64,000 nucleotides of DNA from Nageia nagi (lineage: Eukaryota; Plantae; Pinophyta): the NCBI GenBank assembly GCA_050084985.1, contig JBITNC010000001.1, positions 173,414,001 through 173,478,000 on the forward strand. Reading direction: 5' to 3'. Position 1 is the stretch's first letter. Every line of letters starts with the position of its first letter. The translations under genes were made by a program, and so were the position numbers. Below are positions 1 to 64,000 of the stretch, one piece after another. The notes under the pieces are model-generated. The model was given only the letters and a program-made list of their open reading frames with translations, had not been told where the DNA came from and did not search any database.

Positions 1-1500
1 GCCAAAGGAGAAACAATAGGTTTGATAAATCCTTTAGCCAATAGATCTTCAATTTGATGTTTAATTTCTTCATTTTGAGTCATTGAATTGTAGTACAATG
101 ATGCCTTAGGAAGAGAAACACTTGGAAATAAATCAATTGTGTAGTTGATTGATTGATCTAGAGGAAGTGTTGATTGTGTCTCAAAAACATTTGCTTAAGA
201 TTTTAGAAACTTATTAATTTTTACATTTGGAGTGGATAGTGTAATGTTTGTCTTGGATTGTGAAGAATGTGGTCTAATGAAGATAAGAGCTAATTCAATT
301 GCATTATTTGTTTCCTTACAAGCCTACTTTCATGTGAGGACCGTATTTGTTTGCTTAATGGGAGAAGAAGTGCAAATGTGTGTATCCATGGAGAAGAACC
401 ACTATCCTTCTACTCAAGTTAATACAAATGAGGATAAGGTTGTACAGGTACCTTCAGTTTGTCAACAATGGACCTCACAATTAGATTCTCCTACGAGCCA
501 TTATCAATGATACAATCTAGAGAATAGTCATGTGTGAGATGTGTGATAGTGACAAACAAATTGCCATTATCTTCTGTAGTAGGATGATGATGCATCAAGG
601 TAAGTTTGTTAAAGTGTCCACACAATTCATCATATGATTTATCTTCTCTTGTGGTCTCCATGAGGGCATCTTGTGCTCCTTCATAGGTCGATTTTACAAA
701 CAAAATCGTCTTTTTCAATTTAAAATATTTGGACTTCTTGTGCGCTTTCTTCTTACAATAGTGACAAAGCTTACTATTTTTGGCTGAGGAAGAAGAAGAC
801 CCATGAGATTGTCCAATCGAAGAAGATTGTGAATGTTTGGAAATAGAAGTGCACTTACCTGAAGAAGTTGCAAGACAAGGAGGTGCTTTGGAAGTAAGGT
901 ACTTATCCTCGACCAACTAAACATGATTGTAATCTATTGCAAGAGTATTCAACTCTAGGAACTTTAACTCACTAAAAATATGGCCCACCAAGCTGCTTTT
1001 GAACTTGAGAATAAGCTCAGTTTTTTGATCTAAGTGACCCTACAATATTCACAAACATTTAAATTGAGCAATATAATCCTGAACTAATTGATTAAAACCT
1101 TGACGATGTTGAAGCCACTTAATACTAAGGTCTTGCAAGTGATGGGAGGGATAGAAAGTTTTGCCCAATACATCAACAAAATTGCTCTGAGGAAATGGAG
1201 GATTGAGGTTGACTTGTCAAAGCTGGAATTCTAGGCTTAGAAGAAGAAGAATGTTCGAGAACCACCATTTCTGCGACTCTCAAAAGCTTTAACTTGGCAT
1301 AAGCCACTTTGTTGGTCTCAAGGGTTTGATTGAACATGAACTATGTTTTCATGTCCATTACCTAGTTTGCAAGCACTTTGGTATTTCAAACATCATTATA
1401 GATCGACACTTCACATTTGGTGCATCATGTTTGGCGGCCAAGTCAGCAACAACATCAGAAAGTTCAATTACCTTCTTGACAAGGCTTGTGTGTAGTCACC
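1..1500 (-). mobile_element. Degenerate Ty3/Gypsy LTR retrotransposon fragment (gag, zinc knuckle, protease, start of RT), continuing off the left edge
   Basis: ORF 491..916 has a decayed CCHC knuckle (CHYCKKKAH) and a protease-like LDCIIDNGS. The reverse strand of 1-110 reads EEIKHQIEDLLAKGFIKPIVSPFG, typical of the Gypsy RT N-terminus. Possible decayed Met-tRNA PBS (GTTTTGATACC on +) at ~1773-1783. Confidence 0.75.
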
Positions 1501-4116
1501 ATCGTATTCAATTTAACAGATACTCCAAATTCCAAAACTCAAATCCTCTATAAAATATTACAATTTTAAAAAATTGCAATACTAAAATAAGTTAATATTT
1601 AATTTATAAACTTATTATGGCTGATTTTTAGCTGAATTAACCTGATAAAACTCAAAGCAAAGTATAGCATGCAACCAGCAATCCAATGGTTTTGACGGCA
1701 CACCAATCCGAGACCAGATAAACAAGTTTTAGCCCAAAGTGTGATAGGTATTTAAAAAGGCAAAATAGATACGTTTTGATACCTTTGATTTTTAAATGCT
1801 AATAGGTATTTTTCTCAGCAATGAGTGCAAACCAAGAAGAGATGAGTTTCAGCAGCCATGAAAATGTGATGAATAATTCTTCAGCAGTTGGCACCTTTTA
1901 TGGGATACTGAATTGCGCTACTGGAATTCCATGCTCTCTGTTCCTGAACTTTGCTCTACTGGAGAAAGTGGAGTGCGCTTAGCCAAGGCACTGTGCGTAT
2001 GTGTTGACAGAGTCAAAACAACTTCATGTTAGAATGATGATGTTGGCCTGTAGGAGAAAGGGGCGTTGTGTGCATATGGTGGAGATTTTTCTCCCAAAGC
2101 TGTGTGTGCGTACTTAGCTAGAAAATGATCAGCGTTGTTGCTAGGAGTACATGCGCCAGAAACACACATGCCAGAAGGAAGTGGACTGACAAAACAACCT
2201 TGTATTCATTGTGGCGAAGTCGATGCAGTAGGGTGTTTGTATTGTGCAGCCGAAGGTTGAGTGCTGGCAAAAGGAAAACAAAACATTACAGCTGAAAACC
2301 CTTGGATTGGGCACTAGTTGAGGCTGGAAGAAATTTGTTGTTGGCATGCCTCAATGCATTTGCAGTTGGACGGAAAACAACTGCAGGTCGAGGCAATAAA
2401 ACAGGGAGTTTGTTTGCAGTTGTGCTAACATCTAATTTAGGTTTTGGCAACTCCTCCTCTTGGAATGGTTAGCAAAAACCACAGCAGAAACTACAACAAT
2501 GGGAATAAGAGCATGGTGCATTGGACAGACTAATATTGTACTGTCATCATCAGACAGGAAGAATGGCATTTGTCAATGCCATACATGCTTCTAAACCAGA
2601 CAAATGGCTGAAGAAAGCTTATACAACCCAAACCAGAGAATTGGAAATGCAACTCTATTCCTCAGATTGGAACCATTTCTTTCATACCAGTGATGTAGAA
2701 TCCAAAATCTGATTGCTGGGACAAAAAATTTACAAGCGTAAGTAACCCAAGAGAACAACTCAAAAATCGAAACCTGAGATAACAAACCTAACAGTCCTGA
2801 GCTAACAACTTGAGCAGAGATAAAAAACTAACAATAAGACAAGAATATCAATCCTCATCAGAATTGTAATTCTGGATATACTTCTTATGTGTGATAATTT
2901 TTTTTTTTTCTTTTTTAATATTTATATAGCATGCCAAGTTTTAGGGCTTCAAGGTGGGGCAGTCTTTTAGATGCCTTTGCTCCGACTGCATTAATATGCA
3001 ATATGTTAAATAAATTATTATAAAAGGGCATAATTATTTCAAAATTAAATAGGCACAATCTTATACTCAACAGTAAACTATATACAAATAGATAATTCAT
3101 TTTATGGCATTAGAGCCACTTGGATCAGCTTTAACTTTTTACAAAATCGCATCAGAGACAAATGGATCCTAAAACCAGAATGAATACGTGGAGTGCAATT
3201 TCCTACACACTGCAGCTCCCAAAGACGGATCTTTCCATTCGATGTAGCAGCACACTTGAATCTTGTGATGCTGTTAGAGAAGAAGCTAGAAAACTAAGGG
3301 TACTTGTTTCCAGCTAACTCTGTGCAAGACAAATTACTGTATTATGGTCTAAACTTATAAGGAAAGAGAAATTGTGTGCCAGTTGCATACAAGAATTACT
3401 TTTTATCAGGGCCTATGCAATTTGTAGAAATGAAATATGAAGATGGAATCATTGTGCATTATAAATTTATATGTATTTGTTAGCCATTAGACATATAGGG
3501 CAAGAATTTGAGGAATAACATTCGAGAGAGATAGAGCTGGAACACATGGTTTGCTTTTTCCGCCATCTCTTATTGGTTTGAGTTCATTGGTCTTCTTGGA
3601 TTTCATGTGTGGAAGGTGCAAGATGTCATCATTGACAGAAGCAGCTGTTGGGGTTGTGGTTTTCAAGAATATGAATGAATGACGGTGATGGTGAGGTACG
3701 TGTCTTCTGATTGAGGCCATTAAGAGCTGGCATTAACATATTCAGAATGCTGTAAAAGTAAGCATTGTCATGTTTATGCTAATCAAAGGAAAATTGCATA
3801 TTGAATTCTTTGCGAGAAATGACTGTTATTTATAATGGTTTTAATGATTGGTACCATTTTTATGATGACTCAAAATACGAGTTATGTACTTGATAGACCT
3901 GGGTTTTGTATAACGTGTTTCTAAATGCATAATTATTAACAATTGATTATACAACCGAATTTTTAAAGAATTTTAATCTTCTCTTTATGGATAACAACAA
4001 TATTATATATTCAGGGTCAAGGAACTGATTAATTGCAATCTCATATTGATGGATCAGATCATTTTGTGATGTGTATGGGGGAGTTTCTCCTTGTTATCAG
4101 AAAGAAGAGTTGCATA

Positions 4117-7100
4117 CATAGTAGTAAATCTCGGACTCGGCTCGGACTCGCCGAGGCCCACTCGGACTCGAGACTCGGGACTCGGCAAAAAAATCGGCCA
4201 GACTCGGCAAAAACTCGGCAAAAGAAAAAATAAAAAAAATATGTATTTTTTCACTGAAAACATAAGTTTTTTCAATTGCATATTACTTATTATTGTTATT
4301 AGTGTCTTCTAGAAGCCTACTTACTCAACATCAACATTATACAATTTACAATATACACAATTACGAATAAGAAAAAACGAATAGGAAGGGGCATATGTTT
4401 ATATTCATCAAAATGTTAAAACTTCAAAGTTCACAATACAAAATGTGCCTATGGGGCTAAGATGGCTACAAAATACAAAAGCACACAATCTAATATCTAA
4501 TTCTATGATGGCTGAAAACTTCAATTTTTTGTCATCCTTTTCCCCTTTGCCCTAGCATAAGATACAAGTTCCTTTTGTGCCTGAGCTACGGAACTAGATG
4601 GCACTTCCCCTTCTTGTACCCTTTGCTCTTCTTGCCCCTTTGCTGCCAACTCCTCAGCTAGAATTTCAAGATCATCAAAGACAATGTTAGGAATATTAGG
4701 ATGTTGTAAAGGTTGATCCTCATCATCTGAAGACTCATCCACATCCCCTGAAGGCTGACCCTGATCCTGTAAAGGCTGATCCTGATCCTGTAAAGGCTGA
4801 TCGTCTACGATCCATTCACTGGATGGATCAATGGCATCAAGCTCAATGGCCTCATAATCTATACCTGCAATGTTTGCATAAAGTTCAATATCAATTTCTT
4901 AAATTTGTTTTCCAACTTAAAAGAGTTGTATATTTTATGAAATTGTAGATAATGGCCTCATAATCTAGATTCTATACCTGCAACTTTTTTATGGTGGAGG
5001 AGTAGATTGTAGTGAACAAACACAAGATCATTTAATTTTTCTTGTGTTAACCTGTTTCTCCTTTTGGAGTGAATGTGCTCAAAGATACTCCAATTACGCT
5101 CACAACCAGAAGCACTGCATGGTTGGGATAATACACGGATTGCAAAATTTTGTAGGTTGGGTGTAAATGACCCAAAATCCTCCCACCATAAGTCTGAAAA
5201 AATCCAATAAAAATAGATTTAATACACCACAAGTTCACATGTAAAAATTGAAACTAAGATTAAAAGATTAAAGTTTAATGTTTAATATTTAAATAACTTA
5301 CGTGGTAGCAAAGTATCAACTGCTTTGGCACATTCAGGGGAACTGAAAAGGATGCCGGTGGCACTTTTATATGCTTGCATCTCAGTTTGTATTGCTGAGC
5401 GAATGTTTGGATCAGCCACCAAACGGTCAATAGCAATCCTTAATCCTGACATCACCTCATAATCCTTACATTTTTTTCCAAACCAAAATTTGGGATTAAA
5501 ATAGTAAGCTGCTGCATGAAGAGAGCTATGAAGTTGGAATGTCCAACGACGATCAATGAGATCCCAAAGGGGTTGGTATTTGGCCTTATCGATGTTATAA
5601 TGTTTAGCAATAGCTTGTTTGGCCCTTTCCATGGCCTCAAACACATAACCCATAGGTGGTTTGTCTCCATCAACAAGACGAAGAACTGTCACCAAAGGCT
5701 CTACTATCTGGAAAAAAAAATATTTAAATTCAATATAAAGTTTAAAACTTTAAAGTTAAACAAAAAAATAAAATTAAAAGTTTAATCTTGTAAATTGTAC
5801 CTTGATGGCCTCCTCCATGGCCATCCAGAAGGGCTCCTCAAATAAGATGTCATAGACACTCTTCCATTCGGTGGTGCCTTTGAACCTAGCTCCAGCTTCC
5901 GTGAGCCACTCATCACCAACAAACATCTTCTTCATTGCCCCCTAGATATCAAATTTATGATTGAAGTTAGTTAATCTAATCACAAATCAAAAATTAAAAA
6001 TAAATAACAATTATCATGTGTATGATTATGTTACGATGAAGTTATCAACCTGTGCCTGGAAGAGACTCTGCAAAGTAATAAAAGTTGTGGCAAATCGTGT
6101 AATCCCAGGCCGTGCTATCTCCCTGCCATTAGTGTATTGCCTCATAAGATGCAACACCATGAATGATTGTAAACATATTTGACCACATGCTTTGCCTTCT
6201 CAACAATCGTGGCCAGCCAAGGTAATTTGCCAATGTCCTCCAGTAGCAAATCAAGACAATGGGCTGCACATGGGGTCCATACAAGTGTTTGGTATTTGCC
6301 CTCCAAAATCCTTCCTGCTCTCTTATAAGCTGAAGCATTATCCGTGATGATCTGGACAACATTTTCAGCTCCAACCTCATCCACTATGCTACCCAACAAG
6401 GCTGCAAGACGTACTCCATTCTTCACAATGCCAGATGCATCTACTGATCTCAAGAATACAATGCCTTCACATGAGGCAACCAAGAAATTGATCAATGTTC
6501 TACCCCTACCATCTTCCCAACCATCTGACATAATCGTGCACCCTGATGTGTGCCAACTCTCACGTTGCTTATGAAGCAACGTTTGAATGTCCTGCACAGC
6601 CTCGTCAAGGAGAGGACCCCTCAAATCATAATATGTGGGTGCCTTAAATCCTTGACCGCATGCTGCAATAGCCTCTACCATGCCCCGCCAATATGGAGAC
6701 CTAGCCACATTGAATGGGATGTCTGAAAAAACCAAAATGCAGCTATCGCCTTCCTGGCTTGCTTGTGTCTCTCCTCGTTCCATGCAGTCATACCATGCAA
6801 TGTGGGTTGTGACCCTGGACTGGAACGTGAAGCAAAAAAAGATCCGGGTTTTGCAATTGAGGCAATGCTAGAGCTATTGCCACCACTACCACTAGCAACT
6901 CCTCTGCTAGGAAATGGTGATGGCGTATATGTGCTACCTGTCTCTCCAAGGGGGTTTGCCATGGCCACATCATGTTTCCTTTTCAATTCCTTCTTCTCTT
7001 TATAACCAATGAGAGATGCATTGCACTCTTGCTGAACCTCTAGGGGAACTGTAGGGCATGGCTTAACTTCTTTCCCTACTATCCTGGCTAAGTGATACTT

Positions 7101-8048
7101 GAGGCGGTTTATGCCTCCACTCATATCAAAATTACAAAAGAGGCATATCACACCTCCTTTGTGTTTTGATTTTCCAGGATTCACATATTTCCATGCAGCA
7201 TCTTTCTTCCCTGGAGGTAATGTTGTGGGTATTGTTGGCTGCTCATGAGGTAGACTAGCCTCACTAGCCATGATCCTGCAGCTGCACAAGAAAAATAAAA
7301 AATAATAAGATACAAAAATTAAATTTAAATAGAAAAAATAAAAATATAAGCACATGCCACAAGCTAAAAAAAATGGCTTAAATCACAAATAAAAAATGGT
7401 ACTTAAAATTTTTGGCACCCGTCCAAGTATTAAATTTAGTCCCTTTACGGGGTTCCAAGGGGCAGCGCCCCTGGCGTGCCACCCCCGTCACGAGACGGGG
7501 CTTCAAATTTTTTCGAAAGGGTACAAACGGGCGTTCGGGAAGAGATCTGGGCTAAAAATTACACTATTCCAATTCGTTTGTATCTTACCCCTAAACCCCC
7601 TATTTTTACCTCGCGCAAATTAATTCCCTAAGTGTAATTTCCAAAGTTAAACTACTAATAATATTCGGCGAAAAAAAGAATATAGAAGGTAGAGAAATAA
7701 AATTACTTACCTCAAAATTTAGCACGGATAAAATTCGGTTGGTCTAGTTGCAAAATGCTTCTCTCCCTCTCTTTCGCCCTTCTTCTAACAACTGCACCGC
7801 CAAAATGACCAAAAAAGACTAGAAAAAGTAATAAAAGGCAGAAACTGGGCACTTTTTCTCAAACTGGGCACTTTTTCTCTTGCTGGTCGTGTCAGACGAG
7901 TTTTGGCGAGTCCGCGGCTAGAAACTCGCGAGTCTCGCCGGGACTCGGGACTCGCCAAGACTCGCCAAAACTCGCCGAGTCCGGCGAGTCCGAGCTGCCA
8001 AGACTCGGCCAGACAGACTCGGACTCGGGACTTGCGAGTTTTGGCAAC
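4117..8048 (-). mobile_element. hAT DNA transposon, left (inverted) copy, lacking ~23 bp of its 5' terminus
   Basis: Reverse complement of 8072-12004. 3' TIR CATAGTAGTAAATCTCG at 4117, GACTCGG subterminal repeats at both ends, and mirror-image ORFs in the ORF track (e.g. 5282..5695 vs 10426..10839). Confidence 0.95.
4521..7271 (-). pseudogene. hAT transposase, left copy; two 1-bp deletions in coding exon 1 (real or consensus errors)
   Basis: Same exons as the right copy, but A6 at 6726-6731 (vs T7 at 9388-9394) and C2 at 6157-6158 (vs G3 at 9962-9964) shift the frame and split the ORF into 6675..7355 and 6142..6783. Confidence 0.8.
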
Positions 8049-8230
8049 CATAGTAGCAAAACTCGCCGGGAATCGCCAAAACTCGCGAGTCCCGAGTCCG
8101 AGTCTGTCTGGCCGAGTCTTGGCAGCTCGGACTCGCCGGACTCGGCGAGTTTTGGCGAGTCTTGGCGAGTCCCGAGTCCCGGCGAGACTCGCGAGTTTCT
8201 AGCCGCGGACTCGCCAAAACTCGTCTGACA
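7890..8230. repeat. Fused 5' subterminal repeat arrays (GACTCGG/CCGAGT) at the palindrome centre
   Basis: Dense CpG-rich short motifs mirrored about ~8060; flanked by a 19-bp direct repeat AAACTGGGCACTTTTTCTC x2 (7842-7879, mirrored at 8241-8278). Confidence 0.9.
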
Positions 8231-11200
8231 CGACCAGCAAGAGAAAAAGTGCCCAGTTTGAGAAAAAGTGCCCAGTTTCTGCCTTTTATTACTTTTTCTA
8301 GTCTTTTTTGGTCATTTTGGCGGTGCAGTTGTTAGAAGAAGGGCGAAAGAGAGGGAGAGAAGCATTTTGCAACTAGACCAACCGAATTTTATCCGTGCTA
8401 AATTTTGAGGTAAGTAATTTTATTTCTCTACCTTCTATATTCTTTTTTTCGCCGAATATTATTAGTAGTTTAACTTTGGAAATTACACTTAGGGAATTAA
8501 TTTGCGCGAGGTAAAAATAGGGGTTTAGGGGTAAGATACAAACGAATTGGAATAGTGTAATTTTTAGCCCAGATCTCTTCCCGAACGCCCGTTTGTACCC
8601 TTTCGAAAAAATTTGAAGCCCCGTCTCGTGACGGGGGTGGCACGCCAGGGGCGCTGCCCCTTGGAACCCCGTAAAGGGACTAAATTTAATACTTGGACGG
8701 GTGCCAAAAATTTTAAGTACCATTTTTTATTTGTGATTTAAGCCATTTTTTTTAGCTTGTGGCATGTGCTTATATTTTTATTTTTTCTATTTAAATTTAA
8801 TTTTTGTATCTTATTATTTTTTATTTTTCTTGTGCAGCTGCAGGATCATGGCTAGTGAGGCTAGTCTACCTCATGAGCAGCCAACAATACCCACAACATT
8901 ACCTCCAGGGAAGAAAGATGCTGCATGGAAATATGTGAATCCTGGAAAATCAAAACACAAAGGAGGTGTGATATGCCTCTTTTGTAATTTTGATATGAGT
9001 GGAGGCATAAACCGCCTCAAGTATCACTTAGCCAGGATAGTAGGGAAAGAAGTTAAGCCATGCCCTACAGTTCCCCTAGAGGTTCAGCAAGAGTGCAATG
9101 CATCTCTCATTGGTTATAAAGAGAAGAAGGAATTGAAAAGGAAACATGATGTGGCCATGGCAAACCCCCTTGGAGAGACAGGTAGCACATATACGCCATC
9201 ACCATTTCCTAGCAGAGGAGTTGCTAGTGGTAGTGGTGGCAATAGCTCTAGCATTGCCTCAATTGCAAAACCCGGATCTTTTTTTGCTTCACGTTCCAGT
9301 CCAGGGTCACAACCCACATTGCATGGTATGACTGCATGGAACGAGGAGAGACACAAGCAAGCCAGGAAGGCGATAGCTGCATTTTGGTTTTTTTCAGACA
9401 TCCCATTCAATGTGGCTAGGTCTCCATATTGGCGGGGCATGGTAGAGGCTATTGCAGCATGCGGTCAAGGATTTAAGGCACCCACATATTATGATTTGAG
9501 GGGTCCTCTCCTTGACGAGGCTGTGCAGGACATTCAAACGTTGCTTCATAAGCAACGTGAGAGTTGGCACACATCAGGGTGCACGATTATGTCAGATGGT
9601 TGGGAAGATGGTAGGGGTAGAACATTGATCAATTTCTTGGTTGCCTCATGTGAAGGCATTGTATTCTTGAGATCAGTAGATGCATCTGGCATTGTGAAGA
9701 ATGGAGTACGTCTTGCAGCCTTGTTGGGTAGCATAGTGGATGAGGTTGGAGCTGAAAATGTTGTCCAGATCATCACGGATAATGCTTCAGCTTATAAGAG
9801 AGCAGGAAGGATTTTGGAGGGCAAATACCAAACACTTGTATGGACCCCATGTGCAGCCCATTGTCTTGATTTGCTACTGGAGGACATTGGCAAATTACCT
9901 TGGCTGGCCACGATTGTTGAGAAGGCAAAGCATGTGGTCAAATATGTTTACAATCATTCATGGGTGTTGCATCTTATGAGGCAATACACTAGTGGCAGGG
10001 AGATAGCACGGCCTGGGATTACACGATTTGCCACAACTTTTATTACTTTGCAGAGTCTCTTCCAGGCACAGGTTGATAACTTCATCGTAACATAATCATA
10101 CACATGATAATTGTTATTTATTTTTAATTTTTGATTTGTGATTAGATTAACTAACTTCAATCATAAATTTGATATCTAGGGGGCAATGAAGAAGATGTTT
10201 GTTGGTGATGAGTGGCTCACGGAAGCTGGAGCTAGGTTCAAAGGCACCACCGAATGGAAGAGTGTCTATGACATCTTATTTGAGGAGCCCTTCTGGATGG
10301 CCATGGAGGAGGCCATCAAGGTACAATTTACAAGATTAAACTTTTAATTTTATTTTTTTGTTTAACTTTAAAGTTTTAAACTTTATATTGAATTTAAATA
10401 TTTTTTTTTCCAGATAGTAGAGCCTTTGGTGACAGTTCTTCGTCTTGTTGATGGAGACAAACCACCTATGGGTTATGTGTTTGAGGCCATGGAAAGGGCC
10501 AAACAAGCTATTGCTAAACATTATAACATCGATAAGGCCAAATACCAACCCCTTTGGGATCTCATTGATCGTCGTTGGACATTCCAACTTCATAGCTCTC
10601 TTCATGCAGCAGCTTACTATTTTAATCCCAAATTTTGGTTTGGAAAAAAATGTAAGGATTATGAGGTGATGTCAGGATTAAGGATTGCTATTGACCGTTT
10701 GGTGGCTGATCCAAACATTCGCTCAGCAATACAAACTGAGATGCAAGCATATAAAAGTGCCACCGGCATCCTTTTCAGTTCCCCTGAATGTGCCAAAGCA
10801 GTTGATACTTTGCTACCACGTAAGTTATTTAAATATTAAACATTAAACTTTAATCTTTTAATCTTAGTTTCAATTTTTACATGTGAACTTGTGGTGTATT
10901 AAATCTATTTTTATTGGATTTTTTCAGACTTATGGTGGGAGGATTTTGGGTCATTTACACCCAACCTACAAAATTTTGCAATCCGTGTATTATCCCAACC
11001 ATGCAGTGCTTCTGGTTGTGAGCGTAATTGGAGTATCTTTGAGCACATTCACTCCAAAAGGAGAAACAGGTTAACACAAGAAAAATTAAATGATCTTGTG
11101 TTTGTTCACTACAATCTACTCCTCCACCATAAAAAAGTTGCAGGTATAGAATCTAGATTATGAGGCCATTATCTACAATTTCATAAAATATACAACTCTT

Positions 11201-12004
11201 TTAAGTTGGAAAACAAATTTAAGAAATTGATATTGAACTTTATGCAAACATTGCAGGTATAGATTATGAGGCCATTGAGCTTGATGCCATTGATCCATCC
11301 AGTGAATGGATCGTAGACGATCAGCCTTTACAGGATCAGGATCAGCCTTTACAGGATCAGGGTCAGCCTTCAGGGGATGTGGATGAGTCTTCAGATGATG
11401 AGGATCAACCTTTACAACATCCTAATATTCCTAACATTGTCTTTGATGATCTTGAAATTCTAGCTGAGGAGTTGGCAGCAAAGGGGCAAGAAGAGCAAAG
11501 GGTACAAGAAGGGGAAGTGCCATCTAGTTCCGTAGCTCAGGCACAAAAGGAACTTGTATCTTATGCTAGGGCAAAGGGGAAAAGGATGACAAAAAATTGA
11601 AGTTTTCAGCCATCATAGAATTAGATATTAGATTGTGTGCTTTTGTATTTTGTAGCCATCTTAGCCCCATAGGCACATTTTGTATTGTGAACTTTGAAGT
11701 TTTAACATTTTGATGAATATAAACATATGCCCCTTCCTATTCGTTTTTTCTTATTCGTAATTGTGTATATTGTAAATTGTATAATGTTGATGTTGAGTAA
11801 GTAGGCTTCTAGAAGACACTAATAACAATAATAAGTAATATGCAATTGAAAAAACTTATGTTTTCAGTGAAAAAATACATATTTTTTTTATTTTTTCTTT
11901 TGCCGAGTTTTTGCCGAGTCTGGCCGATTTTTTTGCCGAGTCCCGAGTCTCGAGTCCGAGTGGGCCTCGGCGAGTCCGAGCCGAGTCCGAGATTTACTAC
12001 TATG
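8049..12004 (+). mobile_element. Full-length, apparently autonomous hAT (Ac/Tam3-superfamily) transposon, 3956 bp
   Basis: Imperfect TIRs CATAGTAGCAAAACTCG (8049) and CGAGATTTACTACTATG (ending 12004), CpG-rich CCGAGT/GACTCGG subterminal arrays, internal spliced transposase. Confidence 0.95.
8848..11600 (+). CDS. hAT transposase, 776 aa (zf-BED, DUF659/RNase H-like core, hAT C-terminal dimerisation domain); exons 8848-10071, 10180-10320, 10414-10819, 10928-11143, 11257-11600
   Basis: All four introns are GT-AG and phase-compatible; joined length 2331 nt = 776 aa + stop. Motifs CLFC..RLKYHL (BED finger), MSDGW, ITDNA, CAAHCLDL, TRFAT, WWEDFG..SASGCERNWS..RRNRL..DLVFVHYN. Probable 5'UTR intron 8410-8837/8843. 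Confidence 0.92.
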
Positions 12005-12309
12005 TTTATGAGTGCTTTTTTCTCTGATTATTAAGTATCTACAACTTCGTATAGTCTTCTTGAATAGCTGTTAGGAGGAAAACGATTTATTAACTTTGAG
12101 GCTGCCCTTGAATGCAATGGGAAATGTAAAAGGGACCTTATATGAGCTGGTTGTTTCCGATACCAAAAGATAAAATGGTTATTTGTTGAAACCTTAAAGA
12201 AAAGTCTTGATGCATTCAGCTGCAGACAAGTTCATACATCATGCGGTTTGACGGTTCAATTTTGTTGTTAGTCCTGGTTGTAGAGACATGTAGTTATGAG
12301 ACATAGCAA

Positions 12310-12530
12310 TGTAATACAAAATCTTTAGATCATGTTAGGCATAATTGTTTGATGATGCGGGAGAGATGTTGTTAAATGCTTTCACAATTTGAATTTGAGC
12401 ACAACTTGTGTAGCTTATTGTAATAATATAAAATCTTCAGATCATGTTAGACATGATTTCTTGATGATTCATATGGAGCTGCTGTTATATGTTTTTACAC
12501 TTCGAATTTGAGAACTTATGTTGCTTAGTA
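12310..12530. repeat. Diverged ~113-bp tandem duplication
   Basis: AAAATCTT(T/C)AGATCATGTTAG...TGATGAT...GAATTTGAG occurs twice in succession. Confidence 0.7.
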
Positions 12531-13474
12531 ATTCTATGATTTGGTGATTGTTATAAATCATATTAAAGAATTATCTTGTATTTTGATCCAAGTCTACTTT
12601 TTGTACTTGTTTTTATTTTGTCTTTTAAAAAATCCTAAGGATTTATTCAAATATAATCTAGCCTAATTGAAGGCTTAATATCTAAACATTAGGTTGAATT
12701 GATGTTGACTTATGATAAGGTCACTGAAGATTGCCTTGTTGGTTATGTAACTTATGTTAAAAGCTATAATGAATGTTGATATCTAAGATGCATTATTAGC
12801 TTCTTGTCATACGAAGGTGGAAGTGTTGGTATAGATTGTTGATTAAATGGGAGAGTCATGTGCTTGTTACACTATAAGTTTAACCAAATTGAAGGGGAGT
12901 GTTAAAACGGTTAGTATGCAATATGGTAAACAAATTACTACGAAACAGCATGATTATTTATAGACACAATCCTAGAATGTATCTAAATAGAAGTCATTTT
13001 AGCGGAACAGTGAGTATATCTTAACTTCAACAGCCATGATATTGAATGCCCAATCAAGAACACAAGGACAATAGCTCAAGTTCAGAAGAAATTAAACATG
13101 GCTGCATGCCTTGGACTTCATTGAATACTAAGTAGATCTCAAGAGTTGACTTGGCTCTGGGAAAATTTCTTGTCATATGCTCAATAACTAGAAATGCAAA
13201 AATATAATCAATTTTTTTGAATAATGCTCGTCTTTTTAATACTTGCCAAGTATTTCCAGTTTAAACAAGTTCTGCTGATTTTGTGTTAATTTTTTTGGCA
13301 GTTCATTTTCTTTAAAATAAAAAATCTAGTTTACTGACACATTTAATTGCCAATTTTGCTATCTGTTTATCTATATATATATATATCTGTGTGCGCACAT
13401 CTTTTAACACTCTCCAAGCATTTTCAGCTTAGACGAGTCTGTGTTGAGTTTGTATTTTTTCACCCTTCTGTTCG

Positions 13475-13770
13475 AAACAAAGCAAACTTCCAAGCTTTTT
13501 GCCCTGTTCCTGAATGCTTTTTGCCCTTCTATTATATACATCAAAACTAAAGCAAACCTTCAAACTTTTTTGCCCTTGTTTTCTGATTGAATGCACTGTA
13601 CCTGTTTCACCCTTGCACACTCAAATACTCGTGTATCTCTATGTGTGTAATAAAGTATTTTTTTCAAACCAAAGCAAATCTCCAAGCTTTTTTTCCATTA
13701 TATATACATGTATATTTCTAAACTAAACCAAGCATCCAAACTTTTTTGTCCTTCTGTTTGGACGGAATGC
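13475..13770. repeat. Degenerate local repeat (3-4 copies of AAAGCAAA..CCAAGCTTTTTGCCC)
   Basis: Related motifs near 13478, 13548, 13670 and 13729. Confidence 0.6.
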
Positions 13771-14399
13771 ACAATACCTGGTAACTATTGTAAAAGGCAT
13801 GCTGAATTTTCTTTGTAACGAGTGTTTTATGAAGTATGAAGTGAGCCGCAACTTTTTGTGATGAATGCCTTTTGATGGCATGTATATGTAAAGGAGGAAA
13901 ATTTAAAGTCCTCTCTTCCAGCGTGGATAACAGATTTGCAAACCTGAAAGTTCTGGCTATTGGTTATTAGGAATGGGTCATTGAAATTTTGAATTTAAAA
14001 ACGAATTTGAAACATTTCGTAAGCCCGAGATTCTGTTCCACTTATATATTATGCTTCCATTCTAGGCTTCTCAAAGCAGACCCATCAATCAGCTTACTCA
14101 TTTATTTAACCATGGCTAGGCGCATAATCAGAGATGAGTGCATTTGGTATGAGGAGATGAACCATTATTATGGATGAAATATTCTTTTCATTTGTTTCTT
14201 AGTTAACTAGGTGAAGTATTCTGAGCATCACTGGGAGAATATCGATGGATAGCCCTTACTATATGGTGAAATATTTGAATCCTTCCAATAGTAATTCAGA
14301 ATTGTTTTCCAGAATAATAAAACTTTAATCAGTATGGTAAGTAAACATTTTTGTGGAGTTCTTTTGATGTCACAACTTCATTTCTGGGTGTTGTTAGTA

Positions 14400-15300
14400 C
14401 CACCAATGTTGACAAGAAGTTATTTCCAATTTTGTAGCTGTCCAAAACCTGTCAAAACATATTTGTCATCTTTCAGAGGCAATAACTTTTGCTACAAAGA
14501 TCCATATTGTGCAAATGATATGTTCTTGGATAGATCTCCAAAAGGCTTTCCAACGATAGGTTACATGACGATATTTGGATCAGATTCGATCTATTTGTAG
14601 GCTCTGCACTAAACCGTATTTGGCTAAAAATGTAGTTGTGTGACTGTAATCATAGCAGTCTGTTTTTGCATTGTTGTTGTGACTGTGGAAGGCTGTAACT
14701 GTAGCTGAAGGTACCTGTTGAAGCCTTTTGTTGCACAACGACTGTATCTGGATGGTGACAGTAGAAGCGTATGACATTAATAGCTGGAAGGTGACTGTAG
14801 AAGGTTGTATACTGACTGGGTGGTGACTGTAGAAGGCTGCTGTGTGCTGGCTGGGTGATGATCGTAGAAGGCTGTTGTGGTTGTACTGTAGCTGTTATTA
14901 TAGTTGTAGCAGTTAGTTTATTGTAATTGTAACGGCTGCTGTAACTGTAGAAAGTTGTAACTGTAGTAAAAAGAAGTCCAAAAGACAATCTAAAAAGATA
15001 GAGAACGGCAAAGGACAAAGGCAAACCAAAAGACAGACTTGGTATGTGGAAGGTCAAGAGTTTGATTGGACTGTTATTAATGTCCTTTTTGACACCTTTT
15101 CATGGGTAATGAGTGATTGTGATCTCTTGGTAATGGTTTTTTCCCACATTGGAGTTTTTCAACTATAAATCTTGGTGTTCTCATTGTGTGAATGTTTTGT
15201 TAATTGTACTGTTATTTTTACTGTAGTTAGTTACATCTGCATTGAATATACATAATCCTTTCAACTGTAAATCTTTAATTCTGAGAATAGTCATGGTTTG
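14400..15300. mobile_element. Probable LTR remnant with GACTGTAG/ACTGTA low-complexity repeats; boundaries approximate
   Basis: Repeated (G)ACTGTAG units 14630-14970 and a CTATAAAT TATA-like box at ~15163; no TSD identified. Confidence 0.35.
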
Positions 15301-16366
15301 GCTATTATTATGGATCAAATAGCCTTCCAAAATGGTGGAACTGAAGCAGGTAAAAGTCGTTCAGGCCCTACAGAGGTAGTTTGATGAACTTGTTTGGAAT
15401 CCTATGCCATCAATGGGAAGCATTCTCCAATCCTCCTACTGGTGCAGTGGTGGATCAACTTGGAAATGAGCAAGAATGCTGAGCTGGGGCAAGCCAAAAT
15501 TTTACCCTTAGAAGTTGAAATCAAATTTAAAATTTCATGTATGAAGATCAACCATATGTAGGAGAAAAGAATGATCGTCTAACACAACTTGGAAACATAA
15601 CACACAGGATGAGCTGTTGGAACATATGCGGCATGAATTTAAATTTTTTTGTTAGAACTTGCGTCAAATGATGCTAAAAGGTGTGACTTGGCATGCCAGT
15701 TATCAATTTTAGGTTTTGTTGTTGGAGGTACAGAGCTGTATACGTAACCCACAAAGATCCATGCCCATGAGACATGTCTGAGATCCATAAATATTACATG
15801 TTGCAGAAATGTTGCAATTAAATTATTAATATTAATTTTTGGAAAAATCTCTGCAAATTACCAATATAATTGATATTTGGACTTACCCACTGTGATCCCT
15901 CATCATGATACAAAGGGTTGGATGTGTATTGTAGATTCATCACCAATTAACTGCTGTTTGTGTTCTCAAATGCAGGATATGAATTTAGTTGTACTTAAGA
16001 AACAAGAGCTTGAAATCGAAATGCGAACTTTAGCGGCAAGGGTGGTTTTGTATTTATGCTTTATCTTTGATATTTCTGCACATCTGCTTTACTGTCTAAA
16101 GTTAGCAGATGGTGATTTAGCAGGACTTGCATTGCCTGTATATGTGTGTGGGTACGGTGATGTTGTAGGTAAATAAGACAATTGTTATTGCATGCATGTG
16201 CATTTTCTAGACCATGATTGAACTTCTGGGAGAAGAGTTGCTGAAGAATATAAGACTGCTTCTACATTTCAAAACTGTTGACCAAGATTGTCCGCTTGCT
16301 ACTGAGGCTTCTTTCATGTGAGACTGTTGAAGAAAAATTTGAGGACAGGATGAGGAGATGATTGGA

Positions 16367-16436
16367 ATAAATCTTAAATAGAGTTTTATTGTCATTTTTA
16401 CATAAATCTTAAATAGAGTTTTATTGTCATTTTTAC
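16367..16436. repeat. Perfect 35-bp tandem duplication
   Basis: ATAAATCTTAAATAGAGTTTTATTGTCATTTTTAC twice in succession. Confidence 0.9.
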
Positions 16437-16561
16437 TTGAAAGAGGCGCTTCAATGTTGAGAAAAAGCCTATGAAAAAGAAAAAAACTCTGGAAAAAACA
16501 GGAATCTGAACATTTATTATTGCTTTGAATTGAAGCAAGCCTTCATAGAATTATAGCTGGA

Positions 16562-17458
16562 TGTGACTGCATGGGACTACAAATATGGACTGTAGCTGTA
16601 TGTGGAAGGACAAAGAAATAAATAAAGAAAGAAAAATGTATTAATGTCCACAAGTGATCAAAAGTGATCAACAAGAGTAGAGTGTACAAAAATAATGGAA
16701 TACCCAACAAAAACCTTAATAGGGCCCACTCTAAGATGAGAGTACAAATAACATAAAGCAAAAAGATCAAATATAGAGGGGATTAAAAGCCCTAAATGAT
16801 GTAGGAAGTGTAACATTAACATTAGGGCAATAACTACAAGTCATCTCTCTTGGGAGGGCGTGTGAGTTCTCTCCACCCCGAGGGCAAGATCTTGTTGGAC
16901 ATTGTGGGTTGTGTATGACGTACTATTGTTGGAGAAGAGGATGTGATTTGTCGAGTCCTCAATGGCTTATGTTCATCTTGAAGGGATCTCTTGGTATGGC
17001 ATGTTACTATCGGGTGGTTGTTTCACTATCTCTTGTAGGCATTCTTGAAGGAGGATGTCTATAAGAAAGATGTAATTCAACAGATCTCTATCGGGTGTCG
17101 TGTGCAAGATAGAAGGCACTTTTGTAGAAGGGAGACCTCTCGGATGTAAGGAGCTAGGCATTGTTGATCAGTGTATTGGAAGAAAGTGGATAGTGAACCG
17201 TGAGTGTCTCATAAGAGACAATGGTAACGGCCTTGGATCTCATAGTAGCCTGAGTACTAAAAGTTGAACTGATCTTTGGACTCAAGTTTCCAATGAGCAC
17301 AAGCAACAAACTTGTAAATCTCGAGCAAGATGCTGATCCATCTTTATCCCCAATTGAAAGGAACAAAATTGAAACTGTTTTGAGGTACAATGTCAAACCA
17401 AGAGGTAGGTGCAAACTCATGTATCCCAGGCATAGGATCAGTCCTTCATCGCTCTAAC
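16562..17458 (-). mobile_element. Possible solo LTR
   Basis: The - strand starts TGTTAG and ends GTCACA with an LTR-like compositional layout; no matching 5-bp TSD found. Confidence 0.3.
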
Positions 17459-19268
17459 AAAGTGTCATGAATAATGCTCCAAGATGATTAATTAATTAGG
17501 AAGATGTTGAGATAGTTAATAGTCTATACTCTATATATTAGTTTGTACATTAGTGAAATGTTTTGAAAACTATTGTGGGGTTATAGTTTCCAGTATAGGA
17601 ATATGATAACAAAATTAATTGCACTATTATGAGTTTGTAGGTGAAGATAATAAACATTTGTGCTTTTGATTTTTTTTTCTTGGTGGTATTAGAAAGGCTC
17701 AATGGTGTTGATGCACAATTTTACATTTTTCTGTGCCTTCGCTTTATTCTTCATAATTTGGTTTATATCTTTCTTGTCTAAAAGTTAAAATGAATAACAC
17801 AACATACATGCCATGGACATTTTTGTAGATGAAACTCACCTTTGGCTATCTTTACAAAAAAGTATGAATTACTGATTGAAAATATCAAAAGAATTGGGAA
17901 ATAGTTAATATTATTCGCAACAAAAGCTCAGAACTCTATCAAAATATGCTTACTGTTTTTTCATTAATTTTAGATTTACACAGTTCCTTATGGGACATGC
18001 ACTTGGCTTGGACTAGTGAAAGGTGGAACATCATTAAAAGCTATAAAATCTGGGTTATTTGTGTGTAACTATTTCAACAAATAGATCACACATCAACACA
18101 ATTCCCTTTCTCAAAAATAATCAGTCTATTACTGCACCATAATAGTTTGTTGTATTTAATGCTAATAAGAAGACCAGCCTTATTCTCCTGTAGGACAGAC
18201 TGTATAGGCAAGTAAATTATCAGTAATGGAAGATTGTTTGTGATTTCTATTGGGCTAAATACTGTGGTAATTAGAATGATTTTTAACTACAAGAAAGTTT
18301 CAAATTATAACCTTCAAATTATTGTGCCAAATATAGATTTGAATTATTTTCTTACTCTTTCATTCATCTTATTTCAAATCTGACTCTTTATGTTTGAACC
18401 TTTTGCAGAGCTATTGAAGACAGGTCTGCTTGTTGCAGATTCTATTTTAATCCATGTTTTGCAAATCAAGGCATTTATTGCTCCCAAGAGATAATCTTAC
18501 TCATGTTGAAATAAATTATAAATCATTCAAAGTTCTCTACTCTGCGTTCAAGACTATGACATGATGAATACAAGCAAATTGATCATGTTACTATATCTTG
18601 GAATGGGTTAAGAATATTGTGACCGTTTTCATAGAATGGTTGGAGTGATGTAATTCTTTCTTACAGGCAGCTTTAGGACAATAATGGTGGGAATGCTTAG
18701 CTGTTTTCTGGCTTTCCTATTTCACTTAATGATGCACTGCTTCTTCAAGAATGCTTGTTGGTGTTTACTTCTTTCATCTTTGTATGAGTTGGTGCGTAAT
18801 TAACAATATTGAGAATGGATGCATAAATTCCCGACTCGGATCATGCTGAAAATTTCCGACTTGGATCATGCTGAAAATTTCTGAGATAATTTCATTTGTT
18901 AGTTTAATCTTCTGCAGTTGCTTAGGTGACATGTGGAGTTTAGGATTGCTTGCTTCATGTCTTCCATTGAGAGCGTTTGGGTTGCTACATTTATTAGATG
19001 CGTTGGTTTCTACTTTAAACTAGGTTAAAGCTATTGATTTCAACGAGTGTCAAAAATCATTTGAACTGCACATCTAATGTGGGAGCTATAGTATTTATGT
19101 TCAGCATCCGCCAAGGAATGGAGACTGTTTTGCATGATCTTGTGTTTATGTTATAGAAATTTAAGTTACTAAACAACACTCTTAAGACATTTCATGCAAC
19201 TTTTTAACAGTAGTTTTTGCTTTGTTGCTTGTCTATGTAAAGGAACAGTATAAATCATAACGATATAA

Positions 19269-19522
19269 TTTCTTTATTGGCAATGCTTTACATGCGAGGC
19301 ACAATATGTTTTATTAAAAGCACAAACTACATGGAAGAATAAGTCAAACATGAAAATAGTATTGTATTGAATCTTTATGCCATACAATACGAAGTTTCTT
19401 TATTGACAATGCCTTATACGAGAGGCACAATGTGTTTTATTAAAAGTGCAAACTACATATACATGGAAGTATAAGTCAAGAATGAAAATAGTATTGTATT
19501 GAATATTTATGCTGTACAATAC
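19269..19522. repeat. ~125-bp tandem duplication downstream of UBP22
   Basis: TTTCTTTATTG(G/A)CAATG...GAGGCACAAT...TGAAAATAGTATTGTATTGAAT...TACAATAC twice. Confidence 0.85.
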
Positions 19523-19809
19523 AAAGGGAAAAGTACTTAAAAGAAATCTTGAAAACACACAAGGAATGAATTTGTACCAAATTTTCTATTGCTTGTATTA
19601 AATTCTCCACGCACATGTCTTCTTCTTGCCCATTTGTTAATTACCCAAATTGCTCGACTCAGCTGATGCTGATCATATTCATTTTATTTGATTGCATGAA
19701 ATGACTGTTTCAAAGTATCCCTTTCAGTAGCTTCCTACAATGGCTCTAGTGCTGCAAGTAGATGTAAAATTAAGGCCTTGCATTTCCTTTCAGAAGTTAA
19801 AACTTACGA

Positions 19810-22622
19810 TTATTTGGTCTCATAATGAAAGGTTTTCTGAATATAGTATAACATGTAGCCTTGAGAAGCCCTAACCACTTCCTCACTGACTTGATTTATC
19901 CATGCATCATCGCATTTATACCATTTTCCACCTGATCTCAAGAAAGCAACATAATGACCTGAATCCATATTTCCAGAATGAGTCACTACAGCGAAAAGAT
20001 CAAATTTAGATGACATTTTTTCAGAAACTGCCGGTATCTCATCATCATTCTCTACAGACAAAGTTCTATTGCCATATCTCAATCTAACAATGGACGAAGA
20101 CATATATGGAGTCATATCCAAACTGAAAGGAAATTGCATGTAGCGATCAACCTTCTTTGTGGTTTGCTGGGTAGTTGAGTGCTCGAATCTCTTGATATGA
20201 AAAGACAACACCAATGGCAACTTCTTTACAGACATCTGTTTAATGGATTCTTGTTGTCTCTTACAATGTATACAATAGATTTTTTCATTCGAGCCAAGTC
20301 TCTCAGGCCTCGTGAACTTATCTAAACAACCGAGAAGAGTTGACATTCCAGTCACACGGCCTTTGTGGAACAGGTCACCTCTTAAATTGGCACAATCTGA
20401 ATCCGGAGGAATTTTTTTCCGTACAATGCTTCGTTCCAAATCCAAGGATAGATCCAAGCAAGGGTCATAAGTAGTTGAAGTGGAGTTGCAGATGGTACAT
20501 GTAACATCTGATCTAAGAACTCCTGAGAAGACTTTGTGAACAATGCATCTACATTGTGCGCTACCTGCATTGCTGCAATTAGAGATGTGTCAGTTTCTCA
20601 ATTATAGTAGGATGGTATTTTTTTAATTAAATAATAATTTTTATTGAAACGGATATGCAAAACTGGACAAAGAAATGATCTTCAATTAGAGAAAATCAAA
20701 TGATGATATAAATACAGGGGATGAAAGAAGTTAGAAAATGCTGATTACTAAGAAGGTGCTGCATCCATATACCCGTGGAGCAATCAATTTATTATTTATA
20801 GACCAGTGTAGGACACAACTTGCAAGAAAAAAAACACATGTCAAAACGGCATGAAGAAGGTCAAGAAATTTGGGGAATTTAGAGGATCTATGTATGTGGC
20901 ATGAAGGTGGTCAAGAAATGGCCTATAGCCTGACGAATTGATTTTATTGATTGAGCATTCTCTTTAAACATTGTGGCACCACTTCCAATTCGTGATGACC
21001 GGGGCAACTACTCCTATGCTACTTGAACTGCAGATTGCTTTATGACAATGCACCTTCCTTGAAAATCCCTGTCAAGAATGACCTGATGGTGGCCGTATTC
21101 GGTGGTTTAGTTGAACTGCTATTGGGGGATACTATTTAGGGAAATACATGCACTGCCAAAGAAAGAATGAAATAAATTTCGTATATAGAGGATTACAAAG
21201 AAGGAATGAGGGAGCCTTTATCTATATCATTATTTATATCCTTTTCGGTAAATACGGTATATTTTTAACACTTGTCATCAATAATCATGCGTAATGAAAA
21301 CAGGAAACAAGCAGCTGGTTTTACAAGTCTCAACTTTTTTTATTCTTCTTGTTTTAAAACAATTAAAGGTGGATGGAGATGCAAAGCTAATTGAGGTTTG
21401 CATAAGCAATAAGGAAACTTCACCATTGTGACTGTATGCCCTTAGTCGAAGCTGTTGCATGGTTGGCATGAATTCCATCAACGGCAGAAATAAAGAAGTC
21501 GTGTGCATCATGCTGCTCGTACCCTGCAAAATTCCCCGCATGTTGCCACCAACTGCATTGAGGATAACATCATTCATGTTACGAAACACGCATTTCAACA
21601 AACATTCTGCAAGGGGGTCTCTTTCATAATAACAACATTCATACAAATTTCAACAAACATTCTGCAAGGGGGTCTCTTTCATAACAACAATATTAATAAA
21701 GCACTAAACATCAATAATATCTAATCTAGTTTTGGTTAACTGCATACCTGTAAAGAAACCGTGCAGGGCTATAGGGACTCCGAGCCCCAGAAAAGGAGGC
21801 CGAGAATATATCATCCATATCGCAACTTATGCACCCATTATGCTGCTGACAAAATGCACGGTTATGACGATCACTGAGGAAATAATTTCTCAGAGGAGGA
21901 GTGTGCAGAAGGGCCTGCAGCACGCAATTCATGAAGCACGTATTGCCCAAATTATTCAACCCCCTTAATCCCCAAGGCCGAAAATCCTCATCACTCCCAC
22001 TCTCTCGACAAGTCAATCTTGTGGCCCTTTGCCGAATAAGACTCTTCTCTGCATTACTTGGCACCCAAGACCTATATTCAACAATTCTCCTCCTCTTTTT
22101 GCATCCCCATTTCAGTCCATTCAACCCACTGTTAACGATTTCTCCATCCCTCTCGCCGCCCATTTGCTCTCTTTTTAGCATACTATTGTTTTTGTCATCA
22201 TGATGCTGTGGAGTTGGAGCTATTGCTCTTTTGGTGGAGCAGAGAACCAGTGTGTCAAAATCAGGGTCGTAGACCTGGTCATTGCAGGCACCGCAGTAAA
22301 GCTCTGCTCTGTCCAAATCCACAGAGATGTTATGAGATGGTTTCCTGTTGTGGCTATGGAGATGGGCATTGCAGTGGATGTCTGCACAGATGAGACATGC
22401 ATATAATCTTCTTTTTCCACTGGTTTTACCGCATGCGATGCAGGTGGGCACTTGTTGTATTGTTTCATCCTTTCCTGATGTTACGCTCCATGAGAATCCT
22501 GACTGCAACGACAGGCATTTCTGCACAACTCTGAAGCCCCTGAGACCCTGTCTCGATTTGTAGTCCAGGAGGTGCTGGCATGCCCTGTAGGCTTCTTCTC
22601 TGCTCTTCTTCTTCTTCAACAT
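19810..22622 (-). CDS. UBP22: Ubiquitin carboxyl-terminal hydrolase 22-like (USP22/Ubp8 family, SAGA deubiquitination module), ~588 aa; exons 22622-21748, 21552-21424, 20572-19810
   Basis: N-terminal zf-UBP (CIAC..LYACLIC..H..ISVDLDRAELYCGACNDQVYD), Cys box GLNNLGNTCFMN, SWWQH..GYEQHDAHDFF, FSGVLRSDVTC, His box HSGNMDSGHY..WYKCDD. A GT-AG model gives 1767 nt in frame. The exon 2/3 junction and start codon are less certain. Confidence 0.9.
21592..21693. repeat. 55-bp tandem duplication in UBP22 intron 1
   Basis: ATTTCAACAAACATTCTGCAAGGGGGTCTCTTTCATAA twice. Confidence 0.9.
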
Positions 22623-25555
22623 TCTTTCTTCTTGATCCTTGTCCCGAATGGCCTCCCTCCAAAGAGGCACGTAATGAGGGAATGATATTTTTCTCCTGTT
22701 GCTAGACTGAGATGTGAAAGGGGGCGCTAAAGCAAAGGGAAATACCACTACTCTCCTGTATACATTTTCACCTTCTCAGATTTCGTTTGTTTACAATCCA
22801 GTTTGAAGTCCGAGACGATCGATAATTTGGCCGTATAATTGTATTGATTATCGAAAATTGGGAACGGTGAGCGATGCTCATGCAAGAAACTTTTTTTTGA
22901 CAGATTGACGACACGGAAGGACCATTAAGAGGACGCCACTATATTCAAACATAGGAGTGAGATTGGTTGGTGTTAATGGGTTGTTTTAAATCAGTGTTCC
23001 TTATGTTGAGGTCTTATTAATAGGGTTGCAATTTAACAGAATTCATAAAACACCTCCAATGATTTTCAAAGGACAAAGATTACCATAATGTTTTCTAGAT
23101 AAAATCATTATGACATTTATCCTTGTGTCAACATTTTAGTATTATTTTTTTTATAATTTTTGTATTTCAATCATTGAATTTACCATCCTTGTTTGGTATC
23201 TCTTTTATGTTTATAATGATCATAGTATATTTCGTTCATTAACTTGGTTGGTTTTATTATGTGTTACATTTTTGGTGAATTTTAATTTGTTTTATGTTTT
23301 CTATATATTTTTAATTGAAAATTTTAAATTTGTAAATTTTTAGATAATTTATCTAAATGCATGAAAGAGTTAAAGTTCTTATTCTTATTACAAGAAGTGC
23401 TAGGTTAAATGTTAAAATAGAATCTTATAATAATTTTAAATTCAACCATGTTGATGGTGATTATGATTTGTTTTGCATCATAAGATAATAATGAGCGAAA
23501 TAATTTTTTTCGAATGATAATGAAGAAATTAACCCATAATTTGATATTCAAGTTGTCCATAATCAAGATCTCCATAATAATTTCAATAAATGCCTTTTGC
23601 AACATTCACGATTTATGAATCTTTTTTTTATTCCTTAACAAGGATGTCTTTTTTCATTTATTATTTGAAATTTAATATTAATGTCCATGGGTGATACAAA
23701 ATTATCAATATGATTACAAAAAAAAATACATATAAATAAGAGCAAGGGATTGCCTAATGTAACTCCAACGAGTAAGTGAGAAGTAAGCACAAAAGAGTAT
23801 CAAAATACAACTAGTTTGAGCAGGGTAGAAAGCCTTCATATGGAGAATTAAGGGGCTCCATCATCATCTGAGGTTAGAAAGAAGCTTCAAATGTTATAAC
23901 CAGAGGAAGTAACCAAATGTTTAGTGATACTATACTAACAAGTAATCCTTCCAGAGTCTTCAAGGTTCATGTGATGCTTTTGATTTGTAGCTTCTTGTGA
24001 TTGAAAATAGAATGTGATAAGTTTGGAACTCGTTGTGTCGGGGGATTTATCAATGATCACTTTTTGTCTGAGGTAGGTGGTTTCTTGGATATAGTGTAAC
24101 ACATATATGGTCTTTGTAATTTATACATGATTTCAACATGTGTGTGCTTCTAAATAAATAATGGAATTGACCTTGAGTTTCATAGTAGATGGGGCAAATG
24201 AATATGAAATACTTTTGTCTTTGGTTGCATATACGTTGATCTATAGGGATATGGTGGTTTGTCTTAATACGAAGTTTGTGTGAAAAAATCCTTATCTAGC
24301 CAAAGGGGAAATAGAGATCATGAGATATGTGGATGTAATCAAGGATGATAATAGCTCCATTCTCTAGTTTCATGTCAACTTAAAGATAATGCAAGAGCTT
24401 TGGTGAAAACGTTCTTTCCACTTTCACCAAATGATGTATAATTGAAATCGCTCCTATGCATCTCAAACTATCTCTTTTATCCCTTCTAATTCAATTCCTA
24501 TGTCTCAAATTATTATTAACAAAATCATTAATTACACTCCTAAATCCTATTTGACCTTTCTTTATCTACCCTTATTTATAGTAATTACACACTAGTAATA
24601 CATGTCCTTAGTTCTTTCCCCTTCATCCACTCTTATTTGATATTCTTTACCTCAATCAAGAAATATTATAGCAAGTCTTGGAAACATTATAACAATTTTT
24701 GCCCTTCCATTTTTTTGGAATTGTATATTTGTTAACCACCAAAAACCTACTTCGTTTTTAAATTGTATTATTTGCCCTTATGTTATTTATTTACCTATTA
24801 CTAGATCTAAGATAATTCTCTTTCTTAAATCTCAAAAATTCAAAACTTTTTGAGATGATGACCTTCCTTCAATAGATGTAAATTCATCCTTAATTATCTT
24901 ATCCCTTCTGAAGTTTCAAAACTTCAAACCTTTACAAGTAAAGAAGATCAACACATCAAATTTGACAATTTAAGGAATTATATAATAAAATTGCCAAAAG
25001 ATTTTTGAAAAGCCTAAAAGGTTAACACTCTTGAGTGGTTATATAAATCATCAAAAAATCATATTTTCACCTCTTTTTTTCTCCTTTGTAGACATCCTTG
25101 TGGATCATTTCAAGATTAACATTACTAAAATGATAATATTTCAAAATTAAGGTTACCTCCCTCTCAGTTCTTAGAGAGGACCTCTAATCTTTCTACTAGA
25201 GATAACAACAAAAGGATCAAGAAGGAAATCTACTCAACTTACTTGAAAACAAAATGGATTGAATTGAAAAAACCACTTTCATCGAAGCTCTTGCATTATT
25301 TTTAGGTTTACATGAAACCAAAGAATGATGCTATTGCCATCCTTGATTACATCAAGCTACACATATCTCATGGATTCTATTTCCCCTTGGCAAGATAAAG
25401 GTTTACATATACCAACTTTCTATCGAGATAAACCATTATACCCATAGAGATTAGTGTATATGCAAATTGTATAGCATGTAACTAAATATTGAAGAGTATT
25501 TCATATTTATTTATCCCATTTCCTATGTGTAAACACCCTAAAATTGCATTTTACA

Positions 25556-28500
25556 TTTTTGTTTATCAGAACCAACAGGTAAATTTGATATTAATAAAAA
25601 AAGAAAATCGAATTTTGAAAGCACCTCAAACACCTTTTACAAAAAAGTAATAGAGAGTTGAATCTATTTTCCTCTATAATACATAAACAAAGAGAAATAG
25701 ATCTCTGTCAAGTATAAGCCATACACAAAAAAAAACATAGCATAAGGTAATTATCATTACATAGTAACAGTATAAGTTCTGGTCCATCAACTAATCAAAA
25801 GAGAGTAAAACAAAGCACTATGTATAGACTATATCTATCTTCTTATCAAAAGAAATATAGAGTATTTCACGCATAGAAGTAAAATGGTTCTTAGTTTGAG
25901 TATCCTTTAGAAGCAAACAAAAAAAAATTGATCCTAATGTTGTACAATATCCATGGAGACAAAGAAAACATAATTAGCCCTAACTATTTCCCTCCTTGTC
26001 AGGTTTGAGCTTCTGAAGAGGCTTTACTTTGAAGTAGAATCTTGTATTATATTATGGTCTTATGGATGCTCGAATGTCAAGGAAGTCATTATGCCAATAA
26101 TCCTGAAGCTTTACCTCATATGGTTCAAAATAATCCTCATCCCATTGTAGCTTCAACTTTTGATGATTATACTTGTAGAACTTCTTGTATATCTTCCTCC
26201 AAGTTTTTGCTTTTTGAATCAAGTTATGTTTCTGGGTTTTAGATCCTTGCATAGATTCATAGACAAGAATGGTTTCAAAAATCACACTGGGGTTCCCCTG
26301 ACATCTTTCTGCTTCAAGTAACATTACATTATGCAAATGGATATTTTGAGGCATGCAAATTAGTTGGACATGTTGTCTATACTTGGTAGGCTTAGGACAC
26401 CTTCTAATTATAGCAAAACACCATAATATGAAGGTTACATGAGTCATGTTTTGTAGTCTGGTTAGGAGAATGAGAGGGAAATTCCATAGGATTAATCATG
26501 GGAGGGGGATTCTTTATATTCCAATCATGGTAAGGTTTTTCAAGACTAGTTTTACCACTTTCCTTCTCCATCTCATGGATAGAGCAGGATTCCCATTTCC
26601 TCTTTCTTTCATAAGTACATTTAAAGGAAGGAGTTATTTTAGGATTGACATCAATTTTGGTAATCTCAAGAGTGACAAGATTCTCTTTTGTGTAAGTTGA
26701 ACTACATTCCTCCTTAGGTGGACTATCAAAGATAAAGATAGTTTCAAGTTCCAGCCTACCTTTGGCCTTATTCGCTTGAGTCATCGATCGTGTCCTCTTT
26801 ATGGGGGTAAGAAACCCTTCTGCTATGTTATGTTCATTGTCACCTGGTTGTTGTCTATTCTTCGGGCAAGGTTGTTCTTGTACATTCTAACCTAAATCTT
26901 CCTCAATAATGATTCTTTGAGTTTGCTCAGTTGACCTTCTTCTCCTTTTGAATCTAATTCGGCCTTATTCATCTTCATCCTCACCCTCTACAAAATTTGA
27001 TCTTGTATGTTTTGTCTAGTTTTGACATAGTTCCATTGTTCATCATCATTCTAGACTCAATTCTCTTGGTTGTTTTCCTCATCAACCATCCTACCCTTCC
27101 TTCTCACCCTTCCTAGTCGAGCTTGTGTATTCTTTGGGTTAGGGTTACCTTTGAGCAAAATTTGCAAGCTGATGTCGGTAGACTAGTAGCATGACCATTT
27201 GGTGTGAGGCTATGGCATTTGGTTTGGCCTTACATTTGGTGAATAAAACCACAATTGAGAATTGAACAAAATTCACAAATTTAATCTGCTCTCTAGGGGG
27301 TTTGAAGTGATTCCCATCAGAATGATGTGGGTACCAAACACTTATATCTATCTCCCATCCAATGTTATATATTTCATTAGTATCTTACACACTTTATGCC
27401 ATGGGTAAGGAAGACTTCTTCTATAATACCCTATTCTATATTGTTCTAAACATATTTGACCCCCTTTGAATTTTTGAACCTCCTCAATCTTACTTGCCTT
27501 TGAAATTTGATTGACCTTCTTTCCTCTATTTGGAAGGCCTATAGCTTCTATAATAGCTGATTCATTAAAGTAAAATTCCCTTCCATGAATATTACAAACC
27601 CTATTCTCCCATGTATTCACTACATAATTCACCAATCTTCGATCACTTCAAACTCTGCATGCTTCAATAAACCTATCCAGACCTTCCCTACATAAAATTC
27701 TCCAGACACGGGGGTCTTTTTTTGCCTTACTTGGATCACTCAGCTTCATGAATACCAACACCCCCTCCCATTCTCCTCTAGTTTGATACTGCTCTATTGA
27801 TAAGGTGGTGATAATTATTCCACTCGAACTGTATTTTTATTATGGTAATCCTTTGCTTTATGATGAACTCATACTCAAGGTCATCATTAATATGAAAGGT
27901 GGCATGAGATCACTATCTTTTCATTCTTATGAATATGTTCTCTCCATTGGTTATCCTTCTCATAATGTGAACATCACACTTGTCAAGAAGCCCATCTACC
28001 TTAACTCCTTCACCCTCACGATTTTAGCATTTTTTTATCATTTGGTCTTAAAAAAGATTTAAAACTTGATGACATTTCCTTATCATCGAAGTACACCATC
28101 ACATTTTCTACCAATCTAAGAACCATAATTTTGAAAAATTCTTGTGCTTCATTTTCTTTATTTTCAAACACTCGACTATTTCTCTACTTCCATATTTGCC
28201 ACCACATATGCCTAGTCAACATTGTCCATCATTTATAGTACCCTTTAGTTTTCTCCCAAGGTGCCCAATGTTTTATGCATTGTTCAACATCCCTTGGTAG
28301 TATCCATTGTATCTTCATTTTTTTCATATCATACCCCAAATATTCATTGTATACTCATAATGCAAGAAAATGTGATCTATACTCTCTTCCTCTATTTTGC
28401 ACAACACACATCTATTAACCATACTGAAACCTCTTATTTGTAAATTGTTTATTGTTAATAGTCTTTTCTTAGCGCCAAGCTAAATAAAAAGGCAATCGTA

Positions 28501-31500
28501 GGTGTTAACTTTGCTTTCCAAATATTCTTCCATATTTTGCTCCCCTTTATTTTTCTAAAAATATTACTTAGAGTTATGACTACTTCTTTAACCTTGTATT
28601 GGCCATTAGTCCTTAGTTTCCATATCAATTTCCCTTCCTGACTATTGAGCTTGATATTAGAATCATTTAGTTCCTTTTGTAACTGCTTTAGTTATTTTGC
28701 TATTCTACCTCTAATCGACCTATGAATCTGCCAACTATTAGTATCCTTATTAAAATACTTGTCAATTAAGCTCCCTTGATATTTCAAATCCCACTCAAAT
28801 CCTTGTTTATAATCCTTTATTTTAATTAGTGGTTCCTCTTTAAACCATGCATATTCCTAAATGTGTACTTGCTCACCATTTCCTGGGTGCCATTTGGTAG
28901 AATCTTGAATCTAGTACCTTACCACTATTATACCATTCCAAAATGGCAAACCATACGATGGATTCTGGATTCTCAAGATGCAATTTTGGCCCATCATATA
29001 TTTATCCTTACAAGTGTGAACCCACTCCTCTTCATTTTGAGTTATTTACCAAACCAATTTTTGTTTCAAAGCTTGATCCACTTGCTTCATTTTTCTCAAC
29101 CCCAATCCTCCCTGATCTTTTTCCATGCAAACAAAATTCCAACTTACCAAGGTGATTTTCTTCTTTTTTGAATCTCTTAACCATAAGAATTTATTACAGA
29201 TTTTATATATCTTATCACTAATAGTTATAGGTAATTTAAAAGCCATTGCACTATAAACAGGTATGCTTTGAAAAATAGATTTAATGAGGACAAGTTTACC
29301 TACATAGCTTAGACATTTTTCCTTCCATCTTGTGAGTTTATTTTGGATTTTTTGAAGTAACACATCCCAATATTGAGATCTGAGTCTTCCAACAAAAAGG
29401 GGCATTCCTAGATATTTGGTTGACAAATCATCAGTTTTACACCCCCATATCATAGTAATACTCTTCTTACTAGCTTCAAAATAATTAATAAAGTAAATCT
29501 TAGTCTTTTGTAAATTTGTTTTTTGGTGTGAAGCTTTTTCATACATATTTAGATCCTTATTAAATTGAATTCTTCCCTCCTTTCATCTTTACCAACAAAG
29601 ATAGTATTGTCCACAAATTGATGGTGAGTTGTGGCCTTACAGTTAGCGGATGGAATAGTCCCTTTCAAAGTTTGAGTATCCCTATACTATTTCAATTTCC
29701 TCCCCAACGCCTCCATCATTATGATGAACAAATAGGGGGAGATTGGATCTCCTTGCCTAAGCCCTCTTTGGGAGTTAAAATAACATTTTGCTTCTCCATT
29801 GATGATAATAGAAAATATAGGTGAAGATATATACTCTGTAATCCAATTTCTCCAAATTTTTTCAAACCCTAATTTAGCTAAAACCAAATTCAAAAAAGTC
29901 CAACTCACCCTATCATAGGCCTTTTCCATATCCAACTTTACCACCATAGTCAGAGTTTTCTTATTATGCATTGAATGAAGGACCTCGTGCATTTGAATAA
30001 TTCCATTCGTAATCTACCTCCCTTTGACAAATTCATCTTGCTCTATAGATATGATTTGAGAAATTAGTGGTTTTAGCCTTTTCACCATTATTTTTGTGAT
30101 GGTTTTATAGATTACATTGCAAAGACTAATTAGTTTGTAGTCTTTGAACTCCTTTGTTTCTTGTGTCTTAGGGATTAGGGTCAAGAATGTGTTATTCCAT
30201 TGTTTCAACAATTTCTCTTTTTAAAGAATTCTTTTACAGCATACCACACATCCTTCCCTATAATTTCCCATTTTTTTGGAAAAATCCAGCAGGAAAGCCA
30301 TCCGATCTAGGACCTTTGTCAACTTCCATTAGGAATATTACCTATTTGACTTCTTTTATAGTTTGCTATTGTAGTGCTTCATTTTGCTGATTTATTATAA
30401 TTTTTGGTATATTTTTAGTAATTTTTTCTTTAGTTATAGGGTTGTTTCTTTGATCCATTGTTAGCGGGTCTTTGTAGAATCCCTCTACTTCTTACTTAAT
30501 TTCCTTTTCTTCTAAATTTAAAACACCATCTTATCTTTTGATCTCATTAATCATGTTGTAATTTCTCCTTCTTATAGTGGTGATTCTAAACAATTTTGTA
30601 TTTTTATCTCCTTCTTTGATCTAGGCCACTCTAGATTTCTATCTCTAGAGTTGTTCTCCTAAGAGATAGTATTATAGAACTCTGCTAGAAGTATTTTTTC
30701 TTCCATGTCTAGGTCACTTATCTTTCCTATACTTAGTATTCCATTCTCAATTTTTTCCAATTTTTCTTTCATATGAGTCTTCTTGAAATGCACATTTTTA
30801 AAAACTTTTTCTTCTATATTTTCAAATTTATTTTGACTTCATCTAATTTCTTGACTAACCTATACATGGTTGTTCTCTCAATCTTTATCTTCCACCATTC
30901 TGTAAGCATGTACTTGAAGTTTGGATGAGACATCCACATATTTTCAAAACTGAAGGGGGATTTTTTCTTTACTATTTTTTCCATTTTAAGCTCTATAGGT
31001 CTATAATCCAAAGATATTCTTGATAGAGAGTTTAGAATAGCATTGGGGTAATTATCTAGCCATTCTTTGATAACTACAATCCTATCCAATCATCTTTGTA
31101 TAAAACCTGCCCCAATCCATCTATTGGACCAAAGATATCTATTCCCTTTTAAATTGAGATCAATCAAAGCATTATCATCAAGAAAATTTCTAAAGTCTTC
31201 CATACTAGTGGTCATATTGAGTCTGCCTCCATATTTATCCTCTATATTCAACGGAGTATTAAAGTCTCCTCTTATAAGCCCAAGCATAGTTGGAAATACT
31301 TTCTTATGGTTTGATAAAAATTCCCAGAATTATCTTCTCCTCATTAGAAGGTTGGGAGCATAGATTTTAGACATAATGAAACTATAGTTTGAGGACTTAC
31401 ATGCGATTTTCATATATAAGCATCTATTAGAGAGCCATTGTATTCTTTCTGCATCAATTTTCATAGGATCCCATAAGATTTAAAGTTCACATGATTTTCC

Positions 31501-33190
31501 TAATATTGTGATAGCTTCATATTTGGCTTCCCTCCATATCTTTTTTGCTATTTTTTGAATCTTATGTTGCTTAATTTTGGTTTCTTGTATTATTAACATA
31601 CCTGGTTTACTCTCTTTCCATAAGTCTCTAACAATCTTTTATTTTTTGAGATATTCTAGCATATGATGTTCGTCATCTTCTTTTAACACCACTTTGATCA
31701 TGAGTGTTTCTCCTTTATTTTCCTTTTTTCTTCATTGAGTGTAGTCCTCTTTTCTCATCTTTTCCAAATGTATTGTGATCCTTCTTAACATAACTTGTTT
31801 GTATTTTGCATTGGGGATTTGGGTATTCCTTTTTTATTATTCTTCTTTTTCCCTTACATTTCATTTTTGTTTTCTAGCTCCTTATTTTCTATATACTCCT
31901 CTTCTTCATCATCTTCTACTTGATCCTCTTCTTCTTCTTCCTCATATTTCTCCTCCTCTGCATATGCTTCATTTTCTTCATAGATTTCCTTTGATTATTC
32001 TCCCTCATGATTTATTATTTACATGATTACATTTGTATTACATGTCATCTCATCTATCAGTTCTTCCTCATTGGTTGGATTTTGGAATTGAGTTTCTTCT
32101 ATTTGAAAAGCCTTTGTACCTTTTTCTTTTGTTATATTATGCAACACTCAAAAGAATCCCTCTTTAGGGGTGAATCTACCTTTTGTGATTCTCTTTGGTT
32201 CTTATTCTCTAGAATAGGAGTTATCTTATTTTGTATATTTAACTCTATGAACTCTTCATTTTCATCTTGTCTAGATGTTCCAGTTGACTTTGATTTACTT
32301 ATTTATTCTTCCCTTTTTCTTGGCCAATTGGCTATTTTTTCCTCCTATTGGTTTCCATGTTCCTTCCATTTTACGATTAGGCCTATAATAGTAGTTATAG
32401 CTTTATTGATTTGGTCATGGCCCTTGCTGAGCTTGTTACCTATTTCTCCATGGGAAATATTTTTCTATATGTCCATATCTATTACACCCATTACAGATTA
32501 TTGGAGGTATATAGAATGATATATCCTAAATTTATTCTCCTCTTTTATTTTTCAGACATATATTCATCTTCATAGGCTTTGAGATGTCTATATTGGCACA
32601 AAATCTTGTTGTCTGATAAGTCTATCTAGATCTTGTATTTTTTTCAAACATATATATTTACCCATTATTGAAGTAGTACCAACAATTATTTCTTCAAACC
32701 AAAAGTCAATTGAGAGCTCTGGTACTAATATCCACATTAGGATTTTTGTAAAAGAATCATTTTGAGGCTTGAATCCTTCATACCATTTATTTATATGTAG
32801 TTTTCTTTTCTCGAACCACCAAGGTCCTTTTTCCATTACCCAATGAAGATCTTCCTCTAGGTTGAAGTTAAACATTAAGAAATCTTTTGGAAGTATTTCC
32901 ATTTCCACCTCCCCTTTGAGTCTCCATACTATTTTTATCCATATCCTTATATTTTTGTATATTATCCTTGCTCCCATGAACTTTCCAATAAGGGCATTTT
33001 TTTATGGATTCCAGCATCTTGTTGTACATAGTATCTGGGATAATTATTCTTGACATGCCTTTATCAAAGTCTACCTTATACACCTCGATCAACATGCCTA
33101 GTTTGATTCCATTTCGCATATTCTTTTGAAGTGCTTGGTAAAAGGATAATGAAGCATAGGGACCCCTCTATTGGGTGAGTCCATATTGGG
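25556..33190 (-). mobile_element. Degenerate L1-clade LINE: ORF1 (DUF4283-like, ~33119-31700), ORF2 (endonuclease-RT-zinc finger, 31676-~27800), an extra 3' ORF, and an A-rich tail
   Basis: KGPWWF..WILVPEL (ORF1); MTNIIC*NI, GDFNTPL, DRIVV (APE endonuclease); LIPK..ISLCNVIYK, KLDMEKAYDRV, GLRQGDPISPYLF, KYLGMPL (RT). The - strand 3' end reads CCTGTTGGTTCTGATAAACAAAAA at ~25556-25580. Many stops and frameshifts. Confidence 0.9.
25980..27771 (-). pseudogene. Decayed extra ORF (~600 codons) between LINE ORF2 and the LINE 3' end; function unknown
   Basis: ATG (MGG..) at 27771, then DPRVWRILCREGLDRFIEAC..VNTWENR..AIGLPNRGKKV..LPYPWHKVCKILMKYITLDGR..VFGTHIIL, a charged low-complexity middle and a C-terminal part ending ~25980; fragments match ORFs 27348..27635 and 26404..26784. 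Confidence 0.55.
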
Positions 33191-36100
33191 TTAAAAAATA
33201 TCACATGCATTATCATATCTACTACTATCATGTCTAGCTAATTTGTTTTTGTAGCACTTTTAATCAATTTGATTGACACCATTTTAGCTTTTAATTTATT
33301 TATAACACTTTGATTCTAGTCACTCGAATGACTTATGAGTCACTTGGACGATCTTGCAGGTCACGTAGTCATCCAGATGATCATGTCTGAGATTTATAAA
33401 AGATAATTTGGGCTCACTTTTTGAGACTTCTTGCTTGACACACTTTTTCATGAGCTCTATGATTATTATACTTAAGTATTTTCATCCTTGTCACAAGATT
33501 TCTATTTTATCTTAAATGTCTAGTTTTACATTTTATCTTTGAGTGCATTGTGATCATCTAGATGACTTTTGATCATCTAGATGATTGGAACTTTCATCAC
33601 AATCATCATTGTAGTGGAATATTCTATGGTAGAGCTTTGTAACTTTCATTTCATCTATCAAACATGGAGAGGGAAGGCATGTTCTTACATGGGTGAGTAT
33701 TTGAATCTCTTTCATTACTCTCTTTATCTAGGATTACCACTCTTTAATGAATTTTGCATTGCATGTTGGGGGGATTGTTGCATACACTTTGAAATCTACT
33801 TTGATGTTTCAAATTCAAAATATTACAAAAAGGTTTCCTTGCTGTTGGGGTATCTTTGTTGTTTGTTTAGTGTATACAAAAGATTGTTATATTTAAATTA
33901 TTTCCCATTCAAAAAGAAAAGAAAGCAATTTATAATTTTATAAAACTTATGTGGGTGTGCCTTGATTTTGTTTTGAAAAGAAAATGTGTTTGGGGTGTAA
34001 TTGCATTGCATATTATTGTAGGGTTGAATATCATATTTTCTTATTGCATTAAAATTCTCATAAGCTTAGGGAGTATCTAGGGCATGTGGATTTCATCACC
34101 ACGGCCTAACCCATATTCAAATTTCATCACCAAAGTGGGAGCCCCCTCTATTGATGATGTGTGTCATAGAGGTACTTGACTACCCTTGAAAAATGATTCT
34201 CACCCTTAGAGATCGATCCTTATCTTGTTAACACTTGATTAGAATCATTTTTTAGGAAAACATAAAAAAGATTATGTCACAATTTACAAGTGCATTGTTA
34301 AAATCAACCCTAACTAAAAAAGATAAAGTGTCAAATTGAACAAAGAAGAAATTAGAAACATAATCACCATTGCTATCTCTTACCATTACTTCTTATCATT
34401 TAGACTTATGTTTTGAAGTGGGTGTTATGATTTAGGCTTAATGACATTACGTGCATACACATTAAACAAGATCTCTTTTAACTAAATTCTTGTTGGGTGA
34501 TTTATTACTTTTGCATTATTTTAGTTCTATATTAGTACACTCTAGTTTTATTTAAAAGGGCTTAATAAATCAATTTTTCCTACCCTGCCATTATGTCTCG
34601 CGCACCCGCTAAGGAAAAAAATCTTTGGCATGTTCATATGGTTGAGACTAGGAGTTAGCATAGGGCTAAAGCATGTGAGGAAGAGGAACATAACAATAAA
34701 AAAAATTAAACAAATCCTCTTCCATGTTTGCATGTAACCCATAATTGATCACATACCCTTTATCATTCACCCCAGAGTGGGTCTACCCATGTGTCAACTT
34801 GCCTCTCTTTTAGTAAGACATTAGAGAGATTTTGTGTTCTTGAGTCCACCCCTTGGTAAAAGGGAGATATCATGTGATACCTCATAGAGCTAGTTTGTAT
34901 CAATTAAACATATTTCTTTAGAGCAACTTGTATCATATTATTAGCTAGATCCTTTATAAGTTGACTCTTTTCAAGTTCCACAATATGAGGTTAAGCACTC
35001 TATACCTCATCCTAGACCTAGTTCAACTCACCTTCCCATTCACCCTATAGAGTCAAAGATGTCCCCACATGAGATGTTCATGAGTGATACCATGGTCCAA
35101 ATATTGTAAAGGGAGTTTTGAGAGACATAGTTTCATTCATCAAATGCCCTTGGTAGGGAACCCTCACCATAGTTAACTCCTATTACTGAGGTCGCCTACT
35201 CTCAGATTCTTGATCACGAGGAAGAGATAAAGGATGAACATATCAAGGATGCCCCCATGTACCCTATCATTAGGTATCATCCATTACATACAATTGTATG
35301 ATACATAATCGATGAAGTAACTAAGATAACATATTGTGAGGAATCTTTGTTACATCATAGGATACCTCCTTATATCAATGCATCCATGATCTACCCCCCA
35401 TCCTAAACCAACTATGTTTAGGTCTGCATAGGGTCCTCTAAGTCCTCCTCCTAAACAACCACCTTTATCACCTATTAGTCTTGAGCCACGTGTTCTCACT
35501 TTCTATAGGACTCCACCACCTCCACTTGACGGTTGGGCTAGATACTATTATGATGATTCACATCTTACACCCTAGCCTAAGAGTCAGCCCTTATCTCATC
35601 CTTTACGTGATCCTAAACCTTTACATCATGTCATTACCCATCCCATGCATCCCACTATATCCCATGTTCCTATGTCCCACTCGTAGCTAAAGGTTCCACC
35701 TAAAGGCCATGTAGGGCTTGGGTCTCACTCATACTCAACTGATCCACCATTGTAACCATATTATTATTCTTCTTCTCATGTAGTGGTGCCTTCATGAAAA
35801 AGTATATGCATATCATTCAAAAGATCATCCTCATGCATATACTCATCCTAGATCCCACATACCTCATTATGATCTCAGGTATGATGAATCTTCTCATCAT
35901 GCCTAAGCCTTTTTTCTTGAACCACCTCAATTTTTGAGTCACCATCAGTTGTAGGAATCTCATACTAGAGGGGTTTTTGATCAAAATCCCTCACACATTA
36001 TACCTAAGGTGACCTTTGATACACAAAAGTATAACCAATCATATGGGCAAGATAAGAATCCTTAATATGATGACCAATATGACCAATATGATGATCAACC

Positions 36101-39100
36101 CATTAGTCAGGTTCCAAAGCAACAACCTATTGTTAGTACTCAACCTCCCAATGTAAATGATGAAATTTTGAAAAGGTTGGAGGATATGGAACTTTAGGTT
36201 AAGGATCATGAAAAGGCTAAGTTATTGTACACTTCTATTTGTAATGAACCCATCCATCCAAGTGTGTCAACAAAGACCTTTCCCAACAAATTTGAGATCC
36301 TTAAGATAGACAAGTTCAAAGGGAAAGAGCATCTTAGAGAGTTCAAGAACTCTTGCTATATCATTAGTAATGATGACATACTCATGCTTAGGACGTTTCC
36401 TATGATAATTATGGGTCAAGATTTAGACTAATATAATAATCTTTTACAACATAACATCTCTCCTTTGAATAGTTAGCCAATAACTTCCTTGACCACTTTG
36501 CCATAATCATACATAAGAGATCATCTATCATGAACTTGGGCAAGTTATCATAGTTTGATGATGAGTTTATTTTAGATTACTTATGTAGATGGAGGGTCAT
36601 TATCACTGATATGCCATACACTCTACCTCAGGAGGAGTTGGTCAAGTTGATCTCCCGAAGCTGCAACAAACAATATCTTCTATACTTAGGATTCAACAAC
36701 ATCATACTTTTGAGGAGGCTTTAGCCCAAGGTTTAGGATGGTGAGATCAAACTTATAAATAAGAATAATAATAATTTAGAAGTACTATTACAATGGAAAT
36801 AATCCTACTACTTTGCATCAAAACCCATTGAGTAATCAAGTATCTCATGAAGTCCCTTAGACATAGCCAATGGTTTAGTTAGCTCCTCCATGATTGCCTA
36901 GGGCCAATCCACCTCTATAACCACAAGCACAAGAAATACTTAGGTAGAATATTGATCAGAATAATCAATAATGCTTATAGGCCTAGGAAACCTCAACAAC
37001 ATGAGCCATGCAAACCTTGGACTCCTTTGGCTAAGCCTATTGAGGATGTTCTGAAGAAAATTTTAGAGGCATAGTTGGTCAATCTCCCCAAAATTAAGCC
37101 TATGGATCCTAGTTGGGAGAAACTCGCTTGGTACAAAGATAATAAGTATTGCATTTACCATCAATAGAAAGGACATGATACTAATAAATGCAATTAGTTT
37201 AGGAACATTATTTAAAGGTTAGTAGACAATGGGCAAGTATCCACTAGAAATCTAGTAGCCCAACCTAATAGAAATCTGGGTGTTTTCAAGATCCATTGCC
37301 TAGGCATAACAACAATTTCAATCATATATCTTCATAAGTAATGTAACATGTTAACCATGACTAAAATCCTAGGTAGAATAATGAGTTAGTGGGTTTCAAG
37401 GATATCAGGTTAAATTTTCCCTTTGTAGGAGGCATTGATATAACCCCTAACTATGAGTTTACATGTATCATGGAACCACCTCTATCATATCAAATTATAG
37501 TTCATGATAGAAACATGATTTACATGGAAACTAGAATGGGTAGAGGTAATGATTGAGCACCTCCTCATCCCCCCAAGGAGGTGAGAATTCCATAACCTTT
37601 ACCTTAGGCTAGAGTTCATATTTAGACCCAAGCTCCATAGAACCAATGACTATACAGAGTTAATTAGAGAAACAACTTAGGACTACTTAGATAAAGCTAT
37701 CCCTATGGAATTTATTGCAACAATCTCCTGAACATAGGAATGTTTTGAACAATATATTAAAAGCAATTGAGTTAGATAGTAGCAACCCTAATTATTTTGG
37801 AGATTTCATAGGGGTTTTTCATAGTTCTACTAGACCTAGCATTACTTTCTATCAATATGAGATTCAACATCTTCCACCTGATAAGCCAAAGCATTTTGCT
37901 TTATACATTGTAGCATATGTGAATTTTCATCCTTCAAAGAGAGTATTGGTAGATAATGGGTCTACAATCAATGTTATATCTTCTATAGCATTTAAGATAC
38001 TTAAGGTTCCTATTAGGTTTTTGAATGCTCCTACTCTTACTACTAGGGCCTTAAATAACACTCTAGCTAAAACCATGGGCACAATAATCCTTCTGCTCAA
38101 GGTAGGAGTTAGAGAAATAGCAACTACTTATCACATGGTTGAAGGTGAGATGTAGTATAATTTGCTTTTAGGTTGGCCATGGGTAAAGGATATGGATTTA
38201 ATTCCATATACTTTACATTAATGTTTCCATCTACTTTACATAAATGTTTGAAATACTTACATAACAGAATGGTCCATTGCATTATAGTCGATTTGAACCC
38301 CTTTAGTCATTGCAACTCCATTTTTTCTCTTGGGTCATATCAAATACCATGTTGGCATCTTTTGTCAATCATCATTCTTGTGAGTGATCATCCTAACCCT
38401 ATGCAACCACATTCATAAGAACTTCCATCCTCAACTCTTCCTCAAGTTCAGACAACTTCTTCTTCTTTATAGTCATCTTCATCATCTCTAGTCGATGTGG
38501 ATCCCTTTATATGCCATGATGGTAAATCCCTTGAGTATTTTGCATGTGCTTCTTCCAATCATCAAACCTCATCCATAGCCCCTAGTGGAAATGATTATCC
38601 ATCTTATCATCAAGTGCCACCACTCGATCATTTCCATTTGTCTTCATCGTGCCTCATATATGATTCAATGTAGGAAGATGAGCCCTCTTCCTCTTTGGTT
38701 GATCTTGATCCTCCAAACCAATAGCTTGTCAACCTTGTCATTTCACCACCATCTGATCTCATTAATTATGAATGTATTGGAAAGGGGTACTATCTTATAA
38801 ATAATTTTCTTTTTCATATTCCCTCTGTAAGAGATGTGGGGAGACCTCAAAAATTCTCACTTGCTTCAGGGTCCATCATCCCACTAGGCTCATGTCCTAA
38901 CCAATATTTCTTTATTTATGTAGGTATATATTTACCCTAAGAAATTCCCCTCAAGAATAATTTTAAGGAGAAATTTTTTACTAAAATATAATATCTATCA
39001 TGTCCTGATCTGGTGTGTAGATTCTTTCCTAAATGGAAATGGTAGGGATATGGTCTAGGAAAATTTGAGTAATAGCAAGTTCATGCTTTTTCTATTCTAT

Positions 39101-42100
39101 TTCAATCCAACTGAGATAAATATGGTCTAGGGTATCATGGACCTAAGATTAAACTTATAGAAGAATAATTTTTCCATCTTAATATTCTAGAAGAGGAGGT
39201 ATCGTACAATGATGAGCATGATATCAATTTGTATTTTTGTCCATCTAGTCCTCATGCTTCGAAGTGTTCCATATCAAACAATTTCTTCCACAAGCTTTCA
39301 TATGACCTCATATTTGATGTTTCGATGATTTTCCTTGATGGTTTATCACTTTTCATCCCTCTCTTGGATTGTAACTTGCAAAATTCTATCAGTCCTTTAT
39401 TTACAGATTTCTCTTCTCATTTGTTGGGTCCTTCTCTTATTTCAGGTGATGCATCTCTTTCTTTTAATTACCCTGACGAAGCTGAATCATTAATCTTTGC
39501 TTATTTCATCTATATTTTGGACAAATATGATTATGCATACCTTCCCATCTTTAAGCAGTTAGAGGATGGATCCCACATGCACATAGGAAAGTTAATTGAA
39601 GTAAATATTAGTGAAGATCCCATAGATCCAAAGATAGTCTATTTGGGGAATGTTTTAGATGAAGCAAAAAGGGATAAAGCCACATAAATACTAAAATGGT
39701 ACACTAAGATATTTTCCTTTAGATATCAAGATATGCCTAGCATGGACCCTAATGTCATAGTCCATAATATTGTCACTCGTCAAAATGCCAAGCTCGTTAA
39801 GTAGAAACCTAGGAGGGTCAATCCATCACTATCACTTCAAATTAAGGATGAGATTTAGAAGCTTTTAGATGCCAAGTTCATTACTTATATTGATTATCCC
39901 TAGTGGATGTCTAATATGGTTCCCATCGATAATCTTAAGGGTCATATTAGGGTTTGTACAAATTTTAGAGATCTCAATGTGGTTGGCCCTAATGATGACT
40001 TCCCATTGCCTAACATCGACACTTTGGTTAAAAACATAATGAGATATAAGATGTTGTCACTCATGTATGGATTCTTAGGTTATAATTAGATTTGGGTTTC
40101 CCCCCAAGACCAACACAAGACAAAATTCACTATGCTATGGGGGAATTTTTGTTATAAGGTCACAACATTTGGACTAATTATGACTTATGTATTCTATGAT
40201 ATGATGCATGAAATCATGGAGGACTATGTAGAAAATTTGTTGGCTAAGTCTAGAACCAAAGATCAACATTGGGAAGTGCTAGAAGAGTCTTTGAGAGATT
40301 GCTTAAACATAACATCAAATTAAATCCTAAGAAATGTGTTTTTAGTGTTACATCCAGCAAACTCCTAGGGTTCATCATTTCTAAAAGAGGTATAAAGGTT
40401 GATCTTAATAAAGTTACTGCCATCACAAGCATGCCTCCTTTTCATGATATCAAAACCTTAAGAAGTCTTCAAGGTAAGATCTAGGCTATTTGAAGATTCA
40501 TAGCTTAATTATCAGATAAGTGTAGACTATTTAATGAACTCCTTAAGAAGGGCATATAGTTCAATTAAAATAAGAGTTTTCAATGAGCTTTCAATGAAAT
40601 CAAGCAATACTTACTTAACCCTCTAGTGTTTATTCCTCCTAAGGATAATTCCCCCTTCTATTTATATCTTTTAGCTACTGATTTTGCACTAGGAGTCATG
40701 TTAGCCCAAAAGAATGAGCAAGGAAAGGAGAAGGCTATCTATTACCTTAGTCACATACTTGTGGACTATGAGCTTAGATGTGTTTACATTGAGAAGGTAT
40801 ACCTCATCCTCATCTTTATTGGTAAGAAACTTTGGCATTACATGTTAAATCACACCACATATATGATTTCTAGAGCCAATCCATTGAAACATATGATGAG
40901 AAATGCGTATCACAATACATGCACTACCAAATTGATCATGTTTCTTTCAGAATTTGACTTAATGCTTATCAACCATAATTTAGTCAAAGTTTAGGTCATA
41001 GTAGATCAGTTAGTAGAGGCAACCATCCAAGCTACTACCCCTCTTGAGATCACCCTCCTTGATGAGGATGTGTTCAACATTGATGAGATTGAGGAAGTAG
41101 TAAATACCCAATAGGACTATGATATTACTATGTATTTGATGGGTAAATATGTGAACAAGGGGAAGGGGATAGATTTATCTTCTTCACTCCCTAGGGGTTC
41201 CCTATCATGTATTCTTTCAAACTTGACTTTCTATGTACGAATAATAATGCAAAATATGAGGCATTGATCTTGGGCCTTAAGATAACCATCGAGCTAAAAT
41301 TTGAAAGATCGCTCATTTATGGAGACTCTAAATTAATTTTCAATCAAATTATGGTTAGCTATCAATGTCACAATGAGCTTCTAAAGACTTATCAAGATAT
41401 GGCACTGATATTGCTAAAATGGTTCAAAGCCTATAAAATTGGGACAACCCCCCAATCATCTAATAGGTTTACTGACACCATGGCATATTTAGGATCACTT
41501 ATCCCTCCCAATCCTCATAAACATATTCAACATGTAGAGATAATGATTGGAAATAATTGATACTTAAGGCATCACTACCTCAAGGTCTACCCTCAACCTC
41601 AGTTAATGAGATTACTATTGAATTACATGACATGTCGTACAAGTAACTACATGAGTATTTGAAGTGGAATGTCACACCTCCTAACTTATCAGCAGGTGAA
41701 AAATGGATGTTAAGATAAAATGCTTCCCATTACACCATATTAGGAGATATTTTCTATAAACAATCATAGATGGAGTCCTCCTACATTATTTAGAGCTTTA
41801 TGATGAGGCTATTGCTATGCAAACTTGTCATGACAACATATATGGTGGGCACTTTAATGGAACTGCTATTGCCAAATATATTCTTAGAATGGGATATTAT
41901 TGGCCTACCATAGAATGAGACTATCAAGAATATGTCAAAAAGTATGTTAAGTGTCAACAAAATTCTCATTTGCAACATCTACCTGCTCAAGCACTTAACT
42001 CTATCCAATCTATGTGGCCTTTGGCATAGTGGGGATTTGATCCTATAGGGTAGTTTGTACCTCCCTCTTCAGGTGGCCATAAGTTCACTATCATTGCGAT

Positions 42101-42210
42101 AGAATATTTCACTAAGTGGGTCAAGTTTGAGCCACTTGTTTCTACCATGGGTCTTAAGATGGCCAACTTCATTGACACTCATATTATTTGTAGGTTTGGT
42201 ATTTCATAGC
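33190..42210 (+). mobile_element. Degenerate Ty3/Gypsy retrotransposon of the Tat/Ogre lineage (gag, protease, RT, RNase H, additional archaeal-type RNase H, truncated integrase); 5' boundary approximate
   Basis: Gag FPNKFEILKIDKFKG; protease RVLVDNGS; G-patch-like GYGLGK (~39050); RT WMSNMVP..IRVCTNFRDLN..DDFPLPNID and KLNPKKCVF; RH FALGVMLAQ; aRH CTNNNAKYEALILGL; integrase HDNIYGGHF, GYYWPT, EYFTKWV. Confidence 0.9.
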
Positions 42211-42538
42211 ACATCCCTATTTCTAGACATTACCGTAAAGACCATCAGTAGGGTTTGCATGTCCTCCCAAAGTGCCCCAACTTGACTCTTTGTTGTAATC
42301 CTTGCAGCTTGCTCTATTACCACCTAACATTGTAGGATGTTGGCTAGCCCCTCCATTGCTACCCTAGCTACTTGCTTTATCATCCTGGCTACCTACTCTA
42401 CTACTAGCTGAGCCTATGTCACATCTAGTTGTGCTTAGAGAGCATTTCACTATCCTTGGTATTGGGTGGACCTCTCATCAATGAAGGTCCCCAATCCTAG
42501 CTCTAGGAGCTCTTGAGATCTCCACTTAGGGTTTAAAA

Positions 42539-45500
42539 TGTTACAATTTGTAATGTAATGTTTCTCCTTAATGTAAATTCACTTAATACTTAAAGTATCA
42601 TTAGATACCTTAAAGTATTAAAGGAATAAAAAGAAGAGAAGAATTAAAAATAGGTAAAATATTAAAAATAGAAAAAGGATTAATTATAGAATGAGTTTCT
42701 TCTTACAAAAAGAGAAGAACTTTCCTTTCTCAAGTTACACAATTGTAATGCAAGCTTTGCTATAGATTTAGAGTGTGAGAGAGAGAAGAGATTTTGTAAG
42801 AGAGGTCCTTGAGAATAATAAAATCTTAGTTAGTAGGCATATTACTAAGGACGGAGGAACCACTTTATATCTTATGTTATTTGTAAGATTGGCTTGAGTT
42901 ATTTTGATATTATGTTGATGTTTAAAATGCCTTCTTGAGATCTTGGTAGAATAGAAGTTAATTCAGAAAGAATTAATTTTTTCAAGTCATATTAGAGCAA
43001 TTTTTGGAGGCTTCTCATCAACATCTTTGAAGGTCCTTCCTCTTCTTTCTACATCTACTTTGTTTAGGTAAAAGGAATTGAAGGTATAATCTTCCTCCTA
43101 CCTTGTTCATTATCAAATTTTGCTTTATTACTAACCAATTTGTGGTTATTTTATTTAGCAAAATTTGTTCAAAGTAGATATTATTACCATATTTTTGGCT
43201 ATACTAATATGTTAGTTCTATTTTTTAAGCTATTGTTATGCATTACTTTTACTAACAATAGTTTGTTAGTTGCAATTTTTTTAAAGTAAAGTTGGTTAAT
43301 GTTTAGCAAGTAGATTTGTTTAAATTTAGCAATAATAAGTTATTATAGATTAAATTTGCAAGTTTCTACTTAGTATAGAGATAATTAAAAGTTTTGTAAT
43401 TTTTTTAACTATAATGTTATTATTGTAAAAAAACATTTACAATACTAATATGTTTGTAAAAATAAAATTGCATGTAAATTACATGTATGCATTTTTTTAA
43501 AATAGAAATTACATGCATGCATTTTTTAGAGAACTTTATATATATAGTTCATTTTATTAAAAAATAGTATGAGCTAAAGGTTGCATTAATTGCTATTTAA
43601 AGTTTGAGTCTTTATTTGCTACTTTTACCATAAATGCAAGTATTGTAAGGAATTTTTTTAAAAATAGCATGCCTTTAAGTGAGAACTTAATTATGCATGG
43701 ACTGATTAATGTTAATTGATTATACATAGATTAATGTTAACTAATTATGCATAGATTAATGTTAATAATGCATGGATTAATTATGTTTTGTATTAATGCA
43801 TGTTTATTGCTATGGACACATGTGGTAGGAATAATTTGTTTTCTTGCATTATTTTTTTATCCTAATGCATATTTCTAAATAGATTTAAAAAATAAAAAAG
43901 TAGTATGGTTTATTATTTTGACCTTATACATGTGGTTGGATAAAAATTCACTTAAATACTTGTTTCTAAATGTTATGTTAAATTGTAGATGAGGAATTAT
44001 TCTAAATCTAATTTTTTAAGTAACAAGGGGGAGAATTCCTCAATTTAGATAATGAACCTTTGTATAGAGATCCATTAGGGGTTATAGCAAAACCCATTGG
44101 ACTCTTAAGCTCATTTATTATTACTTAAAATTAATGAACCTTTGTAAAAGAGTTCTATTAGGGGTTGTAACAAAATCCATTAGACTATTTCGTTCATATG
44201 GATGATGTGAGATGTAGTTTCATTTTCAAAGCACTTTATTTAATTTGCACTTTTACTTTATATGCAAAGTATGCAAACATTGAAAATAGTTTTCCCTAAA
44301 GTGAACACATCTATATGTTTTTTTTTTGTAACATAACTTATTTGGGGATCCATGAGGTGAGGATAAGGTAGATTAGAGCCTTTTAATCTGACGATCTAAG
44401 TGGTGAAAAATTTGTACTCCTTAATTGCCCCTAAATCCTCTATTGGTCTAGATTTAACTCCATATAGGTTGATAGGCATGTGTGTAGTGATACCACATGT
44501 TTGCTCATCTATTCAAGATTATCCTGATAACTTAAGAAATTGAAAACTTAATAAAGATAATTAATTTGATCGATCAAGGGAAAAGGAACTTGAAGCTTAT
44601 AATACTAAGAATGATTTGGTAATTTCTATGATCTTTCATGCAGTTTTGGATGAGATCCTCCTCATGATATCTTCTTCAAACATTGCTAAAGAAGCTTGGT
44701 ATAAAATAAAGAGTATCTACCTTGGCATAAAATTTTCTATGAGGTTCATCGTTCTTTAGAAATTGCTTCAATCACTTCAAGAGAAAATGAAAGTGTGGCT
44801 ATATATCTGAATAAGGTTGTTGATCTTAGGACCCATCTAGTGGGGTGTGGTTGCAATTGGATCAATGATGAGTTTATGACTTTCGTCATCCTTCAAATCC
44901 TCTCTACTAAATTTAGTCAGTTTATGACTGTTATTGAAATTAGGCTTGATAATGACAAAGAAGTGTTCTCCTTGAAAAATCTATCAAAACTTCTCTTGAA
45001 GCATGAGAAAATGGTTAACAATAAGGTGTTGATAACCACTCCTAAGGAGCCTTTGAAGCCTAACTTCAAAAAGAAGAATCATAACCAAAAGAAAGGTTCT
45101 AATTCTACTAAGAAGAACTTCAAGAAAGGTGGAAACAAGAAGAATTATGATCATGATAAATCAAAGCCAAATTTGATAGAAATTGTAATTTTTATGGCAT
45201 CTATGGTCATATGGATGTTTATAGCTTCAAAAAGAAGAAAGGACAAGGTGAAAAAGGATCTAGAAAACCAAAAAATCTAATAATAAGAATAAAAATAAGA
45301 ATTTTATTTATGTTGCTGCCTTTTACTCATAGTCTCACACTTTATCAAATGATTGGATTGTTGATTCTGGATACGCTAATCACATGTGTTTTGAAAAGAA
45401 TAAGTTTGAAAATTTTCAAAAGTATAGAAAATATGTAGTTGTGATAGGTTATAGTTCAATCCTTGAAGTTCAAGGTATTGAAAGTGTGTTAATACAAGGA

Positions 45501-48500
45501 AAGATTCTTAAGAATGTGCTTTATATGCCTAAACTCACTATGAATCTCCTTTCTATAATTCAAGTTGTAAGAAAAGATTAATCTTTTAAGATTAACTCAC
45601 ACTCTTGGTGCATGAAAAAGGGTCTTTCCATTTTAGTTAAAGGATTAGTGAAAGATGACCTTTATATTATGGATAAATCTCCAACAAAGATGTGCCTTGC
45701 AACTAATGTTTGTTCTAAAGGCAATCTTTGGCACCATCAATTACACCATCAAAATCATAAGAACATTCAAGTCATGAAAGATCATAAACTTGTGGAAGGT
45801 TTGCTTACAATATCACCTACAATTAGTCTTTGTGAGAAGTGCATTCTAGGTAAAATAATTTAGAAAAAGTTTTCAATAGATAAGAAAACTAGAGCAATTC
45901 AACCTCTTCAGCTTGTGCATATAGATTAGAGTGTATTATATCTTGACCTTATTGATGACTTTAGGAGGATGATATTTGATTATCTTATAGAGCACAAGGA
46001 TCAAACCTTTGATAGGTTCAAAGATTTCAAAACCTTGGTAGAAAATCATTTTAAATTCAAAATTAAGATGTTAAGATTTGATAATAGTAGTGAGTATAAT
46101 AGCAATGAATTCAAAGATTTTTGTACTAAGTATAAAATCAAGAGGCAGTTTACTATCCCTTATACTTTCAACAGAATGGTGTAGCTGAAAGGAAGAATAA
46201 AACCATTCAAAAAATGGCAAGATGTATGTTAGAAAATCTTCCTAGATTCTTATAAGATGAAGCTATAAATACTATAATCTACATCTTAAATAGGTGTCCT
46301 ATGAAAGTAGTTGAAGGTAAAACTCTGTATGATGCATGGTAAGAAAAAAACCTAACATCTCACACCTTAGAGTCTATGGTTGTGATGCCTATGCTTTTTT
46401 TATTTCTCAAAAGAGAAATAAGTTGGATAAGAGATCTAAAAAGTGTATCTTTATGGGCTATGACAATCAACATAAAGGCTATAGGCTATACCAAACTTCC
46501 TCTGATGCAGTCTTGGTATCAAAGGATGTAAAGTTCAATGAACTACCTAAAAAGTCTACTTCTTGTGTGAACCTTGATGAGGGTGATGATTATTCTATTA
46601 CACCTAATTGGTTGGATGTTATTATGGATTTATCACTTAAAGAATAAAACTCTCTAACACAAAAGATAACAAAGAGTATGACCATTAATAAATCCTTATT
46701 TACCAAAATTGATAGCAAGAATGAGCCCTCATCTTACAAAGAAGCTTCAAAGCATGAGTGCTAGGTGAATGCAATGAATATGAATTATGAGGCTCTAATG
46801 AAGAATTAAACTTAGGATTTGGTCTCTCATCCTAATGAACGAAATTTGATTGGTAATAAATGGATTTTTAAAGTTAAATATAATTCAATTGGAGAAATTG
46901 ATAAATACAAAGCAAGATTAGTAGCTAAAGGTTTAACTCAAAAATATGGAGTTGATTATAAGAAAACCTTTTCTCGAGTGCCAAAGATGCCTACTGTTAA
47001 GGTAATACTTGCTCTTTCAATAGTATAAAGATGAAAAGTTTGTCAAGAGTGCTTTTCTTAATGGTGACTTAGATGCGAAAATCTACATGAGCCAAGTAGA
47101 AGGGTTTATCATGGAAGGTAAAAAATATTTTATGTGCAAGTTAAAAAAATCTTTATATGTACTTAAGCAAGCACCTAGAGCCTAGTACAAAAACATTTTA
47201 GGATAATTTGAGGATATTAAATTTTATAAATGCTTCTTTGACACAAATCTTTATGTGCTCAACCAAGGACAAGATTTGATCTTGATTCTTTTCTATGTGG
47301 ATGATCTATTGATTATAGGTAATAATATAGTCCTCATACAAGACTGCATATCTAAATTTAATGTAACTTTTGAAATGATTGATCTTGATCTATTGCACTA
47401 CTACCATGGTATACAAGTGTACCAATACAAGGATTATACTTATCTTAGTCAATCCAAGTATATATCTAATATCTTGCAAAAGTTTAGAATAGAGGAGCGC
47501 AAGCATTTTGCAATTCCAATATCTCATGTAATCATTTTATCTCTTAGTTCTAACTCCTAATTGGCAAATGCTATGTCTTACAGAAAACTAATTGGTAGTC
47601 TTCTTTATTTGACTATCTCTAGGCCAGATATTTTCTTTTCCATCAATTTGATAGCCCACTTTATGCAAAATCCATATGTTGAGCACTTCAATGTTGTTAA
47701 GCACATTTTGAGGTATGTTGCAAGCATTAAGGATATTTCTCTCAAATATGATAAGTTTCCCTTCTTTGTTCTCTTAGGATTCTCATATTCTGAATATGTA
47801 GGAGATAGAGATGAAATAAAATCAACCTCTCTTTATATGTTAAGCATTGGTTTAGGTGCTATCTCTTAGGCTTTTAAGAAGCAACCTACTACTATTCTCT
47901 CCACCACTAAGATTGAATATCATCCAATATCAGTTGCAACCTAAGAATACATTTGGTTGAAACATCTTCTAAAATAACTTAGGTATGAGCAAGTTCATCC
48001 ATCTCAAATTTCTTCAGATAATCAGTTAGCTATTGCTTTGGCAAAGAATCATATTTTCCATTAGAAAACTAAACATGTTAAAATCCAAGCCCACTTCATT
48101 AGAGAGAAGGTTTTGGATGGTCTTTTACACTTGTAGTATTGTCCATTGGTCTTAAACTTTGATGATTTAAATCACCAAGCCCCTTCCTAAAGCTCAATTC
48201 TATAAGCTTAGAGAGTCTATTGGGTTGGTGAAGTTACCTAAAAAAGGAAGTAAATATTGAATTATTATTGAATCCAATGTATCTACTTCTTTCTTAATAA
48301 AGTTGTTAAATTTTTTTTATTTATATACTTTGTTTATACATTCATATGTTTGGTAACTGTAAGTATGGGCTTGGCATCTTAGTGATTACTTATAGTGTAC
48401 CATAAATCTAAGCTCATTATATTAGGAAGCAAGTTCTTGATGAAACAACTATAGCTCCATTCATTTGACTTTATCTCTCTTGATTTATTCACTAGTCACT

Positions 48501-50220
48501 TTAAAAACTTTGTTGTGCACACTTTGAAAGTTTCTTATGGTAGTGAAGTTGTCTTCAAGGGTGAGTGAAGGTTGAATTTATGTTTGTGACAACAAATTCA
48601 TCCTTAGGAGGCTATTTTTGTTGTATATTGTTGATCTAAATGTACACCTTCATGGTTAGTTCGCTCTATGTGAGGAACTCATGGTACATTTTATTTTTTG
48701 TTATCACTATGTGAGAAATCAATATGTGTTTGTTGGCACTATTTTGTTATACATATGTGAGTAACTCATATGTGTATATAATTTTTTTATTATTGATCAA
48801 CACATGTTTCTAATATACAGTAGATGACTATGAGTATTGCTTTGACATCTTCGTGATGATTTATAGTGCATCATTAATCAATTTATGAAAGGTATTACTT
48901 AGTTCATTTATCATGTGATTGATATGAATATTTATATGATGCATCTAACTGATATTGTTTATGAGCTGCTTATAGCTTGCAGGTTTCATCGTAAAAATGC
49001 AGATTACTTACTTTGGGTGGGAAGGCTCATGGAGGCTCACATGTCAACATAGTGTTGATTGACTACACTTAGAGTAAAACCAATTATGGTTAATGATTGT
49101 ATTGTAAATAATTTTTTAAAATGGTATTGTAATGAGTCTCAAACTAAGATCTTGCTTATTTCTCAATGATATAAAAATTCTTACCTCCACTTGTATCTCT
49201 TTAGAGGAGAACTCTCTCTTACTCTATCTTTATTCTTCTCTCTATGCTCTATCCTAATATTACATTAAGAGGGAGTGTTAGAATTAATGCAATAATGTGT
49301 AATATTTCTCTTTAATATAAATTCAGTTAATACGTAAAGTATCATTAGATACCTTAAAGTATTAAGAGAATAAAAATAGGAGAAGGATTAAGAATAGGTA
49401 AAGGAACAAAAATAGAAAAGAGATTAATTATCGAGTGGGTTTCTTCTTTTAAAAAGAGAAGAATCTTCCGTTCTCAAGTTACACAAGTGTAATGCAAGCT
49501 TTGCTATAGGTTTAGAGTTTGATAGAGAGAAAAGATTTTGTAAAAGAGGTCCTTGAGAATAAGAATCTCTTAGTTAGTGTACTTACTCCCAAGAAGGTGT
49601 TGGAATGTATAATACATTATTGTAAATAGATGTATTAAATATTCTATGTAAATTCACTAATAGTTAAGGGTATTATTTGATACCTTAAGTATTTTAATGG
49701 ATATAATAATGTAACTTGTCCTACACTCCAAGTCATGAGCATGCCCTTTGGGTCAAAGGTGTGCATGTCATCCTTAGGTCATCCAAGGAGGGATTTTGGC
49801 CTATACATAGAAGGCTCACTCCTTGTAATGACATACCAATTGAGGAGTAAGGATATGCTATAGGATAGAAGTGTAAGAATTGAGATTAGAAAAATTGTAA
49901 GAGAGTTGTATTTATGAGATAAGTAAAGATCTAGTTAGTGGATGTACTCCTAGTTGGAGGAACCACTTTATATCTTGTGTTGTGAGATTGCTTTGTGTAT
50001 TTGTTAGATGTAATTATGAGCTTTCATGTGATCTTGGTAGTTTAAGAATTATATTATTAATATTAGTTCCTTTAGAAGGTATAAACTACTTTATATCTTG
50101 TGTTATTTATGAGATTAGATTGAGTTATTGTGCTATTGTGTTAATGTAGAAAGTGTCTTCTTGAGATCTTGGTAGAATAGAAGTTAATTCAGAAAGGGTT
50201 AATTACTGAATTAACTTTTA
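42539..50220 (+). mobile_element. Degenerate Ty1/Copia retrotransposon with two LTRs (42539-42984 and 49276-50220, the latter interrupted)
   Basis: TGTTA-starting LTRs share AAAGTATCATTAGATACCTTAAAGTATT and other blocks. Decayed PBS at 42985-42998, PPT TAAGAGGGAG at 49266-49275. WIVDSG protease, LWHHQLHH, KLDKRSKKCIFMGY, KYKARLVAKG, FYVDDLLI, YRKLIGSLLYLT. Confidence 0.92.
49598..50074 (+). mobile_element. Solo LTR (477 bp) of a related Copia family nested inside the 3' LTR
   Basis: Starts TGTTGG; flanked by the 5-bp direct repeat GAAGG (49593-49597 and 50075-50079); shares motifs with the host LTR (AAATTCAC..GATACCTTAA, GGAGGAACCACTTTATATCTT). Confidence 0.8.
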
Positions 50221-50760
50221 CTCTACCAAATTGATCATGTTTCTTTCCAAATTTGATTTAGTATTTATCAGCCATAATTTAGTCAAAGGTTAGGTCATAA
50301 TGGATCAATTAACAGAGGTACCCATTTAGGCTACTACTCCTCTAGAGATCACCTTCCCTGATGAGGATGTGTTCAAGATTGATGAGATCGAGGGAGTAGT
50401 AGATAACCAAAAGGACTATGAAATTACTATGTATTTTGACAAGGTTGAGATGTGAACAAGGGGTAGTGGTTGGAGTTATCTTCTTCACTCCCTAGGGAGT
50501 CCCTATCATGTATTCTTTCAAACTCAACTTTCTTGTACCAATAATAATGCAAAATATGAGGCATTGATCTTGTGCCTTAAGATAGACATCAAGCTAAAAT
50601 TCAAAATATTGCTCATTTATGGAGACTCTTAATTAATTATCAATCAAATTATGGGCATCTATCAATGTCACAATGAGATTCTAAAGACTTATCAAGATAT
50701 GGCATTGAGATTACTAAAATGGTTCAAAGCCTACAAAATTGAAACAATCCCCTAATCATC
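50221..50760 (+). mobile_element. Second, diverged copy of the Tat/Ogre RNase H-aRH segment (paralogous to 40925-41460)
   Basis: CTACCAAATTGATCATGTTTCTTTC...CCCTATCATGTATTCTTTCAAACT...AATGGTTCAAAGCCTA are collinear with 40925-41460, with scattered substitutions. Confidence 0.9.
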
Positions 50761-51549
50761 ATCCTAAGCGACCATCCTGATAAAAGGGAGTAATGAGAAC
50801 CCCTCCAATATGGAGGTCCCACATTTTGTATCGCTTTCCCATGTATGGAAAATCATAACTCTGTTAGTCATGATTGTGATATGCTCTCCCTTCAAAGGGA
50901 TCTAAAACATCTTATAGACATTCTCTAAGGTCACTATCATCTTCCCTATCATAAGCATGAATGTGCACCTATGTGGGTCAAAGCACTCCCTAAGCATGAT
51001 CATGTATGATGTATATCCCTTGATAGGGAGAATCCTAACAACTCCAATAAGCCCAACTGCCTCTAGTCAGTCCTAGTCTACCTTTATCAATGTTGCTTTG
51101 ACCTCGATCCACAGTGGTCAAAACTTTGCCAAAGTTTTATGTGGCATAAATTTCAAGGTTTATTAGCCATAGTTAGTTTTGCATTGTCTACTTCTAAGTT
51201 AATTATCTCTACATCTATGTTAGTCCTACATGTCACCTAAGATGTGTGTTTGAGGTTGCATCTATGTTTGTGTTTTTGTTATACACTTTATTTTGTCTAA
51301 ATCAAAATCATCTTGGTTGTGGGTGATTGGTTTAACCCAATCATCAAGGTTACAGATGATTGTTCCAAACACTCGAATGATCTATCTAGTTATCCTTCCC
51401 TTGAATGAGCCCTAAATTAGGTCTTCCTCAATGCGAATGATCCATAATCAAAGAAAACTAAAAAAAATAAGCATAAAATAATATTTAATATTGTAAACCT
51501 TTAATATTGCATAAACATATGAAAAACTATAACTTAATTGCATAAAAAG

Positions 51550-51940
51550 AGTTTTCTTAACATTTTTTAGAAGACATTTAAACATAAGTAATTTTCAAGT
51601 GTATAGTCAAGATCTGTAACCTATGTTAGCATTATTTTAGCATGTGTCACCCTGGGTGATCTATGGCAAGTATGGTCATTCATTAGATGATATTTAAAAA
51701 TGGTTTTCCCTTGATTATCGTGGTTGTGATTGCCCTATTAGACATATATGGAAACTATGGGAGGATACACATGTCCATAACTTATTTGACAAATACATGG
51801 TGAAAACATAGTTTCATTGACTATAATTATTAAATAATATGTAATTCGTGGCTACGACCAAGATACCATTAAACTCTATCCTCTAAATTAAATTATTTGG
51901 GTACTAAACCTTGACATCATAGCCTTTGTTTATGTGATAT
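51550..51940 (+). pseudogene. Decayed fragment of a PLS-class pentatricopeptide-repeat (PPR) gene
   Basis: Manual translation across frameshifts: VTYVSIILAC..GDL..VIH*MIFKNGF..VVVIALLDIYGNYG..LFDK..ENIVSLTIII..GY..DTIKL..IAFVYV, matching the PLS consensus TF.SIL.AC../..ALVDMYAKCG..LFDKM..NIVSW.AMI.GY. Confidence 0.7.
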
Positions 51941-52114
51941 CCCTTTTGTACTATAGTGCCAATTTGTAGTCATCAAGTAAATATCCTAGAAATATCCCTT
52001 GTATTTCATCATGTTCATGTTTATAGCTTAAGATAAGAGACATAATAGGTCATGTGTACCCCACTTGTGAGCCCTAGTAGGATGTCTCTCTCTTAAGTAG
52101 TCATGTTAGTGTGT

Positions 52115-55100
52115 TGTAGGATTGAAGATATCAAGTTGTGGGAATCCCAATGAGTCCTAATGTTCCAAGATGGTCATCATACTTGCACCATCTCAAGGAG
52201 GACCCCACACCTAAACGTTGGCTTACTAGGCTTCCAAGAACTCCACATTGGCACTTCAGATTGATTGGTACCCCAAGTTGGCATTACTCGACCTTATGTT
52301 GCTGCATTGGCATTTCGGGATATCATAATGGTGCATTAAGTCACTAGACCCATCTAGATGTCCAACATTAGATTAGAAGGCTTATGAATGAATTCGGGGT
52401 GAATTATTTATTAGAGCTTATAAATACTTGAGGGGAGATCATTTGGATGTTAGTTGAATGATTGATATTACTACTTCTTATCTGTGTGACTATCCAAGCT
52501 TGGCGATGTTGAGTATACTTTCCTAAACAAAGCGTTTAAAGGATAACTGGGTTGAGGGATCCTAGTTGTCTATGGTATAGGTGTAATACCTTACCCATTG
52601 GGTGGACTTTTAGGGTCTATTCCTTCCATTCATTTGGATATCCAGTGTTCGTGAAGAGCCCATTCGATGGGGAGGAGATGTGGGCTAAGCGAGCGGATAT
52701 GTCCCATTGATTTACTTTGATTAGTGTATGTTTGAATTGGCTTGGGAAGCCTATAGTTGCCTATGGGCCATTGTATGAGATTATTTTGCATTCCATATTG
52801 TTAATACATATTTGAGATCTTAAGATCTCATTCTTATTATGTGATTGATGCTCATGTGCATGTGTTAGGATTTAAACCATTTATTTATGTTGATTTTCTA
52901 GTGTATGGTCATTATAATGGTATCCATTAATAATTCATCATTGTATGTATTCATGAGGTGTAGGTACTGAATGATAGTGTATAATGGTTAACATCAGGTG
53001 TGAGGGGCTTCGAATATCCTAGGAACCTAATGTATGGTTTGGGGAGTTATTGGATGTCTTAGAGTCCCAATGTTGGAGCCTAGGAGGTGTGGTTGAGGGT
53101 TTTGGAAACCTTAGTCAATCTATTTATTATATTCGATACAAGTGTTCATTTGGAATACTATAAGTGGTATCAAAGGTTAGATATAGGAAACCTATCTATG
53201 AAACTTAGAATCCATAACTATTATACTAGATCTAGCACCAGAAAGGAGATGGCATCTACTAGGAAGAGTGAAAGATCAACAATTGAAGAAGCATTAGAGA
53301 GGGAGCTATTTGAATATGAGAGGGAGACTCATGAAGTATTAGGAGATAGACAAAGATCTAAGGTAAGATCAAGACCATGGATGGTGGATTTGCATGAGAT
53401 AGAGTCAATTAGGGATGCGAGGGAGGCTCACGAAGTGTTTCAAGAGAGGTTGAGATTCGAAGAGAGGTGAAATGTAACATTAATTCAAGGCTCCACCTTA
53501 GAACAAAGGTTCAAGGAAATGATCTCTACCATTAATAATATGATCAGATCCATGTTTACCATGCAAAGGTAGATTGAGCGATGTTGGGATCATCTTGAGG
53601 CAAAAGGGGGACCATAAGGCCATGAAAGATGAGATTCAAGATGTGTCCAAAGGGATTGAGGTGAAAGGGAAATCCCATAACAAGCTAGTAGAGATGAGGA
53701 GCATCCATGTTGGGGTTGATATGAGAAGGAAAGCTTTTGATAGGCCAAGAATAACCAACATGCACCACATTTGGCTAGAAGAGGTAGGGAGCCCCCACGT
53801 AAGGAACAGGAGGGTCATGAGGATGCATGGGAAGAAGATTAGGAGGATTTGGAGAGAAGTATGAGGAGGTATCAGAGCTTGAGCAATTGGGAGTCCACTC
53901 ATATAGGTTTATTACAGCAATGGAACCAAATTTGATGAGATTTCACTCCTATTGGGTGACCCAAGGTAGTAAACCTTTCTTAAGATGGTACCTAAAGGAG
54001 GATGTGGGTCGAATGGAAGACTAGTTGATCATACCTAGGTCATCAAAGCCTATGTTTGCATAAAGGACCAAGGAGGTGGCCAAAGATAGGGCTCCTAGCC
54101 CTTTAGGGATGAATCGACTATTCAAATAATATTCATAGCTAGATCTGGGGTTGAGGTGAGATATCAACTTCAATGGCTATTTGGAGATGCTAGGGTTGAA
54201 GGGTGAATCTCACATAGACCATGACATATCAATAATGCAAGGTATGAGAGGAGAGATCTCTAGCATCAATTCAATAAGATGTAGATCTTAATGTTCAATG
54301 GTGGGAATATGATAGTTAGGGCATGGTTGTACTAATTACATACATACTTCACTCTAAACCCTAGTATAGTTGAGGAGAATGTAATGCATTTCACATCGGT
54401 ACATTTGGAGGGAGATGTGTTGGAGTGGTGGTGACATGGGATGGTGAGTCAAGGATACTCATTCATCACCACTTTTGATGAGTTTACCATGAGGATGGCA
54501 AAGAGGTTTGATCAAAAGAGGTAGGATGATTACTTTTAGGATCTAACTACATTGAGGTAATCAAGAAGTGTGGATGAGTTTGTAAATGAGTTATAATGGT
54601 TGGTTGGCATGATCCATCATTTGCCTGAGGAGCATCTAGTTTTCATTTTTGTTGAGGGATTAGAGGAGCTGCTTAGAGGGATGGTAAAGGTGTCCTCTCC
54701 AAGGAGCCTAAATAATGTTATTTGAGCATCCTATGATTTGGAGCCCACTATGAAGTCCCTCAAAGGGGGATCTGAATCCAAGGGACTTATTAGCTGAAAG
54801 CCATTTTTAGAAGGTCCTAGCAAGGCCAAGGTAGCACCTTCATCCAAGCTAGAGTAGTTGGATGCAACCACACAAAGATGATTGAGAGAGGAGGGCAAGT
54901 GCTTCTTCTAGAAGAAGCCTTGGAAGCATAAACATCATTTCTTGGGGAAAGGATAAGCACATTATATAAAAGTTCTCTCAAGAGGTGAGTTAGATGATTC
55001 AAATTTGGATATAGGAGCTAATACAGGTAGTACAGGATCACCTAGAGTGGCAAGCACACTTGGAAGCATGATCGCTTTTTTGCATGGGGTGAAGAAGTAT

Positions 55101-55470
55101 TTTATGTTGAAGGTCATTAGGAAAGCAAGAGGCCAATATGTCATGATTTTTATTGATCCAAGTGCTTCACATAACTTCATAGATGATGGCTTTATGGAGA
55201 AGAAGGGGATGAGAACCAAGGCATTTGAGGGGTTCAATGTTTCTAATGCTAATGGAGATCTCACATTGGTGGATCATATTGTGGAGTGATTTGGTGTGAG
55301 ACTACAAAGTTGTGTGGTATGAGAGGACTTTTATTTATACCCACTCAAAGGTTATCCACACATTATCTTGGGTGTGAAGTGGTTGTTCGATCTTGGAGAT
55401 ATCCACATGAACTACCAAAAGCTCACCATGAGCTTTGAGATTGATGGAATTACTCACATGTTGCAAGCAT
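52115..55470 (+). mobile_element. Degenerate Ty3/Gypsy element (LTR ~52115-53162, PBS, gag, protease), interrupted by a CACTA element
   Basis: Met-tRNA PBS TGGTATCAAAG at 53165; gag HLEGDVLEWW (~54400-54430); protease IFIDPSASHNFI and HIILGVKWL. The LTR start is approximate. Confidence 0.8.
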
Positions 55471-55953
55471 TACTACATTTTAGTCATTTTTCATCATTTA
55501 ATGCATCAAAATTTTGCTCTTTGATGCTATGACACTTTAAGTGTCAAAACATTTTTTGTATTTTTGACTCCCTTATCGACGCATTACATGACAAATTACA
55601 TGATGCATTACCTGACACATAGGTTAATGAATTTTTCTATGTATTTTTTGATGCTTTAAGTGATGCATTACTTGACTCTTTAATTGATGTTTAATTATGA
55701 AAATCTTGACCAACATAAGCATGTATATACATTTTCACATTTTGAATGATTACATATATATGGATTAATTGATTGAACATCTTAAACATGAAAATACATG
55801 TAATATATTAATGAGTAATTGATTGGAAGTAATTTAAAAATTACAAAACATTCAAAAAAATAGTATAATTCAAATTCATATGCAAGTCAACCTCAAACCA
55901 CCAAAGATATCAACATATATAATGTTTAATTACTCAAATGTACATGTAATATG

Positions 55954-58900
55954 TTAATCACCATTATTATCTTTTTTATCAAGAATACATACAACATGTT
56001 TCCCTCTTATATCACAATCAATTACAAACATCTTTTCATCTAGTACATTTGGACCAAAAAATATTTGACTATAATGTTGTGGTAAAACATATGGCTCTTT
56101 TTCTTGAGGTAAATATCGTGTAGAGTCGATTGCATAATAACCACTAGGTATGTCATGCAATATTGATCTTATATTTACAAATCCTTCAAACCATTTACAT
56201 TTGAATACTACACATTTGAATGATCGTATCATTTCTTGAATTTTCCTAACATATTATATTTTTCCTTCTATCAAGTTTGTATCTTTTGTACTTGCATGAC
56301 TTGCTTAATCAAAATCAACCATCACTCCACTATCAAAGGTCATTCTATTAATATCTTTCTTTTCAATTCTAAAGTGTTGACTATATGCCCACGTTGTAGA
56401 AAAATATAATGTCTACATACATTTTTATGTAAATGTTATATTGGTGTAAGTATTATATCTATATTATAAAAAAAAATTAAATTTAGGTCCATAAGAATTA
56501 ATGAATAATTACCTCATAATTACATCCATCAGTTATATTTAAAGCATCTTTGTATATTTTTTTTCTGCACCTTTAGTTAATTTCTTTTCAATTGCTTACT
56601 TTTTTCATGATCTTGGACACTCTTTTGGCCAATTCTCATCTCTTAAATGTGGAGGTATAGGTGTACTCCTTGGATGTCCACTATGGAACAAAATACATTG
56701 TGCTGGAATTTCACTTCTTTTATTTTCATACATTTTAATCCATTCTTTACAACTCTCCATATTCATCATGGTAAAATGGTTTATAAACTCATATATGTCA
56801 CAATCTATAATTTTTTTGAATACATAAAATGAACTTGTTAGTAATTATTGATTAAATTAAATCAAAATTACATGTACATAGTACTTATTATAAATTACTA
56901 TTATCTAAAATGTAGTTATAAGTGCCTTTATTAAGAGCATATGATCTCCTCTTTGTTTCTAAAACCTCCCCTTCTAATTTACCATTGTCTTTGTCTGCTT
57001 GTAACCATATCGTTGGATCTTAATCATGAATTTGAGATAGAAACTCACTTACATAAAAAAAATACTATTGCACAATATATCCTTCACACTTAGATCCTTC
57101 TGGTCTTGAATTTTTTCTAACAAATCTTTTAAGTACTTTCAAAAATGTTTCTACAAAAAATATGCTTCTAGTACTTATAACACCTGCTATTTCAATATCA
57201 TCTACTAGGTGGATCAATAGATGAACTTGTATATCCATAAAAGCAGTAGGCATTTCTTTTCCAAATTTATAGATAATTTTCACAATTTCTCTTCACCATT
57301 TAAGGATTTCATTGACATATATTTCCTTTTAAGTCAACCACCTAGTTATGAAAATATAATTAATATCATAAGATGTATTTAAATTATATTGAAATCTACA
57401 AACAACAATAAATGCACTATATATTTTAAGGGAATAGTATCGTAAATAGCATCAAATAGCTTAGACATAATGATATTCAACCAATTATGTATCTTAAATC
57501 AATAGATAAAATCATACATCAACAAATTGCAAGTGAAAAATTAATCTATAGAAAAATTTATATTAATCAAAATATAGATGAATAAAATATATATAAATAC
57601 AAATGTATTTAAGGTTTTTGATATGCATATAATATGAGCATACCTTCAATAAGTTGTGATAATCATGAGACTTAAATCCTATCATTTTTCCATCAATTGT
57701 GAACATTTTTCTTAGAGATGATGCATATCCCATTGAAATTTTAATGGCTCTAACAAGATTGTGTAGAATGTTCACTTCATATTTGGTCATAAGCCATGAG
57801 GCTAGAATAGGTGCATTTGTTGTTCCATTTGCATTTTTTGTTACCTAAAAGGTACATTTTATTTTGGTAGCCTTTAAAACCATATCTTAGTTGAATACTA
57901 TTTGATTTTTTGCTTGTTGTATACTGGTATAAAGAAGATGCAACATTCTTTACAATATGCATATGATCCCATAATTATGTCACTAATAAATCATTCTAGT
58001 ATTCTAGATTATAAATATGGACAATTTGTTTATACTTTAAACTATATGCAAATGTAAACATTTAATTGATAAAATAATTGAATTAATGACATGTTAAAAA
58101 GAATGTTTGATATAGTATTTTATTAAATTTTACCTTGAGGTAAGTCATCTTTTTTAACAATAACATCCTCTAGGTCTTTAGCAATACCTTCCTTAAATGC
58201 TTTTATCCAACAAGGTTCTTCACTTTCTTGGTACTTTTTTCAATCAATCCTTAGGAGATGCTTATTTGGAATTTTTGATGTGATCAATTTGACCATTAAA
58301 GTGTGATTTCATATTTCAAAAATTATGATCTGATGGTAAATATTTTCTATGGCCAAAGTATTCCATCTTCTGCAAGTGTTTTGAATATCTTGTTGTAAGA
58401 TTTTTTGCACACTAGGGATAAGCATTATAACCTTTTGTATGCAAGCCTACAATACATTTTTATTAGAGAATAACTACTATATCTAATTTTAAGAAATTAA
58501 ATATTTTAATATAAATGTAAATGTAATAGAAATTATATATACATACCTAAATAAACACGAAGACCTGGATAATCATGTATAGTCCAACATAATATACCAT
58601 ACAATGTGAATGATCTTTGTTGGATGGGTCTACTTATGTCAATCACATTCTAAATTCCATTCCATAATTGCATTAGTTCATCAATTAATGGTTCAAGGTA
58701 GATATCCATATTTTTCACCTAATTTGGTTTAGGAACTAAAAGAATTAACATTAAATATTCCTTTTTCAAGGAAATCCATGAAGGTATGTTATAATTTACA
58801 ATAACAATGGGCCACACTAAATAATTAGATGATTGTATGGAATATGAATTGGCACCATCAATTGCTAAACCCAACCTACGACTTCTAGGTTCATCCTAAA

Positions 58901-59790
58901 ATTTATTGGGCCACATATTTTCGACATGTTTCATTGCTTTGGAATCTTCAAAAATGCATAATACACAATCTTCAATTATATTTTTTGCATTCCAATCCAT
59001 ATATTGTACAAGTGAATCATACTTATACATTCTAATGAATCTATTGATAATTGAAAGATGGTGAACAACCTTCAAAGGAACATTTTTTCTTGTAGTTCCT
59101 AGATAATATCTATTTGCACCACACTTTGGACATACAGTCAATTTTTCATATCACCCTTTACATAATATGTAATCAATAACACAAGCATGGTATGAAACAC
59201 ATCTACATCCTTAAAAAATTTTCATGCTTTTCTACATAAAGAAGGGATGACATTGTCACTTGGAAGCAATTTTTCATTTAGTAACCTATAATACAAATAA
59301 AACCATAAAATTATTATGTATATAATAAACAAAGTTTGAAAAATATTCAATAAATTTATAAAAATATAAAAATAATTACATACTTCAGAAGATCATTGAC
59401 ACTTGTATTTGACCATCCATTTTTGGCCTTTATATTCATGATGAGTAGGAGTGCTTCTAACTTGGAAATAGATGCTCCATTATATAAAGGTGTTTTGCAA
59501 GTAGCATACATGTTATTATTTTCTAAATCACCTCCTCTTCCATCATCATGTGCATGAGGATTATCATTCATGTCTATATTTGTATCATCTTCATGTGTAT
59601 AGATTGATTGAAATAAATTATGCATTGCATTCTATTATTGATCATGAGCATTATAATGTCTTTCATCATTTTCACTATCTTAATTCATGATTTGAATAGA
59701 AGCCATTGGATTTGGATTTGTAATGAATTCTACATATGCATCCCTAGTTAATATATTCTTTAGTTGCTTCTTTTTTTCCAATGAATATTT
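55954..59790 (-). pseudogene. CACTA TnpD-like transposase (Transposase_21, DUF4218, DUF4216), multi-exon and decayed
   Basis: TPLYNGA..NGWSN, CPKCGANRY, RLGLAIDG, DIYLEPLIDELMQLWNG, WTIHDYPG, MHIVKNV, GFKSHDYH, FMDIQVHLLIHL, RPEGS, FKCKWF..EPYVLPQ. Confidence 0.9.
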
Positions 59791-60119
59791 TTCAATGTAA
59801 GGTTGGTGTATAAGATATTGTATTTGACTCATCTTCTGTATCTATTGCAATATGATGTGTCTATGAAATTTGTTACTACAAATAATTAATATAATTAAAA
59901 AATAACTTTAAAAAGTACATAAGTTTAAGTAAAAATTGCATAAAAAACATGAGTATAAGTAAAAATATATCAATAATTCCAATAATTAATATCTTCAACA
60001 AATAACATCCCTTAAGGATCTTCAACAAAATAGCAAATAACATAGGCTAAATTCATGATTGCATGTCGTATTACAAATATTATTCAATTTCTACTACAAT
60101 CTCATTTTTATTTATGCTT

Positions 60120-61710
60120 TTATCCTATTTTAATAAATACATTTGGATCTTCAGAATCCATATGTCTCTTACATGTTGGAATATGTTTATTGATGTTGTA
60201 ATGCACTAAGATCTCATCACTAGAGTTAAGAGTTACAATAGGAGCCACACTTACAATACTTTTCAATTTTCTAGGCATAAAGTCATATTTATCATTTGCA
60301 TATTCCATAAAATCATATTTTACTAGATTTTCTATGCCTTTGGAGTTGTTTATATATCTTGCAATGTTTCAATGTATCTTTGGTCGACCATCAATGTACA
60401 TATGTTTTACATCTTTTATTTGTGATGTTGCATTTACACACATACCATATTTATCCATACTAAAGACATATGATGTTATTATCCTCCAGTCCATAATATT
60501 GTAGATTGGCCCATAAAATGGCATCAATGTTTCTTTTTTAGTGAATGGACAAACTCGTACATTTGTTAATATAAATAAACCCATGCTTGCATTAGGTATA
60601 TTAGAAGGTTTAATCATATATGAATGACCACAATAAGTGAATTATTCATAAGATTTGGAAAAGGTCTTCTGATTGACCATGCAGCATATGCCTTGCTATC
60701 ATAGGTAGACTTGTATAAATGTAAAACATTATGTGTTAAATGCAAATTACCAACACTCTCATCTGATAGCTTGATTGGCTCAACATTTGGTGGTTGTAAT
60801 CAATGAAATCATCCTTAATTTTTTTATTTTTGTACATTATTTTTCTCTAACTTCATATAATGAATCTACATATTTTGGCATTCTAACCTTAGCATTCTCT
60901 TTTAGATGTTCAAACATCTAGTAGGTATAACTAGACCAATGGGATATTTCTTAACCGTTGGAGGTCATGCTCCCTCTATATTAGGTAGACCATCATTTTC
61001 ATAATAATGTATTTCTACATATCCCCTTTGATGTTTTTACTAACCCTTACATCTTAAACAACCACATACAATAAGTGCTCTATAATAAAGAGTGATAGGG
61101 TCACTAAATCCTTCTATCACATTTTCATTCATTTGTTCAATTCCTAGAAATGCACATCCTATTAGGTACAACTCTATGGCTACTTTATCTATTCTAATTG
61201 ATGACTTAATTGAGGTTAATAAAAATTTTCATCAAGCATAATATAAACATCAAAAAAATAAGAAAATCCTTTATGAAAAAATTGAAAATTAGATTAAATA
61301 GTCATGCATGCTAATTAATTACTTCATGATCATCATCATCCTCTGAATATGAAGATTGAAGATGATCCTATAACATTATCGATGATATTAACTAATTAAT
61401 AAATGCATATAATTTCATAAAAGTGAAAATTTAATTAATTTTAAATTTCTACTTATCTAATAAAATTTGAGTATACATTCATAATATATACCTCGTTTTC
61501 ATATGAAGATATGTTTGTTCTCCTAGGATGAATGTTTGGTGCTATTTGATTTTCATCGTCTGATGATGAAATATCTATCTTCCTCTCATGAATTAATGGT
61601 GTTATAGGATCATCTTCATATGAGAGATCATCAACCCTTCTAGCCCTTGACAAATTAGTCACCAAGCCAATGATGATGTCGCTAATAATGCCACTAACAT
61701 ACTTCAACAT
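60120..61710 (-). pseudogene. Decayed SET-domain (protein lysine methyltransferase-like) gene, apparently inside the CACTA element; SET domain at ~60140-60620
   Basis: ORFs 60369..60617 and 60120..60308 are in one frame, separated by a single TGA. Read-through gives IKPSNIPNASMGLF..FYGPIY..YIDGRPKIH*NIARYINNS..IVSVAPIVTLNSSDEILVHY, i.e. the SET motifs GxGLF, YxG, RF/YINHS and EIxxxY in the correct order. The upstream extent (to 61710) is tentative. Confidence 0.7.
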
Positions 61711-61725
61711 TGAGCAATATAATTA

Positions 61726-62767
61726 GAAATCAAGGTTGTAAAAAATAAGGATTCAAAAAAATTAAGATTGTAAAAAATCAAGGTTGTGAAAAATTAGGGT
61801 TGTAAAAAATCAAGGTTATAAAAATCAAGATTTTAAAAAATTAGGGTTGTAAAAAATTAAGGTTTAAAAAAATTATGATTGTAAAAATTAGGGTTATATA
61901 AAATTAGGGTTGTAAATAATTAGGGTTGCAAGGTTTTAAAAATCAAGGTTGTAAAAAATTAGGGTTGTAAAAAATAAGGGTTGTAAAAATTAGGGTCGTA
62001 ACAAATCAAGGTTGTAAAAAATTAAGGTTTTAAAAAATTAGGGGGTTGTAAAAAATTAAGGTTGTAAAAAATTAGGATTATAAAAATTAGGGTTGTAAAA
62101 AATTAGAGTTTTAAAAAATTAGGGTTGTAATAAATTAGAGTTTTAAAAAATTAAGGTTGAAAAAATTAGGGTTGTAAAAAATTAGAGTTGTAAAAAATTA
62201 GGGTTTTAAAAAACTAGGGTTGTAAAAAGTCAGGGTTGTCAATATTCAAGGTTGTAAAAAATTAAGGTTGTACAAAATTAGGGTTGTAAAAATTAGGGTT
62301 GTTAATAATTAGGGTTGTAAAAAATTAGGGTTATAAAAATTAGAGTTATAAAAATTAAGGTTGTAAGAAGTTAAATTTTTAAAAAAATTAGGGTTTAGGG
62401 TTGTAAAAAAATAGAGTTTTAAAAAATTAGGGCTATAAAAAATTACGATTGTAAAAAAATCATGGCTGTAAAAAATTAGGATTTTTAAAAATTAAGGTTG
62501 TAAAAAATTAAGGATTTAAAAAATTAAGGTTGTACAAAATTAGGGTTGTAAAAATTAGGGTTATAAATAATTAAGGTTGTAAAAAATTAGGGTTGTAAAA
62601 ATCAAGGTTGTAAAAAAATAGAGTTTTAAAAAATTAGGGTTATAAAAATTAGGTTTGTAAAAAATTATAGTTATAAAAAATTAGGGTTGTACAAAATCAA
62701 GGTTTTAAAAAATTAGGGTTGTACAAAATTAAGGTTGTAAATAATTAGGGTTGTAAAAATCAAGGTT
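61726..62767 (+). repeat. Minisatellite of 15-16-bp units, consensus AAAAAATTAGGGTTGT
   Basis: Dozens of tandem variants of TTAGGGTTGTAAAAAA / TTAAGGTTGT / TCAAGGTTGT. Confidence 0.95.
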
Positions 62768-63535
62768 TATCATGTAAGGTTTAGGGTTATTGATGTAGGG
62801 TTTACAATTTAGGGTTTAGGGTTTATGATGCAAGGTTTAGGGTTTAGGGTTTATAGTTTATGATGAAGGGTTTAGGGTTTAAGATGTAAGGTTTAGAGTT
62901 TATAATGGAGGGTTTAGAGTTTAAGGTTTAGGGTTTATGATGAAGGGTTTAGGGTTCAGGATGTAGGGTTTATGATGAAGGGTCTAAGGTCTAAGATGTA
63001 GGGTTTATGATGCATGGTTTAGGGTTTATGATGCAAGGTTTAGGTTTAGGTTTTAAGGTTTAGGGTTTAGGATGTAGCATTTAGGATGTAGGGGTTATAA
63101 TGAAGGATTTATGATGCAAGGTTTAGGGTTTATGATGTAGAGTTTAGGATTTATGATGTAGGGTTTAAAGTTTATGATGAAGGTTTTAGGGTTTAAGATT
63201 TGTGATGTAGGGTTTATGATGAATGGTTTAGGGTTTAGGGTCTAGGATGTAAGGTTTAAGGTTTAGGATGTAGGGTTTAGGGTTTATGGTTTATTATGAA
63301 GGATTTATGGTTTAGTATGTAGGGTTTAGGGTTTATGATGTAGGGTTTAGGGTTTACGATGTAAGGTTTAGGGTTTACAATGTAGGGTTTAGGATTTTTG
63401 ATGTAGGGTTTATGATGAAGGGTTTATGATGTAGGGTTTAGGGTTTATGATGTAGGGTTTAGGGTTTATAATGTACGATTTAGGGTTTAGGATGTAAGGT
63501 TTAAGGTTTATGATGAAGGGTTGAGGATTTAAGAT
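62768..63535 (+). repeat. Interstitial telomere-like array: TTTAGGG mixed with TTTATGA and TGTAGGG heptamers
   Basis: Runs such as TTTAGGGTTTAGGGTTTATGATGTAGGG; ordinary sequence resumes after ~63540. Confidence 0.93.
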
Positions 63536-64000
63536 TTGAACAACCTATATGTCTACTTAAGAAAATATAATATTTATCTTTTTTACAACTTTACAAATAT
63601 ACATCAAACAATCTATGTGCCTAATTACTTTATCATGCAATTCAATATGGTTATCATTTTTACAACTTCACAAATTGATTAAATCATATTAATATGAGCG
63701 ATGTGAAGATTATAGTTAAAGTTTTTAATTTTCCTATAATGTATACTATTTAAGTGTTAAAATAAGGTAGGCTAGTAAAACTATAAGTTTGGTTTACCAT
63801 ATCTTACCAATGAGTCACATAATGGTATATTGAAGTGGTTAGTACAACTCTACCTCCACTATTAATAATATAACCCTTGCCTAACTAATGCAGGCTTCAG
63901 TCTCAATATGGTAGTTAAAAAGGCTTCCTAGGGTTAAGTCTCGTCATGGTGACTAAATGTGTCCCCATTTTGCAATGAGGCATCGAGAATGTAATCGGGT

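Follow-up and report, generated by a model that had tools for sequence, protein, structure and literature searches.

Proven triggers of transposon silencing number, to our knowledge, two: Mu killer (Muk) and Ac killer (Ack), each a laboratory-stock accident in maize. The locus described here bears on how an active DNA transposon first gets recognised for silencing. Muk is a natural inverted duplication of terminal-repeat and transposase sequence of a DNA transposon, in this case a partial mudrA duplication from the Mutator superfamily behind a host promoter known to transcribe it, and its hairpin RNA relies on read-through from outside. Maize double Ds, a chromosome-breaking element, has one Ds inside its twin, with the host copy split round the insert. 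The Ac killer alleles p1-ww-id1/Ack1 and p1-ww-id4 are composite insertions formed by sister-chromatid transposition and re-replication (bioRxiv 10.1101/2020.01.07.897926; PMC13635294), and dsRNA, siRNAs and heritable trans silencing have been demonstrated for them. Ac sister-chromatid transposition gives inverted duplications; in the reported Ac/fAc cases (Zhang and Peterson 1999), the ends of two separate elements took part and 0.3-3.2 Mb were duplicated.

Within the window, i.e. the whole 64-kb stretch of DNA analysed, we confirmed a palindrome of 7,888 bp at positions 4117-12004 of the assembled sequence. Its arms, 4117-8045 (3,929 nt) and 8075-12004 (3,930 nt), are 99.87% complementary and differ by two substitutions (6129T/9992C and 8033T/8087C) and three 1-nt indels, with the left arm being one nucleotide short at 6157 (CC versus CCC) and at 6726 (A6 versus A7), and the right arm at ~8519-8523 (C4 versus C5). 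An earlier note on this DNA had located the palindrome at the same coordinates, both of which are exact element termini; the near-perfect arms and the three indels that it reported hold as well, while its single substitution becomes two and its centre of ~25 nt proved to be 29 nt long and asymmetric. Its description of the outer flanks as unique also agrees with our analysis, in which neither flank showed kinship to the other. The sole match between the flanks is an uninformative, AT-rich stretch of 49 nt lying ~1 kb out on either side. No other inverted repeat near 3.9 kb occurs anywhere in the 64-kb window, which excludes chance, and an Rfam search of the window returned no match.

The locus resembles the Ac killer alleles in belonging to the hAT superfamily, in its kilobase-long perfect arms and in being an inverted repeat that includes a 5′ terminus, promoter region and coding sequence. 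It differs in the extent and the orientation of its arms. In the Ac killer, these are partial (~1.8-3.9 kb) and fractured, with random break points, and their 5′ ends and promoters are at the outer edges, facing inward; here, a whole and a near-whole element are joined with their 5′ ends inside and their promoters divergent. The whole element is the right arm, which comprises the following terminal features.

8049-12004, plus strand: complete hAT element, 3,956 bp, right arm of the palindrome
8049-8065, plus strand: 5′ terminal inverted repeat, CATAGTAGCAAAACTCG; contigs of four runs stop at 8049
11988-12004, minus strand: 3′ terminal inverted repeat; its left-arm mirror is 4117-4133
8061-8215, unstranded: 5′ subterminal array of GACTCG/CGAGTC motifs, presumed transposase binding region
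11903-11987, unstranded: 3′ subterminal array of CCGAGT/CGAGTC motifs

The terminal inverted repeats are 17 nt long, with 5′ and 3′ copies identical at 15 of 17 positions. GACTCG/CGAGTC motifs are confined to ~170 nt from the 5′ terminus and ~125 nt from the 3′ terminus, and the 5′ array is CpG-rich (observed/expected ratio of 1.2 versus ~0.3 across the remainder of the element). The right arm thus displays the hAT hallmark of short terminal inverted repeats combined with subterminal arrays of short motifs. The one change private to this element is the 1-nt deletion at ~8519-8523, which is non-coding. Its transposase gene is open throughout its five exons (776 codons).

8848-10071, plus strand: transposase exon 1, open, 408 codons; DUF659 strong, zf-BED weak
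10180-10320, plus strand: transposase exon 2
10414-10819, plus strand: transposase exon 3
10928-11143, plus strand: transposase exon 4, with the hAT C-terminal dimerisation domain
11257-11600, plus strand: putative transposase exon 5, acidic tail, stop codon at 11598-11600

Searches exon by exon identified DUF659, the plant hAT catalytic-core region (E = 8.6e-59), and the hAT dimerisation domain PF05699 in exon 4 (10930-11142; E = 3.4e-15, 56 bits against a cut-off of 21.4), whereas the zf-BED match was weak (18.2-19.5 bits, under the cut-off of 20.6). The best-matching relatives come from Cryptomeria, Pinus and Taxus (47-59% identity) and are BED/DUF659/hAT-dimerisation proteins. The intron 3′ of exon 2 (10321-10413, GT..AG) has been removed by splicing in a contig from run X1. 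To judge from these features, the right arm is today one autonomous, excisable copy.

The left arm is a degenerate version of the same element in opposite orientation.

4117-8045, minus strand: left copy, element nt 27-3956
4521-7271, minus strand: transposase gene remnant, mirror of 8848-11600

At its inner end, the left copy lacks the 5′ terminal 26 nt, inverted end included. Its exon 1 is frameshifted twice, by the 1-nt deletions at 6157 and 6726, and broken into ORFs 6675-7355 and 6142-6783 and a third piece; private substitutions are found at 6129 and 8033. Ancestral states were read from contigs of other runs. The left arm is a dead, immobile twin of the right copy. The claim of two inverted hAT copies stands in that each contains subterminal arrays and transposase sequence, but only the right arm is full-length with an open gene; likewise, the proposal that an intact transposase is still encoded is borne out for this one copy.

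In four independent runs, which carry two organism labels, contigs match the element precisely as far as 8049 and 12004, at high word depth, and run on into other flanks. Because this holds for all four runs and the flanks differ, 8049 and 12004 are genuine termini, and the family is multi-copy. None of the contigs of these runs, which derive from other samples, reaches the flanks of the locus or crosses its centre. At 11667/4454, both arms carry a C in place of the T seen in the contigs of every one of the four runs, and each of the five arm differences is private to one arm; each arm is thus most closely related to the other, and the two are physically separate copies. Run X1 shows signs of recent family activity, namely the spliced-out intron and a Ds-like derivative whose internal deletion contains filler. 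A metagenome scan for the 5′ terminus gave no match, and one for relatives of exon 1 retrieved other hAT families only (at most 58% identity) and no family member.

These comparisons bear on the possibility that the palindrome is an assembly artefact, with copies that lie elsewhere, or a single copy, having been joined by the assembler or by a chimeric fold-back long read. Palindromes and young repeats do assemble poorly, two of the three indels fall where one base is repeated 5 to 7 times, a typical place for polishing errors, and the centre lacks independent read confirmation. A fold-back read, however, would produce a symmetric centre and inverted flanks, while the centre here is asymmetric and placed at a true terminus, between unrelated flanks. 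Moreover, the arms differ by two substitutions and a CC/CCC indel, and it is not always the same arm that has the consensus state, so that two distinct molecules were read; the junction contains novel sequence not obtainable from overlapping repeat copies. We consider an artefact very improbable. The centre and the sequences bordering the palindrome are as follows.

8046-8074, unstranded: asymmetric centre of 29 nt, AAC plus the first 26 nt of the right copy
8044-8048, unstranded: junction GCAAC
4109-4116, unstranded: left outer 8-mer, GTTGCATA
12005-12012, unstranded: right outer 8-mer, TTTATGAG

The 29-nt centre is the prospective loop of any hairpin or cruciform. Within the junction, GC is common to the left arm's own sequence (microhomology) and AAC occurs in neither arm; the unique joint with the right copy reads GGCAAC|CATAG. 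We found no 8-bp direct repeat, the criterion of the hAT superfamily, in any pairing of ends (GTTGCATA, TTGGCAAC and TTTATGAG): the left outer 8-mer has no direct copy at 12005-12012 or 8041-8048, and the right one none at 8041-8048 or 4109-4116. An 8-bp target site duplication is thus absent for the right copy, for the left copy and for the whole unit. In inverted orientation, however, the reverse complement of 8041-8048 is GTTGCCAA, the first 5 nt of which equal 4109-4113, and this GCAAC match falls in the sole register allowed by an inverted target duplication. A match of this kind has a chance of ~1 in 1,000 when all 5 nt are counted and of 1 in 64 on the 3 nt unexplained by the left arm. 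The match to an inverted outer 8-mer thus spans 5 of 8 nt, contiguous and terminus-adjacent; the partner site is deleted.

With moderate confidence, we propose that the palindrome is a real and very young inverted duplication of one copy from a multi-copy, recently active plant hAT family, generated by the transposase of its own family in an aberrant reaction, most likely sister-chromatid transposition. Once the element had replicated, the transposase would have cut the 5′ end of one chromatid's copy and the 3′ end of the sister's as a pair and inserted them into a target immediately upstream of the element, inverting one copy along with the short stretch from element to target. The predicted product reads flank, T1 8-mer, inverted copy, spacer, reverse complement of T1, copy, T2 8-mer, flank, with both 3′ ends outward and without a direct target duplication. 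Long palindromes usually suffer small central deletions. One such event would later have taken out the spacer together with 3 nt of the inverted T1 and the left copy's 5′ terminal 26 nt, with rejoining at the GC microhomology. The locus indeed has like termini outward, unique flanks and no direct target duplication, and GCAAC, being the inverted start of the left 8-mer, is in line with what sister-chromatid transposition of a single copy predicts. We attribute the missing target site duplication to this mode of origin. Against it, the inverted target remnant is just 5 nt long and its partner is deleted, leaving the signature half lost; the model requires a second event, the central deletion; and no independent contig of the four runs supports the central joint. 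In the literature searched, we found no description of a whole-element palindrome arising by single-element sister-chromatid transposition.

Alternatively, two ordinary events might have sufficed: excision and nearby inverted reinsertion, followed by a transposase-triggered break at the right 5′ end, resection and rejoining. Lost in this deletion would be whatever DNA had separated the two copies, the target duplications on both inner sides and 26 nt of the left copy; AAC would be filler. Local reinsertion and deletions beside element ends are known hAT behaviour, familiar from the Ac literature, and this course would account both for the lack of target duplications and for the fact that 8049 is exactly a 5′ terminus; the private variant at 11667 common to both arms suits a parent-daughter pair. 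Yet the deletion would have to end at most 3 nt from the terminus, and filler or the end of TTTATGAG would be expected where instead 3 to 5 nt match the inverted left 8-mer. We regard this course as rather unlikely.

Several other structures were discarded. The palindrome did not transpose as a unit, given the lack of an 8-bp duplication. Nesting of one copy within the other is ruled out, as nothing of the left copy follows 12004 and the sequence past this position is unrelated to the element's 5′ end. Folding-back of the chromosome or of a chimeric read is incompatible with flanks that are not mutually inverted and with the asymmetric centre. Finally, an Ack-style re-replication composite would have placed the 5′ ends outward and left a perfect target duplication.

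Viewed as a product of sister-chromatid transposition, the locus would share with the Ac killer its origin in the element's own aberrant inter-chromatid transposition, although Ac killer inserts are surrounded by a perfect 8-bp target duplication, for which there is no counterpart here (GTTGCATA versus TTTATGAG), and have non-terminal break points at their joint, whereas one side of the junction here is an exact terminus. The double Ds likewise consists of two inverted copies of one hAT element at one site, in an end arrangement that favours aberrant transposition and breakage; here, by contrast, the copies are joined at their ends, and past 12004 there is no split-off part of the left copy. 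As for the Ac/fAc duplications, the predicted topology agrees in its inverted copies, in like ends facing outward and in a donor-target segment that is inverted and duplicated, but a single element would here provide both ends, and almost no host sequence would have been duplicated; with that segment now deleted, a bare transposon palindrome is left. In maize, the Ac/fAc end pair drives alternative transposition. The remaining ends at 4117 and 8049 are oriented like this pair, and by analogy further rearrangement at the locus is plausible.

Could the locus silence its family? As a natural hAT killer, it would be read through into a 3.9-kb hairpin, from which Dicer-like enzymes would derive 21/22/24-nt siRNAs for trans silencing, with the right copy supplying transposase. 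This is a claim about function that fits every origin model, and we deem it improbable. The structure takes in the family's terminal, promoter and coding sequence and, like Muk and Ack, has long inverted arms (3.93 kb, 99.87% identity) spanning the whole element; its RNA is predicted to pair into a perfect stem closed by a 29-nt loop. As the earlier note had anticipated, RNA transcribed across the centre would form a near-perfect duplex, the centre lies between divergent 5′ (promoter) ends, and its precedents, Mu killer and Ac killer, are borne out in the literature; that these silence MuDR and Ac lends support by analogy. The substitution at 8033 turned the C of a CpG in the left subterminal array into T and may faintly hint at methylation. 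The promoters, however, diverge from the centre, while those of Ack-id4 converge and Muk and Ack1 are driven by a host gene promoter. Because they diverge, the element's own promoters cannot make the hairpin, and its RNA would require an outside promoter. Outside read-through would be the sole route here as in Muk, but no promoter that could drive it is evident in the flanks. The locus is intergenic, with the sole nearby inward-pointing gene ending 7.8 kb off, at 19810. Moreover, the family remains high-copy, with a spliced transcript in one run and deletion derivatives. None of the sequencing runs found to contain the sequence is recorded as RNA. Left alone, the locus is expected to yield ordinary sense transcripts. 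Silencing is demonstrated for the Ac killer; the present locus is a candidate silencer only.

At present, the locus is a structural curiosity of known type. Its value lies in being a wild example of raw material for a silencing trigger: a near-perfect inverted duplication with a still-coding hAT element and a junction that bears a trace of its formation. A fuller scenario, which we rate as distinctly improbable, has one autonomous hAT copy's sister-chromatid transposition onto its own doorstep produce a whole-element palindrome, and low-level outside or Pol IV transcription, if it crosses the palindrome, then seed family-wide hairpin siRNAs; the element would have inflicted the killer on itself, with the active parent still attached, the birth within a few tens of thousands of years and the plant far from maize. 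Should both carriers and non-carriers exist in the species, the locus would show directly whether such palindromes initiate the silencing of a whole family and whether this depends on promoter orientation. The locus also marks a likely fragile, rearrangement-prone site. In its surroundings, the neighbouring UBP22-like exon showed at most 48% identity to any named plant protein in the length range searched.

An inverted-repeat search of positions 3000-13000 resolved four abutting blocks that form a single palindrome (4117-12004; 7,888 bp) of two head-to-head hAT copies, and no second inverted repeat of this kind was found in the rest of the 64-kb window. When 4117-8048 was aligned globally to reverse-complemented 8049-12004, the arms 4117-8045 and 8075-12004 proved 99.87% complementary and 29 nt at the centre (8046-8074) were left without a partner; BLAST was concordant. 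The arms differ by two substitutions (6129T/9992C and 8033T/8087C), one more than the earlier note had reported, and by the three single-base indels it had counted:

left arm, 6157: one base short, CC versus CCC
left arm, 6726: one base short, A6 versus A7
right arm, ~8519-8523: one base short, C4 versus C5

The outer flanks proved unique, as had been claimed: BLAST found no kinship of the sequences outside 4117 and 12004 with each other or with the remainder of the window, except for a 49-nt AT-rich match ~1 kb outside the palindrome on either side.

The right arm (8049-12004, + strand; 3,956 bp) is a complete element. Its ends read CATAGTAGCAAAACTCG from 8049 and inverted CATAGTAGTAAATCTCG up to 12004 (15 of 17 positions matching), and GACTCG/CGAGTC motifs are confined to 8061-8215 and 11903-11987, two CpG-rich stretches in an otherwise CpG-poor element. 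A full-length relative from Cryptomeria aligned along the arm in a single frame, broken by three stop-filled gaps, and a five-exon transposase model was read from splice sites, with each exon searched singly:

8848-10071, + strand: transposase exon 1, open
10180-10320, + strand: transposase exon 2, open
10414-10819, + strand: transposase exon 3, open
10928-11143, + strand: transposase exon 4, open
11257-11600, + strand: transposase exon 5, open

All four introns have GT..AG borders and the coding total is 776 codons plus stop. Exon 1 matched DUF659 (E 8.6e-59) and, weakly, a BED finger, and exon 4 the hAT dimerisation domain (E 3.4e-15); the right copy is equipped with everything an autonomous element needs. 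As the nearest named proteins, which are conifer hAT-type proteins, reach only 47-59% identity, the family itself is undescribed. Exon 5 also contains a 21-nt tandem repeat of 4.7 copies (11319-11416, mirrored at 4705-4802), coding for a reiterated acidic DQPLQDQ motif in the C-terminal tail.

The left arm (4117-8045, - strand) carries the same sequence on the opposite strand, with two defects. According to BLAST it starts at element position 27 and thus lacks the 5′ inverted end, and two 1-nt deletions split its exon 1 into three ORFs, leaving a copy that can neither move itself nor encode the transposase. An intact transposase expressed from the centre, as the earlier note envisaged, could come from the right copy only, and of the two arms the right alone is both full length and coding.

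Most of the stretch was found in 20 public runs from 14 studies, under several coded organism labels and including air metagenomes; all are contigs, none recorded as RNA. Four runs were compared over 6150-12149, three under one organism label (X1, X2, X9) and X4 under another. Each of the four has contigs lying over the right element with high word depth; they stop matching exactly at 8049 and 12004 and run on into different sequences beyond, so a multi-copy family has its true termini at these positions. Taken as ancestral states, the contig bases side with the right arm at 8087, 9394, 9964 and 9992 but with the left at the 8519 indel, which assigns four private changes to the left arm and one to the right. 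At position 11667 (left-arm mirror 4454), all four runs have T and both arms C, and this shared private variant marks the arms as sisters, not as separate arrivals out of the pool of family members. Since no contig of these four runs covers the unique flank past 12004 or crosses the centre, arm adjacency is not addressed by them. We nevertheless regard an assembly artefact as very unlikely: a fold-back read or chromosome implies a symmetric centre and mutually inverted flanks, neither of which is present, whereas the palindrome centre stops at an exact transposon terminus, its junction sequence is new, and the private mutations differ between the arms.

An X1 contig precisely lacks 10321-10413, with GT..AG borders, which fits a spliced transcript, the library type being a guess. 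An X1 contig also joins 9135 to 11710, a 2,574-bp internal deletion with a 6-nt filler (TGTATA). Internal deletion with filler is the usual look of non-autonomous hAT derivatives, and this copy is presumably one of the same family, located elsewhere in the genome. Near-identical element copies occur under seven coded organism labels and in air metagenomes of two studies; two scans returned no family members in metagenomes. The organism in which the family abounds has airborne pollen or spores, and the near-identical copies are either common to close relatives or have spread between them.

Comparison of the 8-mers left of 4117 (GTTGCATA, termed T1), left of 8049 (TTGGCAAC) and right of 12004 (TTTATGAG, termed T2) revealed no direct repeat in any pairing, so neither copy nor the whole unit occupies an ordinary hAT insertion site. 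Nesting of one copy within the other was ruled out, as the missing 26 nt do not recur beyond 12004. We give sister-chromatid transposition roughly even odds as the origin. Here, the 5′ end of a single element on one chromatid and its 3′ end on the sister would undergo paired cleavage and be inserted a little way upstream, yielding flank - T1 - inverted copy - inverted spacer - reverse complement of T1 - copy - T2 - flank. Whichever copy was the original, both 3′ ends would then face outward, direct duplication would be absent and T1, inverted, would abut the 5′ terminus of the right copy on its left. Reverse-complemented, 8041-8048 reads GTTGCCAA and matches T1 at the five bases closest to the terminus, in the sole register permitted by this model; the junction bases fit the prediction. 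GC, two of these five bases, also closes the stretch of homology in the left arm, and the joint as it now stands can therefore be read as a deletion with 2-nt microhomology. Such a central deletion would have taken 26 nt from the left copy and three bases from inverted T1, along with the spacer; symmetry-breaking central deletions are well known in long palindromes. A rival course, in which a copy reinserted close by in inverted orientation through an ordinary event and a deletion adjoining the element end came later, would account for every feature bar the T1-matching junction bases, which it must treat as filler, and we consider it unlikely.

The palindrome belongs to a known kind, namely transposon inverted duplications from aberrant hAT transposition. 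The insert of the maize Ac killers was ruled out as a template: in these proven silencers the 5′ ends lie outward and a perfect 8-bp duplication is present, whereas here the 5′ ends lie inside and target duplication is absent. The completeness of the arms differs as well, and functional evidence belongs to the Ac killers. With its 3′ end at 4117 and 5′ end at 8049 sharing one facing, it has the arrangement that drives Ac/fAc alternative transposition, and could plausibly serve as a start point of further deletions, inversions or breaks.

In agreement with the proposed dsRNA, RNA crossing the centre was computed to fold into a perfect stem closed by a 29-nt loop (z = -79; -621 kcal/mol over the inner 601 nt). 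Because it is the 5′ ends that adjoin the centre, both promoters should fire outward, and would yield sense RNAs incapable of mutual pairing. In the maize Ac killer allele Ack-id4, the Ac promoters that remain face inward and are presumed to produce dsRNA themselves (bioRxiv 10.1101/2020.01.07.897926; PMC13635294). In Ack1 and in Mu killer (Muk), dsRNA is produced by a host promoter, probably the only route open to the palindrome. The locus is intergenic. A UBP22-like gene on the - strand (22748 to 19810) lies to its right, aimed at the palindrome and ending 7.8 kb off; to the left of the palindrome lie only short ORFs, among them a gag-like one aimed away. By analogy with the maize alleles, a silencer role is conceivable but doubtful, and we view the palindrome as a tidy natural specimen and testable silencer candidate rather than a demonstrated new system.

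The UBP22-type deubiquitinase gene combines zf-UBP and UCH domains (first long exon 21726-22748, last coding exon 19810-20457). Its best named matches (Diphasiastrum, Marchantia) reach only 48% identity within the length range searched, arguing that the source plant lacks a close annotated relative in that range. The gag-like ORF (491-916, - strand; 141 aa) has a zinc-knuckle-like CHYCKKKAHKK motif, matches no Pfam entry and is probably a decayed retrotransposon gag.

At usual plant rates, the two substitutions among 3,929 aligned bases (0.05%) would date the duplication to between tens of thousands and perhaps 100,000 years ago; a lower age would follow if polishing errors caused the indels, and a higher one if differences between the arms were wiped out by gene conversion. 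Direct repeats of ~2 kb (40924-42978 and 49298-50760), 9.3 kb apart, probably represent an old LTR retrotransposon, and since they are only 86-90% alike, the sequence around the palindrome is far older than the palindrome itself. A degenerate interstitial array of plant-type telomere repeats (62764-63535; TTTAGGG variants; ~770 bp) adjoins ~1 kb of a 16/32-nt satellite, AAATTAGGGTTGTAAA (61727-62767); this accounts for the GC-skew spike in the window's last 2 kb.

Follow-up and report, generated by a model that had tools for sequence, protein, structure and literature searches.

The window that we analysed, a stretch of 64,000 nucleotides from Nageia nagi, contains a SET domain coding frame on the minus strand (60120..60656, with the core at ~60617-60198). 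The initial annotation had described an ordered SET signature in one frame broken by one TGA, and we located every quoted motif (IKPSNIPNASMGLF, FYGPIY, IDGRPKIH*NIARYINNS and EILVHY) in a single minus-strand frame at 60641-60120, which terminates at 60122-60120 and carries the internal TGA at 60371-60369 as well as a further stop at ~60644. The suggestion that the TGA derives from GGA agrees with the other copies of this sequence, in which a plus-strand A>C change at 60371 gives GGA in 96-99% of the contig depth (809/822, 818/852 and 427/432 in three runs), and in the five close relatives described below the residue in question is E, E, G, R and G. The plus-strand frames of the same stretch held nothing resembling SET, and no second SET copy was found within the window. 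Stops and frameshifts occur repeatedly in both the SET gene and the neighboring transposase gene, in keeping with the decay noted earlier, and from its reading frames we judge this copy to be dead.

As had also been reported, the SET frame is co-oriented with, and just upstream of, a TnpD-like transposase. Starting ~260 bases downstream on the same strand, we found a decayed TnpD-type gene with AT-rich introns (55970..59860), which opens with an acidic linker exon from 59860 and matches Transposase_21 (~58961-58560 and the next exon; Pfam E 6e-35), DUF4218 (~57337-57026; E 2e-20) and DUF4216 (~56223-56035; E 3e-5, below cut-off). An AT-rich minus-strand spacer of 259 bases (59861..60119) separates the SET stop from the transposase acceptor, TTTCATAG at 59868-59861, which is in phase 0. 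The left (3') terminus is inferred to be the plus-strand TACTACA at 55471..55477, which would be CACTACA but for a single C>T change; at ~55471 a Gypsy gag-protease frame is cut short, Gypsy gag Pfam matches lie upstream of the end, and short subterminal repeats resembling T[AG]ATGCAT[CT]A occupy 55499..55700. A search of 60901-64000 did not recover the right (5') terminus or a target-site duplication (score 27 against a shuffle mean of 26), and this end of the element may be outside the window. Pfam matched neither TnpA nor ULP1 in the six frames of 55471-64000, a stretch that represents a decayed copy and may be cut by the window end. Taken from sequence, the combination of Transposase_21 with DUF4218 and DUF4216, the subterminal repeats and the multicopy status described below identifies the element as a member of the CACTA (En/Spm) superfamily.

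The 5' part of the element contains two tandem arrays (61727..63535), an array of 16-base units (61727-62767) and a telomere-like, TTTAGGG-rich array (62764-63535). The word AAACCCTA, which we presume to be telo-box-like, has 32 of the window's 38 exact matches within 62199-63488 (1.3 kb), compared to 3.2 expected in the whole window. Host telomere-repeat factors, or a protein of the element itself, may bind to these arrays. Contig depth over the 16-base array was very low in two of the sequencing runs (X9 and X10). Beyond the arrays, 63535-64000 is a high-copy stretch in which no terminal repeat was recognised; a fall in per-site depth between 63842 and 63901 may correspond to the 5' end of the element.

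The rest of the window holds other mobile elements and one likely host gene. An inverted hAT duplication at ~4180-11940 has zf-BED and DUF659 on both strands (6142-7382 minus, 8737-10095 plus) and mirrored tandem repeats around 7842-8278, while ubiquitin-specific protease ORFs (zf-UBP and UCH; E 1e-32) on the minus strand at 19810-22775 represent the window's only likely host gene. Remnants of a LINE (DUF4283, RVT_1; 29000-33000), a Gypsy element (RNase H; 40587-41560), a Copia element (gag, SH3, RVT_2; 44705-47560) and a Gypsy gag-protease region (53000-55470) follow, the last of which is the insertion site of the CACTA element. The plant LTR and LINE remnants and the TTTAGGG-like arrays mark the host as a land plant.

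The window peptide, queried as 173 residues with X at the stop, scored E 0.047 and 14.6 bits against the Pfam SET profile (PF00856; curated cut-off 22.4) and matched no PDB sequence, so the window copy alone would not settle its identity as SET. A word-indexed search returned five close relatives, all with open frames and 63-75% identical to the window frame, and an exhaustive search of 1.84 billion representative proteins gave 68 matches at E<=0.001. One of these (P0049) is a bacterial repeat protein matched by chance and was excluded from the alignments. Among 67 new relatives, 24 matched Pfam SET at E<=0.01 and 14 exceeded the curated cut-off, and a profile built from 26 distant relatives, from which all those at 60% or higher identity had been excluded, recovered the window frame at E 8e-46, with the runner-up in the window's six frames at E 1.3. 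The SET assignment made from the letters alone thus stands by way of the relatives, while the window copy by itself stays under the cut-off. The majority letters of the other copies, scored against 21 distant relatives, were better at 7, worse at 4 and equal at 2 of 13 changed residues, which is only mildly informative.

Structure prediction was carried out on two relatives rather than on the window copy, and both gave a SET fold. The AlphaFold (AF2) model of P0002 (pLDDT 77) matched SET8 best, with Z 12.2 and an rmsd of 2.5 over 118 aligned residues, as did the model of P0009 (pLDDT 83, pTM 0.79; Z 11.3, rmsd 2.5, 123 aligned). The structural matches listed for both models were SET or PR domains throughout (Foldseek E 1e-5), and SET8, Set1, SET7/9 and EZH2 were tied within ~1 Z with none standing out as closest, so the substrate cannot be read from the fold. 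When compared to solved sequences, the family profile matched Legionella LegAS4/RomA (E 3e-7), a fungal EZH2 (5e-3) and MLL1 (0.02), and the best solved plant match was ATXR5 (E 0.48). No usable match to the window piece was found in the ESM Atlas, where P0002 reached only scores of 0.82, and NCBIfam and PHROGs each matched just 1 of the 23 family members. Since viral SET folds match the models no better than cellular ones and a phage tblastn search with P0045 gave no match, a bacterial or viral origin of the family is not supported. Together, sequences and models indicate a divergent SET family without a close characterised member.

The absence of obvious Cys-rich pre- and post-SET regions, which had been remarked on in the window frame, extends to the family: all 23 near-full-length members retained for motif counts have at most one Cys past the last Tyr, and pre-SET, post-SET, SRA, PHD and AWS domains, the kind of flanking domain by which host plant SDG classes (SUVH, ASH, TRX, E(z), ATXR5/6) are told apart, had no match in the relatives or in the window frames. 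This is also the case for SET8, SET7/9, PR domains and Legionella RomA/LegAS4, which share the SET fold without Cys-rich flanks but stand at 13-25% identity to the family, with no orthology. Under motif names that we take from general usage and anchor on LegAS4 residues, the family keeps the GxG of motif I (G19 in 19/23, G21 in 23/23), the Y/F-x-G of motif II (column 42 being F in 12 and Y in 11 members; G44 in 22/23), the Asn of motif III (N98, 19/23) and the catalytic Tyr of motif IV. Tyrosines Y47 and Y65 are invariant (each 23/23), and N92, E143 and the last Tyr, Y148, are each present in 22 of the 23. The canonical R-F/Y-x-N-H-S is not kept, with R replaced by G in 19/23 and H by S in 21/23, and in many members the C-terminal tail is 2-15 residues long, which leaves almost nothing to close the cofactor pocket.

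The degree of lysine methylation is governed by a Phe/Tyr switch position. Two residues before the last Tyr, 21 of the 23 members have V, I or A and none has Tyr, so multiple methylation is predicted. Six residues, Y135, Y159, N181, Y220, S158 and Y231, are described as having been mutated to kill LegAS4 in the accessible text of bioRxiv 10.64898/2026.05.29.728679. Counted by eye on the alignment, Y135, Y159, N181 and Y220 fall on family columns 42, 65, 98 and 148, while S158 and Y231 are without a conserved counterpart. Active LegAS4 has Phe at the His place of the NHS motif, and the loss of this His in the family therefore does not exclude activity. Judged by these residues, the family probably consists of SAM-dependent, multi-methylating enzymes, and we consider it likely that the SET protein is an active enzyme.

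To place the window copy, we used a tree of 42 rows drawn from the 68 matches, including the close relatives, P0093 and an outgroup. The window copy belongs to a six-member group (100/100) that falls outside a Riccia clade (98/95), in an unresolved set with Psilotum, while the Ginkgo relative lies beside the long outgroup branch and many diverged subfamilies are present. Among 20 distant relatives looked up, an organism was attached to three clusters, namely Ginkgo biloba, Psilotum nudum and Riccia sorocarpa. The Psilotum relative is an ORF of an assembled transcript, and Riccia has three near-identical proteins, annotated as 'SET domain-containing proteins', on different large scaffolds. The Ginkgo relative (P0028) is the annotated gene Gb_21150, a protein of 415 aa with SET behind a long Cys/His/Asn-rich N-terminus, and is possibly a domesticated member. 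Liverwort, fern and Ginkgo members, at 22-38% identity, retain the Tyr, Asn and Gly residues of the cofactor and lysine channel, and by these sequences the SET family is conserved from liverworts to Ginkgo.

Evidence on copy number came from contigs of 100-350 bases from public sequencing runs, one of them an air metagenome, aligned to the window. In four public runs with 15,000-42,000 contigs each, 55600-61620 was covered throughout, and the 1481 bases of 59780-61260 alone drew 1287-2011 contigs per run, with 30/30 bins covered in three runs and every bin of the spacer covered by contigs of other copies. In run X1 the summed depth was ~1200 for SET and 630-2100 for the transposase; it fell from 906 to 150 to 53 across 55902-55000, the last value being that beyond the terminus, although such depths cannot be read as copy numbers. 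At 60071 the aligned depth goes down to 2-15, and the loose ends there represent a diverged version of the window's continuing sequence. SET, spacer and Transposase_21 gene alike are thus covered by thousands of contigs, as expected if the segment is multicopy, and the tens of different contigs at each position across the SET/transposase junction rule out a single-copy neighbor. Linkage to the CACTA transposase is supported insofar as multicopy cover is continuous from one gene to the other, but we found no contig or second locus that spans both coding sequences. A search of viral and prokaryote contigs for a second locus returned none, and one metagenome-contig match in a bacterial locus was dismissed as a chance match in a membrane-protein ORF. 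As far as aligned sequence goes, membership of the SET gene in a multicopy plant CACTA family, and its linkage to the transposase, are strongly but indirectly supported, and we regard the gene as very probably element-borne.

These observations bear on whether the SET segment is a piece of a host gene picked up passively (pack-type cargo), or lies next to the transposase by chance, in either case without a role for the element. CACTA elements do capture host gene fragments, the window copy is decayed, and the Ginkgo relative is annotated as a gene. On the other hand, the SET domain is whole and intronless, is open in the majority of the family and has diverged into many subfamilies; the near-identical Riccia records lie on separate scaffolds; and no solved host enzyme is close, ATXR5 being the best plant match. 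We therefore consider passive capture very improbable.

The initial annotation had also proposed that the gene extends upstream through frameshifts, and comparison with other copies located them. The window lacks one base at 60656 and another at 60913/60914, as judged from the loose ends of other copies; relative P0005 reads straight across the first, and we infer a third frameshift near 60820. Across the deletion at 60656, the SET frame joins a conserved pre-SET segment with a YD..aYGaW motif (60657..60799), which is preceded on the minus strand by a basic, charged linker (60800..60913) and a frame with a C-x-C-x2-C-x13-H motif at 61066-61007 (60914..61192). The stops at 60966 and 61041 in the latter, like that at 60371, are sense codons in other copies. 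Once the shifts are mended, a single predicted frame would run from ~61190 to 60120 through the C/H motif, basic linker, pre-SET segment and SET domain. Further upstream on the same strand are two candidate exons proposed from sequence, one of 45 bases, acidic and bounded by AG..GT (61323..61367), and an acidic first exon ending ENE|GT (61492..61700), which lies downstream of the tandem arrays.

A transposase-associated zinc finger normally opens CACTA transposases, and the C-x-C-x2-C...H segment presumably resembles this domain in its spacing. With X at its three stops, the segment had no match at E<=1 to Pfam, including the transposase-associated domain PF13963, and no zinc finger motif was found in the same ORF among the longer relatives. 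Immediately after its acceptor the transposase exon encodes an acidic linker, and 60120-59860 contains neither a start nor a zinc finger that would belong to the transposase. Within the basic linker we picked by eye a candidate alternative donor, AAG|GT at 60888/60887, whose phase 0 is that of the acceptor at 59861, an agreement expected by chance in one case of three. An alternative intron at 60887-60795 was rejected and read as coding, as it is A-rich (48% A, 30% T) compared to the T-rich introns of the element (44-57% T). The SET segment does lie upstream of the transposase as had been claimed, but it is probably not free-standing, lying instead within the transposase gene, after a transposase-type zinc finger and before the transposase body.

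We propose that the locus encodes a CACTA-borne accessory lysine methyltransferase that is alternatively spliced with the transposase and methylates the element's histones to keep it expressed, and we assign this reading a probability of about 0.5. The zinc-finger exon would be common to both products. Splicing from 60887 to 59861 (~1.03 kb, both sites in phase 0) would remove SET and yield a zinc finger-TnpD protein, and the unspliced form, read through to 60120, would yield a protein of ~360 residues made up of zinc finger, linker and SET. The latter would fill the slot held by TnpA in flowering-plant En/Spm and may be steered to the element by the zinc finger and basic linker, or by TnpD, where methylation of histones on the element's own chromatin would keep it expressed. 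According to the accessible text of PMC13547354, En/Spm elements use alternative splicing to produce two proteins, families vary between split and spliced layouts, and flowering plants are the only group with reported TnpA-like domains. Shared-exon alternative splicing, as predicted from frames and splice sites, seems to us slightly better than an even bet, while a histone mark that favors the element is a more tentative part of the proposal, somewhat short of even. A broader version, in which an ancient and so far undescribed CACTA clade of non-flowering land plants (liverworts, ferns and gymnosperms) has, as its alternatively spliced second product in place of TnpA, a zinc finger-SET enzyme belonging to a separate family, which would trimethylate a histone lysine on the element's tandem arrays and thereby counter silencing, is rather doubtful at present.

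Among the alternatives, the one that survives best keeps a functional element-borne SET protein that does not mark histones for the element: its substrate would instead be the transposase or a host protein involved in silencing, or it would serve as a dead lysine-binding decoy. The replacement of R by G and of H by S in motif III and the short tails would fit such a role, as would the presence of SET7/9 and PR domains among the tied structural matches and the lack of reader domains (PHD, chromo and SRA) seen in six frames. On the other hand, conservation of the cofactor and lysine-channel residues at such low identity argues against a dead enzyme, and active LegAS4 lacks the NHS His too. We consider this explanation unlikely, though a serious one. 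An improbable second possibility is that zinc finger-SET forms a separate head-to-tail gene or terminal cassette, with TnpD starting from acidic exons 1-2 or from its own start, similar to the split TnpA/TnpD of Arabidopsis. The interchange of split and spliced layouts noted in PMC13547354, as far as its accessible text goes, and a zinc finger without a profile match would allow it, but the SET stop is separated by just the AT-rich spacer from a good acceptor that opens the acidic linker, with neither a start nor a zinc finger in between. A single SETMAR-like SET-TnpD fusion protein is, like passive capture, very improbable: the two genes share a strand at close range, animal SET-transposase fusions exist and the SETMAR structure is among the structural matches, but relatives P0003 and P0006 end where the window SET frame ends, none of the scanned relatives has a transposase domain, and a search of proteins of 728-2075 aa gave no fusion and one unrelated multi-SET protein, which is weak evidence.

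The initial annotation knew of no plant CACTA family with a SET gene, and our literature search, which lay outside Repbase Reports and subscription journals, likewise found no paper on a land-plant CACTA element with SET. SET cargo does have precedent in other DNA transposons. In the accessible portions of the sources, HarbingerS and MuDR elements of Phytophthora have SET genes (PMC12730594), as do Helitrons and red-algal Plavaka elements (bioRxiv 10.1101/2025.02.11.637652); the last are filed under EnSpm/CACTA in that preprint and treated as a lineage distinct from EnSpm proper in PMC12730594. Plavaka PAG2 resembles the window element in being an accessory SET gene in an EnSpm/CACTA-filed transposon, with a function that is only proposed in both. 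As described there, however, PAG2 joins a DNA methylase to SET and forms part of a cassette of three genes, whereas the window element has SET with a putative zinc finger, probably inside a land-plant Transposase_21 gene, and no methylase or Plavaka domain was matched in it. HarbingerS, Phytophthora MuDR and Helitrons are likewise DNA transposons with a SET histone-methyltransferase gene, but they belong to other superfamilies and hosts, and no shared-exon layout is described for them in the text available.

Maize En/Spm and Arabidopsis EN/SPM3/7, as presented in the accessible text of PMC13547354, share with the window element a Transposase_21-type TnpD, a CACTA-like terminus (putative in the window element), subterminal repeats and likely two products per unit, but their second product is TnpA, whereas that of the window element would be the SET protein, with no TnpA or ULP1 match in the part of the element that the window covers. 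The initial annotation's comparison with VANC, an anti-silencing factor of VANDAL elements, holds for that of VANDAL21 in that both are transposon-encoded accessory proteins predicted or known to act on chromatin, with arrays as possible binding sites. As far as the sources go, VANC differs in belonging to the Mutator superfamily, in being non-enzymatic and in having DNA hypomethylation shown by experiment, while the role of the window SET is a proposal. In the accessible part of bioRxiv 10.1101/2025.02.11.637652, VANDAL elements are the only ones for which an effect on their own chromatin is described as demonstrated.

The SET cargo of other transposons is annotated only, and a small, intronless family with a core of ~170-260 aa and intact, transcribed members in land plants makes self-written histone marks testable. 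Fern, gymnosperm and bryophyte genomes would gain a SET class that has so far gone uncounted, its ORFs passing there as host proteins. If the broader version above is true, a member of the family may have been domesticated, perhaps as Ginkgo Gb_21150, and a transposon-owned histone writer may have aided the rise to high copy number in giant gymnosperm and fern genomes.
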